Virus record (IMG/VR): IMGVR_UViG_3300050019_000092
Location: 1 to 62,680 of that record
Origin: a virus
DNA length: 62,680 nucleotides
Strand: one strand, 5' to 3'
The notes below the pieces were generated by a model, which worked only from the letters and a program-made list of their open reading frames with translations, was not told where the DNA came from and did not search any database. Position 1 is the stretch's first letter. Every line of letters begins with the position of its first letter. Shown piece after piece: positions 1 through 62,680 of the stretch. The position numbers and the translations under genes were made by a program.

Positions 1-127
1 TTTCATCCGCGATAAACTCAGCATGATTTGGGGTGATCGGCCAGCTTGGGAGGTGTTCAGCGAAACGCAATGTTTTGTGCAGTCAGCAATTCGGGACGAC
101 TTTGAGCAAGAGCCACGCACCCTCGAT
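1..127. repeat. Terminal overlap; bases 1-127 are identical to 62554-62680 (circular contig closure)
   Basis: Read directly. Both copies run from tttcatccgcgataaactc to gccacgcaccctcgat and lie inside one continuous helicase ORF. Confidence 0.95.
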
Positions 128-559
128 TGGATTTTAAGAAAGGCTATTGTCGCGGTCGAAAAGGATGGGGTCAGTCTTTTGCTGATAGATCCTTGGAATG
201 AGATTGAGCGGGCAAAGCCAAGAGATATGATGATGACCGATTACATCGGGCTATGCCTGCAATGGATCAAAGGGTTTTGCCGAAACTATTCTGTGACGGT
301 TATTTTGGTCGCGCATCCAACGAAGGCCGGTATATCGGATGGAAAAGTGCCAGCGCTTTCGGACATCGAAGGTTCGATGAACTGGTACAACAAATGCGAC
401 AATGGCTTGATTGTCGTGCGTGATGCCGAAAAATCGACGGCTCGCGTAATCAGCGCGAAGGTGCGCGAGCAGGGGGCCGGAAGGCGGGGGGTTTGCTATT
501 TCTACGTCGACGAGGACACAGGATTATTCACACCTCAAAAGGGAGCCGTATCGCTATGA
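2..559 (+). CDS. DnaB-like replicative helicase, C-terminal portion (same gene as 62288..62680, joined through the overlap)
   Basis: The frame is continuous with the 62288 ORF. RecA-type core motifs LLLIDPWNE and VILVAHPTK are present; Walker A GVAGHGKST is in the 62288 part. Confidence 0.8.
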   Translation, partial: FIRDKLSMIWGDRPAWEVFSETQCFVQSAIRDDFEQEPRTLDWILRKAIVAVEKDGVSLLLIDPWNEIERAKPRDMMMTDYIGLCLQWIKGFCRNYSVTVILVAHPTKAGISDGKVPALSDIEGSMNWYNKCDNGLIVVRDAEKSTARVISAKVREQGAGRRGVCYFYVDEDTGLFTPQKGAVSL

Positions 560-678
560 CTGAAAAACTTGATCCTAATTGGCGGCCGCTCGGGTCTGTC
601 ACGGATAAAATTGTGGCCGACCTTAAAAAGAAAATGGCCGAAAAGAAACCAGCGCCGGAAAAGAAAAAGGATTCCTGA
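556..678 (+). CDS. Hypothetical small lysine-rich protein (40 aa)
   Basis: The ATG overlaps the helicase stop (ATGA), which suggests translational coupling. Confidence 0.45.
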   Translation: MTEKLDPNWRPLGSVTDKIVADLKKKMAEKKPAPEKKKDS

Positions 679-679
679 A

Positions 680-943
680 ATGGCCGAGAGCAATATCCAA
701 CCACTCTGTGATGAGAAGCTTACCGGCGAACTTCAATCAGTCCTTCGGCAGATTGATGCAATGCGTCATCCGGAGAAGGTTGACGTGAAATATCTCACGC
801 AGGCTTATCCCTCACATCAAGCGCAGGCATCGCTCTGGCGCGCATTCCGGCACTGGGGGAAAGGCACTCTATCGGATGCCGAATTCCATCATGTCAGGGC
901 ACGGTGCGAAGAAGCGCTGGCGACTCCACCGGAAGCTGGTTAA
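680..943 (+). CDS. Hypothetical protein (87 aa)
   Basis: Internal ATG of ORF 569..943, directly after the preceding stop. Composition looks coding. Confidence 0.55.
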   Translation: MAESNIQPLCDEKLTGELQSVLRQIDAMRHPEKVDVKYLTQAYPSHQAQASLWRAFRHWGKGTLSDAEFHHVRARCEEALATPPEAG

Positions 944-984
944 TACGAGTTGGTCGACGGTTTGGTGGTTCTCACTGTCGGCCC

Positions 985-1032
985 GGCACCGAGGCCCGAA
1001 TGTCTGCCCCCCAGCCCCCGGGCCTCGGTGCC
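985..1032. repeat. Perfect 14-bp inverted repeat (GGCACCGAGGCCCG / CGGGCCTCGGTGCC) with a 20-nt loop
   Basis: Read directly in the 120-nt gap between the 680..943 and 1063..1257 genes. There is no clear U-tract after it. Confidence 0.85.
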
Positions 1033-1062
1033 ATCCCATAAAATGCTGCAGGAAACCGCGAC

Positions 1063-1257
1063 ATGACCGACACGATGGTTAAGTATCGGGCGCTCGCCGG
1101 CGATCTCTGCGATGCCGTGCTGCTCGAAGATAGCGATGGGAGTGCCATCATCGACGTCACATTCCCGCAGAGTTCGGAGCGGCTGCGGCTGTCGCGGATC
1201 CCACTGTTGCCGGCCGATGATGGGCGTCGGGGTATTTGCTTTCGAGAAGCGGCATGA
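1063..1257 (+). CDS. Hypothetical protein (64 aa)
   Basis: ORF track entry. Its stop overlaps the next start (ATGA). Confidence 0.5.
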   Translation: MTDTMVKYRALAGDLCDAVLLEDSDGSAIIDVTFPQSSERLRLSRIPLLPADDGRRGICFREAA

Positions 1258-2690
1258 AAAAGCCCAAGATCACCCTTGCGGCGCCGACAATCGAGATGCG
1301 GACCATCTCTCAATTGCGCGCCCATCCGAAAAACCCGAATGTGCATTCTGCCTCTCAAATCGAAGGTCTAGCCAAATCCTATGCTGAGTTCGGTGCCACC
1401 AGCGTGCTGGTGATCGACGAAAACGATACCATTCTGGCTGGGCATGGCCGTGTGCAATCGGCTGCGCATGCTGGCTTGACCGATCTGCAGGCCATCGTGG
1501 TGCGCGGGTGGTCGGAAAAGAAAAAGCTGGCTTTTGTAATCGCGGACAATAGTCACGCCCGTCTTTCCGAATTCGACGATGGCCTGCTGCGCGAAGCTCT
1601 GCTCGCGGTGCAAGGCGGCGATATCAGCTACGAGGCGATGGGCTTCGATCCGGCCGCGCTCGCTGCAGCGCTGGCGAAGGGTAACGCTGGGCTCGCGGAT
1701 CCCGACGATGCTCCGCCGGCGCGCGAGAAGCCCGGTGTGCGGCTCGGGGATGTATGGTTGCTCGGCAAGCACCGGTTAATGGTAGCAGATTCATCAGATG
1801 CTGAAAATTGCAAATCATTGATCGGTTCTAATGAGATATCGATGATTGTTACTTCGCCGCCTTATAATCAGTCATTAGACAAATTCAGACCATCCGGAAT
1901 GCACAAAGAAGGAAACTGGGTGAGTAAAGTTGAGCGGTTAGCATACCCAGATTCTATGCCAGAACCGGAATATCAAAAATGGCAAAGTCGTTTGCTTCAA
2001 CAATGGCATTCTTTGCTTCGGGATGGCGGGTCAATTTTTTATAATCATAAAAACAGATACCGAGAAAAACGGATGATATCCCCTCTCTCTTGGCTTCCTG
2101 GGAATTTTGCAATACGCCAAGAAATTGTTTGGCGTCGGCATGGTTCCGTCACACAGAATGCCAGAATGTTTTTACCCTGCGATGAACGAATTTATTGGCT
2201 CTATAAGGGGAACGATTTTGTATTTAATGCGTCCACAGAAATTAAAACATGGTCATCTGTATGGGAGATAGCGGATGCATCAAATCTTACCCATGCCGCT
2301 GCGTTTCCTGCTGAGATCCCGCGAAGATGCATTTTGGCATGTTCAAAAGATGGGGAAACTATTTTTGATCCATTCTGCGGATCTGGAACTACTATAATAG
2401 CTTGCGAAATGGAGGGTCGGCACTGCTTGGCGATTGATCTCGACCCTGCATATTGCCAAGTCGCGATCGAGCGTTGGCAGGCTTTCGCCGGCGGTATCGC
2501 CACTCTGGAGGGCTCCGGCCAAACGCTCGAGCAGGTAACCCGCGCGCGCCGCACTGGTCGCGCCAAAGGAGAGAACCATGAATCTGCCAAGCCAAAGCCT
2601 GCACCGGTTCGCCAAGTTCGACGTCGCCATGGATTACGTGCTGCTCGGTTGGCTGCCCCTGCCGACGCTGGCGGGGACGCACCACGGTAA
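1254..2690 (+). CDS. ParB-like nuclease domain fused to a beta-class amino DNA methyltransferase (SPPY type, N4-C or N6-A)
   Basis: The N-terminal part has a ParB-like stretch (ISQLRAHPKNPN...LAGHGR). It is followed by motif IV IVTSPPYN and then motif I DPFCGSGTT. The start was chosen at the ATGA overlap. Confidence 0.85.
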   Translation: MKKPKITLAAPTIEMRTISQLRAHPKNPNVHSASQIEGLAKSYAEFGATSVLVIDENDTILAGHGRVQSAAHAGLTDLQAIVVRGWSEKKKLAFVIADNSHARLSEFDDGLLREALLAVQGGDISYEAMGFDPAALAAALAKGNAGLADPDDAPPAREKPGVRLGDVWLLGKHRLMVADSSDAENCKSLIGSNEISMIVTSPPYNQSLDKFRPSGMHKEGNWVSKVERLAYPDSMPEPEYQKWQSRLLQQWHSLLRDGGSIFYNHKNRYREKRMISPLSWLPGNFAIRQEIVWRRHGSVTQNARMFLPCDERIYWLYKGNDFVFNASTEIKTWSSVWEIADASNLTHAAAFPAEIPRRCILACSKDGETIFDPFCGSGTTIIACEMEGRHCLAIDLDPAYCQVAIERWQAFAGGIATLEGSGQTLEQVTRARRTGRAKGENHESAKPKPAPVRQVRRRHGLRAARLAAPADAGGDAPR

Positions 2691-2757
2691 TTGGTCCGTG
2701 CACGTTGCCTGGATTTGCGGGTGTCGGGCGCCTATTCCGGGGAGCTCTGGCCTTTAG
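2578..2757 (+). CDS. Hypothetical 59-aa protein overlapping the methylase 3' tail in another frame
   Basis: There is a strong SD (AAAGGAGAGAACC) before the ATG. It falls just under the ORF-track length cut-off. Translation begins MNLPSQSLHRFAKFDVAMDYVLLGWLPLP. Confidence 0.35.
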   Translation: MNLPSQSLHRFAKFDVAMDYVLLGWLPLPTLAGTHHGNWSVHVAWICGCRAPIPGSSGL

Positions 2758-2917
2758 CGGCGCGCCGTGGTGGCTTTCTAGGCTTTTTGGCTGGGATAGC
2801 CTCAATCTTCGATTTCAATGCCTCAGCGGTCGCCCGCTTTGATTTGTGAGTCTGCTGGTAATGTGCTTCCCGCTGGGCACGGAGGGCTAGTTCGCGGGGT
2901 CCGATTTGCTGGGCCAT
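2732..2917 (-). CDS. Hypothetical basic protein (61 aa), last gene of the leftward operon
   Basis: ORF track entry with a lysine/arginine-rich C-terminus. Confidence 0.5.
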   Translation of the reverse strand: MAQQIGPRELALRAQREAHYQQTHKSKRATAEALKSKIEAIPAKKPRKPPRRAAKGQSSPE

Positions 2918-2932
2918 TATCGCACCGGGTGG

Positions 2933-3043
2933 TCAAAAGACATTGATTGCGCCGATCCATAAAGCTGCGAACAGTAGGACGGTGCCAGCGAATAAGCACA
3001 AGGCGGCAAGCTCGGCCGTCGTCTCGATGATTTCATATAGCAT
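2933..3043 (-). CDS. Hypothetical single-pass membrane peptide (36 aa)
   Basis: Hand translation is MLYEIIETTAELAALCLFAGTVLLFAALWIGAINVF. An AGGA lies upstream. Confidence 0.35.
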   Translation of the reverse strand: MLYEIIETTAELAALCLFAGTVLLFAALWIGAINVF

Positions 3044-3052
3044 GGTGGTATC

Positions 3053-3271
3053 CTATAGATTGCCGTATCGGCGTCCGAAGCGGGCCCATGTACCACCCGC
3101 CTCTCGAATCTTGAGAATCTCATCGTCGAATCCCTGCATACATACCCGCAGTTCGTCGACGTTGTAAAAGTCGCGGATGAAGATGGCGCGGACTTTGCCG
3201 CGCCGCGTATCGCTGCTGCGCGCCAATCGGGCTCCGGCCTTGTAGCAGTGGATGCGACGTTCGGTTTTCAT
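3053..3271 (-). CDS. Hypothetical protein (72 aa)
   Basis: ORF track entry. The start overlaps the upstream gene's stop. Confidence 0.55.
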   Translation of the reverse strand: MKTERRIHCYKAGARLARSSDTRRGKVRAIFIRDFYNVDELRVCMQGFDDEILKIREAGGTWARFGRRYGNL

Positions 3272-3465
3272 GGCTTTCCCTTATGCGATGCGTTCAATGA
3301 TATTATTGCCAGCCACGCGCGAATATCTTCGATTGTCGCGATGGCATCCTCGACTGCCTTAATGTCGCGGTCCCATATGGCCATGCCGACGCGCTGTTTT
3401 TTAGCTGACTTCATCGTTGCCAAAAGAGCTTGCAGATTGAGGGGGGCTTTTACGGTGATGCTCAC
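3268..3465 (-). CDS. Hypothetical protein (65 aa, GTG start)
   Basis: GAGG lies 5 nt before an in-frame GTG. The N-terminal extension of ORF 3268..3654 is Arg/Pro-rich and looks non-coding. Confidence 0.45.
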   Translation of the reverse strand: MSITVKAPLNLQALLATMKSAKKQRVGMAIWDRDIKAVEDAIATIEDIRAWLAIISLNASHKGKP

Positions 3466-3473
3466 AATCGGCC

Positions 3474-3761
3474 TCAATCGTTGGTGTGGAGTGAGAAATC
3501 GGTGGGGTAGTGGCCCTCGACCATCTGATCGTTGCGGTCGACTAGGATATAGGCCGCATCGTGCAGCCACTCGGCCAGCATCTGCAGGCGTCGTCCGGTC
3601 GATGCGCGCATCCACTCGCGTGGGGTTGGCGTGTCGATCTTGATGGTGTCGCAATCCTCGACGCCAAGGGCGCGCTGCAGCATTCGGCAGGCGGCTTCTG
3701 GCTCGGCAAGGATGGCGGCGGTGTAGATTCGGTTGTCGGTGGAAATTGGGGTGTTGGTCAT
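3474..3761 (-). CDS. Hypothetical protein (95 aa; an alternative 162-aa form starts at 3962)
   Basis: A GGAGATAAGACC SD precedes the ATG at 3761. The region upstream is AT-rich and carries the conserved 13-nt element. Confidence 0.55.
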   Translation of the reverse strand: MTNTPISTDNRIYTAAILAEPEAACRMLQRALGVEDCDTIKIDTPTPREWMRASTGRRLQMLAEWLHDAAYILVDRNDQMVEGHYPTDFSLHTND

Positions 3762-3776
3762 GGTCTTATCTCCTGA

Positions 3777-3789
3777 CGGGTTTTCCCGC
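3777..3789. promoter_or_regulatory. Copy 1 of the conserved 13-nt element CGGGTTTTCCCGC
   Basis: Exact 13-mer shared with 6029..6041 and 59439..59451, in the same orientation. Confidence 0.6.
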
Positions 3790-4023
3790 CCGCTCACCAT
3801 GCGCTTATCAGGATTACTGTCAAGCGATATTTGCATCTTTTTTAATGCGTTAAATACCCTTGCAAAATGGGCACAACTTGCACAGCCTCCAATGCGGTCT
3901 ATGGCGTGTTCTCGGCAAATGAAGCCGCACAAGCGACACCCACACGGCAATTCTCGATTCATGGCGGTTCTCCTTTGTGGATCGCCACCATGCGCTGGAT
4001 TCGTTAATTAAATGTTGCCAATT

Positions 4024-5625
4024 TCATGGTCGGCATCGCCCATGAACCAGCGCTATCCTTTCCCCAAGCCATCTCATGACCGGAACGGCCATGCTGTTGC
4101 CGAGCGCCTTGTAACGCGGGCCATCGGCGGCGGGTTTGCCGCGAAACGGAACCAGCGTATAATCGTCGGGGAAGCCTTGCAGGCGCTCGCATTCGCGGGG
4201 GGTGAGGCGGCGGACTGCGGAGCCGTTAAAGGCGACCGTGGTGGAACTGTTTTCGATGCTACCCGGCGGCTTTGTGCGGATGCTGCCAGCAAGTTCCGTT
4301 TGCGTAGCCGTACTTACCGTCTTATCCGCGCCGTGCAGCGTGAAGGCCATTGGTGCGCTACCGCTCGCCCTATCGGCATTACTCCCAAAGGTCCCGCTTA
4401 CATCGCCAATATCGACATTCGAGCCGCGCGTCTGGAAGGCCAGCACATGCGGCTTATCCCCGCCGCCCTGGGAGGCTCGTAGGGCGGTCGCCTGTTCTCC
4501 CCCTATCTCAGCCGTCGCGCCGCCTTCCCTGCCTCTCAGGGCCACGGTTACGGCTGGCGGCACGCCTGCATTAGCGTGCGACTTGCTGTGCGTTCCGGCG
4601 CGCAATGTTGGGGCCAAATTGTCCATCGCATCCGCCCCGTGATCCTTGCTGCTGAAAGCGATATAGGTCTGTTGCTTCATTCCCGGTTCTGCGGCCAAAG
4701 CCCCGGCTACCGGCATCTCGCGCAACTCGTCTCGCTGGTTCTGTGCGAAGGCAATTATCGGCGTTCCTCTCCCAGTGCCGTCCTCAGAGGCGTCAAAGCC
4801 ACCTCCCGTGAGCGCGTGGGATATGAGCGTTTCCGTCTCGTAATCTTGGCGGCCCATGCCCCCCCCGTTGAGGCAATGCGAAATGTCGCCGGTCGAAGGA
4901 GTGGCAATGATATACCCTTGGCTGCCAGCATCCCGGCCGCGTTCGCCAGCCTTTGTTGTCATGGAATTAGCAATCATTATTCCGCCGTCGAGATCGAAGT
5001 CGGTGCCCATTCCGCCGCCGCCTGTAGGGCGGCTGCTAATTGTGGGGGCAATTCCTTCCCCCGTTTCCCGGCGCGGCGTAGGATGCCCTTGCAGGCTGTG
5101 GCGCTCAAAAAGTACCGCTGCGGCACGTCGCCAGTCTCCAAGATGTCCGATAACGAACACGCGACGGCGGCGCTGTGGAACTCCAAAGTATTGAGCGTCA
5201 AGGGTTCGATAGGCCCACCCATACCCGAGTTCGCCCAAGCCCCCGAGGAAGGCACCAAAGTCCCTTCCTTCGTTGCTCGACAGGACGCCGGGGACGTTCT
5301 CCCAAACCAGCCACTCGGGCCGCAGTCGGCAAGCAAGCGTAAGGAATTGAAGGGTGAGGTTGCCACGGTCGCCAGCCATTCCCGCTCTGAGTCCGGCGAC
5401 GCTGAAATCTTGGCATGGGGTTCCGCCCACGAGAATGTCGATTGGGTCATATTCGCCCTCTTTGATCGTGGTGAAATCGCCGTGCAACGGCGCATCGCGC
5501 CAATGATGTTTGAGAACGGCGCACGGGAACGCTTCAATTTCGGACAGAAAGCTAGGCCGCCAGCCCAAGCCGTGCCATGCGACGCTGGCCGCCTCGATCC
5601 CGCTGCAAACGCTCCCATATCGCAT
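4024..5625 (-). CDS. DNA (cytosine-5)-methyltransferase with an unusually long variable (target-recognition) region
   Basis: All the classic motifs are present: I (VCSGIE), IV (GGTPCQDFSVAG), VI (ENVPG), VIII (QRRRRVFVIG), IX (RRLTPRECERLQGFPDDY) and X (GNSMAVPV). Confidence 0.92.
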   Translation of the reverse strand: MRYGSVCSGIEAASVAWHGLGWRPSFLSEIEAFPCAVLKHHWRDAPLHGDFTTIKEGEYDPIDILVGGTPCQDFSVAGLRAGMAGDRGNLTLQFLTLACRLRPEWLVWENVPGVLSSNEGRDFGAFLGGLGELGYGWAYRTLDAQYFGVPQRRRRVFVIGHLGDWRRAAAVLFERHSLQGHPTPRRETGEGIAPTISSRPTGGGGMGTDFDLDGGIMIANSMTTKAGERGRDAGSQGYIIATPSTGDISHCLNGGGMGRQDYETETLISHALTGGGFDASEDGTGRGTPIIAFAQNQRDELREMPVAGALAAEPGMKQQTYIAFSSKDHGADAMDNLAPTLRAGTHSKSHANAGVPPAVTVALRGREGGATAEIGGEQATALRASQGGGDKPHVLAFQTRGSNVDIGDVSGTFGSNADRASGSAPMAFTLHGADKTVSTATQTELAGSIRTKPPGSIENSSTTVAFNGSAVRRLTPRECERLQGFPDDYTLVPFRGKPAADGPRYKALGNSMAVPVMRWLGERIALVHGRCRP

Positions 5626-5629
5626 CGGA

Positions 5630-5992
5630 TTAAATAAGCCTTTCCGCTTGCCATTGTCGAGCTATTGCCAGCTCCTGCTCGATCCGGCTGACGATGGATG
5701 GCGATTCGACAATCTTGCGGAATTGGCTTGCGGTGAGGCTATCGGCGTCATGGCCCAAAACAATGCAGACCACCTCTCGGCCTAGTTCTGTCAGGACGGT
5801 GGCCTTGGGGAATCCGGTGTGATGGGAGGCTGGCGCCCAATCGTATCGGATCAATTCTCGGGCTAGAAGCGACTGCCTGGTGTTCTCCTCCGGGCCCCGG
5901 ATAATCGGCCTCGGCCCGTTCGCGTGTTCTATTAAAAAGCGGCGGGGCGATACTTTCAAATCGGACGCTATTCGGTAGGCTACTGGGCTCAT
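5630..5992 (-). CDS. Hypothetical protein (120 aa), first gene of the leftward methylase operon
   Basis: ORF track entry. A GGGAGA SD lies upstream, and the gene ends 4 nt before the methylase start. Confidence 0.6.
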   Translation of the reverse strand: MSPVAYRIASDLKVSPRRFLIEHANGPRPIIRGPEENTRQSLLARELIRYDWAPASHHTGFPKATVLTELGREVVCIVLGHDADSLTASQFRKIVESPSIVSRIEQELAIARQWQAERLI

Positions 5993-6028
5993 AGTTCATC
6001 TCCCTGTTTATCGGCTCCTGTGGAGTGT

Positions 6029-6041
6029 CGGGTTTTCCCGC
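6029..6041. promoter_or_regulatory. Copy 2 of the conserved 13-nt element CGGGTTTTCCCGC
   Basis: Exact 13-mer in the divergent gap between 5992(-) and 6079(+). Confidence 0.6.
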
Positions 6042-6078
6042 TTCCAAGTCAAATCGGCCTATGCTATGGAGTCGGCCC

Positions 6079-6288
6079 ATGACCGATAAAGCCAGATGGT
6101 TCAATCAAACCGGGGTCTGCCGCTGTGGCCGTATAGCCGTCGGTATCCTAATGGACGATTTCAACTCTCCCATCGGCCCAGCCTGCAAAGCCTGTGCGAA
6201 TAAACGCATTGAGGCAGAGCGTCAGAAACGGGAGATAAATCAGGGGCTTTTGGCTCTGCATGCGTCATTAAAGGCGAATGGGCTATGA
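6079..6288 (+). CDS. Hypothetical zinc-ribbon-like protein (69 aa)
   Basis: Contains CRCG...CKAC cysteine pairs. This is an internal ATG of ORF 6025..6288. Confidence 0.55.
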   Translation: MTDKARWFNQTGVCRCGRIAVGILMDDFNSPIGPACKACANKRIEAERQKREINQGLLALHASLKANGL

Positions 6289-6464
6289 CCGCGCCCGACC
6301 CTGAGAACCGGCTGAAACGGGCCAATCTAGGCCAGCGCTTTGCTCGTGATTTCGTGCGGGCCGAGGAATTGACCAAGTCGCAGATGTACGAAATGCTGGC
6401 CGATGCCGCGCGGCGGACGGCCAAGTTGCCCAAGAAACCTAGGGAGCGCCGCGATGGATTTTGA
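6285..6464 (+). CDS. Hypothetical protein (59 aa)
   Basis: ATGA overlap with the upstream stop. It is below the ORF-track cut-off and was translated by hand. Confidence 0.45.
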   Translation: MTAPDPENRLKRANLGQRFARDFVRAEELTKSQMYEMLADAARRTAKLPKKPRERRDGF

Positions 6465-6549
6465 TCTAGCATTGGCAATCTTCGCGCTCGTGGTGTCGCT
6501 CGCCTCGCTAGGAACTTCGATCTACGTGGCCCTTATCCTAAACAAATAG
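6454..6549 (+). CDS. Hypothetical membrane peptide (31 aa)
   Basis: Hand translation is MDFDLALAIFALVVSLASLGTSIYVALILNK. Confidence 0.25.
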   Translation: MDFDLALAIFALVVSLASLGTSIYVALILNK

Positions 6550-6558
6550 GAGCGCCCG

Positions 6559-6726
6559 ATGGTGCCGACTTCTTACCCTCCAGTCCTTGATCGCATCCAT
6601 GAGCGGATTATTGAGCGCCTCAGCTTCTCTAATTCTCTTTCTATTGAAGATGTGAATTGGAACACATACGGGCGACTTGTTCTTGCGCTTGAGGCAGTCG
6701 AGAAGATGCGAGGTCGCCATGTCTAG
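6559..6726 (+). CDS. Hypothetical protein (55 aa)
   Basis: A TAGGAGCGCCCG SD precedes the ATG. Translated by hand. Confidence 0.45.
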   Translation: MVPTSYPPVLDRIHERIIERLSFSNSLSIEDVNWNTYGRLVLALEAVEKMRGRHV

Positions 6727-7033
6727 TCGTATCCCGGTTTCTGATTATCGTGGGTTGCGTGCAATGCAGGCGACTTCGATGATCATGCACATCATTGATC
6801 GATATATTGCTGATGAGTGCCGAAATCGGGCTTTCCGTGCCCTTGAAGAGGCATTTATAGAGGCTGGGATTGAGGTGTTGACGGATGAGCATCGTCGCAA
6901 ACTTCATTTGCCTCCGCGAGATTCACTTGGATGGACAGAAGAAGAATTAAAAGCGTGGGATGCCCTCCGCCTTTCCTGCCTTCAACCCATGCCATTTTAT
7001 TCTCCAAAGATAGAGGATGGCTCCCATGTCTGA
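6719..7033 (+). CDS. Hypothetical protein (104 aa)
   Basis: Internal ATG of ORF 6677..7033, overlapping the upstream stop. Confidence 0.55.
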   Translation: MSSRIPVSDYRGLRAMQATSMIMHIIDRYIADECRNRAFRALEEAFIEAGIEVLTDEHRRKLHLPPRDSLGWTEEELKAWDALRLSCLQPMPFYSPKIEDGSHV

Positions 7034-7721
7034 TCGCTATATCGTTATGGACGTCGAGACCTCGGGGTTGGCCGACTTCTCCAAGCCAGCCGATGCCGAA
7101 GGGCAGCCACGGCTTGCCCATCTGGCGCTGATCTATCTGGATTCGGAATTCAACGTTGAGCGGGACTATGACGTCCTGATCAAACCGGACGGCTGGACGC
7201 TCGAGGCTGGTGCTGCAGCGGTTAATGGCCTCACATGCGAACGGCTGCTCGCTGACGGCATTCCGGTGGTCGATGCGTTGCTCGAATACACTAAGGCGGT
7301 CGAGACCGGGCGTGTCGTGGTGGCTTTTAATGCCGTTTTCGATACGAAGGTCATGCGCGGCGAGCTCCGGCGCGCCGGCATGGACGATATGTTTATGAAG
7401 ACGCGGAATATCTGCGTGATGCGCGCCATGACGGATGTCTGCCAGATTCCATATGCCAACGACCGGGCTGGGTTCAAATTCCCCAAGCTGGCCGAGGCGC
7501 TCGCTCACATCGGTTCGATGTCGTTTACGGAGGACGCTCACACGGCTATGGCGGATGCGCGCGGTGCGCTTGAGATTATGCGCTGGCTTGCCAAGAACCA
7601 GATGCTGTCTGAGCCCGGCATTCATCTGGCGAAGAAGCGGCCGGATCTGGTTCCCACTCCTCCTCGGCGTTCAGCGGCCAAGGCGCCACCGGCGTTGGCA
7701 ACAGACGAGATTCCCCAATGA
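7017..7721 (+). CDS. DnaQ-like 3'-5' exonuclease (DEDDh)
   Basis: Carries Exo I VMDVETSGL, Exo II VVAFNAVFD and Exo III HTAMADA. Confidence 0.85.
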   Translation: MAPMSDRYIVMDVETSGLADFSKPADAEGQPRLAHLALIYLDSEFNVERDYDVLIKPDGWTLEAGAAAVNGLTCERLLADGIPVVDALLEYTKAVETGRVVVAFNAVFDTKVMRGELRRAGMDDMFMKTRNICVMRAMTDVCQIPYANDRAGFKFPKLAEALAHIGSMSFTEDAHTAMADARGALEIMRWLAKNQMLSEPGIHLAKKRPDLVPTPPRRSAAKAPPALATDEIPQ

Positions 7722-7813
7722 CCATTCTGAGTGCGGTGCTCGGCTGGCTCGACATCAATCTGTTGGTGGTGTTGATCCTTGCGCTTGCCGCGCGGAGGGC
7801 CAATGGCCGCTGA
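7718..7813 (+). CDS. Hypothetical membrane peptide (31 aa)
   Basis: ATGA overlap with the exonuclease stop. Hydrophobic core is LGWLDINLLVVLILALAA. Confidence 0.3.
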   Translation: MTILSAVLGWLDINLLVVLILALAARRANGR

Positions 7814-8042
7814 CGATCCCCAACGTCTGACCGAGAAAGGCGCGCATATCCTCCGTCGCGGCGGCGCCAATGGCGTCGACGAGGAAGGCATGATCATCCT
7901 TGAAATTCTCAAGCGGGCGCCTGGAATATCGAAGGCCGATCTGCAGGCTTGTTTCGTGGCGCTGCGGATGGAATATGGCGAGCATGCACTGGAGGCGATT
8001 CAATCAGGCCACTGCCAGTTTGAACCGCGAAAGCCCCAATGA
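7803..8042 (+). CDS. Hypothetical protein (79 aa)
   Basis: Internal ATG of ORF 7779..8042, overlapping the upstream stop. Confidence 0.5.
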   Translation: MAADDPQRLTEKGAHILRRGGANGVDEEGMIILEILKRAPGISKADLQACFVALRMEYGEHALEAIQSGHCQFEPRKPQ

Positions 8043-8260
8043 TCATCAAACTGGAGCCCACTGGTCGATTCGAGGTTTTCCGCGGCGTTCAGTTCCGCAT
8101 CTTTACCGGCGTCACTGATCGTGGCATCAAGGTACAAATGCTCGGCATGTTTCGGATTCCTGACGGCAATGACCGGGCGCGCTTTGAGCAGGAGATTGGG
8201 TCCGTTCCCGTCGATAGCATCGGGCGTCTGCTCACAACCGAAGGATTGATTATCCCATGA
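8039..8260 (+). CDS. Hypothetical protein (73 aa)
   Basis: ORF track entry with ATGA overlaps at both ends. Confidence 0.55.
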   Translation: MIIKLEPTGRFEVFRGVQFRIFTGVTDRGIKVQMLGMFRIPDGNDRARFEQEIGSVPVDSIGRLLTTEGLIIP

Positions 8261-8742
8261 GTCGGAAGACGAGGGCGGCCCGTCGGGTCAAGCCAGCGAA
8301 AGAACATCATCTGACCTTTAAATCAGGCCGCAAGTTCGCCATTGCCGATGCGGAGAGCGCCAAGCGGGTGCTCGGCGGGCTCGGCGCCATCATGGCGACT
8401 TGGAAAGAATGCGCGGCTGTGCTGCAGATATCCGAGGCCACGATGCATCGGCTGTTCCTACGCTGGCCCGATGTGAAGGACGCCTATGACTCTGGCAAAT
8501 GCGGCGGCCTAGTTGGTCTGCGGCGCTCGCAGTTCAAGTTGGCGGATCGCAATGCCACCATGGGGATTTTCCTCGGGATGAATTACCTCGGGCAAAAGGA
8601 CATGCGGAATACCCACCTATCCGGCGAGGTGAAGCATTCGCACGAGCACTCGATCATCGGCATGCTGCTCAAAGAGATTGATGAGGAGTCGCGCGGCGGG
8701 CCCGTCATCGAGCACCAACCTTCGAAGGAGCGGGCAGCATGA
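8257..8742 (+). CDS. terS: Putative terminase small subunit (HTH DNA-binding)
   Basis: HTH-like WKECAAVLQISEATMHRLF is followed by RNATMGIFLGMNYLGQKD. This resembles the NAAAWIF..KNRFGW signature of one TerS family, recalled from memory only. Confidence 0.55.
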   Translation: MSRKTRAARRVKPAKEHHLTFKSGRKFAIADAESAKRVLGGLGAIMATWKECAAVLQISEATMHRLFLRWPDVKDAYDSGKCGGLVGLRRSQFKLADRNATMGIFLGMNYLGQKDMRNTHLSGEVKHSHEHSIIGMLLKEIDEESRGGPVIEHQPSKERAA

Positions 8743-8951
8743 GCGCAGATATTCACTCTCTAGAATTGCGGCCGACCGATGTGGAACTCGCCAAGGGCTA
8801 CGACCATCGGATGCGCGAGCAGCTGGACGCCCTCTGCCAGCTTGAAAACGAGGCGGCGGCCGAGGGTTTCACGTTTACCTATCAGGTGGGTTTTAACGGG
8901 TTTGGTCATAAGGCGGTACAATCGCTGGCCGTGCTTAAGAAGCTGACGTGA
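8739..8951 (+). CDS. Hypothetical protein (70 aa)
   Basis: ORF track entry, translationally coupled on both sides. Confidence 0.5.
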   Translation: MSADIHSLELRPTDVELAKGYDHRMREQLDALCQLENEAAAEGFTFTYQVGFNGFGHKAVQSLAVLKKLT

Positions 8952-9328
8952 AACCGCAGATCATTCTGGCGCTCGGGCCCGTCAAGGCACCAGCGGATGC
9001 CATCGTGATCGATTACCTAAATTCCACTTTCCGGCGTGGCACTGAATGTCGGCGGCTGCATTCAAATCGCCCGGATGTGCTACCCATCGGCTTTCGCGCC
9101 ATTGCCTGCCTGATCGTAGCCTCGCCCGGCTGTGTTTCTCACGACGATATATTGCAAGCGGTTTATGGCGATGATCCGAATGGTGGACCGATCTGGGCCG
9201 TGTCGTCGATGACTAGCGTAATAAGTTCTCGGCGTGATCTCTTGACTTGGCTGGGTGCGCGCGTCTCATCGCAACGAGGATTTGGCCATCGCCTTGAATT
9301 CGTCGAATGGCAAGCGATTGCGGCATGA
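8948..9328 (+). CDS. Putative winged-helix (OmpR/PhoB-C-like) DNA-binding protein
   Basis: The C-terminal pattern ILQAVYGDDP...VISSRRDLL...RGFGHRLE resembles trans_reg_C. GTG start overlaps the stop (GTGA). Confidence 0.45.
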   Translation: MKPQIILALGPVKAPADAIVIDYLNSTFRRGTECRRLHSNRPDVLPIGFRAIACLIVASPGCVSHDDILQAVYGDDPNGGPIWAVSSMTSVISSRRDLLTWLGARVSSQRGFGHRLEFVEWQAIAA

Positions 9329-10491
9329 AACATCAACGCATCCTACTCGGCTGTTTCGGCTTTGCTTTGGCCGTCTTTTATTGCCCGTTCATCCATGGTG
9401 CTCCGACCACACCGCGGTGGCTGCTGCTGGCGGCCGTGGTGCCGACCGCGCTTATCGTGGCACTGCTGGCGGGGCGCGCCGTCGAAGTCACCGCGGCTCA
9501 TCTCGCCGGCGGGGCCTTTATCGGCTGGGCCGCGCTCTCGCTCATCTGGTCGTCGGCCCCCTATGATTCGGTCGGCGCTCTCTGGCCGCTATTGCTCTTG
9601 GCTGGGTGTTTTGCGCTCGGCTCGCTGATAGCCGATCTCTCGCCGTTCTTCGCCGGCGCCGCGCTCGGGCTCGGCATCTCGAGCGTCCTGGTGGTGATCG
9701 ATGTGACGACCGGCTGGCGGATCGAGGACATTGCCGGTTCCGTGGCCCCGTTCCCGCCGGCGGCTCTGTTCGGCAACAAGAACTATCTGGCCGAAATGGC
9801 GGCGCTGGTCCTGGTGGGCGTCTATGCCTATCAGCCCAAGGGTGAGTTCGATATACGATGGTCGCCGCTGCGATTTCTTGGGTTGATAGGCTGTTTACTG
9901 CCTGCGCTGGCCCTCACAGAAGGTCGTGGGGCGCTTCTGGCGATCGCGGTGGTGGCAGTGATCGGTGTGTGGCAAATGGGCGAACGGTGGGTCGCGGCTG
10001 GCATGGTGGCGGGCCTATTAGTGATCGGCATGGCTCTATGGGTCTGGAAAGGTCACGGTTCGGTCGATGATCGCCTGAATATCTGGACCGATACCATCAT
10101 GGCGCTGAACTTCTGGGGACATGGCTTGGGCTCGATGGGGAGCAATTTCGCCCTGTTCGCGCATATGACTGATCCGATGCCGGTGCGCAATGCGTTTGCC
10201 CACAATGACTTTCTGCAGATCGCCTACGAGCTCGGGTTGCCCGGCGCGGTTCTCGTTCTGGCGTTCGTCGGCTTGGTGCTGAAAGCTGGCGGGCCGGAGC
10301 GGTATATCTTCATCGCTTTCATCGTGGAGGCCAATCTTGCATTCCCTTCTCACCTTCCGACCACCGGCGCTATTGCCGCTCTTGTGGCGGGCGTGTCTGC
10401 TGGTCGTCTGCCTCGGCTTCGCCTTGCGACTGTCATTGGCCGAGATCGCCTATCGTCATGGGGTTGTCTCTCCGCCGGCGGTGATGGCTGA
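9325..10491 (+). CDS. O-antigen ligase/polymerase family (Wzy_C) integral membrane protein
   Basis: Many TM helices. Signature motifs are TEGRGALLAIAV and AFAHNDFLQIAYELGLPG. Confidence 0.8.
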   Translation: MKHQRILLGCFGFALAVFYCPFIHGAPTTPRWLLLAAVVPTALIVALLAGRAVEVTAAHLAGGAFIGWAALSLIWSSAPYDSVGALWPLLLLAGCFALGSLIADLSPFFAGAALGLGISSVLVVIDVTTGWRIEDIAGSVAPFPPAALFGNKNYLAEMAALVLVGVYAYQPKGEFDIRWSPLRFLGLIGCLLPALALTEGRGALLAIAVVAVIGVWQMGERWVAAGMVAGLLVIGMALWVWKGHGSVDDRLNIWTDTIMALNFWGHGLGSMGSNFALFAHMTDPMPVRNAFAHNDFLQIAYELGLPGAVLVLAFVGLVLKAGGPERYIFIAFIVEANLAFPSHLPTTGAIAALVAGVSAGRLPRLRLATVIGRDRLSSWGCLSAGGDG

Positions 10492-10876
10492 GATCACGGC
10501 GGCCGGACAGCGGGGCGATAAGCAGGCGGTACTGGCCCTCTATTTTGCCGAGGTGCAGCGCTCGCTCGATGCTCTGAAGGCGGCGGGCGAGTGGTATCCC
10601 TACGATTATTGGTTCCGCACCGCGCAGGCGAACGAGTTCTATGTGCTGTCGGCTACTATTCCGGGATTGAATGAGGCCGCTGAGACAGCCATCGGATATG
10701 CCCTGACGGTTGATTCTTCTCAGCCTGAATTGGTGGCTGGTCTGCTGGTGCTGCAGCGGCGGCTTGGTAGGTGCGACGAGGCGCGCGGAACATTGGTGCG
10801 GTTGATGCTACTTGCGCCGGGCTCGCCAAAAGTGCAAAAGTTGGCCGCGTTGGAATCCCCATGCAAAGGAGATTAA
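10484..10876 (+). CDS. Putative TPR-like helical protein coupled to the ligase gene (alternative start 10337)
   Basis: ATGGCTGA start/stop overlap with the upstream gene. The sequence is helical and repeat-like. Confidence 0.45.
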   Translation: MAEITAAGQRGDKQAVLALYFAEVQRSLDALKAAGEWYPYDYWFRTAQANEFYVLSATIPGLNEAAETAIGYALTVDSSQPELVAGLLVLQRRLGRCDEARGTLVRLMLLAPGSPKVQKLAALESPCKGD

Positions 10877-10878
10877 GA

Positions 10879-11151
10879 ATGTCAATGGATCGTACAGGTC
10901 AGCCTACTACAGCGATACAGGCTCCCAAGCCCCCGTCACTTTTGGAAGATGGAGTTAAATTGGCCGAAAGGCTCGGTCGCGCTCTCCACAATTTAGAGCA
11001 AATCCACGACAAGTTGAATGGGTCGCAGCCACGCGATGCAAGCGCCGAACCCCCAGAACCGCAGCCTTCTGCCCGCAGGAATGTTGAGCGAGCGCACGCA
11101 TTGATATCGCTCATTGAGGACGAAATTCAGCGGATCGACTCTCGGCTCTAA
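10879..11151 (+). CDS. Hypothetical protein (90 aa)
   Basis: An AAGGAGA SD lies 6 nt before the ATG. Confidence 0.6.
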   Translation: MSMDRTGQPTTAIQAPKPPSLLEDGVKLAERLGRALHNLEQIHDKLNGSQPRDASAEPPEPQPSARRNVERAHALISLIEDEIQRIDSRL

Positions 11152-11181
11152 TTGCAATTCGGCATTTGATGCGTTATCGGT

Positions 11182-11215
11182 AATGCCCCGGCGAAGAGTC
11201 GGGGCATTATTTTTG
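11182..11215 (+). terminator. Rho-independent terminator
   Basis: Stem AATGCCCCG / CGGGGCATT with a 9-nt loop, followed by ATTTTT. Confidence 0.8.
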
Positions 11216-11225
11216 GAGGCGCGTC

Positions 11226-11483
11226 ATTCCTCTCGTCTCACAAGCACAGGCTCGCTGGGCCTACGCCAATCAGGGCAACAAGACTCGCGAAGGCGCCGCG
11301 GCGCGCGATTTCATCGCTGCCTCGCCCGGTGGTCCTGGCTCCGTCAAGAAACTGCCGAAATTCAAGAAGCCTTCCGTTCGCCGTCCTGGCCCCGGCATGC
11401 CCGGCGCGCAGCCTTTTGGCTCTCTTGCGCCCGGCGACGGCATGGCCGCTCCCGCTCCACCCCCCGATGGAGAGATGCCGTGA
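11226..11483 (+). CDS. Coding-like ORF with no canonical start (possible ATT start after GGAGG); C-terminal region carries PFGSLAPGD
   Basis: The frame is open from 11184. G/C-rich third positions contrast with the Arg-rich shadow frame 11114..11671. The first in-frame ATG is only 28 codons from the stop. Confidence 0.35.
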   Translation: MPLVSQAQARWAYANQGNKTREGAAARDFIAASPGGPGSVKKLPKFKKPSVRRPGPGMPGAQPFGSLAPGDGMAAPAPPPDGEMP

Positions 11484-11671
11484 GCGAAAAGACACCGATG
11501 CCAGCCGAACTACGCAAAGCCCACTTTGATGCGACCACCGGTCTGCTCACGCGCTACGAGGGCGAATTTGCCGAGTTGGTGAAGAACCAGAATGCTCCTG
11601 CGGATGCGGTTTCCAATCTGCTGACCGCTATCCATGCGCTTCGTGTCGAGCAAGATCACACCCGGCCCTGA
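11480..11671 (+). CDS. Hypothetical protein (63 aa, GTG start)
   Basis: GTGA overlap with the upstream stop, and GGAGAG upstream. Confidence 0.5.
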   Translation: MSEKTPMPAELRKAHFDATTGLLTRYEGEFAELVKNQNAPADAVSNLLTAIHALRVEQDHTRP

Positions 11672-11691
11672 TCGGCCATTTGGAGGCTACC

Positions 11692-12093
11692 ATGTCCGAT
11701 ATCAATCATACCAACCAGCCAGATCATCAGGCCAGCGCCGCAGCTTTAGACTTCCCGGACGAACAGCCAAAGTCTGCGGAGCCAACGCCCGAGAAGGTGG
11801 CCGAAAAATACGCCGCGCCTACCACCAAGACCATCCCAATCACCGAGCGTGGCTCGACCGTTCGTGTGCCTGCGCCCGAGCCCGTCAAGGACGTTGTGCG
11901 CACTCCCGAAGAGTTGATGCGCGCAAATCTTGAAGCACCCGGCCATCAGGTTGGCGATGTAATTGAGGGAGACCTCGTTCGCGCCGACTGCGGCTTATTC
12001 CAGTGCGGCATCGATGCGCTTGGTCGCGTATGGCGCGTCGAGGATGGCAAGGATGGCGCACGTCTGGTCCTGGCAGGTTGGCTGAATACCTAA
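11692..12093 (+). CDS. Hypothetical protein (133 aa)
   Basis: A TGGAGG SD precedes the ATG. This is ORF track 11680..12093. Confidence 0.6.
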   Translation: MSDINHTNQPDHQASAAALDFPDEQPKSAEPTPEKVAEKYAAPTTKTIPITERGSTVRVPAPEPVKDVVRTPEELMRANLEAPGHQVGDVIEGDLVRADCGLFQCGIDALGRVWRVEDGKDGARLVLAGWLNT

Positions 12094-12105
12094 AGGGCTG
12101 ACCGC

Positions 12106-12615
12106 GTGGCCATTATTTTTAATAATGATTTGGCTGCAGACCGCTTACGTTATCTGCTGACTTATCATCCAGATAGTGGATTGTTTACGTGGAATCGAAG
12201 TCGAGGCTCACGCAGTAGTGGTGTCATTGCTGGAAATATGAATACGGATGGCGCCATTCAGATTCAGATCGATAAACGAGTTTATGTTGCTCATCGTCTT
12301 GCTTGGCTTTATGTTCTCGGCGTCTTTCCTCCCGATGAAATTGATCATTGGAATGGGTGTCCTGCCGATAATCGATGGAGCAATCTGCGTCCGGCAACTC
12401 ATATGCAAAACTGTTGGAATCGTAAAAAATCTGTTGCAAACACCAGCGGCTTTACCGGGGCATCTTGGCATTCAATAAAAGATCAATGGTGCTCCTCAAT
12501 AATGAAAAATGGACAACGCATTATAATTGGATATTTTGACACTCCGCATGAGGCTGGTGCGGCCTATGCTGCGAAAGCTGATGAATTGTTTGGGGAATAT
12601 AGGAGGGCCGTCTAA
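12106..12615 (+). CDS. Free-standing HNH homing-endonuclease-like protein with AP2-type DNA-binding domain
   Basis: Contains HRLAW...IDHWNG...NRWSNLR...QN followed by SGFTGASW...W...GYFDTPHEAGAAYAAKA. The gene is distinctly AT-rich. Confidence 0.8.
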   Translation: MAIIFNNDLAADRLRYLLTYHPDSGLFTWNRSRGSRSSGVIAGNMNTDGAIQIQIDKRVYVAHRLAWLYVLGVFPPDEIDHWNGCPADNRWSNLRPATHMQNCWNRKKSVANTSGFTGASWHSIKDQWCSSIMKNGQRIIIGYFDTPHEAGAAYAAKADELFGEYRRAV

Positions 12616-12971
12616 TGGCGAATTATAATGTTCGGGTGCTCGGGTTTCGTGGAGTGCAGCAAATACCGCTGATCAATTCCCGGCAGTTCTCCTCCGATTC
12701 CGTTATGCAGTTGGTTTATCCCTACGAATTCTCCCAGGTTCTTGTCGTGGCCGGCAATGGCGGCCCGGTATCGAGCGCAGCGGATCCCGGCAAATCGACG
12801 ACCATCCTTCGCATCGAGGTGCCGGACGGGCAAACGATACGCTATGAGATCAATCCGCCTGGACGCGCTATCGCCGCTGGTGCCAATTCTCCCAGCCTAT
12901 CGGGGAAGGATCAATTCGCTTTTAATGTTGGCTGGACGGTATCGATCGCCGACATTGGCGCCTATCCGTGA
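12615..12971 (+). CDS. Hypothetical protein (118 aa)
   Basis: ORF track entry with a TAATG overlap. Confidence 0.6.
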   Translation: MANYNVRVLGFRGVQQIPLINSRQFSSDSVMQLVYPYEFSQVLVVAGNGGPVSSAADPGKSTTILRIEVPDGQTIRYEINPPGRAIAAGANSPSLSGKDQFAFNVGWTVSIADIGAYP

Positions 12972-13282
12972 GCAGGATGGTCTTTGCTCTCGCCGATTTG
13001 CAGCATGAGATTGCCAGCATCGCGCTCAGTTCACCCCACCCACTGCGGGAAATGACGCTTGTGCTGACGGACGATGATTACGATGCAGTAGCTAAGGAAA
13101 TCTCCAACCATTTCGGGCGCACATGCGGGGCTGGTGGTACCATGCTGGTCGAAGGCGTAACGATTATGCGAGGAAGCCATGCTCGAGGACGGCCAAACGA
13201 TCGATCTGGATCAGGTGCGCAAGACGACGGCCTACCAGAAGCGCAAGAAGCAATGGAAAGACCGCAGTTGGCGGCTCGATAA
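12968..13282 (+). CDS. Hypothetical protein (104 aa), 3' end overlaps terL
   Basis: ORF track entry with a GTGA overlap start. Confidence 0.45.
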   Translation: MSRMVFALADLQHEIASIALSSPHPLREMTLVLTDDDYDAVAKEISNHFGRTCGAGGTMLVEGVTIMRGSHARGRPNDRSGSGAQDDGLPEAQEAMERPQLAAR

Positions 13283-14738
13283 TTTCTATTTCATCCGGAG
13301 CGAGAAGGGCGAGCGGATTCCTTTCGCCCGCAATCCTGCACAGCTTGCCTTCTCTCGCGCACTTTGGTCCCGCAATATTATTCCGAAGGCCCGCAAACTC
13401 GGGTTCTCGACTTTCATTGAGTTATTGATTTGCGATGCCTGTGTTTTTAAGGGCGGCACGGTCGCAGGCATTGTAGATCGCTCGCTTGATGATGCGGTCG
13501 ATAAACTCGGGATGATCGCATATGGGTACGATAATCTACCCGAGGAAATCCGCACAAACATCCAACTCACGCGGCGCAATGACAAATATCTGGAATGGTC
13601 GAATGGCTCCAATGTGAGCGTCGGAACGTCCTATCGTGGTGGCACGCCATCGATCCTGCATGTGAGCGAATATGGAAAGATAAGCGTGGACTCGCCGGAG
13701 GCCGCGGTCGAAATCAAAACAGGCGCAATCACCGCTGTACCAATGAGCGGCCAAGTATTTGTTGAGAGCACGTGGCACGGCACTGGCGGTGAATTCTCGA
13801 AGATGACGATGGCTGCCAAGGCGCTACGGGATCGCGGAGCAACTCTCACCGAACTAGATTTTAAGTTTCATTTCTACGGTTGGTGGATGAAGCCAGAATA
13901 TCGGCTTCCGAATAACCTTGTGATTGTCACCCAAGAAATGCAGGAATATTTCCGTGATCTTCAGGCCACGAACGGCATCCTGCTCGATGCTGATCAGATG
14001 GCTTGGTACCAGAATCGATATAGCGACCTCGGGCTCGACAAAACTCACGAGGAGTTTCCATCGACGCCAGAAGAGCTATTTCTTACCTCAAATGAGGGGG
14101 CGTTCTTCAAGCGCGAATTGTCGAAGGCGCGGCAAGAGGGCCGGATTGGGCAGTTAATGCCGTTCGATCCCACTCGGCGGGTCAATACGTTCTGGGATAT
14201 TGGCGAGGATACGACGGCTATTTGGTGGCATCAGACGGATGGTGTTCGTCATCGGCTGATCGACTATTACGAAGAGGAAGGCTGGTCGCTGCAAGGCGCT
14301 TGCGCGATGATCGATGAGAAGCGGCGAACCCGGAAATTTGTTTATGACAAGCACTACGGCCCGCACGATATGGGCAACAAGGATTGGGGCAATAACGCGC
14401 AGACCCGCAAGCAGACAGCGAAGGGGCTCGGGGTTGATATCTCTGTGGTCGAGCGCATTACCGAGAAGGCGGATGCGATTGAGGCTTGTCGGCGCTTTAT
14501 CAATAACTCTTGGTTTGATGCAGAACACTGTTCGCTTGGGGTGGAACGGCTCGAAAACTACCGTAAAAAGTGGAACAAGGCGATTGGGGTTTACACCTCT
14601 GAGCCAGAACACGATCCCGCGAGTCATGGAAGCGATGCCCTAATGTGTGGCGCCTGCGGTCTGGTGCCTGAAAAAGTAAAATCCGAGGATCGTTCGCGCC
14701 GGCCGCAGGAACAAAGGACAACGCAATGGGCGTCATGA
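13179..14738 (+). CDS. terL: Terminase large subunit
   Basis: Carries the ATPase motif IIPKARKLGFSTF and a C-terminal nuclease-type region. A GAGGAAG SD is present. Size is 519 aa. Confidence 0.85.
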   Translation: MLEDGQTIDLDQVRKTTAYQKRKKQWKDRSWRLDNFYFIRSEKGERIPFARNPAQLAFSRALWSRNIIPKARKLGFSTFIELLICDACVFKGGTVAGIVDRSLDDAVDKLGMIAYGYDNLPEEIRTNIQLTRRNDKYLEWSNGSNVSVGTSYRGGTPSILHVSEYGKISVDSPEAAVEIKTGAITAVPMSGQVFVESTWHGTGGEFSKMTMAAKALRDRGATLTELDFKFHFYGWWMKPEYRLPNNLVIVTQEMQEYFRDLQATNGILLDADQMAWYQNRYSDLGLDKTHEEFPSTPEELFLTSNEGAFFKRELSKARQEGRIGQLMPFDPTRRVNTFWDIGEDTTAIWWHQTDGVRHRLIDYYEEEGWSLQGACAMIDEKRRTRKFVYDKHYGPHDMGNKDWGNNAQTRKQTAKGLGVDISVVERITEKADAIEACRRFINNSWFDAEHCSLGVERLENYRKKWNKAIGVYTSEPEHDPASHGSDALMCGACGLVPEKVKSEDRSRRPQEQRTTQWAS

Positions 14739-15166
14739 CCGTGAATGTCATTGCAGGACTGCCACCAATGATCGATGAGATTGACGCTGCCTTTCACTGC
14801 CGCGACCAAGATGTTTTCTATTCGTGGGGTGACCGTATTTTCTCATCGCATGGGCAGGTTGTGCATCCTGCTTTGCAAGCGCATGAGCAGGTGCATTGCG
14901 AGCGCCAGCTAGTGCATCCGGGTGGGGTGGTCGGTTGGTGGCGCGTCTATATTGCGAATCCAGTTTTCCGGCTAAGGGAGGAGGTTTTGGCGCATCGGGC
15001 CGAGTATCTCTGGTGGGCGGATAGACCTGGAGCAGACCGACCGGTGACAGGATTCCGCTCGGCGCGGCTGTATCATCTGACGCATGTTGCAAAAAGACTC
15101 GCTAGTCCGCTATATGGGAATCTGATAACGCTGAGCGCCGCGAAGCAAGCGATCGAGAGGAAATAG
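14735..15166 (+). CDS. Hypothetical protein (143 aa)
   Basis: ATGA overlap with the terL stop. Confidence 0.55.
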   Translation: MTVNVIAGLPPMIDEIDAAFHCRDQDVFYSWGDRIFSSHGQVVHPALQAHEQVHCERQLVHPGGVVGWWRVYIANPVFRLREEVLAHRAEYLWWADRPGADRPVTGFRSARLYHLTHVAKRLASPLYGNLITLSAAKQAIERK

Positions 15167-15169
15167 CGA

Positions 15170-15535
15170 ATGGCCACCATCAAACCAAGCTTTACCGCGC
15201 AGCAAGGGATGACATCGCTCGATGGATATGGCGCTGGCTGGCAAGGAATGGCGAACGGGGATGTAGGCGAGTCCATCGACAAATTCGGCGGGTTCGCGGA
15301 CAAGTCAATGCAGGTAGAGGGGACTTTCGGTGCTGGTGGTACGGTTATCGCGGAAGGCAGCAATGATGGGGTCAATTTCAGGACTCTGAACGATCCGCAG
15401 GGGAATCCCATATCGATGACGGCGGCTGGGATCAAGACGATCTTGGAGAGCGTCCTCCATGTGCGCCCCCGTGTAACGGCTGGGGACGGCACGACGTCTT
15501 TGTCGGTCACCATGTTTGCACGAAAGACACCATGA
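15170..15535 (+). CDS. Hypothetical beta-rich protein (121 aa)
   Basis: ORF track entry with clean coding composition. Confidence 0.6.
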   Translation: MATIKPSFTAQQGMTSLDGYGAGWQGMANGDVGESIDKFGGFADKSMQVEGTFGAGGTVIAEGSNDGVNFRTLNDPQGNPISMTAAGIKTILESVLHVRPRVTAGDGTTSLSVTMFARKTP

Positions 15536-16095
15536 CCATGGCAAACGAAAAACAGATCGCGGCGCAGTCTCTCCAAAACTTCATCAAAATGTTCAAGCCG
15601 TTGCTGGCTATTGTCGATGATTTGAACGAACTAGGATCGACCGAGCAGGCAATCCCCGAGGCCAAGGTTCGCCTTGATGCAATCCGAGCGGAAGAGGCAA
15701 CGTCAAAGACAAAATTGGAGGAGGTCAAAGCCGAAGTCGCCTCATCGAGCGAGAAACTCGCAAATTTGGACTCTGATCGGGCTGCTGCTCGCAGCAAGAT
15801 TGAGGCCGAAATGTCCGCTGCGTTGAAGGCGGCAAACACTGAAGTGGCGGCCAAATCAGCCGCCCTTCTGGCGCAGGCCGAGGATAAGGCAGCGGCGATA
15901 ATCGCTCGGGCCGAGGGCAGTGCCGACAAACTCACGGTCGGTGCAAAACAGAAACTTGCGGCCTTGCAGGCAGATATCTCGGCTGCCACTACCAATCTTG
16001 CTGATCTGCAGGCGAAGATTGACGCCGGCAATGCTTCGGTGGCCGGGCTTACCGACAGGTTTTCGCGCGCCATGAGCAAACAAACCGGCAGATAA
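15532..16095 (+). CDS. Hypothetical coiled-coil protein (187 aa)
   Basis: The sequence is A/E/K-rich and heptad-like throughout. Confidence 0.6.
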   Translation: MTMANEKQIAAQSLQNFIKMFKPLLAIVDDLNELGSTEQAIPEAKVRLDAIRAEEATSKTKLEEVKAEVASSSEKLANLDSDRAAARSKIEAEMSAALKAANTEVAAKSAALLAQAEDKAAAIIARAEGSADKLTVGAKQKLAALQADISAATTNLADLQAKIDAGNASVAGLTDRFSRAMSKQTGR

Positions 16096-16138
16096 GCATA
16101 GCAGATAACTAGGCGGCCAGTTCCGCGGTGCAATATCA

Positions 16139-16726
16139 ATGAATGGACTTCATCTCACGGACCCTGTTCTTAGCGAGCGCGCTAAGTATGACGAGATATG
16201 GGGGCACGAGGAGTACCACAAATTCTCTCCCGGCCTAGAGAATGTAGAGCGGTTCATCGGTGTGATGGAGCCTGTCGCAGGTTCATCGTTGATCGATATT
16301 GGATGCGGAGCCGGTGTCGCCGGCATCCAGTTTGAGCGCGTCGGATTCAGGGTCACATATCTGGATTTGAGCGACGCTGGCCTAGATCCGAAGGTCAACC
16401 GCAAGCATTTTATTCAACACGAGTTGTGGAGCGATAAATGGCCGCTGCACAACAAGCGCGGCTGGGACTATGGATTTTGTTGCGACGTGATGGAGCATCT
16501 ACCAACAGAGTACACGATGCTCTCGCTTGATCGAATCATCAAGGCGTGTCGCGTGTCGTGGTTTCAGATTGCTCACTGTCACGACACTTACGGACAGTTG
16601 ATAGGATCTCCATTGCATTTGACTGTGCAGCCGTTCGCGTGGTGGCGCGACAGGATCGCCGCCCTAGGAAATCTCGTGGAGGCCCGCGACCTGTGTGGCT
16701 CCGGATTGTTCGTGGTGCAGCGATGA
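16139..16726 (+). CDS. Class I SAM-dependent methyltransferase
   Basis: Carries motif I LIDIGCGAGVAG, motif II YLDLS and FCCDVMEHLP. Confidence 0.8.
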   Translation: MNGLHLTDPVLSERAKYDEIWGHEEYHKFSPGLENVERFIGVMEPVAGSSLIDIGCGAGVAGIQFERVGFRVTYLDLSDAGLDPKVNRKHFIQHELWSDKWPLHNKRGWDYGFCCDVMEHLPTEYTMLSLDRIIKACRVSWFQIAHCHDTYGQLIGSPLHLTVQPFAWWRDRIAALGNLVEARDLCGSGLFVVQR

Positions 16727-17601
16727 GTGAAGCACAGGTTCTTGATCCGAAAAGAGTCCGGGAAATTGAATTCTCTCCAGACTGTCGTGTGAACGTCAGT
16801 GACGAACAACTGCTGAAGCAGGTCTCTGAGAATATCCGCCGCGGCTTGCCGCAGGCAATGCCTTATCAACCAAACCCTGATACCGCGATTATTGTTGCTG
16901 GGGGGCCGTCGCTGAAAACGACGGAGAAGGACTTACTCGAAGCAATCTGGAAGGGTGGCAAGGTTGTCGCCGTCAATGGTGCCTATCAATGGTGTCTTGA
17001 CCGAAACATTCGTCCGGTCGCCGCCGTTGTCATGGACGCACGCGAGTTCAACTCCCGTTTCGTTGAAACGCCGGTTTATGATTGCCATTACCTGCTGGCG
17101 TCGCAATGCCATCCCAAGACCTTTGAGATGTGCCGCGACCGCAATGTGACAATTTGGCACGCGCTCAGTGCCGGTGATGCTGAGATAAAACTTCTTGAGG
17201 ATTACTATTTCAAGCGAGTTAACCCGATCACCATTGGCGTGACGGTGACGATGCGCGCGATCTCGCTGATGCGTATGCTTGGTTTCATGCGCATGGAGAT
17301 ATTCGGACTCGACTCGTGTTGGTCGGGTGCTGATCACCATGCCTACGAGCAGAAGGAAAACAACGGCGAGAAAACGATGTCGGTCTGGGTCAGGCCGCAG
17401 GGCCGCGATGATCTTGCCCAACGGTTCATCTGCTCTGTGTGGCAGGCAAAGCAGGCGGAAGACTTTATGCAGCTCATCAAAGAGCGTGGTGAAATGTTTC
17501 AACTCAACGTCCACGGTCCAGGGTTGATCGCCACTATGATCAGGACTGGCGCCGAACTTGAAATAGAAGACGAATCTCAACTCAAAGCAACGGAGAACTA
17601 A
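16723..17601 (+). CDS. DUF115 / MptE-like (Maf-type) putative glycosyltransferase
   Basis: Pattern is IVAGGPSL...VVAVNGAY...RPVAAVVMD...GVTVTMRAISL...IFGLD. ATGA overlap with the methyltransferase gene. Confidence 0.6.
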   Translation: MSEAQVLDPKRVREIEFSPDCRVNVSDEQLLKQVSENIRRGLPQAMPYQPNPDTAIIVAGGPSLKTTEKDLLEAIWKGGKVVAVNGAYQWCLDRNIRPVAAVVMDAREFNSRFVETPVYDCHYLLASQCHPKTFEMCRDRNVTIWHALSAGDAEIKLLEDYYFKRVNPITIGVTVTMRAISLMRMLGFMRMEIFGLDSCWSGADHHAYEQKENNGEKTMSVWVRPQGRDDLAQRFICSVWQAKQAEDFMQLIKERGEMFQLNVHGPGLIATMIRTGAELEIEDESQLKATEN

Positions 17602-17602
17602 A

Positions 17603-18055
17603 ATGGCGGTTGGTGCATGGACGTTTTATAACAAGTTCAAGCGTAATCTTGGACAAGCGTTCCCGATCAATCTCGGGACCGGCAACTTTCGCCTTGCCCT
17701 ATTCACGTCGGCGTCGAACGCGGCTACCGCGACGTTGTCGATCATATCGAGCGTCACCAGCGAGGTGACTGAGGCAAATGGTTACTCGTCCTCGGGCAAG
17801 GCTTTGGGCTCGAAGACATGGACTGCCGGCGCCTCGGCCGGGCAAATGCGCTTCAACGCGGCGGCGACCGTGTGGACCGGCACAGGCGGCACCATCTCAA
17901 ACATCAAGTTTGCGGTGATCTGGGCGTCTGGTGCGTCGGCCATCGCGCGCAAGTTGGTCTGCTACAGCCAGCTTAGTACGGCGCAGTTCAACCTGACCAT
18001 CAACAACACGTTGACGATCACGCCAGCGGCGACTGGCATATTCAACCTGGCGTAA
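17603..18055 (+). CDS. Hypothetical conserved phage protein (150 aa)
   Basis: ORF track entry, S/T/A-rich and beta-like. Confidence 0.6.
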   Translation: MAVGAWTFYNKFKRNLGQAFPINLGTGNFRLALFTSASNAATATLSIISSVTSEVTEANGYSSSGKALGSKTWTAGASAGQMRFNAAATVWTGTGGTISNIKFAVIWASGASAIARKLVCYSQLSTAQFNLTINNTLTITPAATGIFNLA

Positions 18056-18230
18056 TGTGATGGAAAAAGAAAAAGAGACGACCAGAGAAGTGAAGCATGA
18101 TGCAAGAGTGCTGACCTTTTCTTCTGATCCTCCGAAATTGTTGAAGGGGGTCGTGCTGAGACCAGCAACGGCTGATCTTGCAAATAAATAACGTGGGCGT
18201 GACTTCACTACGCGCGGGCATGGTTTCCCA

Positions 18231-21059
18231 ATGACCACCATCTACCTAGTCGGCAATGGTGCCGGATCATTCACTCCTATAAGCACTGTTACGGCGAAGA
18301 TAGAATGTTGGGGCGGTGGTGCGTCTGGTAATGAGACTACCGGCGCTGGCGGCAATGGTGCCGGATACGCGGCAAAGAATAGTTTTTCTTTTACTGCTTT
18401 AACTCCGGTTCCGTTCAGCCTTGGCGCTCCCGGTTTAGGACAAAGCGGCGGCGTTTCTAATCCAGGTAGCGATACTTGGTTCAGCACAACCGCTACCGTC
18501 ATTGCGAACGGTGGCGGTTCCGCGACAACACGCATTGGTGATCTGACAAACGCAGGGGGAGTAGGGGGAACTAGTGGCAGCGCAAGTTGCGGCGGCGGTG
18601 GTGGCGCAGGCGGACCCGATGGTGCGGGGCAAAACGGCGGCAATGGTGCCGCGAGTGGTACGAATGCAGGTGGCGGCGGTGGTGGAGCGGACGGCGGAAC
18701 CCCTGGCACAACAGCCACATCGGCCACTCCTGGTCCCGGCGGAAATAACTTTGCGGGCACAGGTGGGGGCGCGGCAAGTACGGCTGGAACTTTAGGCGGC
18801 GGCGGCGGCGGCGCGCTTGCTGCAACTGCTGCTGGTAATGGTGGCGATGATTACGATCATGGTGGTGGTGGCGCGGGTGGTTATGGTAATGGCACTTCTA
18901 AGGGTGGGACGCCGGGTGGTGGCGGCTCTGACCAGAACATATCATCTTCTGGTGGTTGGTCGGTTATTAAGATCACGTACACAGGGTCCGATCCCGATCA
19001 ACTTTATATTCTAGGTTCAATTACTGTCGTCGATATTCCTTCTACCTGGACGGCAAATGCGATTGCTGAGGCATGGGGCGGCGGTGGCAATGGCGGCAAC
19101 GGTGCAACAACAGGCAGCGGTGGTTCCGGTGCTGGTGGCGGCTACGCAAAGAAGAATGTCCTAACCGTCACGGCTGGTGGCACTCTAACGGTTGCTGTAG
19201 GGGCGCAGGGCGCACAGAGCAATGTAGGCGCATCACCGATAGCCAAAGGTGGAGGAAACGGCGGGACAGGCCCAAGTGGAACGGCGGGCGCAGTTGGCGC
19301 GGCTGGAACCGGTGATGTTGTAAATAACGGAAAAGCCGGTCTTGTCGGTAGTACAGTTACTCATAATGCTGCCGGTGGTACATCGGCAGCCACAGTCGTC
19401 GCGGCGGCGGTTCAAGGTACAGCAAACTCGGTATCCTCGACAGGTGCGGCAGGCGGCAGCGCAAATACTGGCGGTGCAGGTGGTACTGGAACGGTAGGCG
19501 CTGGTAATCCAGGCGTATCGGATAGCCGGGGTGGTGGCGGTGGTGCAGGCGGCGGCATCAGTGTAAGCGGTGCGAACGGTGGCGCGGGTGGGTGGCCTGG
19601 TGGCGGTGGCGGTGGCGCTGGTACTGACACATCGAGCGCTGCATCGGGCGGCGGCGGAGCCGCAGGTTTAATTGTTCTCACAAAGATAGCTACTGGGATC
19701 AATATAGTTCCAACCGTAGGCTCTCTTTCGCTATCCGTAACGACTCCGGCGGTTCTGAAAAATGTAATCGAGTTGCCAGCGGCGGCCTCCTTATCGCTTT
19801 CAGGAAGTACTCCGGTCGCTAGCGTCAGTTTCTATCTTGTTGCTGCGGCTTCTTCTCTCACTCTGTCTCAGCCGCCGCCGACGGCAGTTCAAAATAGTCC
19901 GCTTGTATCGAGTTCGGCTAATCTAGTTCTATCGAGTGCTGCGCCTGCTAGCGTTCAGGGTTCGCTTCCTGCCCCAGCCGCCACCTCGCTGTCTTTGTCG
20001 GCATCAACGCCAACGGTGGCACAGAGTCTATCGCTGGCGCCTGCCGCCGCGCCACTGTCACTCTCGACCGCCGCACCGTCGCTAACGTTCTCTTTCGTCT
20101 ATGTTCCGTCAGTCGCTGGTCTGGCACTCTCGGGCACGTTTCCGATCCAAGACGAGAATTTCGTCCTATCTCCGAGTGCCGCTAGTCTGGCCTTGGCGTC
20201 TGCTGCCCCTGCGGCAATTCAGAACAAAATTGCGGTCCCAACTGCAGGATCGCTTTCGCTCACCGGAACTACACCGACTGTCTCACTGACGGATTTGTTG
20301 TCGCCGACAGTGGTGAGCCTCTCGCTTGCGACTGCTGCTCCAACGGCTGTTCAGAACACACTAGAGACTCCATCCGTTGCTTCGCTGGCGCTAACGACTG
20401 CGTCTCCTAGTTCAGTTCAAGGCTTTCTGAGCGCACCAGCCGCTGCCAGCCTATCGTTATCGACTACCGCGCCATCACTGAAATTTGCTTTCGTTTACGT
20501 TCCTGCCGTCGCCAGCTTGTCGTTGTCGGGAACATTCCCGATTCAAGACGAAAACTTTGTTCTGTCTCCGAGCGCAGCGGCGCTGACGTTAACCACAGCC
20601 AATCCGAGCGACGTTCAAAACGCCGCCAAGATTCCGACCGTTGGGTCACTTGCATTGTCGGCCATCGCACCGACGAGTGTGCAGGCAATTCTTGAAGTTC
20701 CATCAGCAGCCAGTTTGGCGCTGACTAGCACCACACCGTTGTTGGAGTTCTTAGTCTCGCCAGCCGTCGCCGCCCTATCTCTGACGGCGGCGGGTCCGCG
20801 TTTAGTTCAAGACCTACGCAAGGCGCCGACCGCAGGCTCTCTTGCCTTGGCTAATGATGCCCCGGCTCTCGCTGGACAGTTAACCCCCGCATCGGCTGTC
20901 CTATCGTTGACTTCTGCTGCTCCTGCGGTAGTGGTAAGCGACCAGCCTAGTTCCGGCTCGCTAAGTCTAACTTCCGATGCTCCAATACTATCCGTATCTA
21001 GCGGGCTGCAATCTTCTTCTGATTGGATCGTCCGTGCCCGCCGGCGCGGCAGGCGCTAG
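18231..21059 (+). CDS. Glycine-rich, repeat-containing large protein (942 aa); candidate fibre or surface protein
   Basis: Two copies of a WGGG...GGNGAGYA(K)KN glycine-rich module are followed by about 20 tandem units of roughly 21 aa. Confidence 0.75.
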   Translation: MTTIYLVGNGAGSFTPISTVTAKIECWGGGASGNETTGAGGNGAGYAAKNSFSFTALTPVPFSLGAPGLGQSGGVSNPGSDTWFSTTATVIANGGGSATTRIGDLTNAGGVGGTSGSASCGGGGGAGGPDGAGQNGGNGAASGTNAGGGGGGADGGTPGTTATSATPGPGGNNFAGTGGGAASTAGTLGGGGGGALAATAAGNGGDDYDHGGGGAGGYGNGTSKGGTPGGGGSDQNISSSGGWSVIKITYTGSDPDQLYILGSITVVDIPSTWTANAIAEAWGGGGNGGNGATTGSGGSGAGGGYAKKNVLTVTAGGTLTVAVGAQGAQSNVGASPIAKGGGNGGTGPSGTAGAVGAAGTGDVVNNGKAGLVGSTVTHNAAGGTSAATVVAAAVQGTANSVSSTGAAGGSANTGGAGGTGTVGAGNPGVSDSRGGGGGAGGGISVSGANGGAGGWPGGGGGGAGTDTSSAASGGGGAAGLIVLTKIATGINIVPTVGSLSLSVTTPAVLKNVIELPAAASLSLSGSTPVASVSFYLVAAASSLTLSQPPPTAVQNSPLVSSSANLVLSSAAPASVQGSLPAPAATSLSLSASTPTVAQSLSLAPAAAPLSLSTAAPSLTFSFVYVPSVAGLALSGTFPIQDENFVLSPSAASLALASAAPAAIQNKIAVPTAGSLSLTGTTPTVSLTDLLSPTVVSLSLATAAPTAVQNTLETPSVASLALTTASPSSVQGFLSAPAAASLSLSTTAPSLKFAFVYVPAVASLSLSGTFPIQDENFVLSPSAAALTLTTANPSDVQNAAKIPTVGSLALSAIAPTSVQAILEVPSAASLALTSTTPLLEFLVSPAVAALSLTAAGPRLVQDLRKAPTAGSLALANDAPALAGQLTPASAVLSLTSAAPAVVVSDQPSSGSLSLTSDAPILSVSSGLQSSSDWIVRARRRGRR
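19710..21000 (+). repeat. In-frame tandem repeats (about 60-66 nt units, consensus P..(A/G)SL(S/A)L(S/T)...P) with a higher-order duplication (about 20038-20283 vs 20434-20690)
   Basis: Read from the translation. GTFPIQDENFVLSPSAA occurs twice. Confidence 0.8.
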
Positions 21060-21070
21060 TATCGATCGAG

Positions 21071-21340
21071 ATGGTGCGGTATAGGAATCACATGGGCGTT
21101 AGGGAATTACGCGAAGCTTTCAACTCAGCCGCTGACGGCCAGTTCACCTGTATGATGGCGACTCTCGGCTATGAGCAGGCAGACAATGTAGAATGGCAAA
21201 GGCTGACATTTTCTGGTATCGGTGCTGACGGGACGCCTTTTCAGGTGTTATCGGCGCGGTTGAAGGCCGGGACCAATGTGCTGCAAGCGGCGCGCGAAAC
21301 AGCGCTAGCTCTTGCCGATCAAGGGAAACACACGCCATGA
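21071..21340 (+). CDS. Hypothetical protein (89 aa)
   Basis: Internal ATG of ORF 21023..21340. Confidence 0.5.
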   Translation: MVRYRNHMGVRELREAFNSAADGQFTCMMATLGYEQADNVEWQRLTFSGIGADGTPFQVLSARLKAGTNVLQAARETALALADQGKHTP

Positions 21341-21735
21341 AGATGATCAGATTCCTCGTCCTCGCTCTCGCCGTTTCTTTCTGCGCCAATACAGCGCTGG
21401 CCGAGGTGGGCTGCAATCAATCCCTTGTCTATGACGCCAGTTCGAGCGGTGCGGTTAAATTGCTTTCTGGCGTTTCGACGGCGAGAACCTTTATTTGTGG
21501 CTATAATATTTGGGGTGCTGGCACGACCACAGTGAAACTGGAATATGGCACCGGCACGGCCTGCGCCACAGGCGAGACGGCTCTCACGCCGGCTTTTTCG
21601 GTGACAGCGCAAAATGGCCCCTCGGATAGCTCGTGGGCATGGCGAGGACTAACGGCCCCGCCGGGTGCTGATCTCTGCATAAATATGGGCAGTGGCGTCG
21701 CGGTGCAGGCAATCATTTATTACACCCAACAGTAA
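21337..21735 (+). CDS. Hypothetical secreted protein (Sec signal peptide)
   Basis: The N-terminus MKMIRFLVLALAVSFCANTALA/EV has the n-h-c structure with an AxA site. Confidence 0.65.
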   Translation: MKMIRFLVLALAVSFCANTALAEVGCNQSLVYDASSSGAVKLLSGVSTARTFICGYNIWGAGTTTVKLEYGTGTACATGETALTPAFSVTAQNGPSDSSWAWRGLTAPPGADLCINMGSGVAVQAIIYYTQQ

Positions 21736-21745
21736 GAGGTTCAAG

Positions 21746-22216
21746 ATGGGACATGCGATGGCGACGATGCGCGAGATTGCCGAAGAAGAGTCTGGAATAT
21801 TGCCTGCTCCTCTACCGGGCGTCGGCTCGGCCGTTAGCTTCCGCCTGCGGGGCAGCGAGTGGCGCAATGGCCGCAATAGCTTTGCCGCTTTGGTGACGCG
21901 CACCGATCCGGAGACCGGCCTTATCGATATCGTCGTTGTGATGGATGCCGACGACTTCATGAGTCAAAAGAACGTTCCGCAGCGCCTCTCCGATGATGAT
22001 TGGGGCTGGGAGCCGGTCGCGGATGGTGCGGCAGCCGCAGTGGAGAAGTTGCGCGCCGATTTCGAGGCCTTTAAGGTTGAACTAGCGCAGGTCATTTTTG
22101 GCCAATTCCCGAAGGTGGACGAGTCGATTTACGATACGCTGCAGGAGCACGATAATCGGATTGGGTTGCTGGCTTCTGGCAACCCTTCGCGGCGGCGCGG
22201 TAAAGCGAAAGCCTAA
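21746..22216 (+). CDS. Hypothetical protein (156 aa)
   Basis: Internal ATG of ORF 21692..22216 with an AGAGG SD. Confidence 0.55.
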   Translation: MGHAMATMREIAEEESGILPAPLPGVGSAVSFRLRGSEWRNGRNSFAALVTRTDPETGLIDIVVVMDADDFMSQKNVPQRLSDDDWGWEPVADGAAAAVEKLRADFEAFKVELAQVIFGQFPKVDESIYDTLQEHDNRIGLLASGNPSRRRGKAKA

Positions 22217-22221
22217 TACCC

Positions 22222-24567
22222 ATGGCTCTCGGCACCACCGAGCAAATTGATACGCCTCCCGATGATGGTCTGACCATTGATGGGCAGGTGGGCTTGCCGG
22301 ATGACGCGCCGGCCAATGCGGTGCTTTCCATCAGCGCACTGCCGGTCGGCAAGCAGTTCGATGTGCTCAAAGCCCTGCATCGCGCAGATGCCGAGCATAC
22401 GAAGGATTGGCGGGCCCATGCCGAGGAGTGGTTCTTGTTCCGCGCTGGCGAGCAATGGACCGCGGAAGACCGCGCGCTTCTGAATAGCCAGCAACGCCCG
22501 CATATCGTTTTTAACCGCGTCCTGACCATCCTCAAGGCGGTGGCGGGCATGGAAATCAACGGGCGGCACGAGATTACTTTCATTCCCAGAGGTACGCAGG
22601 ACACCGCCGTTAATGAGGTGCTTTCCTCGGCCTCGAAATGGATGGCCGATGAGTGCGACGGCGAGGACGAGGAAAGTTCGGCGTTCGATGACACCTGCAC
22701 CTGCGGCATGGGCTGGGTCGAGAATCGGATGTCCTATGAGGACGATCCGGCCGGCCTCTACATCGAGGACTGCATCGATCCGCGCGAGATGTATTGGGAT
22801 CGGACATCATCCAAAAAGAACCTTTCTAATGCGCGCCGGCTCTCGCGCGTACGCCGCATGCCGCTCTCCGACGGGCTTGCTCTTTTCCCCGGCAAAACGG
22901 TGGAGCAACTGGACGCCACCTGGGCCGATCAGGGCGTCTCGGATTATCCGAAGAAGACGATCGAGGAAAAGCGCAAGCGCGATGCCGACAATTCGTCGAT
23001 GCAGGAATATGACGATCATTGCGAGGTGACTATCGTCCAGATGCAGTGGTTCGAGCGCGAGACCTATTGGATCGTCGCCGACGTGCAGACCAATACCAAG
23101 GCCGAGCTCTCGGACGCAGAATATCAGCGTTTTGTCTCGCGCATGAAGGTGCTCGGCATGCCGGTGCATGCCGCCAAGATGATGCGCAAGGTCTACAAGC
23201 AGGCTTGGCTCGGTGGGGAATTGCTCGAGAAGGCGGGACCGGCGCCGATCAAAGGGAAATTCTCTTGGGACTGCATCACCGGCGAATTCGACAAGGTCAA
23301 AAAGGAATGGTTTGGCCTCGTCAAGGTGATGCGCGATCCGCAGATGTGGGCGAACAAATGGCTGTCGCAGATCCTGCACATACTGAACACGACCGCGAAG
23401 GGTGGCATCCTGGCGGAGACCTCGGCATTCGATGATCAGCGTGAAGCCGAGGAGGGTTACGCTCGACCGGATACGGTGACTTGGCTCGCCGATGGTGCGC
23501 TTTCGGGCGACAAGCCGAAGCTGATGGCAAAGCCCGGCGCTGGCATGACCGAGGGCTATCTCGGGTTGATGACCTTTGCCATTTCGTCGATCAAGGACGT
23601 CACCGGTATCAATCTCGAATTGCTCGGGCAGCAGGACCAGAACCAGCCAGGCATTATCGAGGCCATGCGCAAGCAGGCCGGTATGACGGTGCTCGCCACG
23701 CTGTTCGATTCTTTGCGGCGCTTCCGTAAGAACGTTGGTCGTTCGCGATTGTATTTCATTCAGAACTTTCTCTCCGATGGTCGCCTGATACGGGTGGCGA
23801 AGCCTGACAATGTGCAGGCGGTCGCGCTGGCGAAGGAGAAAACAACCGGGCTCTATAGCGTGGTCGTGGATGATACGCCGACCTCGCCGAACCAGAAGGA
23901 GGCGAATTGGGCAATCATCCAGCCTCTGCTCGCGGTATTCAAAGACCAGCTTATGGCAAATCCGCAGGTGTTTGCGATGCTGCTAGAATACTCGCCGCTG
24001 CCCAATCGCATCGTTGAGGCGATCAAGGCGTTCATTACCAAGCAGCAGCAGGATCCCACGGCTATGCAAGATCAGCAGCTTATGAAGCATCTCACGGTGC
24101 AAAAGGCTGTTTCCGAAATCTCGAAGAACCAGTCGATTGCCGAGATGAATAACAAGAAGGCGGGCGCCACCGAGGCGACAGCCATGTACGACATTGCTCT
24201 GGCTCGCAAAATGCTGGCCGATAGCGACCACGCTGGCCTCGACCAGCATCTGAAATTGATGGAGGCGGCTGCCAATGCCAAGCAGGCGGCGGCTAATGCA
24301 GACAAGACGGTGGTGCAGACCCATCGCGAGGCCGCTGGCATTCAGAACGATCAACTCGAAACCCATGCCAAGGTCATCAGTGCCGCGACCGATGCGCATA
24401 AAACGGTCGCGGATAGTCATTCAGCGCGGATGGGTGCTTTGATCGATCATCTTGGCGCTGTGGGTGGTCTGCATCGTGATATGGCGGCTGCGCGCAAGGA
24501 CCATGCCGCGGCCGCCTTGACCGATCGCACGCCCGCACCGGCCCCGGCGGCTCCTGGTGGGCCGTGA
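22222..24567 (+). CDS. Portal protein
   Basis: Size is 781 aa. It has the hallmark FRAGEQWTAEDRALLNSQQRPHIVFNRV and a long helical C-terminal barrel-like tail. Confidence 0.85.
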   Translation: MALGTTEQIDTPPDDGLTIDGQVGLPDDAPANAVLSISALPVGKQFDVLKALHRADAEHTKDWRAHAEEWFLFRAGEQWTAEDRALLNSQQRPHIVFNRVLTILKAVAGMEINGRHEITFIPRGTQDTAVNEVLSSASKWMADECDGEDEESSAFDDTCTCGMGWVENRMSYEDDPAGLYIEDCIDPREMYWDRTSSKKNLSNARRLSRVRRMPLSDGLALFPGKTVEQLDATWADQGVSDYPKKTIEEKRKRDADNSSMQEYDDHCEVTIVQMQWFERETYWIVADVQTNTKAELSDAEYQRFVSRMKVLGMPVHAAKMMRKVYKQAWLGGELLEKAGPAPIKGKFSWDCITGEFDKVKKEWFGLVKVMRDPQMWANKWLSQILHILNTTAKGGILAETSAFDDQREAEEGYARPDTVTWLADGALSGDKPKLMAKPGAGMTEGYLGLMTFAISSIKDVTGINLELLGQQDQNQPGIIEAMRKQAGMTVLATLFDSLRRFRKNVGRSRLYFIQNFLSDGRLIRVAKPDNVQAVALAKEKTTGLYSVVVDDTPTSPNQKEANWAIIQPLLAVFKDQLMANPQVFAMLLEYSPLPNRIVEAIKAFITKQQQDPTAMQDQQLMKHLTVQKAVSEISKNQSIAEMNNKKAGATEATAMYDIALARKMLADSDHAGLDQHLKLMEAAANAKQAAANADKTVVQTHREAAGIQNDQLETHAKVISAATDAHKTVADSHSARMGALIDHLGAVGGLHRDMAAARKDHAAAALTDRTPAPAPAAPGGP

Positions 24568-24911
24568 TCCATGCTCGCCCGCAGTTGATGCGTCTGCTGC
24601 AGGGGCTATTCGAGACACACCTGCGCGGGCTATATCGCTGGGGAGAAGTCGAGTTTCATGTCTCCGAAGAGGCGGAAAAGTTACCCGGCAAGAGCCGAAA
24701 CGCTTTCGGAAAGTTCAAGGAGATAGTATCTATCCGCTTTGGCGATTATGACCTGACGGTCGAATCTCCGAATGAGCAACCGCCCCTCGGGCGCCTGACG
24801 CTGACCGGTCCGGCCGGGATGATCGAGGAGCATTCTCTGGATTCGTCTGTGATTGATCGAATTGGTAAGATGATCCGTTCCCAACAGGAGGAGTTGATTC
24901 CCAATGGCTAA
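24564..24911 (+). CDS. Hypothetical protein (115 aa)
   Basis: GTGA overlap with the portal stop. Confidence 0.55.
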   Translation: MIHARPQLMRLLQGLFETHLRGLYRWGEVEFHVSEEAEKLPGKSRNAFGKFKEIVSIRFGDYDLTVESPNEQPPLGRLTLTGPAGMIEEHSLDSSVIDRIGKMIRSQQEELIPNG

Positions 24912-26121
24912 TACCGCGCAAGCCCTGCCAGCCGCTGATGCGGGGCAGGTCGACGACGGATTTACCGACGAAGAACGCACCCAATTTGCTGAACTGGAGA
25001 AGGCCACCTCGGATCCCGCTCCAACGCCCGAACCTACCCCAGCCCCCACTCCAGCCCCCGCGCCGGTGCCTGCCGCTACCGATGGGGACGACGATGAGGA
25101 CGAAGAGGAAGCCGCTGCGGCCCCCGCTGGTGGCGCCGCGGCCGCTGACGGGGCTCCCGGTGCCCCCCCTGTGGCTGGCGCGCCTGGCGAGCCCCCTGCC
25201 CCCGGCACGGTGGTTCCTAAACGTCGAGTATCTGCCCGCAAATACGAACGGGCCGAGGAAGCCCGCAAGGTCGCGGAAACCGAGCGCGATACGCTTCGTC
25301 AAAACCAAGCCCGGCTCGATGAGCGCATGCGGATCATCAATGAGGCGCTGGCTGCACCGGCCCAGCCTGTCAAAACGGCAGCCGAGGAAGATCCCGAGCC
25401 AGATGCCGAAAAGGACGTCTTTGCCTGGATTGCCTGGAAGAAGCGCGACGATGTACGGGTGCGCGAGGAAATAGCCGAATTGCGCACCGGTCGGCAGGCC
25501 GAAGTCGAAGATACCACCTTGGCCAATACCTACACCGAGGACGCGCGTTCGTTTGCGGCTTCGGAGCCCAATTTTGTTCCGGCCTATCAGTTCTTGATGG
25601 CGAACCGGACTTTCGAACTCGCGCAGTATTTCTTTGGCAAGGATTTGACCGAGCAGGGCGTCCAATTGACGACCGAAGAGCTTGGTAAAATCCGGGCGAC
25701 CATCGGCAACGAGGAAAAGCAACTAGCCTCCGAGGCGATCACGATGAAACAGTCGCCCGCCAAGCGAGTTTTTGCTCTCGCCAAAGCGCGCGGCTTCCGT
25801 CCGGGCGCCGCGGCCGCTGCTCCTGCTGCGGTTCCCGGCTCTGCCCCGGGAACCAATGGCGCCGGCGCACCGGCTGCTGCTGCTCCTGCGGCGGCCGGTG
25901 CTCCTGGCAGCATTGCCGCGCCTGCGGCGGCTCCTAGCGTCGTGGCTGAGATTGCCAATATCAAGGCGGGTTCTGAGGCTGCCCGCTCGCTATCTAGCGG
26001 TGGCGGTGCGCCTCCGAATCCACTGACGCCAGAAAAGCTCGCCAATATGTCGGAAGAGGAATTCGGCGCGTTGGTCGATGGCCTATCGCCGTCGGAGGCA
26101 AAGGAATTATTCGGCACCTGA
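24904..26121 (+). CDS. Putative scaffolding protein
   Basis: It lies between portal and capsid genes, and the protein is acidic, P/A-rich and helical. Confidence 0.6.
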   Translation: MANTAQALPAADAGQVDDGFTDEERTQFAELEKATSDPAPTPEPTPAPTPAPAPVPAATDGDDDEDEEEAAAAPAGGAAAADGAPGAPPVAGAPGEPPAPGTVVPKRRVSARKYERAEEARKVAETERDTLRQNQARLDERMRIINEALAAPAQPVKTAAEEDPEPDAEKDVFAWIAWKKRDDVRVREEIAELRTGRQAEVEDTTLANTYTEDARSFAASEPNFVPAYQFLMANRTFELAQYFFGKDLTEQGVQLTTEELGKIRATIGNEEKQLASEAITMKQSPAKRVFALAKARGFRPGAAAAAPAAVPGSAPGTNGAGAPAAAAPAAAGAPGSIAAPAAAPSVVAEIANIKAGSEAARSLSSGGGAPPNPLTPEKLANMSEEEFGALVDGLSPSEAKELFGT

Positions 26122-26371
26122 TCTGGTAGGGCTTTACAATCATTTGTGCTGCTGGTAGTGGTGAGTCCTCCGGCGGGTCGTGATCATTGCCAGACGCCAG
26201 TCAGGCCGATCAAAAAACCCTCCGAACGGTCTAGTCCACCTCACGGACAGGCGCCGTGTCCCGCGCTGCTTAAAGGGAAAACTCGCCGCGCAGGCGACAA
26301 TTAGCGCACCCCAACCGACGCGAAACTTAGACGGCTGACCGATTGGTCGCCTCAACGCAGGGTGCCTTGCA

Positions 26372-27490
26372 ATGGCTATGACCAGCTTTGGCGTCAATGA
26401 CGCGCTCGCCATCAAACTGTGGTCCAAGCGACTCGACCACGAAGCTCTCAAATACACCGATATCGGGCCGTTGATCGGCGACGATCCGGACTCGATCATC
26501 CACCGGAAGACCGAGACTCAAAAGGGACCCGGCGATCAGGTGACCTACGCCATTCGCATGCAATTGAGCGGCGCCGGCTTTAGCGAGAACCAACTCGCGG
26601 AAGGCAACGGCGAATCGCTCGCCACCTATTCGGATAAGCTGCTCATCAACGAGCTCGGCCATGTGGTCGGCGTTAAGTCCGAGTACACGATCGACCAGCA
26701 GCGCGTTCCGTTCGATCTGCGCGAAGAGGCCAAGAGTGGCCTTGCCGATTGGTACGCCAAGCGCTTCTCCGTCGCCTTCTTCAATCAGGTGTGCGGTAAT
26801 ACGCTCGCCACCGATACCCGCTTTACCGGCCTGAATGCAACGATCGCGCCCTCAGCGACGCGCATCATTCGCCAATCCAGCCGCGCGTCCGACGATCTGC
26901 TCGTCGCCGGCGACACCTTCACCCTCAATCTGGTTGATAAGGCGAAGGAGTTGGCGGTCACCGCCACTCCTAAGATCAGGCCGGCGCGGTTTGCCGGCGG
27001 ATCGAGCGGCGGCAGCATGTCGCCGGCGCGCAGGGATTACAACAAGACGCTGACCGACAAATACGTGATGTATCTGCATCCGTATCAGGTCACCGATTTG
27101 CGCACCAATACGTCGACCGGCCAGTGGCTGGATCTGACCAAGGCCGCGGATATGGGGCGGGGTGAAAAGGGCGCGATCTATACTGGCGCCATCGGCGAAT
27201 ACAATTCGGTCATTTTGCGGCAGTCCTTCGACGTCGCCAATGGCATCTCCGCTGGCGGCGCGCTGGTGGCGAATACCTACCGCGCCGTTCTGCTCGGCGG
27301 GCAGGCATGCATGATCGCCTTCGGCCAGAAGAACTCGCAGACAAAGTACCGGTGGAACGAGGAAATGTTCGACCACAAGCGCCGGCTCGAAGTCTCGGCG
27401 TGGACGATCCATGGTCTGAAGAAGACCGTCTACAATTCGGTCGACTACGGCACCGTCGTGGTTTCGACCTACGGCGCAGCGCACACCTAA
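26372..27490 (+). CDS. Major capsid protein (N4-gp56-like family)
   Basis: The N-terminus NDALAIKLWSKRL..EALKYT...GDQVTY...L.G.G is typical of this capsid family, recalled from memory. Size and position fit. Confidence 0.8.
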   Translation: MAMTSFGVNDALAIKLWSKRLDHEALKYTDIGPLIGDDPDSIIHRKTETQKGPGDQVTYAIRMQLSGAGFSENQLAEGNGESLATYSDKLLINELGHVVGVKSEYTIDQQRVPFDLREEAKSGLADWYAKRFSVAFFNQVCGNTLATDTRFTGLNATIAPSATRIIRQSSRASDDLLVAGDTFTLNLVDKAKELAVTATPKIRPARFAGGSSGGSMSPARRDYNKTLTDKYVMYLHPYQVTDLRTNTSTGQWLDLTKAADMGRGEKGAIYTGAIGEYNSVILRQSFDVANGISAGGALVANTYRAVLLGGQACMIAFGQKNSQTKYRWNEEMFDHKRRLEVSAWTIHGLKKTVYNSVDYGTVVVSTYGAAHT

Positions 27491-27505
27491 CGGAGGGATA
27501 TTTCC

Positions 27506-27925
27506 ATGGCTACGGATAGCGCAGTTCTTGCCCCTCCGATTCGTCGGCAAGCGGAGCAGGTCGCTAATACGCTAAAAAAGATCATCAACTGGAACGATGT
27601 GGGCGTGACAAACGCCGGTGTCCAGTCGAATGTCGCCTTCGATAATTCGATCCCGACCGGCGCCGTGATCTTCATGGTGGTCGCCGAAATTCTCACCACA
27701 TTCGACGGTGGTGCGATCCTTACGGTTGGCACGGTTGGCGCGACCTACAACAACCTCCTGAATGCCGGCGACGTCGACGAGACTGTTGCCGGTGGCACAG
27801 GCGTGACGCGCGGTGTTGGGACGGTGACGACCGAAGTCTTGCCGTATGTGACCATCACGCAGAACGGCGCGACCAAGGGCAAGGCTTCCATCTGCATCCT
27901 CTACGAGGGCGGCTGGCTGAGCTAA
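27506..27925 (+). CDS. Hypothetical virion-associated protein (139 aa)
   Basis: A GGAGGG SD is present and the gene follows the capsid gene directly. Confidence 0.6.
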   Translation: MATDSAVLAPPIRRQAEQVANTLKKIINWNDVGVTNAGVQSNVAFDNSIPTGAVIFMVVAEILTTFDGGAILTVGTVGATYNNLLNAGDVDETVAGGTGVTRGVGTVTTEVLPYVTITQNGATKGKASICILYEGGWLS

Positions 27926-27966
27926 CAATCGAGCATTCGCGGAAACTTGAAAAAGGAACTACCGCT

Positions 27967-28383
27967 ATGATGAAGCACTTCCGCCTTGGCGCCTTGGTCG
28001 CCGCTTGCTTGGCGTTATCGCTCCCGGCCTTTGCCCTCGATCTGTCTCTGGACGGCTCGTTGCGCGGCAACTGCGGAACGGTCGCTTCGACCGGCAACGG
28101 CACGGCCGACACAGCGACGCTGAACAACAAATGCGGCGTGGTGACCACGGAGTCGCTGACCGCTCCGACCGCTTCCGAATTCACCTTGACGCTCACCAAT
28201 TCAGCGATCGCGGCGGCGGATATCCCGCTGGTGACCATCAGCAATGGCACCAACACCTCCGGCCTGGTGGCACTTGAGCGCGCGACGGTAACGGCCAGCA
28301 CCTTGACCGTTGTGGTGCGCCAGATGAGCACCGCCAGCCTGAACGGCACTCTGAAGGTCAACTACTTCATCATCAAGCCCTGA
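27967..28383 (+). CDS. Secreted protein, paralog A (Sec signal peptide)
   Basis: Signal peptide MMKHFRLGALVAACLALSLPAFA/LD. Shares TATLN..G.V.TT....LTLTNS.I...GT..... IK with 28425..28901. Confidence 0.65.
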   Translation: MMKHFRLGALVAACLALSLPAFALDLSLDGSLRGNCGTVASTGNGTADTATLNNKCGVVTTESLTAPTASEFTLTLTNSAIAAADIPLVTISNGTNTSGLVALERATVTASTLTVVVRQMSTASLNGTLKVNYFIIKP

Positions 28384-28424
28384 CAACCATCGGGGTTCGC
28401 GGTCCTTAAGCACGAGGCGGTTTC

Positions 28425-28901
28425 ATGAAGATGCTCCGACGCTCCGGTATCGCTGCACTGGCGATCCTTGCCTTGGTGACCGCCGCTTGGGCCATCCAGC
28501 CGGGAACCAGCGGAACCGACAAGAGACTCCAGCAATCCGGTGAGCGCAGCGGCGTTCTGATCCAGGTTAACAACACGGCGACGTCGGTTGGCGCGCAAAC
28601 TGGAACAGCCACACTTAACGCGGCCGGGTCCGGCGTGATTACGACGCCGTCGATTGCCATTACGGCGGATTCCGAATATGCGCTGACGCTGACCAACAGC
28701 ATGATTGAGGCAGGCGATGTTGTCTTGGCTTCGGCTAATCTCGGGAGTTCGGCGGTAGGCTCGATCTATGTGGCGGAAGTCAAGCCAGCGGCTGGCTCCG
28801 TCTTGATCAGGGTTCGGAATGCTTCGGGTGCCACGACACTAGCCGGCACCATTCAGATCAGGTTCCTTGTCATCAAACAGAGCGCGCTAGGGTCCGACTA
28901 A
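28425..28901 (+). CDS. Secreted protein, paralog B (Sec signal peptide)
   Basis: Signal peptide MKMLRRSGIAALAILALVTAAWA/IQ. Paralogous to 27967..28383. Confidence 0.65.
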   Translation: MKMLRRSGIAALAILALVTAAWAIQPGTSGTDKRLQQSGERSGVLIQVNNTATSVGAQTGTATLNAAGSGVITTPSIAITADSEYALTLTNSMIEAGDVVLASANLGSSAVGSIYVAEVKPAAGSVLIRVRNASGATTLAGTIQIRFLVIKQSALGSD

Positions 28902-28925
28902 GGCCGCGCGCGGGAATGCGCAGTA

Positions 28926-29621
28926 ATGGCCGGCGACCTAGCAACGATGATCAGCAGAATCGCGTCAGAGATCACGCGACCTGATCTCGCTGCGACTCAA
29001 ATTCCCAATGCCATTAATGATGCGATTTCGGCCTATCAGTCCGAGCGCTTTACGTTTTCCGAAGTGCCTGCGGACGGCACACAGACCTTCAATACGGTGG
29101 CCGGGCAGGCCTATTACACCAAGGCGGACAATCCAAATCTCGGCACGCTGCTGAAGATCGACCGCGTCAATATCAATATTGGCACGGCGACCATTATGCA
29201 GTTGAAGCGCGAGGATCCCGAGACGCTGATTCTCTACAATCAGCAGGCCGGCACCATGGTCGGGCAGCCGTCCTGGTACGCCTATGAGAATGGTCAGATG
29301 ATCATCTCGGCCATTCCGGATAAGGCCTATTTGATCACGCTCGGGCTGTTCTTGAATGTTCCGGCTCCGGCGACGAATACGGAAGTAGGCAATCCATGGA
29401 TGACCACGGCGGAGAAACTTATTCGCTCGCGTGCCAAGTATGAGATCGCTCTGCATGTGACCCGCAATGAGGCGATGCAGGCGGCAATGTCGCCCGATCC
29501 TGCCTCATCCCCGTTTGTGAACGGCGGACGGGCTGGAGCTTCCTACCGCGAGTGGAAACAGCTTAAGGGCGTTGCCAATCGTTCCACCGCGCGCGGGGTC
29601 ATCCGGCCCATGCAATTCTGA
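28926..29621 (+). CDS. Virion structural protein (possible adaptor or tail-tubular-A-like)
   Basis: Called from position and size only (231 aa). Confidence 0.35.
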   Translation: MAGDLATMISRIASEITRPDLAATQIPNAINDAISAYQSERFTFSEVPADGTQTFNTVAGQAYYTKADNPNLGTLLKIDRVNINIGTATIMQLKREDPETLILYNQQAGTMVGQPSWYAYENGQMIISAIPDKAYLITLGLFLNVPAPATNTEVGNPWMTTAEKLIRSRAKYEIALHVTRNEAMQAAMSPDPASSPFVNGGRAGASYREWKQLKGVANRSTARGVIRPMQF

Positions 29622-29628
29622 GGGGCCC

Positions 29629-31842
29629 ATGGCGCAGCCCTTCGGTTCCCTTTCCCCTGGCGACAACGACCCGAACGGCCTTATGGGCTCGGGTTATGGC
29701 TCCGATGTGCCCCTGCTTGATGTGGAGACCGCTCGGCGCCTTGCGGCTGGCGTGGCCGGCAGTTGGCCTGGCCGCATGCTTTCCGACGCTGCAGCGGCGC
29801 TTAAAACGGTGGGGGACGGGGGCTATCAACCAGGCCTGCGGCGCGAGGATGTGACCGATATCCCGCCTCCCTCTGAGCCGACTGCCGATTCGACCATTCT
29901 CGGGCGGGCGCTCAAAATGGCTCCGGTCGGCTGGGAGCCGAACGATAAGTATATTCAGGCGTCGACCGATCTTGCTGCCACGGTGGCCGGTATCGGGGCT
30001 CCGGCGGCTGAGAAGGGCGCGCTGGGAGCGGCCGGGGGGCGCATGCCCGCGGCTCCGGCCGCCGCCAGCGCCGCCGAGACGGTGGCACCTCCGTTCTATT
30101 CGGCGGTTGAGAAGGCGGTGACCGATAGCCCGCTGAACAAGTCGGTCGGCCAGCAATGGCTCGGCACCATCAAGAACACGCCGGGCGTGAAACCGGACGA
30201 GATCAGTGCGCTTGGTCTGGACAAGTTCCTCACCGATCAAAAGGGGGCGGTGACCAAGCAGGACGTACTCGACCACATTGCGGCAAACAAAGTGCAGGTC
30301 GGGGAGGTCGATAAGGGTGGTGCTGGGCCAATTGATTACAGCAATTATCATGGGCGATCTGTTGCAGAAATTGATCAAGACATGGACGCTAATGCCGCTT
30401 TGGCATTTGGTGATAACCCTGAATTTAAAGATCGACCGGATTTACTTGCTAGGCACGAAGAATTGCAGACTGAGAGAAACGCTGCCAGAAATGCGGCAGA
30501 CAATTGGCAGCCAGAATATCCAGAAACAAAATTCGGCACTTACGTCCTCCCCGGCGGCGAGAACTACCGGGAGAAGCTGCTGACGCTGCCGGAGACGCCA
30601 AGTAAATTTGATCCGTCGCAAGTCGAGATTAAGCGGAATATGCAGAGCACAACACAAGGAAGCACCTCGATTTGGTACGGTGGAAAAAAGGTTGCGACGT
30701 ACAGCGACGACCCGGCACTGCAGCCGGGTGGAAGTTACGACCAGAGGCCACAGTCCTATTGGATGGGTGTTGCCCAAAAACTTTATGACAAAGGAGACCA
30801 GATAAACAAAATCCCGTCTCGGTCAGAGAATTTCACATCCTCCCACTGGGACGAGCCTAACGTGCTGGCACATATCCGGATGAATGACCGGATGATTCCG
30901 AATGTCGAAGGCGGGGCAGATAAATCTCTGCACCTCGAGGAAATCCAGAGCGATTGGCATCAGAAGGGACGCGCGAGCGGGTATCAGAATCCAAACCCAA
31001 CGTATTCTCTCGAAGGTAATGGGCCTTGGACTATCAGGGATCAGAACAACCGTTTTATTTCAGATTTTAATAACCGAGATACAGCGCAGACCCATCTAGA
31101 TGATCTAAATGCCGGTCGAGTGAAAGCGGATCAGGTCGGCGTCCCCGACGCTCCCTTTAAGACCACATGGCCCGAACTCGCCTTTAAGCGCGCGCTGCGT
31201 GATGCTGCGGAGGGTGGTTATGATCGGCTGTCGTGGACGCCCGGTGAGGCGCAGGCGGCGCGGTATGATTTGAGCAAGCAGATATCTAGGCTCCAATGGG
31301 AGAAAAGTGGCACCAGCGGATTCACGCCGCTTGACGCCATTGAGCACCGCGTGGAGGGCGTGCCAGTGCGCGGCACGATCCGTGCATTCGATCACAGTGG
31401 GCGCGAGGTGATCAATAAAATAGCAACCGAGGATGAATTGCCGGACATCATCGGAAAGGACACTGCGCAAAAATTGCTCGACCAACAGCCTCAGTCAGGC
31501 CGCAACGCTGGAACTGCTCTGAGCATGCGCAAGTTGGAGGGTGTTGATCTCAAAGTCGGCGGCGAGGGCATGAAGGGATTCTATGACCAGATGCTGCCGA
31601 AGATGGCGAACAAGTTGGTTAAGCCGTTCGGGTCGAAGGTGGAGCAGGTCAATATGGATATTGGTGCCGGGAAACCTGCTGATATGCGAAATGCTCTCGA
31701 CACGACGCAGGTTCATTCTTTGAAGATCACCCCCGAACTCCGCAAGGCGGCGATGACCAAGGGATTCCCGCTGTTCTCTGCTGGTGCTGTGGCCGCTCCG
31801 GTATTTGGCTCAATGGCACCGGGAAGTGATACAGGTCAGTAA
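29629..31842 (+). CDS. Large virion/ejection-type protein with a polyvalent-protein-like module; PFGS motif at both termini
   Basis: The N-terminus is MAQPFGSLSPGD and the C-terminus is VFGSMAPGSDTGQ. An internal block reads SHWDEPNVLAHIRMNDR...LHLEEIQSDWHQKG...PFKTTWPELAFKRAL. Confidence 0.6.
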   Translation: MAQPFGSLSPGDNDPNGLMGSGYGSDVPLLDVETARRLAAGVAGSWPGRMLSDAAAALKTVGDGGYQPGLRREDVTDIPPPSEPTADSTILGRALKMAPVGWEPNDKYIQASTDLAATVAGIGAPAAEKGALGAAGGRMPAAPAAASAAETVAPPFYSAVEKAVTDSPLNKSVGQQWLGTIKNTPGVKPDEISALGLDKFLTDQKGAVTKQDVLDHIAANKVQVGEVDKGGAGPIDYSNYHGRSVAEIDQDMDANAALAFGDNPEFKDRPDLLARHEELQTERNAARNAADNWQPEYPETKFGTYVLPGGENYREKLLTLPETPSKFDPSQVEIKRNMQSTTQGSTSIWYGGKKVATYSDDPALQPGGSYDQRPQSYWMGVAQKLYDKGDQINKIPSRSENFTSSHWDEPNVLAHIRMNDRMIPNVEGGADKSLHLEEIQSDWHQKGRASGYQNPNPTYSLEGNGPWTIRDQNNRFISDFNNRDTAQTHLDDLNAGRVKADQVGVPDAPFKTTWPELAFKRALRDAAEGGYDRLSWTPGEAQAARYDLSKQISRLQWEKSGTSGFTPLDAIEHRVEGVPVRGTIRAFDHSGREVINKIATEDELPDIIGKDTAQKLLDQQPQSGRNAGTALSMRKLEGVDLKVGGEGMKGFYDQMLPKMANKLVKPFGSKVEQVNMDIGAGKPADMRNALDTTQVHSLKITPELRKAAMTKGFPLFSAGAVAAPVFGSMAPGSDTGQ

Positions 31843-33581
31843 TGGCAAAGCGCCCGACCATTCCGTTTCCTGATTTCGCGCCGGATTTAAGCGATCTCGG
31901 CACCGGTGTTTCTCAGAACGTCATGGGCGTTACCCCACGCGGTGACGGCTATGGGCCGTTTCAATCGCTTGTAGACTTTACGCAGGCACTGCCTGCCGCC
32001 TGCCGCGGCTATTTCTTCGCCCGCAATCCAGATGGCTCGATCTCGGTGTTCGCGGGTACGGCGACCAAGCTCTACCTTCTCGACAACACGACTTTTGCGT
32101 GGACCGATGTGTCGAAGGGGGCGGGGTCTTATTCGGTGCTAGTGACCACTTCTAATTGGCAATTTGCGCAGTTCAATTCGACCGTTATCGCGGTGCAGAT
32201 TAATACAGTGCCGCAGTCCTTCGTGCTCGGCTCATCGTCTGCATTTGCCGATCTCGGCGGCTCGCCACCGCAGGCCGGCAATATCGCGGTGATCAATTTT
32301 TTCCTGGTGCTCACTGGCCTGCTGTCGAATCCCAATCGCGTGCATTGGTGCGATCTCGACGGCATTACGACTTGGACCGCGGGCGTGGGGCTGGCCGACT
32401 TTCAGGATCTGCCCGATGGCGGCAATTGTCACGGCATCTCGGGCGGCGATGCATTTGGCCTGCTGTTTCAGGATTCCTCGATCCGCAGTCTGATCTATGC
32501 GCCGGGATCCGGCGTGGTGTTCGATATCGTGCGCGTCTCGACGGCGGAATCATTGTTCGCTAATTATTCCATCATCAATGCTGGCGAGAAGACGTTCTAT
32601 TGCTCCTCGCAGGGATTCAAGATGATTTCTCCTGGCGGGGTGCCACAGCCGATCGGCAAGGAGCGCGTCGATCGCTGGTTCTTCGCCAATGTGGACAATT
32701 CAGCGCTGCAGTTAGTGATTGGCGCCACTGATCCGACGGCAACGCGCGTCTATTGGGCATTCAAGTCGCTGGCGGGTGCGGCTGGTCTATTCGATCTCAT
32801 TCTGTGCTTTGACTGGTCGATCGGCGAAAAGGGGAAATGGAGCGTGATCCCATGCTCGGGGCAATATCTCGCCAATCTGGCGCGGCCGGGGCTCACGCTG
32901 CATCAATTGGATGCCATTGCTCCCGGCGCGCTCTCTGTGACGGGGGCGGCGGATAATGGCGCGGGCCTGATCCGGCTCACGTTGAGTGCGGAATCAAATG
33001 CATTTTTTACCATTGTCGGTCAGAACTTCATCGTCGTGCAGGGTGTGACCGGGACCACCGAAGCGAACGGGGTTTGGCACTTCAATATCATTAGTCCGAC
33101 CACTATCGATCTGACTACCAATGAAGACGGTGTATCGTCGGCTTTCGTGAATGCCTATGTCAATGGTGGCGCCATCGGTGGATCGCTCGCTGCCCTGCCA
33201 TTCTCGCTCGATAGCATTGCGCAGGGGGCCACCGCTCGGCTGTCGGCATTCTCTAGTGCGGCCAAGGCTGGATTCTTCGATGGTGCCAATATCGAGGCGG
33301 TGATCGAGACCGACGAGCAGGATACTGGCGGCGATCTGATCTTCATTACTGCCGTGCGGCCTCTTACCGACGCCACCACGGCGCTGATCTCGATCGGCTC
33401 CCGGCTCAATGCGCAGGCGGCCATTGCCTATAGTGCCGAGTCCTCACTCACTCCGCAGGGCGATTGCCCGCAATTGGTCGAGGCCCGCTATGCTCGAGCC
33501 AAGCTGCGGATTCCTGCGGCTTCGGTCTGGTCGTATGCGCGCGCGGTGCAGCCTGAGTCGGTCCTGGCGGGCGACACATGA
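31842..33581 (+). CDS. Virion structural protein (possible beta-propeller tail tubular/nozzle protein)
   Basis: Size is 579 aa and the sequence is a repetitive beta-strand type. Called from position. Confidence 0.4.
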   Translation: MAKRPTIPFPDFAPDLSDLGTGVSQNVMGVTPRGDGYGPFQSLVDFTQALPAACRGYFFARNPDGSISVFAGTATKLYLLDNTTFAWTDVSKGAGSYSVLVTTSNWQFAQFNSTVIAVQINTVPQSFVLGSSSAFADLGGSPPQAGNIAVINFFLVLTGLLSNPNRVHWCDLDGITTWTAGVGLADFQDLPDGGNCHGISGGDAFGLLFQDSSIRSLIYAPGSGVVFDIVRVSTAESLFANYSIINAGEKTFYCSSQGFKMISPGGVPQPIGKERVDRWFFANVDNSALQLVIGATDPTATRVYWAFKSLAGAAGLFDLILCFDWSIGEKGKWSVIPCSGQYLANLARPGLTLHQLDAIAPGALSVTGAADNGAGLIRLTLSAESNAFFTIVGQNFIVVQGVTGTTEANGVWHFNIISPTTIDLTTNEDGVSSAFVNAYVNGGAIGGSLAALPFSLDSIAQGATARLSAFSSAAKAGFFDGANIEAVIETDEQDTGGDLIFITAVRPLTDATTALISIGSRLNAQAAIAYSAESSLTPQGDCPQLVEARYARAKLRIPAASVWSYARAVQPESVLAGDT

Positions 33582-34018
33582 GCGATCAAATCCCTTTTGG
33601 CTCGATGGCACCTTCTCTTGCTGGACAACAGCCGCCTGCCAATTTTGCGACCTCCTTAAATCCATTGGATGAGATGGCTTATCGTCAATGGGTAGCGGAC
33701 AATAATGTGCCAACCGATCCTACTGCATCTGGTCCACAGGATTACGACATGCGTGGATTCTATCGCGCCTTAATGCAGCAGAATCCGCGTGCGCAATCCG
33801 CCATCGATCCCAATGACAACAAGATGCACTACCCTGATTTTTGGAAAACGCCGTCTCACGAGACATTCTCAAATGAGAGTCAATGGGCGACGCCAAATAC
33901 TCCGGCATGGACGGCCGATGATAAACTCGCGGCACCCAGCGGCCGCGTGATTTATGATGATAAAAATAGACTGCCACCATTTGGTCTTGCTCTTAGAAAC
34001 ATGGGGATCATCAAGTGA
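33578..34018 (+). CDS. Hypothetical virion protein with N-terminal PFGSMAP motif
   Basis: Begins MSDQIPFGSMAPSLAGQ. ATGA overlap with the upstream gene. Confidence 0.6.
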   Translation: MSDQIPFGSMAPSLAGQQPPANFATSLNPLDEMAYRQWVADNNVPTDPTASGPQDYDMRGFYRALMQQNPRAQSAIDPNDNKMHYPDFWKTPSHETFSNESQWATPNTPAWTADDKLAAPSGRVIYDDKNRLPPFGLALRNMGIIK

Positions 34019-34329
34019 GTGGCATTACCCTTTCATTCTCTGAGACACGCATTCCCCGCATCGTGCAGGCGATCCGGCAGCTTTACGAGGGGCGCGTTAA
34101 CTCTGGCGGGACTGTCACGCTGCGCAATGGGCAAACTACCACGGTGGTCAGTGCTCCGAATTGCAGCCCTTCATGCAATGTTTTTCTGACGCCTCAGACG
34201 CCTCACGCTGTAGCAATGGCACCGCAGCCATATGTGGCAAAAGCCGATATTCTGCTCGGATCATTCACAATTTCACATAATAATCCGGGTGTTTCGGATG
34301 CGAATTTTGCGTGGGACGCGCGCGGATAG
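34015..34329 (+). CDS. Hypothetical protein (104 aa)
   Basis: GTGA overlap start. Confidence 0.55.
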   Translation: MSGITLSFSETRIPRIVQAIRQLYEGRVNSGGTVTLRNGQTTTVVSAPNCSPSCNVFLTPQTPHAVAMAPQPYVAKADILLGSFTISHNNPGVSDANFAWDARG

Positions 34330-34330
34330 C

Positions 34331-34759
34331 ATGAACATCCATTCTCCACCTCCGCATTCGTTGCTCTGCGTCGACCCCAAGCGCATCATGGAGTTCTGGC
34401 CGCTGGTGCGCGACTTGATCGATGAAGGCTATGCGCACAGCGGTGAGATTGCCCCGGTCGATCTGCCGCAATGGCTTTCGGACGGCAAAGGCCAGCTTTG
34501 GCTTTCGGTGGAGGCTGGCGAGATCGTCGCCGCATTGACAACGTCGATCGTTCCGATGAGAAACGGACTCGTGCTGCGAATGATTACCTGCGGTGGCAGT
34601 CGGCTCGATCTCTGGAAGGATTGCCACCGGCAAATTGAGGAATTCGCGCGGGCCGAGGGATGTGATAGGATTCGCAGCGAAGGTCGACCTGGCTGGACTC
34701 GCGTACTTGCCGGCGGTGGCTATAAGGTCGTAGCGGTCACCTTGGAGAAAAGGCTCTAA
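34331..34759 (+). CDS. Hypothetical protein, possibly GNAT-like fold (142 aa)
   Basis: Internal ATG of ORF 34232..34759. There is only weak resemblance to an acetyltransferase beta-alpha core (EIVAALTTSI...LRMITCGG). Confidence 0.35.
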   Translation: MNIHSPPPHSLLCVDPKRIMEFWPLVRDLIDEGYAHSGEIAPVDLPQWLSDGKGQLWLSVEAGEIVAALTTSIVPMRNGLVLRMITCGGSRLDLWKDCHRQIEEFARAEGCDRIRSEGRPGWTRVLAGGGYKVVAVTLEKRL

Positions 34760-34761
34760 AA

Positions 34762-35670
34762 ATGGGCGGCAATAGTCCCCAGACAACTCAGCAAACGCAG
34801 AACAGCGTCTCCTCGCCTTGGACGGCAGCCCAACCGTTGCTGACGAGTCTTCTTGGTTCCTATGGTGATCAAAGCACTGCGGTGACGCCGGCGCAGACTG
34901 CGGCCATGGCGCAGTTAACCGGTGACACCAGCGCCATTCCAAATCAGGGCGCAGCCGCTTCCGGGGCAGTGGGGAGTGCGCTTAATTTCAACACGACGCC
35001 GCAGGTAGGCATGTTGAGTAATTCTCTGAACAGTTTGCAGACCAATCTCAATCCGACAGCTTCCGGCGCGAATCTCGATCCATATTCGACGCCTGGATTC
35101 TCCGATGCTCTCAAGACGATGACGCAGGATACCACAAACGCGGTGAAGGGGGTTTATGCTGGCTCGGGGCGCGATCCGTCCGGCGCTGGCTCATTTGCTC
35201 AATCGCTCGGCCGCGGCATTACGCAGGGCGAGGCTCCAGTCATAGCGAGCCAAGCCAATCAGAATATTGCGAACATGATGGGCGCGAACAGCACGCTATT
35301 CAACGCTGGCAATACGGCCGCCATCGGCGAGGCCGGGCTCGGTGCCACCGGTGCTGGCGTCAATCTCGCTGGCGTGAATGCAGCGCCTGGTGCCGCTACT
35401 GCCTATTCCGCGCCGGGATCGACGGCATTGGGATCCGCGAATGCGGCCTATCAGACGCCATGGACGAATCTTGCTTCGCTGCTCACCCCTGCGGCCACCA
35501 TCGGTTCGCTCGGTGGTCAGACGAATGCCTCGGGAACTTCGACCACAACGCCTGCAAATAATATGTTCTCGAATATTCTTGGCGGCGTTGCTGGTGGTGC
35601 CGGTCTGCTCAGCGCATCTGGGGCTGGCGGCTCTGCCGGATGGTTGGCCCCTATGCTGGCTGGGTTGTAA
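34762..35670 (+). CDS. Internal virion protein (G/A/S/N-rich, 302 aa)
   Basis: Low-complexity composition typical of ejection proteins, and its position fits. Confidence 0.55.
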   Translation: MGGNSPQTTQQTQNSVSSPWTAAQPLLTSLLGSYGDQSTAVTPAQTAAMAQLTGDTSAIPNQGAAASGAVGSALNFNTTPQVGMLSNSLNSLQTNLNPTASGANLDPYSTPGFSDALKTMTQDTTNAVKGVYAGSGRDPSGAGSFAQSLGRGITQGEAPVIASQANQNIANMMGANSTLFNAGNTAAIGEAGLGATGAGVNLAGVNAAPGAATAYSAPGSTALGSANAAYQTPWTNLASLLTPAATIGSLGGQTNASGTSTTTPANNMFSNILGGVAGGAGLLSASGAGGSAGWLAPMLAGL

Positions 35671-35695
35671 TAGAGAAATCTTGGAATGATTGATT

Positions 35696-36208
35696 ATGGC
35701 TCCATTCGGATCGCTCGCTCCCGGCAGAGATACAGGTCAAAATATCCCTGAATCTCATGAGACGCTGCAGGCGCAACAGAAACAACTGATCGATGGTCGG
35801 AAAGCGGCACAAATGTTCCCGATGAACTCCAGCGAATTGCCATTGCCTTCCGGTATGCACCGTATTGTTACGCCGCGCGGAATTTTTCATTTCAATCCGA
35901 GCAAGGTTTCCCGCCATCACGTTGCCAGGTTGAGTGCGGCAGGGCGCGAGAATGAACTTCTAGGAATGGGACCGTATAGTAAATCCGACATCGCCAATCG
36001 CATGCATGCTGGCGAGCCTATGGTGGCCGTTACGGAACGCAGCCCTGATGGCACTGAGGTGAAGGCTGCGGCCGGAACACCAAGCACAGCTCAATCACAG
36101 ATTTCCGCGTTTCATAAAAGCAAAACGCCGGGCAATGTCATAGGTATCGAGTCGGTTGCTGGTGTGTTATCAAATCGTAAATCTGCGGCAATGAGAAAGG
36201 CATACTAA
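35696..36208 (+). CDS. Hypothetical virion protein with N-terminal PFGSLAPGRDTGQ motif
   Basis: Begins MAPFGSLAPGRDTGQ, nearly identical to the C-terminus of the 29629..31842 product. Confidence 0.6.
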   Translation: MAPFGSLAPGRDTGQNIPESHETLQAQQKQLIDGRKAAQMFPMNSSELPLPSGMHRIVTPRGIFHFNPSKVSRHHVARLSAAGRENELLGMGPYSKSDIANRMHAGEPMVAVTERSPDGTEVKAAAGTPSTAQSQISAFHKSKTPGNVIGIESVAGVLSNRKSAAMRKAY

Positions 36209-36209
36209 G

Positions 36210-36566
36210 ATGGTCGGCTCTCCGCTCATGAACATGAACACATCCCTTCTGCCGCAGCAGAACAACGGTCAGATGGGCATGGCTATATTGCAGGCCGCGC
36301 TCAAGGCAGGCGCTCCGGGTGCTGGCGGCGGTACCCCTCCCGTCCCTGGCGACCCTTCCGCTCAGCAGCCCCTCTCGCTGGCGCCGCCAAATCCGGGCCC
36401 AGGTAATGGATTGCTTTCGAAGATATTTGGCGGTGGCCAGCCAACTCCACCGACGCCTCCGATCGATCCGAATACCGGCCTGCCTGTGACGCCGGATGTG
36501 ATGGCTGGTGCGGCGGGTATGGGCGGGGCTGGGCCATCGCCGACGGCGCTGACCGGTCTATGGTGA
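36210..36566 (+). CDS. Proline/glycine-rich small virion protein
   Basis: ORF track entry. Contains PLSLAPPNP. Confidence 0.55.
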   Translation: MVGSPLMNMNTSLLPQQNNGQMGMAILQAALKAGAPGAGGGTPPVPGDPSAQQPLSLAPPNPGPGNGLLSKIFGGGQPTPPTPPIDPNTGLPVTPDVMAGAAGMGGAGPSPTALTGLW

Positions 36567-36574
36567 GGTGAATT

Positions 36575-38659
36575 GTGGCGCTTCTTGACCAATATTTCCC
36601 CGGTTCCAATGCCCAGCCGCTGACTGATCCTTCGGCTATGACGCCGGAGATGATCGCCAAGATGGGGTTGCTGGCTCGCCTGTTGCGTGAGCCGCAGGCG
36701 GTTGGTGGGTATGGTGCCGGAACCGGGGCGACGCTTGCTGGCGTTTCGCCGTCGTCCGGTGATCCGCTAAATGGCGACCAGAGCGGGTCCGCTCCGCTGC
36801 CACCGCAAGAGGCATCGATCAATAATCCGAATATGCCGCTTCAGACGCCGACATACGATACGGGGAGCTATTCACCGGCATCGGCCGTGGGTGCGGCGTC
36901 GGCCGTTGGTGACGTCGGGCAGCCCGGTAAGCGTCTCGCTGGCCTGCGTGTTCGGCCCGGCTCGGTGATCGACAACATCATGGATTCGGTCGGGGGTGGC
37001 GCAAACGGCACTGCTGCGGCCGCGCCGGCGCCTGCGGCTTCTGCGACTACGTCACCCATTTCACCGGCTGGAATGGGCTTTGCTGGATTATTGAATGAGC
37101 CGAAAAATGGCGGATTTGATATTCCACCGTCTACAAATGACGTTCAATCCCATCAGCCGCCTGTTTTCAAGGACGGCGTTCCATTGCCTCGCCCGCGGCC
37201 GGATGCTGGCCTGAATGGACGCGATGAGCAGCCCGCTGGTGCGCCATTGTCGCTTGCCCCTCCCAATCCTTCGGATTCCGCCGCCTTGCCTCCTGGTGCC
37301 ACGCCTGCTGGCCCTGCGGCCCCTTCTACGGGCCCCTCTGGTGGGGCATCGCCTATCGGCGATGGGCTCAAATCCGTATTGGGCAACCTTTTTGACCCAA
37401 ATCATGCCGCGACCTGGATGGCGCTGGCATCTGGCTTTGCCGGGGCTCCCAACATCGGGCAGGGCATCTCGCGCGCCTCGGCGGCGGCGGTTCCCGCAAT
37501 CGCGGCGGATCGGGCCAATGCCCTGAAAATGAGCGGGATCACGCAGACATATCAGGCGGTTAGGTCACAATTGATCGCACAAGGCATGGATCCGGCCAAG
37601 GCTGGCATGCAGGCGATCGCCATGGCGCAAAATCCGGAACTGCTCAAATTGGCCGGGCCTAAGATTTTCGGCACGTTGCCGCCGACCGTTCATATGGTCA
37701 CTGATGCATTCGGTGGACAGACGCCGGCCATCTTCGATCCAAACAAAGGGTCTTTTGTCGATGAGAAGGGTCAGCCGACGACCGGGAGCGCTACTCCGGT
37801 CGGTGGCGCTGGCTATCTGGCGAAGGGCGTCCAAGCCGAGGATCAGACGCTTGGCGGTAAGGAATATCTCGATCAGTATTCGCCCGAGGTGCAGGCTTCC
37901 GTGCAGAATTACATCGATGGCAAATCGATGCCGACCGGCAATGCGCGCAAGGGCTGGACGATGAAAATCAAATCGATCGCGCAAAAATATAGCCAGGACA
38001 TGGGCGATCCGGTGGACGACAACACGTTCGCTGCACGCCGGACAATGCGGACCCAGCTTTCCTCGGGTACCCCGGGCTCGGTCGGCGGTCAGCGCAATGC
38101 CGGTCAGGTCATGCTCGGTCATCTGGATACCGTGGCAAATGCTGCTGAGGCCATGGGCAATTGGAATCCTAGTGTTTTCCCTGACCTCGCTCATTGGATC
38201 AATGGAGCCATGCAAAGCGGTTCCACATCGCAGGCAGCAAAGGCAAATGGCCTAAATGATGCTGTGCAGCGATATGTGGCCGAAGTCGAGAAATACTACG
38301 CTGGTGGCGTCGGGGCACAATCCGCTCGCGATGATGCCGAGAAGAGATTTTCTTCGGTCAAAACCCCGGCGGAACTTGCTGCTGCGATCCAGGCCGAGCG
38401 TAGCCTTGGGCAATCGAAACTCAACGTTATCGATGGGCAAATCCGGACCACACTTGGTGAAAAGGGGGCGGCTCAATATCCTTCGATAACGCCAGAAGTT
38501 CAGCAGCACATGAAGAACATCGACGCGACCGTTGCTCGGATGCAGGGCCGCGGTAGTGCGGCTCCCGCCGCGCCGGCCGCGCCGCGCGCCGCGCCGCCTC
38601 CGGGGAATTACGTCTATAGGGGGCCCGGCCAGCCGCTGGTGCCTGCGCCTGCGCAATGA
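36575..38659 (+). CDS. Internal virion protein (694 aa)
   Basis: GTG start after GAGGTG. The N-terminal part is P/A/G-rich and also contains PLSLAPPNP. The C-terminal part is helical. Confidence 0.65.
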   Translation: MALLDQYFPGSNAQPLTDPSAMTPEMIAKMGLLARLLREPQAVGGYGAGTGATLAGVSPSSGDPLNGDQSGSAPLPPQEASINNPNMPLQTPTYDTGSYSPASAVGAASAVGDVGQPGKRLAGLRVRPGSVIDNIMDSVGGGANGTAAAAPAPAASATTSPISPAGMGFAGLLNEPKNGGFDIPPSTNDVQSHQPPVFKDGVPLPRPRPDAGLNGRDEQPAGAPLSLAPPNPSDSAALPPGATPAGPAAPSTGPSGGASPIGDGLKSVLGNLFDPNHAATWMALASGFAGAPNIGQGISRASAAAVPAIAADRANALKMSGITQTYQAVRSQLIAQGMDPAKAGMQAIAMAQNPELLKLAGPKIFGTLPPTVHMVTDAFGGQTPAIFDPNKGSFVDEKGQPTTGSATPVGGAGYLAKGVQAEDQTLGGKEYLDQYSPEVQASVQNYIDGKSMPTGNARKGWTMKIKSIAQKYSQDMGDPVDDNTFAARRTMRTQLSSGTPGSVGGQRNAGQVMLGHLDTVANAAEAMGNWNPSVFPDLAHWINGAMQSGSTSQAAKANGLNDAVQRYVAEVEKYYAGGVGAQSARDDAEKRFSSVKTPAELAAAIQAERSLGQSKLNVIDGQIRTTLGEKGAAQYPSITPEVQQHMKNIDATVARMQGRGSAAPAAPAAPRAAPPPGNYVYRGPGQPLVPAPAQ

Positions 38660-41600
38660 CCATAAACGTTACCGGACCTGACGGCTCCAACATCGCTTTT
38701 CCGGACGGAACTCCGGAAAACGAGATCACCTCTGCGTTGGATGCCCACTATGGCGCGCCGGCGCATCCCGCGGCCGCTGGATTCGATAGGACCGATCCTC
38801 GGTTTTCTGGCGGCGCGATGGCGGGCGAGAAATTCCTCGAGGGCGTTCCTGTCCTCGGCGGTCTTGTTCCCCATGCCGGTGCTGCCATTTCAGCGGTCGC
38901 TCACCCCTTAACTGGCGTTGGCGCTCCGGGCGAGACCGTTGCCGAACGCTATCGGGCCAATCTCGCGGCCGAAAAGGCAGCATCGGCGGAGGCCGATACT
39001 GAGCATCCGGTACTTTCCACTGGCCTGAAAATCGGCGGCGGGGTGGCGTCGTTTGGCGGTGCTCTTAAGGCGGTACCCAAACTTGCCGGCCCGCTTGGCT
39101 TCGAAGGCACCATTCCGCAGATGATTACCAAGGGTGCCGTGTCAGGTGCCGGCCTGAGTGCGGCCGACGCGGCGGTGCGCGGGCAGGATCCCGGGACTGC
39201 AGCCGTTGAGGGTGGCATTCTCGGCAGCGTTGCCGGACCCATCGGCCGTGGCATCGGCAAAGTGGCGGGAGCGGTCATGCGGAGTGGGCGCGGCGCGGCG
39301 CCGCTCGAGCATGCGGTCACCACTCCAGTGGCTGGCGTCGATGTCCCGGTTCCCAGCATGGATCCGGCCGTGCAGTCGCAGATTGAGATTGCCCGCAAGG
39401 GCGCGGCTGGTGTTCCGGCCCAGCAGGTGGTGCAGACTGGTGATGTCGCCAGAGATGCAGCGATCGAGAAGGCCAAGGGCAATATCGGGGCTGGTCTTGA
39501 TCCAAATGCCACCGGCGTGCCGCCCCCGCAGGACAGCGCTGAGACGGTAGCAGCAGAATTGCGGGCCCAAGAGGCCAATCGTTTCCAAACCGAACAGGCG
39601 ACCACCGCTCGGGCAGTACAAGGCACTCAGGAACTGCGGCAAAGCCTTGATACGACCGTGGCACCTCCGGAGGTCATCCAGGCGGCTCATGACGATTTCG
39701 CCAAGTTTGGGGCCAAGAATGCCTTCGTGCCTCAAAAAGCACAGCAAATCAGTGATAAATTTGGCCCTCGGGCTGCCGAAGGCTACACGACCGAGTATGA
39801 TCGGCTGATCGAAGCGAGTCGGCAGGCGCAAGGGAATGTCTCACAAGAAGCAATGCAGCCGGTGCGGGGTGCGCCGCCATCGCCCGAAGCAGCGGTATTG
39901 CCGGGCGTGCCACGCGGCCCAGATGCAGGCGTGGCGCCGGGAACATCCGTTGACCCCGGGGCAGAGATTCAAGGACTCGGCGCGGAGCTACGCGGGGGTT
40001 TACCTGCGGCGGGGCAAATTGAATCGGCAGCCCTGTCAGATATGCGGGGAACTGGACAGCCAAATGCACCATCCGGATTACCGGCAGCCCCTGCTGGTGG
40101 AATGGATGTGCCGCCCCTGTCATCTGGGCTTGCACGCGAAGCAGCCCCCTTGGGTAGCCCCCCCGCCAGCGCAGCAGCCCCCCCAAATCCGGCAACTGTC
40201 CCTGCCATTCATGCAGAGTCCCCCCTAGCCGCTGGGGAAGTGCTCTCGGCTGGCATTCAGCGCAAGGCTGAAGAAGCTGCGGCGAAGCGGACGGCTGCCT
40301 ATGAGGCCAAAGCGCAGATTCCCGGCGAATATGACCCGCGATCGCTCAGGGGTTCCGGCAACGCCATCCGGAATCAATTGAGCAGCGGTCCTATTGAAGA
40401 TCGGGTGAGCGTAAATTCGACGACGCCTAATTCATCGGCCGCCCTACAATTGATCGACGAGACCATTGGCGGCAAGCCTCCGGCTGTTCTGCCGAATGAG
40501 GCTACGCCTTTCACCGCAATCCGCGGCGAGGGTGGAAAATTCGAGAGTGGACAGGTTCCCGAACCGATCACCGGACAGACGATGGAGGGTGTGCGTAAGG
40601 CACTCAATCGGCTCTATTCGAACGCCAATCGGGCGGCCAATAGCCCGGGCGGAAGCGCTGAGGATTTGCGCGGCATGAAGCGCATAATCGATGCTTTCGA
40701 CACTCATATTTCAACTGTCGAGGATGCTGGTGGCTTCTCAGGCGATGCCGATGCTTTGGCAAAGGCTCGGCTTGCCGCGCGTGCGGCGCATGCGGATTAT
40801 AAGCAGACCTTCACGCCTCAAGGTCGTGGCGACAAAGTAGGCGCGAGCATAGAGAAGATCATTGGTCGCTTCGATGGGCAGGAAGCTGGTGCCGATCAGG
40901 TTTCGCAGATGGCCTATGGCTCACCTGCGGAACCCGGCGGGACGCCAGCAGCCCAATTGGCGCAGCGGATCAAGTCCATCTTCGGTGAGAATTCGAAGGA
41001 GTGGGCGGCTTATAAACAGGGTCTTTTATCGCATCTCGTCGATAATCCAGACGGCACGCCTCGGGCCGCTGCCGACGCGGCCATGCGCATCGATAAATTC
41101 CTAAAGGCTCCGAAGGGGAAAATTCTATCGCAGGTGGCTCTCACATCTGATGATCGTGCTGCTTTGGCGAATCACGCCGAGACTTTGCGCGCGTCTACTC
41201 CGGTTGCTTTCAAGGATCTGGACAGCCCGAACAAGATCATCGGTCGAATTACCGGCCGCGATGGCGGCCCGCTTCCGTCTCTCAATGAGGTGACCGATCT
41301 GTTGATGGGCCCGGGCGATAAGGCGACGCTGATCTCGACTCTCAAGCGCACGCTGTCGAAGGATGGATTCAATGCCCTGCGCGTTGGCATGTGGAACAAG
41401 ACTATCGGCGTGACCGAGGGCAAAACCGATCTTTCGCCGAAGCGCCTGTCCGACAATATCTTCGAGTTGCTCAATGGCTCGCGCAGTGCCACCGCGCAGG
41501 CTCTCTATTCGTCGGCGGAGCGGACTGAAATGCTGCGGCTGGCGCAGGCGATCAAGATGCATATTCCGCTGCCGGGCACGACCAATCCATCGGGGACTGC

Positions 41601-41865
41601 TCCGATGCTGACCAAGATTGCCGGTAAGGCAGCGGAGGGCATCCTTCCGCTGGCCGGGCTCATGCATGGTGGTATCCCCGGTGCCATCGTGGGTGCTGTA
41701 GCCAATAAGGGCGTGACCGCGGCGCGCAATGCGAGCGCTGCAAGGCGAATCGGTTCGTTGTATTACGGTGAGCAGCCGAAGATTCCGGTTGATCCGCGGT
41801 TTGCTCGAGCGGCTGCTATCGCCGCTCGCGGCGTTCAGCAGGGCCAAGTCGGTAGTGGTCCCTAA
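38656..41865 (+). CDS. Large internal virion protein (1069 aa)
   Basis: ATGA overlap start. The call rests on size and position before the transglycosylase and tail fibres. Confidence 0.7.
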   Translation: MTINVTGPDGSNIAFPDGTPENEITSALDAHYGAPAHPAAAGFDRTDPRFSGGAMAGEKFLEGVPVLGGLVPHAGAAISAVAHPLTGVGAPGETVAERYRANLAAEKAASAEADTEHPVLSTGLKIGGGVASFGGALKAVPKLAGPLGFEGTIPQMITKGAVSGAGLSAADAAVRGQDPGTAAVEGGILGSVAGPIGRGIGKVAGAVMRSGRGAAPLEHAVTTPVAGVDVPVPSMDPAVQSQIEIARKGAAGVPAQQVVQTGDVARDAAIEKAKGNIGAGLDPNATGVPPPQDSAETVAAELRAQEANRFQTEQATTARAVQGTQELRQSLDTTVAPPEVIQAAHDDFAKFGAKNAFVPQKAQQISDKFGPRAAEGYTTEYDRLIEASRQAQGNVSQEAMQPVRGAPPSPEAAVLPGVPRGPDAGVAPGTSVDPGAEIQGLGAELRGGLPAAGQIESAALSDMRGTGQPNAPSGLPAAPAGGMDVPPLSSGLAREAAPLGSPPASAAAPPNPATVPAIHAESPLAAGEVLSAGIQRKAEEAAAKRTAAYEAKAQIPGEYDPRSLRGSGNAIRNQLSSGPIEDRVSVNSTTPNSSAALQLIDETIGGKPPAVLPNEATPFTAIRGEGGKFESGQVPEPITGQTMEGVRKALNRLYSNANRAANSPGGSAEDLRGMKRIIDAFDTHISTVEDAGGFSGDADALAKARLAARAAHADYKQTFTPQGRGDKVGASIEKIIGRFDGQEAGADQVSQMAYGSPAEPGGTPAAQLAQRIKSIFGENSKEWAAYKQGLLSHLVDNPDGTPRAAADAAMRIDKFLKAPKGKILSQVALTSDDRAALANHAETLRASTPVAFKDLDSPNKIIGRITGRDGGPLPSLNEVTDLLMGPGDKATLISTLKRTLSKDGFNALRVGMWNKTIGVTEGKTDLSPKRLSDNIFELLNGSRSATAQALYSSAERTEMLRLAQAIKMHIPLPGTTNPSGTAPMLTKIAGKAAEGILPLAGLMHGGIPGAIVGAVANKGVTAARNASAARRIGSLYYGEQPKIPVDPRFARAAAIAARGVQQGQVGSGP
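39836..40228 (+). CDS. Embedded +1-frame ORF: zinc-ribbon / His-Me-finger (HNH-like) protein, 130 aa
   Basis: Four CxxC pairs (CSRC, CRAC, CQIC, CRPC) plus HH...CRPCHLGLH. By hand count, G/C at third positions is about 81% in this frame versus about 50% in the host frame. Confidence 0.55.
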   Translation: MSHKKQCSRCGVRRHRPKQRYCRACHAAQMQAWRREHPLTPGQRFKDSARSYAGVYLRRGKLNRQPCQICGELDSQMHHPDYRQPLLVEWMCRPCHLGLHAKQPPWVAPPPAQQPPQIRQLSLPFMQSPP

Positions 41866-42025
41866 TCCTCAAGCCGTATCCCACGGCGAGGACTCCCAAT
41901 AGAATAATTCCGGCGGTGTATGTGCCGACCCAGCCGACGAATGCCGGGATGATGTGAAGGCGTAGCGTAATTATCACGCCGAGAAATGTGACGACCATCG
42001 CGAGTTTAAGGGGAAATGGGATCAT
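41816..42025 (-). CDS. Antisense small two-TM membrane protein (69 aa)
   Basis: Hand translation is MIPFPLKLAMVVTFLGVIITLRLHIIPAFVGWVGTYTAGIILLGVLAVGYGL. It fills an otherwise non-coding 158-nt gap. Confidence 0.4.
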   Translation of the reverse strand: MIPFPLKLAMVVTFLGVIITLRLHIIPAFVGWVGTYTAGIILLGVLAVGYGLRIRDHYRLGPAERRERR

Positions 42026-42776
42026 GGCTGACTCCGCTATCGATATTCCCGCGATCATTCGTGAGCGGGCTTTGGCGAATGGTGTGGATCCCGACACGCT
42101 CTTGCGCACGGCGCACGTCGAAAGCGGGCTTGACCCTAATAGCGCAAATCCTTCGTCATCGGCGAAAGGTTTGTTCCAATTCACAGGCAAGACTTGGCAG
42201 CAATACGGCAACGGAGCCAACCCGCTTGATCCGGTGGCGAGTGCGGACGCGGGCGCGCGGTTCATGTCAAATAATCAGCGGCTGCTTTCGTCCGCTGGTA
42301 TCGATCCGACGCCCGGGGCACTTTATCTGAGCCATTTCGCTGGTCCTGGTGGGGCTCTTAAGGTTCTGCGCTCCGATCCAACTGCGTCGGCTGCTGACCT
42401 GCTCGGCCCCGATGCGGTCAAGGCCAATCCGTTCCTCGCCAAGATGTCGGCCGGCGATCTGCAATCTTGGGCCAACAGCAAAATGAGCGGAAGTGCGCCG
42501 ACGCGGACGGCGAGTGCAACAAACCCGGGCGGTGGTGCAACGGCAGGCGTTCCTGCCGCGGGCGGCATTCCTGATACGAGCGGAGCGGCCGCGGCTGATC
42601 AAGGCTCCCTTACTCCTGAGTTGATGGCGCAACTGCAGGGCATTCCGACGATGCTCGCCAAGCAGGGGGCGCCACTCGAACCTTCTCCACAACTGCAGCC
42701 GATGGCCGATCCGGCGGCGGCGGCTCGCGCCCGAATCGTGCAGCGTGCTATAGCGTCACAGCCGATCACGGGATAA
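42024..42776 (+). CDS. Lytic transglycosylase (SLT domain) virion-associated muralytic protein
   Basis: Catalytic region is HVESGLDPNSANPSSSAKGLFQFTGKTWQQYG. AAGGGGA lies upstream of the ATG. Confidence 0.8.
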   Translation: MADSAIDIPAIIRERALANGVDPDTLLRTAHVESGLDPNSANPSSSAKGLFQFTGKTWQQYGNGANPLDPVASADAGARFMSNNQRLLSSAGIDPTPGALYLSHFAGPGGALKVLRSDPTASAADLLGPDAVKANPFLAKMSAGDLQSWANSKMSGSAPTRTASATNPGGGATAGVPAAGGIPDTSGAAAADQGSLTPELMAQLQGIPTMLAKQGAPLEPSPQLQPMADPAAAARARIVQRAIASQPITG

Positions 42777-42785
42777 GGATTCGCC

Positions 42786-43841
42786 ATGTTCCACCTTCGC
42801 CGCTTCGTCATTCTGCTCGGTGCGCTGCTGATTTCATCGCAGGCGGATGCTGCTTGCTATCAATGGTCCCGAACTTCCTCGGCCAATGCTACGGCGGACC
42901 CAAGCATAAACTGGGCTACCGGAATGAGCCCGTCCTCGGTCGATGCTTCCGCCCGCGCGATGATGGCTCGGACTGCCGAATGCCGCGACGACTATTCCGG
43001 CCTGCTGGTTCAAGGCGGGACAGCAACTGCTTATACGTTGACGACTTATCAAGGCTTGGCAGCTGCGCCGAATGATGGGCAGCTGCTCGGGTTCACGGTC
43101 GCCAATACGAACGGTGCTGGCGTCACATTGACGGTCGATGGCGGGACCACTTATCCGATCCAGAGTGCGGCAGGGACGGCAGTTTCTTCTGGCACTTTGA
43201 TTGCTGGCTCACCCTACACGGTCAAGTTTTCCTCCGGTGCTTCGGCATGGGTGCTGCGGGATTTCTACGGCCAGCCTTTCACAATCCCGATCGGTGCGAT
43301 GCTGCCGTATACTGGTACGACTGCGCCAAACTCGAATTTCGTTCTGCCCTATGGCCAGTGCATCTCGCGCACGACCTATGCGGCTTATTTCGCGCAGGTC
43401 AGCACGACCTTCGGCGTCTGCAATGGCACCACGACCTTCGGCGTTCCCGACATGCGTGGTCGAACTATCGCCGCGCTCGACAATCTTGGCGGAAGTGCCG
43501 CGGGAAATCTAACGACGACTTATTTCGGAACTGACCCGACGGTTCTCGGCAATGTTGGAGGAACGCAGAGCCACACACTGACGATTGCCGAAATGCCGGC
43601 GCACGACCACGGCGGCGTTACTGGAAACCCGACATATCCAACCGCGCCAACGGTTAACGGCGGCGCCCGCAGGCAAGGTGGCATCACAGGGAGCGTGGCC
43701 TATTCCAATGAGGTGAACGACCAAAACATTGCCCTCAACAATACCGCCCACACCCACACAATAACCTCCCAAGGCGGCGGCAGTCCTCACGCTATCGTGC
43801 AGCCGACGATGGTAATTTCGTTCATCCTCAGAATCCTCTAG
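42786..43841 (+). CDS. Tail fibre protein with C-terminal phage tail-collar domain and N-terminal signal-like peptide
   Basis: The tail-collar pattern IGAMLPYTG...P..F.L.YGQ.ISR..Y..YF......FG....TTFGVPDMRGR is present. N-terminus is MFHLRRFVILLGALLISSQADA. Confidence 0.75.
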   Translation: MFHLRRFVILLGALLISSQADAACYQWSRTSSANATADPSINWATGMSPSSVDASARAMMARTAECRDDYSGLLVQGGTATAYTLTTYQGLAAAPNDGQLLGFTVANTNGAGVTLTVDGGTTYPIQSAAGTAVSSGTLIAGSPYTVKFSSGASAWVLRDFYGQPFTIPIGAMLPYTGTTAPNSNFVLPYGQCISRTTYAAYFAQVSTTFGVCNGTTTFGVPDMRGRTIAALDNLGGSAAGNLTTTYFGTDPTVLGNVGGTQSHTLTIAEMPAHDHGGVTGNPTYPTAPTVNGGARRQGGITGSVAYSNEVNDQNIALNNTAHTHTITSQGGGSPHAIVQPTMVISFILRIL

Positions 43842-43848
43842 GAATCCG

Positions 43849-44277
43849 ATGACCACTGTCCGCACCGACCTCGGCAATACCAAAGAATCCGCGCGGCGCG
43901 AGCGGTTCGAGCCGACTGGATCAATCACGGCGACGAATGTGCAGAAAGCTATTGAGCAGGCGGTGAGCCAGCCGATTGCCATCGTGCCGACTGCAGTCGC
44001 TTTCGCCGCGTCGCCCTATACTGTGCTGGCCACCGATGTTGCGCTCTATGTCGATCCGACCGGCGGTGCGATCACGATCAACTTGCAGGCATCGGCTGCG
44101 CGCGCCGGTGTCCCTCTCATCATTAAGGACGTGACCGGCCATGCCGCGGCGAATAATATCTCGCTGGTTGGGAACGGTGCGGAGACGACCGACAGTCTTG
44201 CGACTTACCTGATCAACGCCGACTTCGGTGGTGTCACGCTTAATCCTTTGACCGGCGGCTATACGGTAGCACCATGA
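43849..44277 (+). CDS. Hypothetical tail-associated protein (142 aa)
   Basis: Lies between the two fibre genes. Confidence 0.5.
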   Translation: MTTVRTDLGNTKESARRERFEPTGSITATNVQKAIEQAVSQPIAIVPTAVAFAASPYTVLATDVALYVDPTGGAITINLQASAARAGVPLIIKDVTGHAAANNISLVGNGAETTDSLATYLINADFGGVTLNPLTGGYTVAP

Positions 44278-45977
44278 CCAAGGTATTCCGCGCGCTTGCC
44301 GCGCTGCTCCTACTCTCGATCACCGCGCATGCGCAGGTTCCCGGTCAATTGCCCAGCGGTGATGTTTGGGGAAACCCAACGGCGAGCCGAGCACCTGGCT
44401 CTCCCGCAACACTCTCGGCCATTATCGATCGTGCTATCTCCTCGGTGCAAGGAGCGATGCTATATCGTGGCGCGTCCGCCTGGAACGCACTTGCTCCGAC
44501 GGCAACGGCTCGCCAAATGCTACAGTCCGGCGCGTCTAGTGCTCCTGCGTGGTCAACCGCTACCTGGCCGGCAACAACAACAGTCAATCAACTGCTCTAC
44601 TCGAGTGCGACGAATGTCGTCGGCGGCGTGGGAACCGTCACCGTAGGCATGCTGCAGACCGATACTTCTGGCATCCCGCAATTCACGCAAAACCCGAACG
44701 TCGGCGGAATTGGCTTGGGAACCGGTTCATTCAATATCAGCGGCACCACTAGCGGCAAGGCGACGATAACTGTTCAGAATGCTGCCGGAACGCCGACGGT
44801 GACATTGGGCACGAGCTCAGGAACGCCAGCGGTTACCGCCTCATCACCGCTGTCAATAAATGCAGGGACTGGCAATCTTTCAATAGCTCTTGGTACAGGC
44901 GTTGCCACGGGGTTGGCCCTCAATATTGGGAGCAGTGGAGCGGTTGTACTGAATGGCGGAGCGCTCGGCACTCCTTCGTCCGGTACGCTGACCAGCGTGA
45001 GCGGCCTTCCGATCTCGACCGGCGTATCTGGCCTCGGCACTGGCATGGCCACTGCGTTGGCTCTCAATATTGGCTCTAGTGGATCCCTTGTGCTGAATGG
45101 TGGCGCATTGGGGACGCCTTCCTCTGGCACGCTCACGAATGTTTCTGGCCTTCCGATCGCCGGTGTAACGGGATGGGGCACTGGCATCGCCACGGCACTC
45201 GCCGTCAACGTTGGCACAGCCGGGGCACCCGTGGTCAACGGCGGTGCGCTCGGTACGCCGTCATCTGGGTCGGTGGCAAATTCAGTATTGGCGACAGCCC
45301 CCCTCAATACAATGAAGGGTAACTGGACCTCGGGCACGACCAATGAGTCCGACAACACAATGCCGTCTTGCGCCGATTCTGGCGGCAATCATCTAAACTA
45401 TGTAAACGGAACCGGCGTTACTTGCGGCACAACTTCGTCCGGTAGCGCAAAGGTATTGCTTGCGACATTGACGGCGAGCAATTCGGCCTCGCTCAACGAC
45501 TCGGTGGCCTGCGGCGGGGCGAATTGCCTGACCGTGACCTATACATCCTATGAACTAGTTTTCCAGAACATTATTCCGGCGACAACCGGCAAGATTCTCG
45601 AACTGCAAATCCATTCGGGGGGCGCGTACAAGGCAAGTAGCTATGTTACTTTTCAATCCGCGCTTGCGTCTGGCAGCACTGCATATATCTCATCACAGCC
45701 TACAACTTACATTCCAATTTCTTTCGCGTCGGATGCGGGGGGTGGATCGCTGGTAAATACGGCGCCTGGTCTAAGTGGCACCATGACAATCTATACGCCA
45801 TCTACGTCTGGACTAATTTCGGTCGGCGGCACTGTCTGGTATTTGGGCGTTAGTAACGTGATGCAAGCGATTAACTATGGGTATTGGAATTCCGCCGCAG
45901 TCGTAGATGGCTTCCAGGTGCTAATGGACAGCGGGAACATCACCAGCGGCGCGATCAAGATTTACGGCATCCTATGA
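44274..45977 (+). CDS. Tail fibre protein with internal tandem repeats and N-terminal signal-like peptide
   Basis: N-terminus is MTKVFRALAALLLLSITAHA/QV. NGGALGTPSSG repeats three times. Confidence 0.7.
   Translation: MTKVFRALAALLLLSITAHAQVPGQLPSGDVWGNPTASRAPGSPATLSAIIDRAISSVQGAMLYRGASAWNALAPTATARQMLQSGASSAPAWSTATWPATTTVNQLLYSSATNVVGGVGTVTVGMLQTDTSGIPQFTQNPNVGGIGLGTGSFNISGTTSGKATITVQNAAGTPTVTLGTSSGTPAVTASSPLSINAGTGNLSIALGTGVATGLALNIGSSGAVVLNGGALGTPSSGTLTSVSGLPISTGVSGLGTGMATALALNIGSSGSLVLNGGALGTPSSGTLTNVSGLPIAGVTGWGTGIATALAVNVGTAGAPVVNGGALGTPSSGSVANSVLATAPLNTMKGNWTSGTTNESDNTMPSCADSGGNHLNYVNGTGVTCGTTSSGSAKVLLATLTASNSASLNDSVACGGANCLTVTYTSYELVFQNIIPATTGKILELQIHSGGAYKASSYVTFQSALASGSTAYISSQPTTYIPISFASDAGGGSLVNTAPGLSGTMTIYTPSTSGLISVGGTVWYLGVSNVMQAINYGYWNSAAVVDGFQVLMDSGNITSGAIKIYGIL
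44900..45275 (+). repeat. About 144-nt tandem repeat, 2.6 copies, in-frame in the tail fibre
   Basis: The unit LALNIGSSG..VLNGGALGTPSSGTLT.VSGLPI is repeated. Confidence 0.8.
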
Positions 45978-46501
45978 ACATCAACCTATCCTCCGCGCTT
46001 GCCTACATCACCGGCGACGAAGGCCAAGAATTAAATATCTCATCGGGGGAAGGTGGGGGCGCCAGCAAGTGGGGCGTCACGCTTACGGACCTATCCGAGG
46101 TGCGCGGCAAGGTTTGCACCGTAGCCGACGTCGCCGCACTGACGCAGGACGACGCCAGCCAGATATACGGTACGCGCTTCGCCGTCCCGATCCACTTTGA
46201 TGAACTGCCGGGCGGTGTCGATTACCGAATGCTCGACTGCGCCGTGACGCTCGGCGTCACCGGGGCGATAGATGCGCTGCAGATGTGCCTCGCCATATGG
46301 CCGACGACCGGCGTGATGGACGCCGCCACGCTGGCGGCGGTGAAGGCTGCCACTCCTGCTGTGCTGGTGCTACAACTCGACGCTGCATGGCTGACCTGGA
46401 AGCGCGGATTGACACCGACCGGCTGGGGCAAGTATGGCCACGGATGGACGAACAGAGTCCTTAAAGTGCGTGGACGCTTGCCGGCAATGATGGGAGCGTA
46501 G
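45974..46501 (+). CDS. GH108-like lysozyme with PG-binding-type C-terminus (endolysin candidate 1)
   Basis: Pattern is GDEG...GGGASKWGVTL...ASQIYGTRF...DCAVTLGVTGAIDALQ...GWTNRV. ATGA overlap start. Confidence 0.65.
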   Translation: MNINLSSALAYITGDEGQELNISSGEGGGASKWGVTLTDLSEVRGKVCTVADVAALTQDDASQIYGTRFAVPIHFDELPGGVDYRMLDCAVTLGVTGAIDALQMCLAIWPTTGVMDAATLAAVKAATPAVLVLQLDAAWLTWKRGLTPTGWGKYGHGWTNRVLKVRGRLPAMMGA

Positions 46502-46503
46502 AC

Positions 46504-47088
46504 ATGAGCGCGCCGCTAGACGTTTTATTTAGGCAACGCATTCTCGGTTGTTCTGGATTCTATGCAGGACCGATGGACGGTCAATGGGGACCAAAGACCG
46601 ATGCGGCCGACAAAGCGTTTCAGGCTGAATACTTGCATCAGCAGACCATTGGCGGCGTGTTCGACCCGCGCACGGAAGGCGCGATTATGTCGCTGCTGAT
46701 CCAGGCGCAGCCCAAAGCCCGCGAGTTTATGAAGGTGGCGGGACCAACGTGTCAGCTTACATCAGGCACACGGACTTACGCGGAACAGGATGCGTTGTTT
46801 GCGCAGCATCCGAAAGTAACTAACGCCCGCGGTGGCCAGAGCAACCACAACTTCGGCATCGCATGGGATGCCGGGTTGTTTCCGAATGGTCACTATCTGA
46901 CTGGTGATAATGCCGATGAGATGGCGGCCTACCGTGCGTTAGTAGTGCAAATTAAAGCACACCTCACCGGCCTAGAATACGGCGCTGACTGGAAATCGCT
47001 AGTTGATGTTGATCACTATCAGCTCGCAACTGGCAAATCCCTCTCACAAGTTCGCGCCGCCTTTGAGGCGGGTAAGCCTTTCCTTTAG
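46504..47088 (+). CDS. Peptidase M15 (VanY/L-alanyl-D-glutamate type) with N-terminal PG-binding domain (endolysin candidate 2)
   Basis: Contains SGTRTYAEQDALF, GQSNHNFGIAWD and DVDHYQL. Confidence 0.8.
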   Translation: MSAPLDVLFRQRILGCSGFYAGPMDGQWGPKTDAADKAFQAEYLHQQTIGGVFDPRTEGAIMSLLIQAQPKAREFMKVAGPTCQLTSGTRTYAEQDALFAQHPKVTNARGGQSNHNFGIAWDAGLFPNGHYLTGDNADEMAAYRALVVQIKAHLTGLEYGADWKSLVDVDHYQLATGKSLSQVRAAFEAGKPFL

Positions 47089-47096
47089 GAGCCAAC

Positions 47097-47438
47097 ATGA
47101 ACCAAGACCAAATGCTTAGCCTGCTGCGGACAGTTCTGCAGATCGTCGGCACAATCATCGTCTCGCATGGCACGCTCGGCATCAACGGCGCGCTGTGGGA
47201 GCAGATCAGCGGTGTCGTCATCATCATCGGCCCGACAATCTGGTCGATGTATGCTCATACCCATGAGAACATGATTGCGTCCGTCACGGCAAATCCCGAC
47301 GTCAAACAGATTGTTGTCAGCAAGTATGCTGTAGACGGTGCCGCGCGTGCCGCCGCCGACCCGACCCAGCCGAAGGTTGTCAATGAAATGACGGCGCCAG
47401 TTGTTTTCGGCTCTGATATCAAGAAGTCAGGCACCTAA
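47097..47438 (+). CDS. Putative holin (two TM segments)
   Basis: Hydrophobic segments are LRTVLQIVGTIIVSHG and ISGVVIIIGPTIWSMYA. It is adjacent to the endolysins. Confidence 0.5.
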   Translation: MNQDQMLSLLRTVLQIVGTIIVSHGTLGINGALWEQISGVVIIIGPTIWSMYAHTHENMIASVTANPDVKQIVVSKYAVDGAARAAADPTQPKVVNEMTAPVVFGSDIKKSGT

Positions 47439-48193
47439 TGCACAAGTATGGGAAATTGCCTGCCCGCGAAGGTGCCGTGTCGTTCAAATACGGCGCATTT
47501 TTTAACGCGCCGCAACTGCCAACGCCACCGCTTCGGTTTGGGCATTACAATTTGCCTATCGCGTGGCAAGAATTTGGCAATAATCTGCACAGTGATTGCG
47601 TATTCGCTGGTGCCGCTCACGAGCATCTAGTGTGGTGTAACGAGGCTGGCGTCTCGGCGCAATTCACGGACGTCGGTGTTCTCTCCGACTATTCTGCCGT
47701 GACCGGCTATAAACCGAATGACCCAAGTACCGATCAAGGTGCCGATATGCAGGTGGCGGCGAGCTACCGACGCTCGACCGGCATCATCGATGCTTATGGA
47801 AAACGGCATAAGGTTGACGCCTACACGGCTCTTACTGCTGGGGACGTCGATCAGCTTATGCAGGCGACCTATCTGACGGGGGCCTGCGGTGTCGGCATCC
47901 GAGTTCCATCCAGCGCAGACAAGCAATTCGACGCACAGGTGCCGTGGGATGTGGTGGACGGCGACGACATCGTTGGGGGTCACTATATTCCAGTGATAGG
48001 CCGGAATCGCCTTGGCAACGTGCTTTGTGTGACGTGGGGCAGGTTGCACGCCATGACGCCAGCTTTTTACAAAACCTTTTGCGACGAAGCGATATGCTAT
48101 ATTAGCTTCGATGCACTGAACGAAAAGGGACTGACCCCGGAAGGGTTCGACGCCACGCAGTTGCAGCAAGACCTTGCGGCTCTGGCCGCATAA
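47438..48193 (+). CDS. Putative papain-like cysteine peptidase
   Basis: Candidate Cys (HSDCVFAGAAHE) and His (GGHYIPVIG) dyad, followed by VTWG. Confidence 0.4.
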   Translation: MHKYGKLPAREGAVSFKYGAFFNAPQLPTPPLRFGHYNLPIAWQEFGNNLHSDCVFAGAAHEHLVWCNEAGVSAQFTDVGVLSDYSAVTGYKPNDPSTDQGADMQVAASYRRSTGIIDAYGKRHKVDAYTALTAGDVDQLMQATYLTGACGVGIRVPSSADKQFDAQVPWDVVDGDDIVGGHYIPVIGRNRLGNVLCVTWGRLHAMTPAFYKTFCDEAICYISFDALNEKGLTPEGFDATQLQQDLAALAA

Positions 48194-48210
48194 CTGAAAA
48201 GGTAACCACA

Positions 48211-48396
48211 ATGGCTAACCCAGACGTCAAGGGCACACAGATCGACCCGGAAGAACTGAATGCGGCGTTCCTCGCCGTGCGCGCGCACGCCGACAAGAGC
48301 ATGTACGGCAAATATATCTCGGACGACGAATGCAAATCGGTCGCCGCCGACGTGGTGGCTGCGGTCGAGGGCTATCGAGGCGGTACGTCCATCTGA
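48211..48396 (+). CDS. Hypothetical protein (61 aa)
   Basis: ORF track entry. Confidence 0.5.
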   Translation: MANPDVKGTQIDPEELNAAFLAVRAHADKSMYGKYISDDECKSVAADVVAAVEGYRGGTSI

Positions 48397-48427
48397 CGCC
48401 GCACAATCCATCAACGGAGTTAAATTA

Positions 48428-48748
48428 ATGCACATGATCAGAAAGCTATTCTTCGCCGCGCCGGTTGCTGCGGCGCTCGTGCTCAGCGGCTGCGCTGGGG
48501 GTGGTGTCACACCGGCAACTGTCTCAGCCACCATCTCTCAGGTGCAGCAAGCCGCGGTCCTGGCCTGTGGCTTCTTGCCGACGGCCGCTACGGTCGCCAG
48601 CATCCTGTCCGGTGGCAATCCTCTCGTGACTACGGCTGCCGGTATAGCGCAAGCCATCTGCACCGCCGTCACCGCCAAGGCTGTGCGGCGTGGTGGTCCT
48701 GCCCCGAGTGTGGGCGGCGTCGTGATCCACGGCAGGTTCGTGAAGTAG
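48428..48748 (+). CDS. Lipoprotein (lipobox LSGC), possible outer spanin component
   Basis: N-terminus is MHMIRKLFFAAPVAAALVLSGC. Confidence 0.55.
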   Translation: MHMIRKLFFAAPVAAALVLSGCAGGGVTPATVSATISQVQQAAVLACGFLPTAATVASILSGGNPLVTTAAGIAQAICTAVTAKAVRRGGPAPSVGGVVIHGRFVK

Positions 48749-48756
48749 CAACAACG

Positions 48757-48790
48757 AGCGACGGGGGCGGATCGTCTCCGTCGCTTTTTA
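48757..48790 (+). terminator. Rho-independent terminator
   Basis: Stem AGCGACGG / CCGTCGCT, followed by TTTTTAA. Confidence 0.65.
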
Positions 48791-48823
48791 ATCGCGCGGC
48801 GTTCAATAGACAGAGGACTTGAC

Positions 48824-49255
48824 ATGGCCGCGCGAAGAGCAAACGTCGGTTCAAGCACCAGCCAGTGGGTCATAGTGATCGCAGGGCTTGGCGTGGTGAT
48901 GAGCCTCGGCAATGGATTTTGGTCGTTGGCCAATCCGCGTGGCGATATCAAGGAATTAAAGGATGATGTCGGTAAGCAGTTTGCCAAGATCGAAAATGAT
49001 CTAAAATGGCAATTTGCATCCAAAGATTTAGTGAACGGGAAAATTGATTCCATCAAGGAAGAAAACACCACCTACCGACGCGGCATGGAAGCGCTCATCT
49101 TGCGCATCGAGACGAAGGCCAACACGCTCGACGTTGAGATACACGGCACCTATTCGCCGAAGGATGCCATCGCACAGATCCAGGCACGCATCATCGAACT
49201 CGAGCGTGTGATTCGAGATACAACCAGACAGCCAGTCCCGGTAACACAGAAATGA
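48824..49255 (+). CDS. N-terminally anchored coiled-coil membrane protein
   Basis: TM segment is WVIVIAGLGVVMSLG, followed by heptad-rich sequence. The gene is AT-rich. Confidence 0.55.
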   Translation: MAARRANVGSSTSQWVIVIAGLGVVMSLGNGFWSLANPRGDIKELKDDVGKQFAKIENDLKWQFASKDLVNGKIDSIKEENTTYRRGMEALILRIETKANTLDVEIHGTYSPKDAIAQIQARIIELERVIRDTTRQPVPVTQK

Positions 49256-49605
49256 CAGATAAGGATTTTTTGCCCCACACCAATGGTGCGTGGGATCGTA
49301 TTATCCACGAATTACGCCGACGCTTGGATGAATTGGCTGCGCGTGGTCACAGTGCTTCGCGGGAAATCGCCGATCTTCAAAATAACATACACGATCTTGA
49401 AATGCATCAAAAGGGTCAATTGACCCACGAACAAGTTGTCTCAGTGATACTTCTGCTATTGATGAATGACCGAAGAAAATGGCTGCGAAGAGGGTTAAAG
49501 GTTTATGGTGCGTCAATTGTGGGCATCATAGCCGGCATTTTTGTATTTAGAATATGGATCGCAGATATATTTCAGTGGCTCGCCTCATTGGCTAGGATGT
49601 CATGA
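49252..49605 (+). CDS. C-terminally anchored membrane protein
   Basis: TM segment is SIVGIIAGIFVFRIWIADIF. ATGA overlap start. Confidence 0.5.
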   Translation: MTDKDFLPHTNGAWDRIIHELRRRLDELAARGHSASREIADLQNNIHDLEMHQKGQLTHEQVVSVILLLLMNDRRKWLRRGLKVYGASIVGIIAGIFVFRIWIADIFQWLASLARMS

Positions 49606-49606
49606 C

Positions 49607-50173
49607 ATGTTTCTTATGAGCCACTTTCAAAGAGTATTGGGCAATGCAGTAGCCTTGCTGGCACTACTCGGCATCATTATTCCTACGACATGGCTGGCGT
49701 TTGATCGTGACCCACCAGTAGTGCTTCTTTCTGGCGAAGCTATTCCATCCACAGTATTGAAGGGTGGCGCATACAAATTAAAATGGGTGCCTAAACATAC
49801 CGGAAGGGCGTGTCCCGGTATGGTGAATTGGGTGTTTGTTGATTCTGAAGGAACAACTTGGACGCAGGCAAAAGCTGAGTCAGAGTTAGATTATCGAATA
49901 TTAGTTTCTGCTGAGAAAGCCGTCGTTGGGCGAGAGCATATTATGCCGACCGGGGCCAGCGCCGAGAAGGGCGGCGTCGGAACGCTGCACACGTCAGCAG
50001 ATTTCAGGTGCAATTTTACTCAATGGGATTGGTGGTTTTTCGATATACCGATCCATGTTGATTACCCTGACGTCAAAATAAAAGTTATAGCTTTGCCGCC
50101 CACGCCAATGGTGCCTGGGCCTGCTGGCCCCACTGGACCGCAAGGCCCTAAAGGTGATCCTGCAACTAAATAG
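49607..50173 (+). CDS. Membrane-anchored protein with a short C-terminal collagen-like triplet run
   Basis: TM segment is AVALLALLGIIIPTTWLAF. It ends PGPAGPTGPQGPKGDP. Confidence 0.55.
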   Translation: MFLMSHFQRVLGNAVALLALLGIIIPTTWLAFDRDPPVVLLSGEAIPSTVLKGGAYKLKWVPKHTGRACPGMVNWVFVDSEGTTWTQAKAESELDYRILVSAEKAVVGREHIMPTGASAEKGGVGTLHTSADFRCNFTQWDWWFFDIPIHVDYPDVKIKVIALPPTPMVPGPAGPTGPQGPKGDPATK

Positions 50174-50175
50174 CC

Positions 50176-50364
50176 TTGTCCTTCTCGGGAGATTCTAACA
50201 TGCAAAACCTCGGCCTTGTTCTTCTCTGCTTCGCTTTCGTCTGTGCCTGCCTAGCGGCTCGCGGGATCGGCGCTCCTAGCTGGAGCCTCGGCTGGCTAGC
50301 GATTGCCTTCTGGCTTGCGGCTGAAATATTCGCCGGTGCGGGCCGGACGTTCGGAATTCACTAG
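50176..50364 (+). CDS. Small two-TM membrane protein
   Basis: ORF track entry. An alternative ATG lies at 50200. Confidence 0.45.
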   Translation: MSFSGDSNMQNLGLVLLCFAFVCACLAARGIGAPSWSLGWLAIAFWLAAEIFAGAGRTFGIH

Positions 50365-50500
50365 GTGCCTCATCTAAAGCCCCGCATGTCGGGTAATCAG
50401 GTGGTCCTACTGCTGATTGCGCTCGGCGCGATCTATCTCGGCCTATATTTGGCCGGCATCTGGAACTGCTGCTGATCGCCACAATCGTTAATTTTTGTGA

Positions 50501-50532
50501 AGCCGCCGGACTTGAAACGCTCGGCGGTTTTC
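50501..50532 (+). terminator. Probable rho-independent terminator
   Basis: Stem AGCCGCCG / CGGCGGTT with one G-U pair, running into TTTT. Confidence 0.5.
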
Positions 50533-50612
50533 GCTATGGAGTTCCCTCCCCCACAACATGGAGATCCCGAGTCCACGTTCGCAATTCCGCAACCATTCAA
50601 CGGAGCTCCGAC

Positions 50613-51323
50613 ATGATCTCGCGAATCACCCTTGCCACCCTGGCGGTCGCCACTATCGCCTTCTCGGCTCCGGCCGATGCTCGAGGCCACCGCACCGCAC
50701 AATTCGGACCGATGTTTGATGCCGCCGCTGCCCCGGCATATCCCATGGAGCGTCAGGCTAGGACCCGTCACGGCCGCCGTCAGGCGGTCAGGCATAGGCG
50801 TGAGCGCGTCCGGCTGGATGCCAATGCCAATGAGGCCCAGCCAGCCCCTGTGGAGCCTCGCCAAGGGGAATCCGGGCGATCGATTAAGACCTACACCCCC
50901 GAACGGCAAGCCGATGCGCAGAGCCGAGTAGGATGCCGAAATGGAACTATTCGGGTTTCCACCGCCTTCGGCTTAGGGATTTGCGTTGATCCGCGGTTCG
51001 CCAGCAAGTTCCAGACATTCTTCTCCGCCTTGAAGGCTTCCGGAGCTCGCGTTACCGCGATCGTTTGCCAAGCCTACGGCCATGCCCCCGGCAGCAATCA
51101 CATCGGCGGCGGCGCTTGCGACGTTAATCAGACGGCCAAGAATAGAACTATCGGGGCGATGTACCATGCGGGAGACATGATCCGCGCCGCCGGCCTTTAC
51201 GACGGCTGCTCGTTCAGCGATTGCGGGCACGTCGAGGCGATGCGCGGGCTCGGCAACTATGGAGGCACGATGTCGGCTCGTCGGCATCATCGCCACCACC
51301 ACGTTCGCTACGCCTACCGATGA
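50613..51323 (+). CDS. Secreted protein with LAS/M15-like metallopeptidase signature
   Basis: Signal peptide is MISRITLATLAVATIAFSAPADA. GSNHIGGGACDV (SxHxxGxAxD-like) and DCGHVE are present. Confidence 0.45.
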   Translation: MISRITLATLAVATIAFSAPADARGHRTAQFGPMFDAAAAPAYPMERQARTRHGRRQAVRHRRERVRLDANANEAQPAPVEPRQGESGRSIKTYTPERQADAQSRVGCRNGTIRVSTAFGLGICVDPRFASKFQTFFSALKASGARVTAIVCQAYGHAPGSNHIGGGACDVNQTAKNRTIGAMYHAGDMIRAAGLYDGCSFSDCGHVEAMRGLGNYGGTMSARRHHRHHHVRYAYR

Positions 51324-51439
51324 GCAGGCGTTTCTCCGACAAGCGGCGGCCGACCGAGCCGCCGCCATTTATCTCCTGGTTCGTGCTGGCGCTCTTCGCC
51401 GTCGCAGCCTTCGGCTTGGTGGCGTCTTATTGGAGATAA
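51320..51439 (+). CDS. Small membrane peptide (39 aa)
   Basis: ATGA overlap start. TM segment is FISWFVLALFAVAAFGLVASYW. Confidence 0.3.
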   Translation: MSRRFSDKRRPTEPPPFISWFVLALFAVAAFGLVASYWR

Positions 51440-51452
51440 ACGCTGCGCTCCC

Positions 51453-51659
51453 TTAGTAGGTGGTGGGTTCTCGGAATGTGATCGGCCTCGGACCTGTGAA
51501 TGACCCGTCAGACCGCACTCTCGTCGTGTCATCAATCGGCACCATCTTGAAACATGGTTTGCCTTGATAAGTTACGATGTAGCTCTCACCGTCTGCCCGA
51601 ACACGGAAAGCGTATTCGCCGGGAGAAGCGCGAAGCTGCATCATCGTGATAGTTTTCAA
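51453..51659 (-). CDS. Phd/YefM-like antitoxin-domain protein with no adjacent toxin gene
   Basis: The N-terminal pattern MKTITMMQLRASPGEYAFRV...ESYIVTYQGKPCFKMVPID resembles Phd/YefM. Confidence 0.4.
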   Translation of the reverse strand: MKTITMMQLRASPGEYAFRVRADGESYIVTYQGKPCFKMVPIDDTTRVRSDGSFTGPRPITFREPTTY

Positions 51660-51667
51660 AGTCGCTC

Positions 51668-51889
51668 CTATTTCGGTTTGTTGGCTTCAAGAACTTGCAC
51701 GCGATGTTCGAGCGCGCTGATACGATCTTCCAACGCTATGCGCTCGCCAGCGTGACCGTCTGGATTGGCCGAACAGCACGGCCATTCAGCGTGAGATGGA
51801 TGGGTTGCTGCCATCCAAAACGAAAACATTACGATAACAATGCCTGTCAACACCCCAGTTAAAACTAGACGTGATCCTTCATCTTTCAC
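51668..51889 (-). CDS. Small membrane protein with C-terminal coiled coil (73 aa, GTG start)
   Basis: An AAGGGAGG SD lies 5 nt before the GTG. TM segment is LVLTGVLTGIVIVMFSFWMA. Confidence 0.5.
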   Translation of the reverse strand: MKDEGSRLVLTGVLTGIVIVMFSFWMAATHPSHAEWPCCSANPDGHAGERIALEDRISALEHRVQVLEANKPK

Positions 51890-51900
51890 GCGGGCCTCCC

Positions 51901-52065
51901 TTATTGTTTGAGGCCAGCGTGTAATGCGTGGGAAAGCAAGTCTGCTAGACGAGCGCGACCCCACATCTCGTCTTTAGTTTTCTGGTCTGAACCGAAAGCA
52001 ACCGACCGATCTTTAAGAGAAAGAGCTTCCTCGCGGAGATAGTCCACAACCTTTTCCCAATCCAT
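51901..52065 (-). CDS. Hypothetical protein (54 aa)
   Basis: Hand translation begins MDWEKVVDYLREEALSLKDRSVAF. Below the ORF-track cut-off. Confidence 0.4.
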   Translation of the reverse strand: MDWEKVVDYLREEALSLKDRSVAFGSDQKTKDEMWGRARLADLLSHALHAGLKQ

Positions 52066-52074
52066 CCCGCACCC

Positions 52075-52221
52075 CTATTTCGATTGCTGCTTGCGTAGAA
52101 TTTCAATGAGACGCGCATGATCTTTAATCATGTCATCTGGAAAACTCCCGCATCGTTCAATGCGATATTTCACCGCTTCCAAGAACAGGGCGTCGTCATC
52201 AAATCTTTCGCTAAGTGACAT
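52075..52221 (-). CDS. Hypothetical protein (48 aa)
   Basis: Hand translation begins MSLSERFDDDALFLEAVKYRIERCG. GGAG lies upstream. Confidence 0.4.
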   Translation of the reverse strand: MSLSERFDDDALFLEAVKYRIERCGSFPDDMIKDHARLIEILRKQQSK

Positions 52222-52307
52222 GCCGCGCTCCTTAATTGTGTGTCCGGCTTTCTTGCCCTCGCGCCGGACGGCGAGGCTTCACGCCATAAGTGAGCTATGG
52301 CTGCAAG

Positions 52308-52607
52308 TTACCTAAACATTTCAGTCGTCTTACCTTGGGCATTTTCGAGGACGCCCCAAGAGTAATGGTTGTCATCGGTAACAGCCGAATGTGGCCCGCT
52401 TCCGTCGTCATGGTTTTTAATCCGGGTACCCCCAACATAAAATTCCGGCGTGCCGTCCTCATCTTCAACGCCAACTTTCTTTTTGAACGCCTGGATGTGT
52501 TTTATGTCGCCTTCACAATGACCAATCCAAAGACCGACCGCTTCAACGATGACTGTCTTTCCTTCGGGCGGCAGCGGCCCGTTACGGTAGAGTTTCAACG
52601 TAAACAT
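52308..52607 (-). CDS. Hypothetical protein (99 aa)
   Basis: ORF track entry with a GGAGAAGAAGAT SD. Confidence 0.6.
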   Translation of the reverse strand: MFTLKLYRNGPLPPEGKTVIVEAVGLWIGHCEGDIKHIQAFKKKVGVEDEDGTPEFYVGGTRIKNHDDGSGPHSAVTDDNHYSWGVLENAQGKTTEMFR

Positions 52608-52660
52608 ATCTTCTTCTCCTGCTGCTTCTATGTCCGGAGCCGCCGGACGCGGTAAGCTCC

Positions 52661-53035
52661 CTACCTGATTAGTGTCTTGCTGGAATCAATCTCTTTTTGC
52701 GTGGCGTAGCCCCGACTTGCAGCGCGCTTAACGGCCTGCCGCTTACCTTCCTCTTGGATACGATAAATCTCACCGATGAAACTCAGCATAAACTCGTCAG
52801 CATGAACACCAGAACGATCTGGGGCAGCACCAAGCAGATTGCAAATGCGGTGCCTATCGCACCACGTCTCGCGATTGATTTCGTACCAACGCCGAGCGTA
52901 GTCTGCGACGGCATCGCCGTCAGCAGTCGGCTCGCCACAAAAATTCATATCTGCGGTGCAAACGCCTTCACCCCAATAGCCCTCGCAATACATGCGACCG
53001 CATTTAGGGCATAAGGTCTGATCTTTCTGGCGCAC
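52661..53035 (-). CDS. Hypothetical Cys-rich protein (124 aa)
   Basis: Contains CPKCGRMYC...C...C. Confidence 0.55.
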   Translation of the reverse strand: MRQKDQTLCPKCGRMYCEGYWGEGVCTADMNFCGEPTADGDAVADYARRWYEINRETWCDRHRICNLLGAAPDRSGVHADEFMLSFIGEIYRIQEEGKRQAVKRAASRGYATQKEIDSSKTLIR

Positions 53036-53050
53036 TGACGCGCTCCTTTG

Positions 53051-53236
53051 TTAATCGCCGCTTAATGGGAAACATTCCCCCTCAAGACTATCGGCGTGTT
53101 CATGCCGCTCAATCACCTTTGCGGCTTCATCAAACAGCTCGGCAAACTCGCGCGCGTCTTGCTCGCTGATGTGGACGAAGTGCGTAGCGCGGATGCACTC
53201 TGCACGGGCACGTAGCTGGTTGACTAGGACGCTCAT
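53051..53236 (-). CDS. Hypothetical protein (61 aa)
   Basis: ORF track entry. Confidence 0.5.
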   Translation of the reverse strand: MSVLVNQLRARAECIRATHFVHISEQDAREFAELFDEAAKVIERHEHADSLEGECFPLSGD

Positions 53237-53248
53237 TCAATCCGGCTC

Positions 53249-53431
53249 CTATAACGTTCCATTTAATTCGGTAATCTTGTCGCGCCACAGCTTATTGCGC
53301 TCGCGCTCTAGTTGGTAGAGTGCCTCACAAGCCGCACACCATTCATCGTGAAGGGCGTGAACTTTTGGCTTTAGCGCGTCGATCTGCTTAGTCAGCACAT
53401 CCCAAACGCATTGCTGTTCATGGTTGGTCAC
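53249..53431 (-). CDS. Hypothetical helical protein (60 aa)
   Basis: ORF track entry. Confidence 0.5.
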   Translation of the reverse strand: MTNHEQQCVWDVLTKQIDALKPKVHALHDEWCAACEALYQLERERNKLWRDKITELNGTL

Positions 53432-53442
53432 GCGCCGCGCTC

Positions 53443-53967
53443 CTATGATGCCTGAGAGGTTTTGGGAATCTTGCTAATCTCGCCAGCCGGGTAATAGGTA
53501 AAAACATTCTTGAAGGACTTACGAGCAAGATCGCTATTGTCGCCATGCCACGGCGGCACATAAGAGCAGACCGCGAATGTAGTATTTTGATCGAACTCGG
53601 CCAGCCTGTTTTCGATGAAGTCACCGATGGTCATTTCAAGGTGGATGGAATTGGAACCGCTGAACCTTGACGCAATCGGGGTCATAACATCCACCCCAAT
53701 ATATTTTTTGTGGCGCTCGAAAAACAAAGCCTGTGGAGCATAGGCACACCCAAGATCAATCACGGTCCAGTGGTTGGGAATTATCTGTGCTAGCCGTTCG
53801 TAGATACCGACGAAGCCGAGGAACGATTCGTCAATGTCGCACATGTCGGCCGCCAGCACGCGCTCAAGCTGATCGGCTGGTAGTTTTGCCAACAGCCGCG
53901 AATTGCTCGGTTCGTGTAATTCGGTGATCGTCACTGATCCGGCCCCACCGGCGTCCTGCCGGAACAT
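53443..53967 (-). CDS. Hypothetical protein with weak SAM-methyltransferase-like motifs
   Basis: VIDLGCAYAP is motif-I-like and CSYVPPWHG is PPW-like. The 5' end overlaps the upstream gene, so the start is uncertain. Confidence 0.35.
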   Translation of the reverse strand: MFRQDAGGAGSVTITELHEPSNSRLLAKLPADQLERVLAADMCDIDESFLGFVGIYERLAQIIPNHWTVIDLGCAYAPQALFFERHKKYIGVDVMTPIASRFSGSNSIHLEMTIGDFIENRLAEFDQNTTFAVCSYVPPWHGDNSDLARKSFKNVFTYYPAGEISKIPKTSQAS

Positions 53968-54457
53968 TGGTTTTCTTAAACGTGTTGTAGAGCGTTGCCT
54001 GTGGCCATCCGGTCAGATCAACCTTCTCCTTGACCGATAGCCGTTGATTACGCCAAATCCGTTCCGCCGCCCGCTTGCCTACCCGGCCATCCTTGGTGCG
54101 CTTCTCGACGCTGGCAGCCTGCATCGCCTGATACGTCTCGGACGGTCGCCGTGGCCGCAGAGCGTAGTCGAACATTGTGGCACCGTTCTGGTCGCTCCGC
54201 AGCTTTGTCTCTACGTCAAAGATCACCGCGCCCCACGAATGAACTAGCTTCTCGGCGGCGGTCCAATCGCGCTTGGCGGTTCCAAAGGCCAGCAAACCGT
54301 CCACCACACCTAGCAGCTCGCCCCTACGCATTTTGAATTTTCCGGGCGTCTCGTCCTTGTCGCCCCGGTAGATCGTTTTGACGCCAGCGGCCCGGAGTCG
54401 GCGCTCGTCCGCCGAATTGCGGGCGAAGCCCCTCGAAACCGTTATTTCCACTACCAT
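53864..54457 (-). CDS. Resolvase-like domain protein with C-terminal HTH; candidate regulator on a near-leaderless mRNA
   Basis: Overall resolvase-like pattern (LRAAGVKTIY...GELLGVVDGLLAFG...GAVIFDVE) but no clear YxRxS catalytic motif. The promoter abuts the ATG. Confidence 0.4.
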   Translation of the reverse strand: MVVEITVSRGFARNSADERRLRAAGVKTIYRGDKDETPGKFKMRRGELLGVVDGLLAFGTAKRDWTAAEKLVHSWGAVIFDVETKLRSDQNGATMFDYALRPRRPSETYQAMQAASVEKRTKDGRVGKRAAERIWRNQRLSVKEKVDLTGWPQATLYNTFKKTNVPAGRRWGRISDDHRITRTEQFAAVGKTTSRSA

Positions 54458-54464
54458 GTGAATA

Positions 54465-54493
54465 TATTTATAGAGGCTATTGTAATCTGTCAA
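54465..54493 (-). promoter_or_regulatory. Putative sigma70-type leftward promoter (TTGACA, 15-17 nt spacer, TATAAATA)
   Basis: The minus strand reads TTGACAgattacaatagcctcTATAAAtatattcacATG. Confidence 0.45.
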
Positions 54494-54594
54494 GGGCCGT
54501 GTTATGTGATTTCCTGAGATTGAGGACAACTAGCCGAGAAGGGCCGATCTTTCGGTCAACATGCGCCTCGGTGTTCAGGGGCATAGGAGCCAAG

Positions 54595-54897
54595 ATGGTA
54601 AATCATCCCAACCGAAAGAAGAACGAACGCGCCGTGCTAGTCACAACCTCTCACCGTGGCGTGTTCTTTGGCTATGCGATCAAAACAGACGGCGTAATGA
54701 TTAGGCTCCGCGCCGCTCGCAACTGCATTTCATGGCCATCTGCCAACAAGGGTTTCCTTGGGCTTGCCTTAATGGGGCCGGTTGACGGTGCTCGCGTCGG
54801 ACCGGCGGCTGACATTGAATTGCGTGATATTACCTGCGTTGCCGAGGTTACGCCTGCGGCGGCAGTAGCTTGGGAGGCTGCGCCGTGGTCCCGGTAG
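54595..54897 (+). CDS. Hypothetical protein (100 aa)
   Basis: A TAGGAGCCAAG SD precedes the ATG. Confidence 0.6.
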   Translation: MVNHPNRKKNERAVLVTTSHRGVFFGYAIKTDGVMIRLRAARNCISWPSANKGFLGLALMGPVDGARVGPAADIELRDITCVAEVTPAAAVAWEAAPWSR

Positions 54898-55481
54898 TCC
54901 TTCAAGGTAAGCTGCCGGACGCCTCCGGCGACGGCGACGGCTCCGGCGACGGCGGCGACGGCTCCGGCGACGGCTACGGCTACGGCGACGGCGACGGCTC
55001 CGGCGACGGCTCCGGCTACGGCTCCGGCGACGGCTACGGCTACGGCTACGGCGACGGCTCCGGCGACGGCTCCGCCGGCTACGGCTCCGGCTACGGCGAC
55101 GGCTCCGGCGACGGCTCCGGCTACGGCTACGGCTCCTATTGGCTTTCCTGCATAGCCTACTTTGCTACCAAGTGGAGCGATGCTGAACGCGCTCGGTTTG
55201 TCGCTGCCAAGAAACTAAAAGCCAAAATCGCCATCTGGCGATCCGACGCCAACGGCCAACCGTCAAACAACGGAGGCAAGATCGAAGCGGCCGCCCCCGG
55301 TGTCATTCACACCGCGCCAGGGCCGCTCAATCTCTGCAACAAAGGCACTCTACATGCCACGCTAATCCCTCCGAAATGGAAAGGCGAGAGATGGTGGGTG
55401 GTTGCCCTTCACGGCAAAGTCATCGGAGACGATGAGAAGTTTGGTTGTCTCAAGCGCGAGATAATCGGTGAGTGCATTTAG
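54870..55481 (+). CDS. Protein with N-terminal (G-D/S/Y) repeat tract and a conserved C-terminal domain
   Basis: About 70 residues of GDGSGYG-type repeats are followed by ...LCNKGTLHATLIPPKWKGERWWVVALHG. The start is ambiguous (TTG 54870 or GTG 54885). Confidence 0.55.
   Translation: MGGCAVVPVVLQGKLPDASGDGDGSGDGGDGSGDGYGYGDGDGSGDGSGYGSGDGYGYGYGDGSGDGSAGYGSGYGDGSGDGSGYGYGSYWLSCIAYFATKWSDAERARFVAAKKLKAKIAIWRSDANGQPSNNGGKIEAAAPGVIHTAPGPLNLCNKGTLHATLIPPKWKGERWWVVALHGKVIGDDEKFGCLKREIIGECI
54921..55136 (+). repeat. Coding micro/minisatellite built from GGC-GAC / GGC-TCC / GGC-TAC triplet units
   Basis: Read directly: ggctccggcgacggc and ggctacggc are iterated. Confidence 0.9.
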
Positions 55482-55497
55482 AACAGGAAGGGCCGCC

Positions 55498-55635
55498 ATG
55501 ACCTTTAGCGATTACCTCTTTGGCACCTTTGTCGCGATTCCGCTGGCGGCAATCTCGATAATCATCATCGTCGCTTGCTACGCCCTGCCGTTCTGGCTGA
55601 TCTATTGCTACTGCGCCGCACATCGAGGAAATTGA
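55498..55635 (+). CDS. Small membrane protein (45 aa)
   Basis: An AGGAAGGG SD is present. TM segments are FVAIPLAAISIIIIVACYALPFWLIYCY. Confidence 0.4.
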   Translation: MTFSDYLFGTFVAIPLAAISIIIIVACYALPFWLIYCYCAAHRGN

Positions 55636-55649
55636 ACAGGAAGGGCCCA

Positions 55650-56090
55650 TCAGACCTTTTTTCTGAATGGCCGCGACGGCCACCGATATTCTTCTCTCTG
55701 TGCTATCTTTGCCTTATGCCGCTTCGGGTTTCGATTGGCGGCGATCCTCTTGTTCTTCCGCACCATCCCGAGATCGCTGTGCTGTCCGTGCAGGCCGCGA
55801 ATCCTAGTCTCAATATCGTGGTCATCGTCGGCGAGGTAGACTAGGAAGTCCGGATCATTCGCTGGTGGATCACAATCGCCATTCCGCTTGCGGCGCCTAT
55901 TTACAAGAGACGGGCGATGATGCAATTCGATCTTCCGTCCGCCGAATAGCATTGCAAGATCGCTATCGAGGCGAGACTTAAGGCTGCCACCATCGATGGC
56001 TGGCATTCCACGTCCACGCAATTGCCGCTCCGCTACCTGGACGCGGACGGCGATCGGAATATGCGGCCTCGGGAGTCGGCTCACTGACAT
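55650..56090 (-). CDS. Putative HNH-like nuclease
   Basis: Contains ELHHRPSL...DPDFLVYLADDDHDIETR. The call rests on memory of similar prophage proteins. Confidence 0.45.
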   Translation of the reverse strand: MSVSRLPRPHIPIAVRVQVAERQLRGRGMPAIDGGSLKSRLDSDLAMLFGGRKIELHHRPSLVNRRRKRNGDCDPPANDPDFLVYLADDDHDIETRIRGLHGQHSDLGMVRKNKRIAANRNPKRHKAKIAQREEYRWPSRPFRKKV

Positions 56091-56263
56091 TTCTCCAAAT
56101 GTTCGCGCAAGGCGGATGCGGTCGATTTCAAAGACTCGATACGCTGGTCGATCTCAGTGGTGGACTCTCCGCGATCTGCCACCTGCTGGCGCACCTGCTT
56201 TTCGACGACGATGTCGCGCTCGATCCGCCGCAGGCGTTCCTCCATATGATCGCGCGAGGTCAT
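56081..56263 (-). CDS. Hypothetical coiled-coil protein (60 aa)
   Basis: ORF track entry. Confidence 0.5.
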   Translation of the reverse strand: MTSRDHMEERLRRIERDIVVEKQVRQQVADRGESTTEIDQRIESLKSTASALREHLEKCQ

Positions 56264-56266
56264 ATT

Positions 56267-57502
56267 CTATTTCCGCAATTCTTCGCTGCGACCGGCGAGC
56301 AGCTTTTCCAGTTCCTTGCGGCGCTGCATCGGGACACCCAAGTCATCGCGCATGTCACGTTCTCCGTCCCAGCGGGCCTCGAGGTTGTCGGCATCGGCGC
56401 CGGCGAGGATCCAGTCGCGAGCGAAGCCCCAATATTCGACGGGGGTCTTGGGCTGGCCATTGGGGGCCGCGGCCTGCTCGAGCTCGGCCTTCCGCTGGGT
56501 GGCAGACTTTTTCGGTTCTTCGGGTAGTTTTGGGTCGATTTGGGTCGATTTGGGTAAAACCTTCGCCTCGGCCTTGGGGGCTTGCAGGGTGCGTTTTGCT
56601 CGTTTTGCGGCCCGCGAGCTCGGCTTGGGGGTTTCAGCCGCTGCCTGGCGCTTGGCCTTGGGCAGCGCTGGCTTTATTTCGCGGTGGTTGCCCGCTGCCA
56701 CGTTGGCGAGCTCGGCCTCGGCATGGCCGGGCTTGTGGCCCTCGTCCCGGTTGGTGCCCTTGAGGCGCTGGTGGAGGTCTGGGCTCACCTCGGTCACGTC
56801 GATGGCGCCCTCGGGCCCGATCGGGTGCTCAATCATCTCCTCGGGAGTGTAGATGCCGAGGGTGGCGGTTGGTGCAAACATGCGAATCCAGTCGCGGCTG
56901 GTGTCGTAGAAAAGCTGGACGTCAGGCTTATCTTTCCAGAGCGGGGAGCCTTTAATCTGCCCGCGGTCGTTTGTGCTGGGCCGCGCATCCTTGAGCGTTT
57001 GCGAGGTGTGTGTGCGCTCGATGCCGTCGCTGCGCATCGTGCCTTTAATGGTGCAGGTGCGAGCGTCGCCTTCGCCCTGATATGTGACCTGCAGGTCGCC
57101 CTTGAGTTTGCCGGACTGGACCAGCAGGGCATGGAAAAGCTGGGATTCGAAGCAGAGGCGCTCGTTCTGGACGTAGGTTTTATTAGCCACCATGTACGGC
57201 GATAGGCCGGCGCGGCTTGATATATCGAGGACTGCTAGGCAATCGCCGACATTCCCGCGGAGGTGCGACGGCAGCGCATTGCGCGCCTTGGCCATGAATT
57301 GCGCAAAGTCGATCTGCTGGGCCAGAGAAATCGGGGACGCCCCAGTCGGGCCGACGGGGACGAGCTCGGCGCGGCGCGCGATCGGCGTTGGCGGTTCGTT
57401 CTCAGCGAGCGCCGGCGACGCCGCCTGTGGTTCGGGTTGTGGCTCTGGATGTGGCTGCTGCTCGGCTTGTGGTTCGTGTTCGATGGTCTTGGTGTCGGTC
57501 AT
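56267..57502 (-). CDS. RecT/Redbeta-family single-strand annealing protein (putative) with a long basic C-terminal extension
   Basis: Start chosen at the ATG after GGAGCACCC. The core reads DCLAVLDISSRAGLSPYMVANKTYV. It is adjacent to the exonuclease gene. Confidence 0.55.
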   Translation of the reverse strand: MTDTKTIEHEPQAEQQPHPEPQPEPQAASPALAENEPPTPIARRAELVPVGPTGASPISLAQQIDFAQFMAKARNALPSHLRGNVGDCLAVLDISSRAGLSPYMVANKTYVQNERLCFESQLFHALLVQSGKLKGDLQVTYQGEGDARTCTIKGTMRSDGIERTHTSQTLKDARPSTNDRGQIKGSPLWKDKPDVQLFYDTSRDWIRMFAPTATLGIYTPEEMIEHPIGPEGAIDVTEVSPDLHQRLKGTNRDEGHKPGHAEAELANVAAGNHREIKPALPKAKRQAAAETPKPSSRAAKRAKRTLQAPKAEAKVLPKSTQIDPKLPEEPKKSATQRKAELEQAAAPNGQPKTPVEYWGFARDWILAGADADNLEARWDGERDMRDDLGVPMQRRKELEKLLAGRSEELRK

Positions 57503-57513
57503 GGGTGCTCCTG

Positions 57514-58455
57514 TTAAATTCCAAACTCCAACCGTTCTTCGATGCGCTTGCGGTCGTAGTCTCCGATCTCGATGTTCTCGGCATCCTCTTTGGTGCCGCC
57601 GGGCCCGGGCCATTGGCCGGTCTTGAGGCATTGGGCGAAGGTCGCCAGTGCCGCATGGTTCTGCCGTTCGCCTAGCTGCAGGTCGTTGTCCTTCAAGGTG
57701 ACAACACGGGTGCAGTACGGTGGCTTTTTTTCGGCAAATATCAACGTAAAAGTGGGATGCGCGATCTTGAGGACACGGCGCGCGCCTTCGCAGATCAGGG
57801 ATCCTTGTTGGTGATAGCCTCTTTCGCCGATGGTGCGCACCATCTCGCGCCACATGACGCTGGTGGTGGTCTTGAGGTCGACGAAATCGCCGCTGTCGCC
57901 CGGGATGCTGTCGGGGCGGCTCTTGAGCCAGATCCCGGTTTCTTTATCAACCCAGAACAGCGATCTTTCAATTAAGCCGTTGAGGGCGCCGGCCTGGATG
58001 ATCGGGTTATTGCCGAGAGCGATCGCCATGTTCTTGAGGCTGACGACGTCGGCTTTGGTGAGTACCGCGCGGCCCTCGGCCTCGCGTACGGCATTCCATT
58101 TTTTGCACACATGGCGGGCATTGTGCCAAGGCTTGAGTACGCCATTCTCGTCCGGCCATTCCTCGGGCTGGACGGCGAATAGCTTGGAAAAGAACTTTTC
58201 TCCGAGCATCAAAAAATGCAGAGCACGCCCAACCCGGAAATGCTCGGCGTCGGGTGGGATGACCCGCTTTGGATTGCCGCGCCATTGTGAATAGAAATGG
58301 GCCGGGCTCAGGTTGAAGATGATCCGCAGGCCCGACGATGAAATGCTCGGGCCGTCGCAGATATTGTGGGCGTGGTACGTTTCAAGCGGGATATTGCCAT
58401 ACATTCCCATCTTGGTGATCTGCTTGCCGTCCCACTTGATGGTCTGGATACTCAC
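57514..58455 (-). CDS. PD-(D/E)XK recombination exonuclease (exonuclease VIII / YqaJ-like)
   Basis: Contains GDFVDLKTTTS and YHQQGSL. GTGA overlap start. Confidence 0.7.
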   Translation of the reverse strand: MSIQTIKWDGKQITKMGMYGNIPLETYHAHNICDGPSISSSGLRIIFNLSPAHFYSQWRGNPKRVIPPDAEHFRVGRALHFLMLGEKFFSKLFAVQPEEWPDENGVLKPWHNARHVCKKWNAVREAEGRAVLTKADVVSLKNMAIALGNNPIIQAGALNGLIERSLFWVDKETGIWLKSRPDSIPGDSGDFVDLKTTTSVMWREMVRTIGERGYHQQGSLICEGARRVLKIAHPTFTLIFAEKKPPYCTRVVTLKDNDLQLGERQNHAALATFAQCLKTGQWPGPGGTKEDAENIEIGDYDRKRIEERLEFGI

Positions 58456-59339
58456 CTGATCACCGTCTCTGCCCGCATCTCTACGATCGCGCCGGGCATT
58501 GCCTTCTTGTAGCTGGTGGTCTTGCCCCAAATCTTGAGCGCCTGCAGCAGGTGTTCCTCTTTGATGAAGGGCCGCAGGATGGTCATGTCTAGTTTGCTGG
58601 CGTCGGTGATTTCGATATGCGGCTTCTGCGCCATCGTGTTGAGGACGCCGCTATCGAAGCGCTCGCGCACCATCTCGGCTGGCTTCTGCAGGGATGCGAT
58701 GCGGGCATCGTCGGCTATAGTCTGTGCGATCATCGCCTCGACGCGCGCGCCCTCGGCGTTGACGGCGTGAGCCTCGGCGTTCTGTTCGTGCGCTTCGATG
58801 TTCTCCGCCTTGCGCGCGCGGGCAGCAGCCTGCTCGGCTTCGTGCTGGGCTGCGATCTCAGCCGCATGCTTGCGCGCAGCAGCATCGGCTTCTTCTCGCG
58901 CCTTCTGCAGTTCCGCCAGCCGTCGGTTTTCCTCGGCAATGCGGCGTTTCTCGTTGTAGACGTGGACGCGCGCAGTGAGGATGGCCCTGCCCTTTCTGAG
59001 TCGGTCCTGTAGGCCCTTAAAGAACTGGTCGACCGCGTTGCCGCCGCGCAGATACGGTTCCTTCTCGCGGACCCGGAATGCCTCGGCGCGGTCGTCGGCA
59101 TCGCCCATGTCCTTGACCGCCTTTGATAGCTGTTCGGAATCCTCCGGGCTCTCGACCGTGCCCGGCAGCGTCTTGGCGTGGGCGAGCATGGCGGTGACGG
59201 ACGCAGCGAGCGTGTCATAATTTGCCGCCATCTCGGCGGTGACGCGCTGGGCGTAATCGGGCGCTTGGTTCGATCCGGGGATGGCGCGCGGATTCTCGGG
59301 CGCGTCCTGCTGGAGGGTGGCTGTTTTGGGGGCGTTCAT
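58452..59339 (-). CDS. Hypothetical coiled-coil protein, first gene of the recombination operon
   Basis: ATG after GGAGCAGCCCACC. The central region is helical and rich in A/E/R. Confidence 0.6.
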   Translation of the reverse strand: MNAPKTATLQQDAPENPRAIPGSNQAPDYAQRVTAEMAANYDTLAASVTAMLAHAKTLPGTVESPEDSEQLSKAVKDMGDADDRAEAFRVREKEPYLRGGNAVDQFFKGLQDRLRKGRAILTARVHVYNEKRRIAEENRRLAELQKAREEADAAARKHAAEIAAQHEAEQAAARARKAENIEAHEQNAEAHAVNAEGARVEAMIAQTIADDARIASLQKPAEMVRERFDSGVLNTMAQKPHIEITDASKLDMTILRPFIKEEHLLQALKIWGKTTSYKKAMPGAIVEMRAETVIR

Positions 59340-59409
59340 GGTGGGCTGCTCCGGTTGTGGCGCCGGGGCGGTATCTGCCGCCCGACGCCGTGGTTCTCGA
59401 CGCGGGGCA

Positions 59410-59438
59410 ATCATCGGCCTTCATATTTCGGTTGTCAA
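59410..59438 (-). promoter_or_regulatory. Putative leftward promoter (TTGACA-N17-GATGAT) abutting the 13-nt element
   Basis: The minus strand reads GCGGGAAAACCCG-TTGACA-accgaaatatgaaggcc-GATGAT. Confidence 0.35.
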
Positions 59439-59451
59439 CGGGTTTTCCCGC
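59439..59451. promoter_or_regulatory. Copy 3 of the conserved 13-nt element CGGGTTTTCCCGC
   Basis: Exact 13-mer in the divergent gap between 59339(-) and 59489(+). The 15-mer CGGGTTTTCCCGCTT is shared with copy 2. Confidence 0.6.
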
Positions 59452-59488
59452 TTGCCTTCTCGGCAGAGGCCCTATATCTGGTAGTCCC

Positions 59489-59785
59489 ATGAAATGGGAA
59501 CCTATTATGCGTCAAAATCTGATCATTCTGGCGCGGGCCTATTGTGCCCATACCGGGATGACTTTGGGCGTGCTGTCGCGTAAGACCGCAGGCGATCCGC
59601 CGTACTTTGCCCGGCTCATTGCTCGGGAAGGCACGGTTTCTGCCCGCAAATACGACCAATTGATCGCATGGTTCGAGAAAAACTGGCCTAAAAAGGCCGA
59701 AATCCCTGATATTTGGGATGCGATGTTCTTCCCTCCCCACTCGAAAGGTAGCCAACATGGCAAAGCGAAAGAAGGCCGGCATTGA
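59489..59785 (+). CDS. Hypothetical small protein, candidate early regulator (alternative start 59507)
   Basis: First rightward gene after the control region. CTATAT at 59472-59477 would give a near-leaderless transcript. Confidence 0.5.
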   Translation: MKWEPIMRQNLIILARAYCAHTGMTLGVLSRKTAGDPPYFARLIAREGTVSARKYDQLIAWFEKNWPKKAEIPDIWDAMFFPPHSKGSQHGKAKEGRH

Positions 59786-60197
59786 GCCGGAAAAGCCCGA
59801 GACCGAGGCCGTTACGGGCTCGGAAGTCACGAAGATGATAACCAAGTCCGCCCTGGCGAGCATCCTCGCACTCGATAAACGGACCAAGGCGCAGCAATCC
59901 GAACTGGCCGGCGAGCTCGGCAATAAGATTGCGCACGCGGTCGAGACCTATGGAACCAACCGCAAGGCGCTCGGCATGATCCGCCAGCTTAACCGGATGG
60001 AACCGGAGAAACTGGCCGATTTCCTCGACCATTTCGACTACATGCTGGATGTCAGCGGGCTCGAAAAGCGGGCCGAGTCGGTGCAGCGTCTGCCGCTGGC
60101 CGAAGGCAAGGACGAGGCCGAAGAGCCCGAGGCGCCGGAGGTTCCCGATGGCAAGGTGTCGCGGCCGCAGTTCGGGGCCCGGCAGGCGGCCGAGTGA
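59757..60197 (+). CDS. Hypothetical acidic protein (146 aa)
   Basis: Internal ATG of ORF 59718..60197 after AAAGGTAGCC. Confidence 0.55.
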   Translation: MAKRKKAGIEPEKPETEAVTGSEVTKMITKSALASILALDKRTKAQQSELAGELGNKIAHAVETYGTNRKALGMIRQLNRMEPEKLADFLDHFDYMLDVSGLEKRAESVQRLPLAEGKDEAEEPEAPEVPDGKVSRPQFGARQAAE

Positions 60198-60691
60198 GCC
60201 TCGCGCTCGACCTTTTTGCTGTAATGCCGGGGGCAGGCCCACAGCCTGCCCCCTATTGCGTAATCGAGCATCCGGGGCCCCCGGTGCCAAAAGGTCGCCC
60301 ACGGTTCCGCTACGTGCCTCCTGGGGCGAATGGGAGGCCAGGATTCGTCCATGTCTATACCCCCAAGGAAACCGAGGTTTACGAGACTGCCCTGAAATGG
60401 CGGGGTAAGGCGGCCATGCGGGGCCGGCCGATGCTCGAGGGGCCGCTCGCCGTCCGAGTGTTTGCCATGCTTCCGATCCCGCAAAGCTGGTCGGGCAAGA
60501 AGCGGGACGCCGCGCTTGCCGGCATCATCAAGCCGACCAGCCGGCCCGACTTCGATAATTATGCCAAGAGCGCGATTGATGGTTTGACCGATGCGATTTG
60601 GAAGGACGACAGCCAGATCGTCGTGGCCGTGGTGGTGAAAGAATACTGCGAGCAGCCGGGGCTCATCGTCGAGGTGTTTAAGCTGGATTAG
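60194..60691 (+). CDS. rusA: RusA-family Holliday junction resolvase
   Basis: Contains PKGRPRF...KPTSRPDFDNYAKSAIDGLTDAIWKDDSQIV. Confidence 0.8.
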   Translation: MSLALDLFAVMPGAGPQPAPYCVIEHPGPPVPKGRPRFRYVPPGANGRPGFVHVYTPKETEVYETALKWRGKAAMRGRPMLEGPLAVRVFAMLPIPQSWSGKKRDAALAGIIKPTSRPDFDNYAKSAIDGLTDAIWKDDSQIVVAVVVKEYCEQPGLIVEVFKLD

Positions 60692-60809
60692 TTCCACCGT
60701 TCAATAGCGGCATGGTTGATAAAGCGGCATCGTCTAAAGCTATAGGACATCGGTGTAAGCCGATAATGCGGGTAGCGACAAAACCCGCTGCTGCGAGCCG
60801 AAAGGCAAA

Positions 60810-61424
60810 GTGACCATGCGGGGCGAATTGACTGGGGAGAAGACCACAATGTTCGGCCTAGAATACGGTCATTATCGCTGTATAGCGATCGATCCGCCCT
60901 GGGATTTTAAGTCCAACAGCAAAGCCAACCCTGGCCGCAATGCGCGCCGGCACTATGCGACCATGTCGCTGGCCGAGCTCGCTGCCATGCCTGTCGGGGA
61001 TCTAGCGGCGCCCGACTGCGCGCTGTTCTTGTGGATTACCGGGCCAATGCTGGCGATCGGCGCTCATTTGCCGCTCATGAAGGCTTGGGGCTTCAAGCCC
61101 TCGGGGATGGGCTTTGTCTGGATCAAACTCAATCCCCACGCGGCGTCGCTGTTCATGCTCAAGTCGGATCTAGCAATGGGCGGTGGGTTCACGACACGCA
61201 AAGGGGCGGAATTCGTTTTGATCGGCAAACGCGGCCGCTCGGTGCGCCGAGACGCCGGCGTGCACGAGGTCATCATCGAGCCGCGGCGGGAGCACAGTCG
61301 AAAACCGGCGCAGTTCTTTGATCGTGTCGAGCGATATTCGGATGGCCCATATCTCGAGCTATTCGCGCGCGCGGAACGGCCCGGCTGGACGGTGTGGGGC
61401 GACCAAGTCGGCAAATTCTCCTAG
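60810..61424 (+). CDS. MT-A70 family N6-adenine DNA methyltransferase
   Basis: Contains IAIDPPWDF, ...EHSRKP and ELFARAERPGWTVWGDQ. The start is uncertain (60810, 60816 or 60849). Confidence 0.9.
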   Translation: MTMRGELTGEKTTMFGLEYGHYRCIAIDPPWDFKSNSKANPGRNARRHYATMSLAELAAMPVGDLAAPDCALFLWITGPMLAIGAHLPLMKAWGFKPSGMGFVWIKLNPHAASLFMLKSDLAMGGGFTTRKGAEFVLIGKRGRSVRRDAGVHEVIIEPRREHSRKPAQFFDRVERYSDGPYLELFARAERPGWTVWGDQVGKFS

Positions 61425-61574
61425 TGTGTCTGCCGTCTCCGATATCTATTAGTGGTGGCTTCCTTTCCGGCCTGAATTGAGCGAAGGTTTGAGTCGCTGG
61501 GCGTCGCGGCTGATCCCCGCCATGCCTGTCCTACCAGGGACGTCCAGTCCATCTTTCGCCCGTAGGAGGGCACA

Positions 61575-62288
61575 TTGGCCGAATACCCATATTTACCGCT
61601 ATTCGTTACTGATTATAGGTCAGACACTGACCATCTTTCCGACGCCGAACATGGAATTTACCTTCAGATTTTGATGTTAATTTGGCAGTCGCCGGACTGC
61701 CGCATTCCCGATGACGACGAATGGCTCGCGCGTCGTTTCCGGCGCGATGCGAACGCAGTCCGTTTGCAAGTTCGACCTCTCATTTCAGAATTTTGCCAAG
61801 TTCAAAACAGATGGGTGACACAGAAGCGTCTAACCTATGAGTGGAAGTGGCGAAGAGAGAAGTCTAAAAAGAACACCGCCGCGGCTAACCATCGGTGGCA
61901 TAAAGAAAAAGACATAAGCGAACGCAGTACCACTGTGCATGACGTTCGCAATGCCACTACCCTACCCTACCCTATAGAAAGAAAGAAAGAAGATACCGCT
62001 GACGCGGTATTGCCCTTGGAAAAGTATGAGTTTGAGAGCGGCGTTATTCGGCTCTGCAAAAAAGACTTTGAAAAGTGGAAATCTGCCTTTCCCTCACTTG
62101 ACCTTAAGGCCGAACTTCTAAGCCTCACGGTTTGGGCAAACGATCAAGGTCAAAAGTGGTTCTTCGCCGTCTCCTCGGCGCTGGCGAAGCGCAATCGGGA
62201 ACAGAAAATAAAACTCGAACAAGCCAAGGCGGCCGGGAAGGGTGGCTTGCGTCACACTTTGGCCGATCCACTGGCGGGGATCATCTGA
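61575..62288 (+). CDS. DUF1376 (YdaU-like) replication-associated protein
   Basis: The N-terminus YLPLFVTDYRSDTDHLSDAEHGIYLQILMLIWQ is typical of DUF1376. TTG start. It lies upstream of the helicase. Confidence 0.6.
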   Translation: MAEYPYLPLFVTDYRSDTDHLSDAEHGIYLQILMLIWQSPDCRIPDDDEWLARRFRRDANAVRLQVRPLISEFCQVQNRWVTQKRLTYEWKWRREKSKKNTAAANHRWHKEKDISERSTTVHDVRNATTLPYPIERKKEDTADAVLPLEKYEFESGVIRLCKKDFEKWKSAFPSLDLKAELLSLTVWANDQGQKWFFAVSSALAKRNREQKIKLEQAKAAGKGGLRHTLADPLAGII

Positions 62289-62680
62289 TGTTGCAAAAAA
62301 CGCCTGGCTTAATGCGTCACGATCAGGTCGGCTATCATGCACTAGCGGATTTGCCGCAACGAGATTCTGTGGCGTCTATCGCCAAAAGTACGGGATGGGA
62401 TGAGTTGGATGAGATTTTCAAAATGTACCCAGGGCAGTTCGTTGTGGTGACGGGTGTGGCTGGTCACGGCAAGTCGACACTATTGCTAAATATAGTTTGC
62501 AACGTCGCGGTGCAGGGTGTGAAATCGTTTTTGTACGTTCCAGAAAACGAGGCTTTCATCCGCGATAAACTCAGCATGATTTGGGGTGATCGGCCAGCTT
62601 GGGAGGTGTTCAGCGAAACGCAATGTTTTGTGCAGTCAGCAATTCGGGACGACTTTGAGCAAGAGCCACGCACCCTCGAT
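62288..62680 (+). CDS. DnaB-like replicative helicase, N-terminal portion (continues at base 128 of the window through the overlap)
   Basis: ATGA overlap start. Walker A is VVVTGVAGHGKSTLLLN. Confidence 0.8.
   Translation, partial: MLQKTPGLMRHDQVGYHALADLPQRDSVASIAKSTGWDELDEIFKMYPGQFVVVTGVAGHGKSTLLLNIVCNVAVQGVKSFLYVPENEAFIRDKLSMIWGDRPAWEVFSETQCFVQSAIRDDFEQEPRTLD
62554..62680. repeat. Second copy of the 127-bp terminal overlap
   Basis: Identical to bases 1-127. Confidence 0.95.

Follow-up and report, generated by a model that had tools for sequence, protein, structure and literature searches.

The 62,680-nt stretch of viral DNA analysed here (the window) raises the question of why a short peptide should recur at the very ends of proteins that are otherwise unrelated. 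The five in-frame copies of FGS[LM][AS]P reported by an earlier reading made without database searches (the sequence-only reading) were all found when the sequence was re-read (copies A to E, Table 1), with a correction to the first interval, which had begun 6 nt late, MAQPFGSLSPGD occupying 29629-29664. Four of the five copies lie no more than 12 residues from a protein end, and the motif is often extended to ..PGxDTGQ. To that list can be added a degenerate copy closing the 146-aa protein; in its homologues P0174/P0193, FGS(M/I)AP at the N-terminus is accompanied by (P/S)FGALFPG at the C-terminus.

Table 1. Tag copies, the genes that carry them and the genes bordering the proposed cassette slots (positions in the window)
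Feature	Sequence	Position	Strand	Remark
85-aa basic/proline-rich ORF		11226..11483	+	ATT start; upstream of terminase gene; tag near C-terminus
Tag copy E	PFGSLAPG	11412..11435	+	16 residues before stop of ORF 11226..11483
Head-tail adaptor gene		28926..29621	+	PF24175 SU10_adaptor, E=1.4e-11; left border of slot 1
737-aa accessory (putative cargo) gene		29629..31842	+	Inserted between head-tail adaptor and nozzle genes
Tag copy A	PFGSLSPG	29638..29661	+	Residues 4-11 of 737-aa protein (ATG 29629)
Tag copy B	VFGSMAPGSDTGQ-stop	31801..31839	+	Last 13 residues, C-terminus of 737-aa protein
579-aa virion structural (nozzle / tail tubular B-like) gene		31842..33581	+	phrog_3287 virion structural protein, E=2.8e-51; right border of slot 1, left border of slot 2
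146-aa accessory gene		33578..34018	+	Exactly between nozzle stop codon and start of next gene
Tag copy C	PFGSMAPS	33593..33616	+	Residues 6-13 of 146-aa protein
Degenerate C-terminal copy	PPFGLALRNMGIIK	33974..34015	+	Last 14 residues of 146-aa protein, as read from the sequence
302-aa ejection protein gene		34762..35670	+	phrog_4287 DNA ejection protein; left border of slot 3
170-aa accessory gene		35696..36208	+	At site of relatives' C-terminal 'SDIRAKENI' domain of ejection protein
Tag copy D	PFGSLAPGRDTGQ	35702..35740	+	Residues 3-15 of 170-aa protein
118-aa Pro/Gly-rich core protein gene		36210..36566	+	Right border of slot 3

The recurrence was found to be far above chance, a point on which the earlier reading had asked for a randomised control. 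Expected matches to FGS[LM][AS]P numbered 0.0047 for the 18,165-aa proteome and 0.03 for all six frames, while the called genes hold four, all of them terminal, against 0.0005 terminal matches expected. When 152 terminal 20-mers were compared all against all, without bias, the top six of the 11,476 pairs were precisely those that the four tagged termini form with one another. The codons of the copies do differ, as had been claimed: over 8 codons and 10 copy pairs, 45 synonymous differences were counted versus 17 identical codons and 18 amino-acid differences, and copies D and E differ at 6 of 8 codons despite encoding the same PFGSLAPG. As these differences are mostly synonymous, selection is indicated to act on the peptide, and the earlier description of a terminal short linear motif common to unrelated proteins, conserved as peptide and not as a DNA repeat, is upheld.

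An element acting at the DNA or RNA level, or a functionless scar of cassette recombination (for example a target-site duplication), would fit the position of the motif at either end of the 737-aa cassette, the DTGQ codons of copies B and D (11/12 identical, with the D, T and G codons A/T-ending) and the occurrence of an antisense copy. The synonymous-site pattern appears largely to refute this explanation, which we regard as highly improbable: copies share only 12-18 of 24 nucleotides with differences concentrated at synonymous sites, stable RNA structure is absent, and divergent relatives conserve the peptide with different codons. A sixth FGSLSP was observed on the minus strand at 29658-29675; no stable hairpin was found around it (z=0.47), and it was therefore taken as a coincidence.

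Compared without their first 22 residues, the tagged proteins belong to at least seven unrelated families, and no Pfam domain was found in those of the window. AlphaFold models of the 737-aa and 146-aa proteins place the tags in low-confidence tails flanking confident cores. The 737-aa protein, which has more than 1000 homologues and no PDB match by sequence or fold, consists of a disordered N-tail, a conserved N-terminal module of ~100 aa, a large core and a disordered C-tail, with pLDDT values of ~33 for residues 1-30 and ~36 for residues 720-737; the conserved module is found joined to different cores in this family. The 146-aa protein has a conserved core (residues ~21-130, pLDDT ~90) and variable tails (pLDDT 45-57), and its 273 homologues likewise conserve the core and have hypervariable ends.

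Comparison with related phages showed that the closest relatives, with nozzle proteins 77-81% identical, lack the 737-, 146- and 170-aa genes. The window was collinear with L001 and L005 (blastn) except at 29570-31839, 33583-34015 and beyond 35597; in both relatives the 737-aa gene is missing and the adaptor-to-nozzle homology gap is 60 nt, and in L001 the junction corresponding to the 146-aa gene measures 0 nt. The nozzle gene was recovered at 31 related loci and holds the position of 'tail tubular B' in Pelagibacter phage HTVC028P, while the 302-aa ejection protein is 69% identical to residues 5-284 of the 363-aa protein of L001. In other relatives these slots are occupied by different genes whose products bear the same tag, often on both termini. 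The adaptor-nozzle slot holds three different tagged genes across the window (the 737-aa gene), L044 (a 155-aa member of the 146-aa family, MAEFGSLAPE) and L046 (a 101-aa gene tagged at both ends, MASLFGSLAP...QPVFGSLAVG), and genes for tagged proteins of 134, 556, 646 and 1113 aa occupy the slot following the nozzle in L007-L011. Judging from these comparisons, the 737-, 146- and 170-aa genes are accessory cassettes, which the earlier reading had missed.

The motif is retained in orthologues, its absence from which had been named as grounds for rejecting the idea: it occurs in P0122, P0123 and P0249, in an orthologue of the 85-aa ORF in L045 and in the tagged cargoes of L044 and L046. It is also modular. 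The 170-aa family has members with the tag (P0122/P0123) and members with the same core but no FGSLAP (P0124 and P0127), and the 737-aa and 146-aa families carry alternative ends according to lineage, being of the GxLAxQD.Y, PV[DE]H[DN]PF or FGSLAP type, with LxELTDY termini also found on homologues of both cores in other lineages. About half of the 737-aa homologues and 12/120 of the 146-aa homologues fall into a terminal peptide class, and among these classifiable proteins the N- and C-terminal types were found to match or to be coupled. Within the 737-aa family, GxLAxQD occurs at both ends in 14 of the 16 proteins having one and is never paired with PVDHDPF or LxELTDY (0 cases), while an LxELTDY N-terminus is accompanied by a PVDHDPF C-terminus in 22/25. 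N-versus-C self-match scores of at least 30 were reached by 10% of the family, by 0.1% of shuffled sequences and by 1.8% of non-self pairs. In L042, a 77-aa neighbour begins with MGELAALDRY, resembling the MGELAAQD/MGDLAAQD ends of a 760-aa cargo, so that a tag is again common to proteins within one genome. The PFGS tag is one of several interchangeable terminal peptide classes, and proteins are commonly flanked by tags at both ends; neither point had been made by the sequence-only reading.

Tagging at both ends could also mean that the tails are adhesive, an N-tail binding a C-tail within or between proteins with no separate receptor, so that tagged proteins chain or network together and with core ejection proteins bearing similar peptides. 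Identical peptides on both ends of one protein agree with this, and homotypic binding would permit the lineage-specific drift of the peptides. Tag-like N-termini are present on orthologues of the small 118-aa core protein in L044 ('MDPTTLMSIFGALSPG'), L046 ('MAMGSLVPG') and L007 ('MFGSMMG'), and in L049 the C-terminal GGLLSMLGIK of the cargo is similar to MGLLDAL..GGGLLDLI, with which the next large ejection protein begins. However, the resemblance of cargo tags to the small core protein at its N-terminus lacked significance (96/720 permutations scored as high), many bearers (the 170-aa protein and those of L008-L011) have a single tag, and stable homotypic pairing is unlikely for Pro/Gly-rich 8-mers. 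We consider self-association unlikely.

The bearers had been described as virion proteins. For three genes this agrees with their position among the adaptor, nozzle and ejection genes, and homologous genes nearly always lie within structural modules: L041 and L043 have one immediately downstream of the portal gene, and in L040 one separates the portal gene from the scaffold gene. A 737-family core is also contained in gp34 of the isolated pelagiphage HTVC028P, a protein encoded between genes with the annotations 'internal protein A' and 'internal virion protein'. From gene position and this homologue we infer that the bearers are probably present in virions. The fifth copy lies upstream of the terminase gene and outside the tail/ejection module, a point missed by the earlier reading. 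Its ORF has no ATG, GTG or TTG start; an ATT at 11226 lies 6 nt after a GGAGG (11215-11219), itself directly preceded by a hairpin and T-run (11186-11214), and a GTGA at 11480 is common to the ORF and the next gene, making a non-canonical gene plausible. Its orthologue in L045 keeps GAQPFGSLAPG, and L045, with none of the three cassettes, nevertheless encodes two tagged small proteins (80-aa and 85-aa-like) upstream of its terminase gene.

These small proteins count against a packaging tag and favour a short linear motif directed at the host, which would bind a conserved hub protein after ejection or synthesis and be unrelated to packaging. The PVDHDPF type points the same way, as it occurs in phages with barely alignable portal, capsid and scaffold proteins (GC 38% vs 60%), and tags are therefore not simply co-evolving with one structural protein. 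On the other hand, tag types differ among phages of similar GC with P22-type portals (L043 vs L044), the genes nearly always keep to structural modules as described above, and no likeness was recognised to bacterial hub-binding motifs such as the clamp-binding QL[SD]LF, the SSB tip DDDIPF or TonB/TolB boxes. A host-directed role therefore seems improbable.

A maturation-protease site, one of the roles first proposed, would have a phage or host protease trim the tails of internal proteins. Terminal placement as in the T4 capsid-targeting sequence speaks for it, and phage P22 gp7 is reported to lose an N-terminal leader. The portal (P22-type), a 115-aa ORF, a putative 405-aa scaffold and the capsid are encoded contiguously, with no protease gene recognised in this block and no Pfam or PHROGs match to one among the ~38 window ORFs scanned, which weakens the proposal. 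Cleavage alone also leaves the limit of ~10 residues from the ends and the occurrence at both ends unexplained, and the serine is not kept across tag classes (GDLA, GELA, GALA). Processing is accordingly rated quite improbable.

The docking or packaging tag suggested earlier remains the best explanation of a peptide-level terminal motif that orthologues keep, with an address label for packaging as its most likely role. We give about an even chance to the motif being a modular terminal docking tag by which accessory cargo is brought into the procapsid or the ejection-protein complex of a phage without a recognisable prohead protease. Such cargo genes would be cassettes at hot spots in the tail/ejection module of a podophage (adaptor-nozzle, nozzle-next gene and ejection protein-small core protein), and the tag, held in a disordered tail at the extreme N-terminus, the C-terminus or both, would bind a component of the assembling procapsid interior, two tags allowing bivalent binding. 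Tagged proteins would be co-packaged and later ejected with the DNA. By analogy with P22, where ejection proteins assemble together with scaffolding protein and need no portal to enter procapsids (PMC12005531), the likeliest partner may be the scaffolding protein or the ejection-protein complex.

On this reading the tag would be functionally similar to the T4 capsid-targeting sequence or to encapsulin targeting peptides, while belonging to neither. The T4 sequence is a short N-terminal peptide that directs unrelated, non-essential internal proteins (IPI-III, Alt) to the prohead core, is transferable to foreign proteins and is cut off by the gp21 prohead protease at a Leu/Ile-x-Glu site. Both systems place a short peptide on unrelated accessory or internal proteins, but the T4 sequence is N-terminal only and unrelated in sequence, whereas the tags here are also C-terminal or at both ends, in a podovirus that has a P22-type portal and in which no protease gene was found. 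The C-terminal targeting tail of the HK97 protease suffices for procapsid entry, and the C-terminal coat-binding peptide of the P22 scaffold has been used to load cargo into procapsids; each belongs to a single dedicated assembly protein and is unrelated in sequence, unlike the tag here on many accessory proteins.

Encapsulin targeting peptides are short, terminal, flexible tails of unrelated cargo that attach to the interior surface of an HK97-fold shell; in one example, C-terminal HKKKGFTVGSLIQ, TVGSLIQ fits into a groove that the P-domain and N-helix form (PMC6668986). A hydrophobic-Gly-Ser-Leu core is common to HKKKGFTVGSLIQ, PFGSLAPG and KKLGKPFGSLAPS of L045, a likeness of four residues in sequence only. 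The tag genes, however, lie outside any encapsulin operon, the scaffold, and not the capsid protein, may be their receptor, and the PVDHDPF and LxELTDY classes are unlike encapsulin peptides. Polyvalent proteins, for which packaging and injection are predicted (Iyer et al. 2017, PMC5512222), and MuF-type polymorphic effectors resemble the present case as variable effector-like proteins encoded among virion genes. Delivery is there ascribed to whole domains (MuF, portal fusions, ArdC-N), unlike a short tag, and a term search of the paper did not turn up terminal motifs. Polyvalent-protein Pfam domains (by accession PF18760, PF18823 and PF18838) occur in some 737-aa homologues, unlike the proteins of the window. 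That family joins its conserved N-terminal module of ~100 aa to different cores, and this module, not the 8-mer, could be its real packaging determinant.

A six-frame search of the window, in which the codon register was read, recovered all five in-frame copies of the PFGS[LM][AS]PG motif described in the sequence-only reading (Table). Three of the five lie 3-6 residues past the initiator Met and two are C-terminal, and the 146-aa protein was found to carry a degenerate second copy at its C-terminus (PPFGLALRNMGIIK), giving it the tag at both ends in degenerate form. The observation is real, and larger in extent than was first seen. The possibility that such terminal matches are expected by chance had been raised; based on proteome composition, 0.0047 matches are expected per 18,165 residues (0.0005 near termini), against four observed in called genes, all four of them terminal. 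Independently of the motif definition, the 20 residues at each end of 76 proteins were also compared all against all; the top six of 11,476 terminal pairs (scores 32-36) were exactly the six that can be formed from the four tagged termini. Comparison of eight codons across the ten pairs of copies gave 17 that were identical, 45 with a synonymous change and 18 with an amino-acid replacement, copies D and E encoding the same octapeptide while differing at six of eight codons. These counts agree with the earlier view that selection acts on the peptide, and an explanation at the DNA level, in which a nucleotide repeat would be the conserved element, is unlikely.

Table. Copies of the terminal tag (A to E) and structural genes of the window
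Feature	Coordinates	In-frame FGS[LM][AS]P at	Detail
Copy A, 737-aa gene	29629..31842	29641	N-terminus, MAQ-PFGSLSPG
Copy B, 737-aa gene	29629..31842	31804	C-terminus, VFGSMAPGSDTGQ-stop
Copy C, 146-aa gene	33578..34018	33596	N-terminus, MSDQI-PFGSMAPS
Copy D, 170-aa gene	35696..36208	35705	N-terminus, MA-PFGSLAPGRDTGQ
Copy E, 85-aa ORF	11226..11483	11415	GAQ-PFGSLAPG, stop 16 residues further on
Terminase large subunit	13179..14738		
P22-type portal	22222..24567		
Putative scaffold	24904..26121		
Capsid protein	26372..27490		Phage_capsid_3
SU10-type adaptor	28926..29621		
Virion structural protein	31842..33581		579 aa, nozzle-like
DNA ejection protein			302 aa
Large downstream proteins			
SLT transglycosylase			
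Collar-domain fibre			

A sixth copy, FGSLSP, was located on the minus strand (29658-29675). Directly after tag A, the reverse complement of the GDNDPNGL codons (29655-29678) reads RPFGSLSPG, an imperfect palindrome in which both strands encode the motif. Folding of the 29658-29675 stretch was no better than that of shuffled sequences (z=0.47), ruling out a stable hairpin, and the antisense copy is therefore regarded as a coincidence. The (S/R)DTGQ codons of copies B (31825-31839, AGT GAT ACA GGT CAG) and D (35726-35740, AGA GAT ACA GGT CAA) are identical at 13 of 15 nucleotides, with the D, T and G codons A/T-ending; in the neighbouring FGSxAPG stretch, most third codon positions differ. Members of the 170-aa family without FGSLAP also have a conserved N-terminus, DTG(Q/K/L)NIPES.

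The virus was identified as a podophage from its gene content. Probable hosts are Bradyrhizobium/Pseudolabrys-like bacteria. No match to a protease family was obtained in the portal-to-capsid block or among the other ORFs of the window that were scanned, in line with the earlier failure to identify a prohead protease. The capsid-targeting sequence of T4, found at the extreme N-terminus of non-essential internal head proteins and removed by the prohead protease (consensus L/I-x-E), is the known system nearest in function, but it is N-terminal only, whereas here C-terminal copies occur too. Furthermore, no L/I-x-E follows the tag and the scanned ORFs gave no protease family match. A processing site, proposed earlier as recognition by a maturation protease, is unlikely. 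Between the capsid and adaptor genes are two paralogous small proteins (phrog_18251; 27967-28383 and 28425-28901) with signal-peptide-like N-termini; similar genes occur in relatives. An exported or lipoprotein-like product is odd for a head module.

A search of IMG/VR with the 579-aa nozzle-like protein identified 31 related loci. In the closest relatives (L001, L004 and L005, 77-81% identity), the genes run adaptor, nozzle, 104-aa, 148-aa, ejection protein, 116-aa, 626-aa and 1021-aa, and all three motif-bearing genes of the tail and ejection module are missing. Comparison of the window to L001 (blastn) showed collinearity except at three places: 29570-31839, where L001 has 60 nt; 33583-34015, where it has nothing; and beyond 35597, where the 170-aa gene replaces the C-terminal ‘SDIRAKENI’ domain of the L001 ejection protein. 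As they are absent from the closest relatives and collinearity is broken there, the three genes are accessory cassettes in fixed slots. In more distant relatives, the slot between the nozzle gene and the next gene holds proteins of 134, 556, 646 and 1113 aa, all starting M(P/A)(G/S)FGS(L/M)AP, with a second tagged gene next. The slot between adaptor and nozzle holds a 155-aa member of the 146-aa family in L044 (start MAEFGSLAPE) and, in the Pseudolabrys MAG L046, a 101-aa gene starting MASLFGSLAP and ending QPVFGSLAVGVIKQRKDQK, the middle of its product matching residues ~45-82 of the 737-aa protein. Once the first 22 residues were removed, the tagged proteins fell into at least seven unrelated groups. 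Across the genomes compared, the tag is associated with the slot rather than with the protein.

The ejection protein of relatives (L001 12484-13575, compared with 34762-35670 in the window) ends in the ‘SDIRAKENI’ domain, and its L044 and L043 counterparts match Pfam Peptidase_S74, an indication that this ejection protein is a self-cleaving trimer. In the window phage this end has been lost, and the 170-aa tagged gene is found in its place.

Tags at both ends were found on the 737-aa protein, the L046 101-aa protein, the L007 1113-aa protein (MPGFGSMAP ... SFGSMAREDQ) and P0254 (AFGAIGW ... GFGAIGREDD). In AlphaFold models built on family alignments, the tags are predicted to sit in low-confidence tails flanking confident cores: pLDDT for the 146-aa protein was 45-53 over residues 1-20, ~90 in the core and ~57 over the last 16 residues, and for the 737-aa protein ~33 over residues 1-30 and ~36 over residues 720-737.

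More than 1000 homologues were identified for the 737-aa core and 273 for the 146-aa core; in both families the core is conserved and the ends are hypervariable, though not random. Among 737-aa homologues, many have (M/I)G(D/E)LA(R/K)QD.Y at both ends, while others have a C-terminal PV(D/E)(H/Y)(D/N)PF, sometimes doubled and often paired with an N-terminal M.xLxELTD.Y. In the 146-aa family, PVDHDPF occurs at both ends of P0178, P0205 and P0230, FGS(M/I)AP is paired with (P/S)FGALFPG in P0174 and P0193, EAIAALL with DAIAKLL in P0162, and ALVRALM with PLVQALM in P0137; the EAIAALL and LVRALM classes could be helical. N- against C-terminal self-matches scoring at least 30 occurred in 10% of the 737-aa family (0.1% shuffled, 1.8% non-self pairs) and 3% of the 146-aa family (0% and 0.2%, respectively). 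In the 737-aa family, GxLAxQD was present at both ends in 14 of the 16 proteins with such an end, an LxELTDY N-terminus was paired with a PVDHDPF C-terminus in 22 of 25, and GxLAxQD was never found with PVDHDPF or LxELTDY on one protein. None of the four classes was matched by 36 of 120 members of the 737-aa family at either end, or by 108 of 120 members of the 146-aa family. The 170-aa family has the tag on P0122 and P0123, where the motif is thus kept in orthologues, and none on P0124 and P0127. Neighbouring genes of one genome may have a tag in common: in L042, a 77-aa gene starting MRDIKMGELAALDRY adjoins an accessory tagged protein with MGELAAQD and MGDLAAQD ends. Since the same classes occur on unrelated cores and different classes on the same cores, the tag behaves as an address label would. 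By sequence comparison, the modular terminal peptide of these accessory cassette genes is one of a set of lineage-coupled tags on two large uncharacterised phage protein families.

A conserved N-terminal module of ~100 aa in the 737-aa family (ERYQxWPEKxVR ... GLRREDxTDIP) is common to otherwise different proteins and also lies internally in proteins as long as 2831 aa; it could therefore contribute to targeting, a point against the packaging-tag reading given below. Within the 737-aa protein, residues 45-109 (29761-29955; WPxxxxR...GLRREDxTDIPxPxxPT.DST.LG..L..APV) form a small conserved module that recurs, close to the N-terminus or further inside, in 38 representatives ranging from 88 to 2831 aa. 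It may be an uncharacterised domain of polyvalent phage proteins.

The gene context of the bearers points to the virion. In L041 and L043 a homologue directly follows portal, in L040 it lies between portal and scaffold, and in other loci homologues are found among adaptor, nozzle and ejection genes. In an isolated phage, Pelagibacter phage HTVC028P, the C-terminal part of gp34 is formed by the 737-family core, and the gp34 gene lies between one annotated as ‘internal protein A’ and one annotated as ‘internal virion protein’. Some 737-aa homologues possess polyvalent-protein Pfam domains by accession (PF18760, PF18823, PF18838), and polyvalent proteins are predicted by Iyer et al. 2017 (PMC5512222) to be packaged and injected. 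The best-supported mechanism, to which we give an even chance, is that of a packaging tag, the tag acting as an address label that would bring accessory cargo into the virion. Like the window phage, P22 has a P22-type portal, and it lacks a protease. Its ejection proteins co-assemble with scaffolding protein, docking at the inner end of the latter's helix bundle, and get into procapsids without portal (PMC12005531); by analogy, the most plausible receptor would be the scaffold or ejection-protein complex. Self-association, the tags binding to one another rather than to a separate receptor, is a serious rival to packaging for peptides so often matched at both ends of a protein.

Also against the packaging reading, PVDHDPF-type tags occur in both L041 (GC 38%, P22 coat) and L043 (GC 60%, Phage_capsid_3), whose portal, capsid and scaffold proteins can hardly be aligned; with almost no similarity shared, strict co-evolution of the tag with portal, capsid or scaffold was unsupported. 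A further idea was that the tags of the cargo imitate the start of the phage’s own small Pro/Gly-rich core protein (118 aa in the window); it was suggestive in L044, L046 and L040, but a permutation over six genomes gave 96/720, and it is no more than a lead.

Evidence against the packaging reading comes from the tagged 85-aa ORF, which lies upstream of the terminase gene and whose L045 orthologue retains GAQPFGSLAPG. L045 and L001 lie on one contig, and L001 has none of the three cassettes. It also comes from a further 80-aa protein of L045, which ends KKLGKPFGSLAPSDGDGDE. Binding of the tag to a host component is the other serious rival. The 85-aa ORF has no canonical start codon; it is accepted as a probable gene because GGAGG, a 6-nt spacer and ATT follow a GC-rich hairpin and T-run, and because it shares a GTGA overlap with the next gene. 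Within 11186-11228, the hairpin (GCCCCG..CGGGGC, then ATTATTTTT) is directly 5’ of GGAGG-N6-ATT, and a second with the same ATTATTTTT tail (12096-12120) precedes gene 12106. This 169-aa ORF (12106-12615; GC3 0.35, ~0.6 elsewhere) resembles HNH/AP2-type homing-endonuclease ORFs of L045 (206 aa, same place) and L001 (169 aa, tail region), and is probably a mobile endonuclease insertion. Other accessory genes encode a Wzy_C O-antigen-ligase-like membrane protein (9307-10491), an MptE-like protein (16546-17601) and a C5 cytosine methylase (4024-5625, minus strand), the first two recurring in L043 and L050 close to terminase or portal.

Nearest in form are the encapsulin targeting peptides, which are short, terminal and on flexible tails of unrelated cargo (for example HKKKGFTVGSLIQ; PMC6668986). 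That peptide and PFGSLAPG have in common a hydrophobic-Gly-Ser-Leu core (TVGSL and PFGSL), a likeness of 3-4 residues only, from which the other tag classes differ. Encapsulin peptides bind a P-domain/N-helix groove on the inner face of an HK97-fold shell protein; an encapsulin operon context is absent here, the window encoding a full set of phage morphogenesis genes (terminase, P22-type portal, capsid, adaptor and tail genes). Bacterial microcompartment encapsulation peptides are amphipathic alpha-helices of ~18 residues with a linker, whereas the FGSLAPG tag is Pro/Gly-rich and modelled as coil by AlphaFold. Polyvalent proteins combine at least two recognised effector or associated domains per polypeptide among virion or conjugation genes; the virion-gene context is present here, and the 737-aa protein has no Pfam match but shares its core with proteins bearing PF18760, PF18823 or PF18838. 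MuF-type effectors and polyvalent proteins embody the same concept of variable injected cargo, but use whole domains. MuF-type polymorphic toxins have an N-terminal MuF (SPP1 gp7-like) head-morphogenesis domain, and no MuF/Phage_Mu_F domain was found in any tagged protein with Pfam or PHROGs. A term search of Iyer et al. (PMC5512222) gave no mention of terminal motifs, and no description of such tags was found in the literature searched.

A broader reading is tentative: podophages without a recognised prohead protease may load arbitrary accessory proteins for co-injection via interchangeable terminal address peptides, a natural plug-and-play code in which cargo genes are swapped as cassettes at fixed tail/ejection slots. 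It covers the window phage and relatives (portals, where identified, of P22 or SU10 type) and the classes FGSLAPG, GxLAxQD.Y, PV[DE]H[DN]PF, LxELTDY and others, often at both protein ends. Such a code would be analogous, and through the hydrophobic-Gly-Ser-Leu core possibly related, to encapsulin targeting peptides. To our knowledge, entry of non-structural proteins into tailed-phage particles is understood in few models (such as the T4 capsid-targeting sequence, P1 Dar proteins and N4 virion RNA polymerase), and we know of no signal for it in P22-like podophages. If true, a short transferable tag would give a sequence rule to predict injected hypothetical proteins (potential factors for anti-defence or takeover), a means of engineering phages to deliver chosen proteins, and a testable link between phage and encapsulin cargo loading. 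N/C-matched, lineage-specific peptides on families of >1000 and ~270 members suggest that the phenomenon is widespread and overlooked.

Megablast of 26-42 kb against INPHARED phages, Pfam searches with all tagged proteins and a PDB sequence search with the 737-aa protein gave no match, and Foldseek of both models against PDB gave nothing below E=0.06. An ATG-anchored degenerate DNA scan of IMG/VR for the tag returned noise only, while the unanchored PFGSLAPG pattern gave three loci, only the L001 contig being real. The nozzle protein matched only two loci among genome contigs, one being L046, and tblastn against isolated phages gave three and one distant matches, all annotated as hypothetical proteins with no virion information.

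Large ejection proteins of the window (36575, 694-aa), L001 (13934), L014 (10793), L018 (9965), L025 (13577), L029 (13975) and L049 (11368) start M(A/G)(G/L)L(L/F)D..., after which F(N/D)P(F/Q/S) repeats often come, and this conserved N-terminal peptide may belong to the same docking logic as the tag. Conserved throughout the group is a ~140-aa gene located between nozzle and ejection protein (window 34331-34759, L001 12035-12481, L044 12521-12952, HTVC028P gp37). The window gene has no Pfam match and gp37 is annotated ‘putative acetyltransferase’; if an N-acetyltransferase, this protein might act on internal proteins with an Ala, Ser or Pro N-terminus.

Follow-up and report, generated by a model that had tools for sequence, protein, structure and literature searches.

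Introduction

Homing endonuclease genes are usually thought to depend on a self-splicing intron or an intein for their survival inside essential genes. The free-standing ones sit between genes or split a gene in two, as in nrdA of phage Aeh1 and in gene 43. A small complete gene can also lie wholly inside a larger one: lambda Rz1 is encoded in the +1 frame of Rz, both are translated, and the functions of the two are coupled. The closest described systems are the "hidden" out-of-frame HNH insertions of actinobacteriophage DNA methylases, namely the ShiLan domain and Pacc40 gp60 (Arsenault, Gosselin, Gogarten 2025, PMC11855218), insertions of this type being also the subject of an earlier paper (PMC9957025).

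Here we analyse a comparable arrangement in a viral DNA of 62,680 nucleotides, IMG/VR record IMGVR_UViG_3300050019_000092, hereafter called the window. The original prediction considered a nuclease ORF buried in another frame of an intact gene to be unusual in a phage structural gene. The arrangement is rare but has one precedent, in actinophage methylase genes (PMC11855218). As with ShiLan and Pacc40, an HNH-type ORF occupies an alternative frame of an insertion through which the host gene reads stop-free. The insertion is found in some close homologues and missing from others, it bears no intron or intein signature, its host-frame product is predicted to be disordered or looped out, no ribosome-binding site is recognisable, and a related free-standing copy exists elsewhere. 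The alternative-frame ORF of Pacc40 was re-found in the DNA (L073, from 7866). However, the profile of the nuclease family considered here (A2) scored -2.1 bits against it (E=2.3, not significant); judged from the sequences, the kinship with Pacc40 is probably one of arrangement and not of sequence family. Other differences concern the size of the nuclease (160–195 aa in ShiLan/Pacc40 versus about 100 aa here), the frame (+2 or "third" versus +1), the host gene (a dispensable methylase versus what is probably a large virion-module protein) and the insertion site (a conserved motif versus a variable linker where two modules meet). ShiLan and Pacc40 are temperate mycobacteriophages, whereas the window phage is podovirus-like and related to alphaproteobacterial phages. 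What the present locus adds to ShiLan and Pacc40 are dN/dS values for each frame, statistics on the avoidance of stops and a decayed remnant that preserves the frame.

The other known systems resemble this locus in part. Free-standing phage homing endonuclease genes (T4 seg and mob, HNH genes between structural genes) are likewise small and sporadic among relatives, but here the host ORF is whole and runs uninterrupted through the element. Homing endonucleases of inteins and group I introns share the nuclease gene inside an intact coding gene and the patchy distribution, but here no splicing is needed or detectable and the insert becomes extra host residues. Lambda Rz/Rz1 shares a complete small +1-frame gene wholly within a larger phage gene, but the inner gene of the window appears to be imported and mobile, with free-standing homologues, and its outer frame to be unconstrained filler. 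Finally, the N-terminal region of T4 endonuclease VII and PacI-like enzymes share four CxxC pairs (eight cysteines in all) and an HH...H pattern in a beta-beta-alpha unit, a relation by label and motif only, without significant match to a solved structure.

Results and discussion

Two overlapping ORFs in one gene

The features discussed below are located as follows in the window:

38656..41865, + strand: host gene, 1069 aa, uninterrupted, with no stop across the insert
39836..40228, + strand: embedded ORF, ATG start, 130 codons plus TAG, +1 frame relative to the host ORF
39836..40141, + strand: conserved nuclease core (aa 1-102), containing all four CxxC pairs as well as the beta-beta-alpha unit
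40139..40228, + strand: run-on tail (aa 102-130 of the embedded ORF), overlying native host linker
39829..40138, + strand: element-specific segment of 310 nt, from blastn of the window against its closest allele, L003
39841..40209, + strand: read-through peptide (host aa 396-518), P/A/G-rich, predicted disordered
39664..39834, + strand: additional helical block (host aa 337-393) just before the insert, pLDDT 76-84
39806..39865, + strand: poorly folded stretch spanning the embedded ATG, MFE -9.8 kcal/mol

The ORF listing confirms the 130-codon ORF in the +1 frame of an uninterrupted ORF of 1069 codons. Its translation contains the four CxxC pairs initially noticed (CSRC, CRAC, CQIC and CRPC) together with the described motif stretch, SQMHHPDYRQPLLVEWMCRPCHLGLH, and over the same nucleotides the host frame gives the expected P/A/G-rich peptide. 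G+C at third positions had been estimated at about 81% in the embedded frame and 50% in the host frame, with host flanks near two-thirds; our recount yielded 0.81 and 0.50 over the first 100 codons and 0.63 in the flanks. Because the first codon position of the host gene is rich in G+C there, the "GC3" of the +1 frame is 0.72–0.83 along the entire upstream flank, and composition alone is therefore a weak diagnostic that does not decide. That the embedded ORF is not a chance shadow frame is borne out instead by its matches to PHROG profiles, to phage genomes (tblastn) and to called proteins. The ORF terminates with a TAG at 40226-40228, within the conserved "ESPLAA" codons of the host. In the alignment its run-on tail is present neither in L002 and L008, two other host-gene alleles with the nuclease, nor in free-standing homologues, and it has 86% nucleotide identity with L003, which lacks the nuclease.

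The host product had been called an internal virion protein. The portal gene (22222), the major head protein gene (26372) and a "DNA ejection protein" gene (34762) precede it, and an SLT transglycosylase gene (41988) followed by a tail-fibre-like gene (42786) lie downstream. From this gene order we infer a modular protein of the virion or ejection module, which agrees with the name; no annotated relative among cultured phages backs it. Cultured phages gave no match in a nucleotide search with the host gene or in tblastn with its C-terminal half, and Pfam detected no domain in the 1069-aa protein, whose homologues are P0002-P0034. In an AlphaFold2 model of the whole protein, residues 396-518 have pLDDT 27–32 and no secondary structure, and are bracketed by helices 371-398 and 523-553 (pLDDT 76–89); this model was built on 9 sequences only and other segments are of low confidence too. 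The read-through peptide, being predicted to be disordered, may thus be tolerable for the host protein.

The embedded ORF belongs to a family of small HNH-like nucleases

Searches with the 130-aa translation, proposed in the original prediction, retrieved a PHROG family and numerous homologues. Residues 13-103 align with positions 71-163 of the 171 of phrog_2340 ("endonuclease", E=4.8e-13), and phrog_2255 ("HNH endonuclease") is matched at E=1e-4. With tblastn, 243 phage records were matched; 44 homologues of about 100 aa, with 50–69% identity (E 1e-20 to 2e-34), were found among called proteins. Most members of the family are free-standing genes in varied contexts, as in L006, L007 and L070-L072; these stop at the end of the core, the L007 copy being 99 aa long. 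The relatives of the window phage also carry further free-standing HNH genes at other sites, between structural genes. Two other origins could be discarded: a chance ORF in G+C-rich DNA, ruled out by the highly significant homologues, and a de novo overprinted gene, ruled out by the many free-standing homologues of the inner frame.

All 13 family-invariant residues of alignment A2 are kept in the window copy. H78, H79 and H96 of the core are invariant and H100 is near-invariant. The AlphaFold2 model of the nuclease (mean pLDDT 93.9) has a beta-beta-alpha unit made of strands 76-78 and 89-91 and helix 93-101, and two zinc sites are predicted in this HNH-like protein. Foldseek searches of BFVD gave matches at E 2e-8 to 7e-4, among them "endonuclease VII" proteins and "HNHc domain" proteins (E 1.5e-4 and 3.5e-4 for the latter), and some homologues of the nuclease carry "endonuclease VII" or "PacI" labels. 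Pfam detected no HNH domain in the 130-aa protein, where its zinc-ribbon matches were noise below threshold, and no consistent family over 36 family members (PF01844 in 1/36, E=0.045); NCBIfam gave no match above threshold. Sequence and profile searches of the PDB returned nothing but zinc-ribbon proteins of the ribosome and an alignment with Cascade-HNH that was not significant, and Foldseek against the PDB no match with E<0.4. The assignment to HNH (His-Me finger) nucleases, with no solved-structure anchor, rests on the PHROG labels, the motif layout and the matches to predicted structures in BFVD; taken together with these, the embedded ORF can be predicted to encode an HNH-like zinc-ribbon endonuclease.

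The nuclease is an insertion present in few alleles of the host gene

Do related large proteins lack the segment? Most homologues do. The intact nuclease occurs in only three of the host-gene alleles examined (the window, L002 and L008); it is absent from L005, P0005, P0006, P0008 and others, and was found in none of 56 further host-gene loci. Insert-free homologues of the host protein are single contiguous ORFs. The three intact nucleases are each other's closest relatives and differ by 32–38% in protein sequence; each retains the ORF, its ATG, and the His and Cys residues of catalytic type. The lineage of L003 and L004 contains a decayed, frame-preserving remnant. Blastn homology between the window and L003 ends on the left at 39828 and restarts on the right at 40139; L003 retains 106 nt in place of 310 nt, and the difference of 204 nt is a multiple of 3. 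A relic of the "DYRQPLL" codons is recognisable in L003 at 7245-7265 (19/21 nt), and its +1 frame is interrupted by stops. In the alignments, the helical block directly upstream of the insert is common only to the window and L003/L004, a distribution that marks this junction as an indel hot spot.

Such a sporadic distribution with degenerate copies fits the cycle of invasion, decay and loss of homing endonucleases. The patchiness could also stem from a single old insertion that was later lost in other lineages, and not from ongoing homing. Nuclease pairs within the family are all 55–68% identical, giving a star-like tree, and vertical descent and homing are therefore not separable on it.

Selection acts on the nuclease frame while the host frame stays open

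Frame-specific dN/dS, another of the analyses proposed at the outset, indicated a constrained nuclease frame and a host frame near 1. Within the overlap the values were 0.38–0.45 for the nuclease frame, about 0.4 being a moderate constraint only, and 0.8–1.14 for the host frame. The host flanks, compared with L002, gave 0.21 upstream and 0.18 downstream, the latter value of 0.18 applying to the downstream 520 host codons between two insert-bearing genomes. Host-frame dS fell from about 1.4 in the flanks to about 0.37 in the overlap. Mismatches in the flanks are mainly at host codon position 3 (e.g. 3/1/26), those in the overlap mainly at host position 1, i.e. nuclease position 3 (14/6/5). Changes synonymous only in the nuclease frame were more numerous than those synonymous only in the host frame, 74 to 63, where a share of 0.42 was expected for the former (p=0.003). 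Selection in the overlap thus acts on the nuclease frame, while the host frame drifts yet stays open.

This openness is unlikely to be accidental. When nuclease codons were resampled synonymously, the probability of an open host frame was 0.005–0.04 per copy, and there are three diverged copies. A T-ending nuclease codon before an AA, AG or GA codon was found in 0/122 cases in embedded copies versus 84/421 elsewhere, and the host-equivalent frame of free-standing homologues has 1–9 stops in four of five full-length copies. Since the host flanks are under purifying selection, read-through of the element is needed.

Start region and absence of splicing signatures

The +1 frame is closed by a TGA at 39806-39808, 9 codons before the ATG. 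The 60-nt window at this ATG has an MFE of -9.8 kcal/mol versus a gene mean of -18.4 kcal/mol, within the least-folded 3.2% of windows; compared with shuffled sequences the start region gives z=+1.4. The same nuclease family is also embedded in unrelated host genes (see below), and among the seven embedded copies considered in all, the ATG at the family N-terminus is kept in every one and five have their start in the least-folded 0.6–3% of host-gene windows. None of the copies has a Shine-Dalgarno motif at normal spacing before the ATG, and no promoter or terminator consensus was found in a scan of 39300-40500.

It had been proposed that the insertion involves neither intron nor intein, and indeed Rfam and Pfam searches revealed no signature of either. 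No Rfam family matched 38500-42000 at E<=1. The element-specific segment corresponds almost exactly to the core of the nuclease ORF, and there is therefore no room for a ribozyme; a group I or group II intron is rejected on both grounds. Pfam found no intein or Hint domain in the host protein. The host-frame insert (GNVSQEAMQ...GLAREA) is P/A/G-rich, with pLDDT of about 30, and shows neither the Cys, Ser or Thr expected at the N-terminal end of an intein nor the C-terminal His-Asn followed by Cys, Ser or Thr. Without Hint blocks or a Pfam domain, and with such low pLDDT, an intein is also rejected.

Explanation of the locus and rival readings

We consider it probable that a homing-endonuclease gene of the free-standing type was inserted in a large modular gene of the virion or ejection module and that the host frame is read through. 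The original prediction had offered two explanations, dual coding and the entry of a nuclease gene into a tolerant linker, with read-through in another frame. The second is favoured by the homologues, by the indel, by frame-specific selection and by the maintained open host frame, and the predicted disorder of the read-through peptide agrees with it; it implies the first. A His-Me-finger (HNH-like) gene of about 100 aa would have entered a disordered linker of the host protein, at the junction between a conserved N-terminal module and an exchangeable C-terminal module. The host frame would be the stop-free -1 frame of the nuclease, so that ribosomes would pass through the element and continue in register into the C-terminal part, adding a P/A/G-rich floppy loop of about 100–120 residues before this presumably essential part. 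A stop in the host frame would arise only where a T-ending nuclease codon precedes an AA, AG or GA codon, and since any codon ending in T can be exchanged for a synonymous one ending in C, keeping the host frame open would cost the nuclease no change in protein. We infer that the nuclease is translated and active and that it homes: it would most likely be made on its own and in small amounts, with ribosomes initiating internally at the ATG at 39836, and its likely selfish role would be to cut insert-free alleles of related co-infecting phages, whose repair would copy the element in. Now and then, a copy would later decay and be lost.

The lack of a Shine-Dalgarno motif and of a promoter consensus could mean that the gene was inserted once and is now an unexpressed relic, slowly decaying, the host frame alone being translated and the segment serving as a linker. 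The dN/dS of just about 0.4, the decayed copy in L003/L004 and the 28-codon run-on tail of the window ORF also go in this direction. Yet in all three lineages, 32–38% apart, the ORF is intact and has kept its ATG and its His and Cys residues of catalytic type, the host-frame dN/dS of about 1 indicates that it is not the linker peptide that is constrained, and the start region is unusually unstructured; we find such a relic quite improbable. Long-term maintenance under purifying selection in three diverged genomes would also suit a domesticated nuclease, expressed and serving the phage by degrading the DNA of competitor phages or of the host, or in genome processing, and several non-homing roles of phage HNH proteins have been described (PMC11855218, section 4.2). 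This seems unlikely for a gene absent from the large majority of relatives and decaying in one lineage, a pattern expected of a dispensable selfish element, and whose family also occurs in unrelated genes and in varied free-standing contexts.

The missing ribosome-binding site has been counted also in favour of a programmed +1 ribosomal frameshift, by which the nuclease would be fused to the first ~390 residues of the host protein and delivered with the virion protein. The +1 frame of L002 and L008 is open far upstream of the ATG, as this would require, and polyvalent injected proteins often carry nuclease modules. However, the +1 frame is closed before the ATG in the window and in two of the copies in other host genes (by a stop 7 codons upstream in L012 and 17 in L013), no common slippery motif was seen, and the ATG conserved in all copies would be unneeded by a fusion, which makes this reading very unlikely. 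As to an artefact, either two genes with the nuclease gene between them or a chance open frame, dozens of long ORFs are listed in this G+C-rich DNA and the +1 frame is G+C-rich at its third position upstream. We give it almost no credit: the embedded ORF has highly significant homologues, and the two-gene version is ruled out by a host frame free of stops in three independent assemblies, by the contiguity of the insert-free homologues and by the deletion derivative L003, which keeps the frame.

The same family in other genes and its meaning

The same nuclease family is embedded in the +1 frame of at least four other host genes (L010-L013), which encode TPR/glycosyltransferase-like, MptE-like, ART-PolyVal and InPase proteins. 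These were found by a search with the host-frame peptide, a search that presupposes an open frame. An insert-free alignment was found for the host gene of L010.

A read-through insertion would represent a third route besides intron and intein, namely plain read-through in another frame, and would add to one computational paper on phage methylases (PMC11855218). The route would work in a large virion-module gene with a downstream part under purifying selection, and the arrangement would be stable over deep divergence, with the same family occupying five or more unrelated host genes. It is conceivable, although we rather doubt it, that this family of about 100 aa and two zinc sites is a specialised "read-through" homing element that invades coding sequences by means of its stop-free -1 frame and recurrently colonises disordered linkers. 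If so, the stop-free frame would cost only synonymous T-to-C choices, and the targets would include phage proteins that are large and injected or polyvalent (the window family, ART-PolyVal, InPase) as well as TPR/glycosyltransferase-like and MptE-like ORFs. Located exactly at module junctions, the element could then drive shuffling of C-terminal modules through its double-strand breaks. The system would also be tractable for studying the translation of internal genes that have no Shine-Dalgarno motif.

For annotation, the consequence is that gene callers miss the embedded nucleases entirely; the resulting "low-complexity linkers" would be by-products of translation and not evolved domains. Such cases may be detected by translating a known nuclease family in its -1 frame and searching the result against called proteins. 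All seven embedded copies are presently annotated solely as part of the long host protein.

A small gene embedded in a probable virion-module gene

The overlapping-frame arrangement observed in the window is real, and the original prediction that it represents a nuclease gene inserted into the host gene and read through in another frame is supported. The two frames are:

38656..41865, + strand: host ORF, 1069 aa, uninterrupted
39836..40228, + strand: inner ORF, 130 aa, starting with ATG inside the host ORF, one base to the right in frame (+1)

The ORF coordinates bear out the predicted uninterrupted outer frame and ATG-started inner frame, and the translations likewise agree: four CxxC pairs occur in the inner protein together with SQMHHPDYRQPLLVEWMCRPCHLGLH, and the outer frame across the same bases gives a P/A/G-rich peptide. 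The third-position G+C counts were reproduced (0.81 inner versus 0.50 outer over the first 100 codons, 0.63 in the outer flanks), but this signal is weak alone because the +1 frame is G+C-rich at third position (0.72–0.83) along the whole upstream flank.

Homology searches with the 130-aa translation were productive. It matched PHROG 2340 'endonuclease' (E=4.8e-13) and PHROG 2255 'HNH endonuclease' (E=1e-4), and with tblastn 243 phage records, many labelled 'endonuclease'. Matching called proteins numbered 44 (E down to 2e-34, 50–69% identity); many are about 100 aa long and none of the 44 has a Pfam domain on record. Free-standing members were verified in DNA amid ordinary phage genes at five loci (L006, L007 and L070–L072). 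By these homologies, the inner ORF is a real gene, and its family is known. In an alignment of 36 family sequences, the window copy retains each of the 13 invariant residues and every near-invariant one, among them C67, C70, H78, H79, C92, H96 and H100. The conserved nuclease ends at about residue 102; residues 103–130 are a run-on across host sequence, whose TAG stop falls within the conserved host 'ESPLAA' codons.

The AlphaFold2 model from this alignment (mean pLDDT 93.9) shows, in order, two helices, strand 76–78, strand 89–91 and helix 93–101. Beta-beta-alpha is the layout of His-Me-finger nucleases, and the strand-strand-helix part of the model is predicted to have it. Foldseek against predicted viral structures gave 11 matches at E<=1e-3, including 'HNHc domain containing' and 'recombination endonuclease VII' proteins. 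However, solved structures searched by sequence, profile and fold returned nothing significant, and no Pfam or NCBIfam model was reached. The proposed HNH-like zinc-ribbon identity is thus favoured by the PHROG labels, invariant residues and predicted fold; placement in the HNH/His-Me-finger superfamily is well motivated although unanchored to a solved structure, and from it we infer nuclease activity. Among cultured phages, the nuclease core is matched best (51.7% identity over 60 aa) at L001 5992–6321 (Bradyrhizobium phage ppBeUSDA76-2, record 13981–14160), in an unannotated GenBank gap amid hypothetical genes; this relative is unannotated and apparently free-standing.

Alleles with, without and with a decayed insert

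Thirty-three proteins in the protein collection are related to the host protein, and an alignment of the nearest nine delimits a hypervariable region from a helix ending '...LRQSLDTS/T' to the motif 'IHAESPLAA'. Between these anchors the L005 allele has a 45-residue P/A linker with no trace of the nuclease. Two other alleles, L002 (P0004) and L008 (P0007), carry intact +1-frame homologues of 116 and 102 aa at the same place, 63–68% identical to the window copy (BLAST). The closest relative of the window, L003/L004 (P0002), has the same flanks: L003 is identical at 25 of 29 nt on the left, where homology ends at 39828, and 86% identical on the right from 40139 on. Between the flanks it has 106 nt (7204–7309) versus 310 nt in the window. 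This segment keeps a relic (19 of 21 nt) of the 'DYRQPLL' codons, and the +1 frame of the L003/L004 remnant is interrupted by stops; it is what is left of a decayed nuclease gene in both loci. The difference of 204 nt is 68 codons, so even the decayed allele keeps its host frame in register. No nuclease copy was present at 56 further loci of host-protein relatives from viral and metagenome contigs. The alignment of alleles, with the segment missing from L005 and these 56 loci and a remnant in L003/L004, indicates that the nuclease gene is an insertion in the host gene.

P0079, a called 105-aa protein fragment that reaches its contig end, is 70% identical to the window host-frame read-through peptide over query residues 2–57, and its upstream part is unlike the window host protein. 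It is probably another insert-bearing allele.

The host family is modular (P0006, P0007, P0010, P0013–15, P0029; L008, L009), in that a common N-terminal module (about 330 residues) is followed by either a window-type or a ddrB-ParB (PF18763) C-terminal module. P0006 has the ddrB-ParB-type module without insert. Since the L008 host protein runs into this different C-terminal module, the insert lies at a module junction, and the nuclease sits exactly where C-terminal modules are exchanged. Directly upstream of the insert, window 39664–39834 (host aa 337–393) encodes an extra 57-residue, confidently helical block, common only to L003/L004 and absent from L002 and L005. With this block, the junction has two indels.

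Selection in the two frames

In the flanks, the window and L002 differ at host codon position 3 (e.g. 3/1/26 for positions 1/2/3), and host-frame dN/dS is 0.21 upstream and 0.18 downstream. In the overlap the differences move to host position 1, equivalent to position 3 of the nuclease codons (14/6/5 in the bin of highest conservation). The frame-specific analysis suggested with the original prediction places the constraint there in the nuclease frame (dN/dS 0.38–0.45 in all three pairs) and not in the host frame (0.94–1.14). Host-frame dS falls from about 1.4 in the flanks to about 0.37 in the overlap; such a collapse of synonymous distance classically points to a second functional frame. Among single-base differences, those silent in the nuclease frame alone exceeded those silent in the host frame alone by 74 to 63, where mutation would give an expected share of 0.42 (p=0.003, pooling three non-independent pairs). 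The nuclease protein is conserved, with free drift of the host-frame peptide. Two genomes that both have the insert also conserve the 520 codons downstream of it, so these must be translated, which requires read-through of the insert. As far as we know, among the papers searched, this is the first frame-specific selection evidence for such insertions.

A host-frame stop can arise only where a T-ending nuclease codon precedes a codon starting with AA, AG or GA. When synonymous codons were resampled with the phage's own codon usage, only 0.5–4% of resamples left the host frame open for the window, L002 and L008 (2.6–4.2 stops expected); the actual frame is open in all three. Across seven embedded copies, T-ending codons occupy 0 of 122 such positions versus 84 of 421 elsewhere (p=6e-11), four of the seven having been ascertained in a way that presupposes openness. 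Openness is not a family property, since four of the five full-length free-standing homologues have 1–9 stops in the -1 frame. Each embedded copy has three stops in the remaining alternative frame, which was open in none of 20,000 protein-sequence resamplings (L002, L008). The -1 frame of the nuclease is the sole frame that a host gene can traverse without cost to the nuclease protein. The fifth free-standing homologue, the G+C-rich L072 2501–2806, between a DUF932 gene and a terminase gene, has no -1-frame stop; this may be chance, or the copy may be recently out of, or able to enter, a coding context.

Recurrence in other host genes

The host-frame peptide (window 39835–40155), searched against 1.84 billion representative proteins, returned 14 proteins. 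DNA was fetched for four, and in each an otherwise unrelated gene contains, in its +1 frame, an intact nuclease of the same family:

L010, 1920-2366: embedded nuclease in a TPR/glycosyltransferase-like protein
L011, 4443-4772: embedded nuclease in a phage MptE-like protein
L012, 3968-4282: embedded nuclease in a 2340-aa ART-PolyVal protein
L013, 4619-4954: embedded nuclease in a 1284-aa InPase protein

Across the nuclease core all four host frames are open. The closest homologues of the L010 host gene (56–60% identical) run straight across the site and are about 170 residues shorter there. The arrangement is clearly not a one-off; as these loci were ascertained via called proteins, no frequency can be read from their count.

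Read-through, splicing and expression

In the AlphaFold2 model of the 1069-aa protein (overall pLDDT 58), residues 396–518 have pLDDT 27–32 and no secondary structure, sharply bracketed by helices 371–398 and 523–553 (pLDDT 76–89). This fits a floppy loop within a linker that already varies; as the alignment behind it is shallow (9 sequences), the model is supportive only. An intron and an intein were considered and rejected. For an intron, Rfam gave no match over 38500–42000 even at permissive thresholds, and a ribozyme has no room because the element-specific segment nearly coincides with the nuclease core. For an intein, Pfam found zero domains in the host protein, and the host-frame ends of the insert lack intein residues. 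An artefact was likewise rejected, the arrangement being common to three independent assemblies.

A Shine-Dalgarno motif at normal spacing is missing from every embedded copy, and no promoter consensus was found for the window copy. The ATG at the family N-terminus is kept in all seven copies, and in five the 60 nt around it are among the least-folded 0.6–3% of host-gene windows (Fisher combined p=5e-5). In the window, L012 and L013 a +1-frame stop lies 7–17 codons before the ATG, which argues against a frameshift fusion. The most economical reading, though unproven, is that the nuclease would be made by internal initiation independent of a Shine-Dalgarno motif. Translated in this way, it would be a putative homing endonuclease.

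Genome context and published precedent

The window is a podovirus-like phage genome with portal, major head protein, ejection-protein-like, SLT transglycosylase and fibre genes; its major head protein is 52% identical to that of Rhizobium phage RHph_Y1_10. Relatives have extra free-standing HNH genes between structural genes, such as L002 3192–3848 and 10169–10684 and L003 9983–10492 (PF01844, PF13392). One such site in related phages lies between the SLT and collar/fibre genes, which in the window abut (42776/42786) with no HNH gene between.

The literature search gave one direct precedent for the arrangement, and the window case joins a recently described, thinly documented kind of element. 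In actinophage methylases, the ShiLan domain and the Pacc40 gp60 insertion are described as out-of-frame HNH genes through which the host frame reads; the authors report neither an intron or intein signature nor a ribosome-binding site, and a host-frame product that is disordered (Arsenault, Gosselin and Gogarten 2025, PMC11855218; earlier description PMC9957025). The window case differs in nuclease family, relative frame and host-gene class. We re-found the published hidden ORF of Mycobacterium phage Pacc40 gp60 (L073, 7866 onward; record about 41865). It spans 159 aa in gp60 frame +2, contains an HNH_3-like 'IDRIDNDGNYEPGNCRW' motif and is not homologous to the window nuclease family. In RefSeq, gp60 is called 'anaerobic ribonucleoside reductase large subunit', and a note reads 'DNA methylase N-4'.
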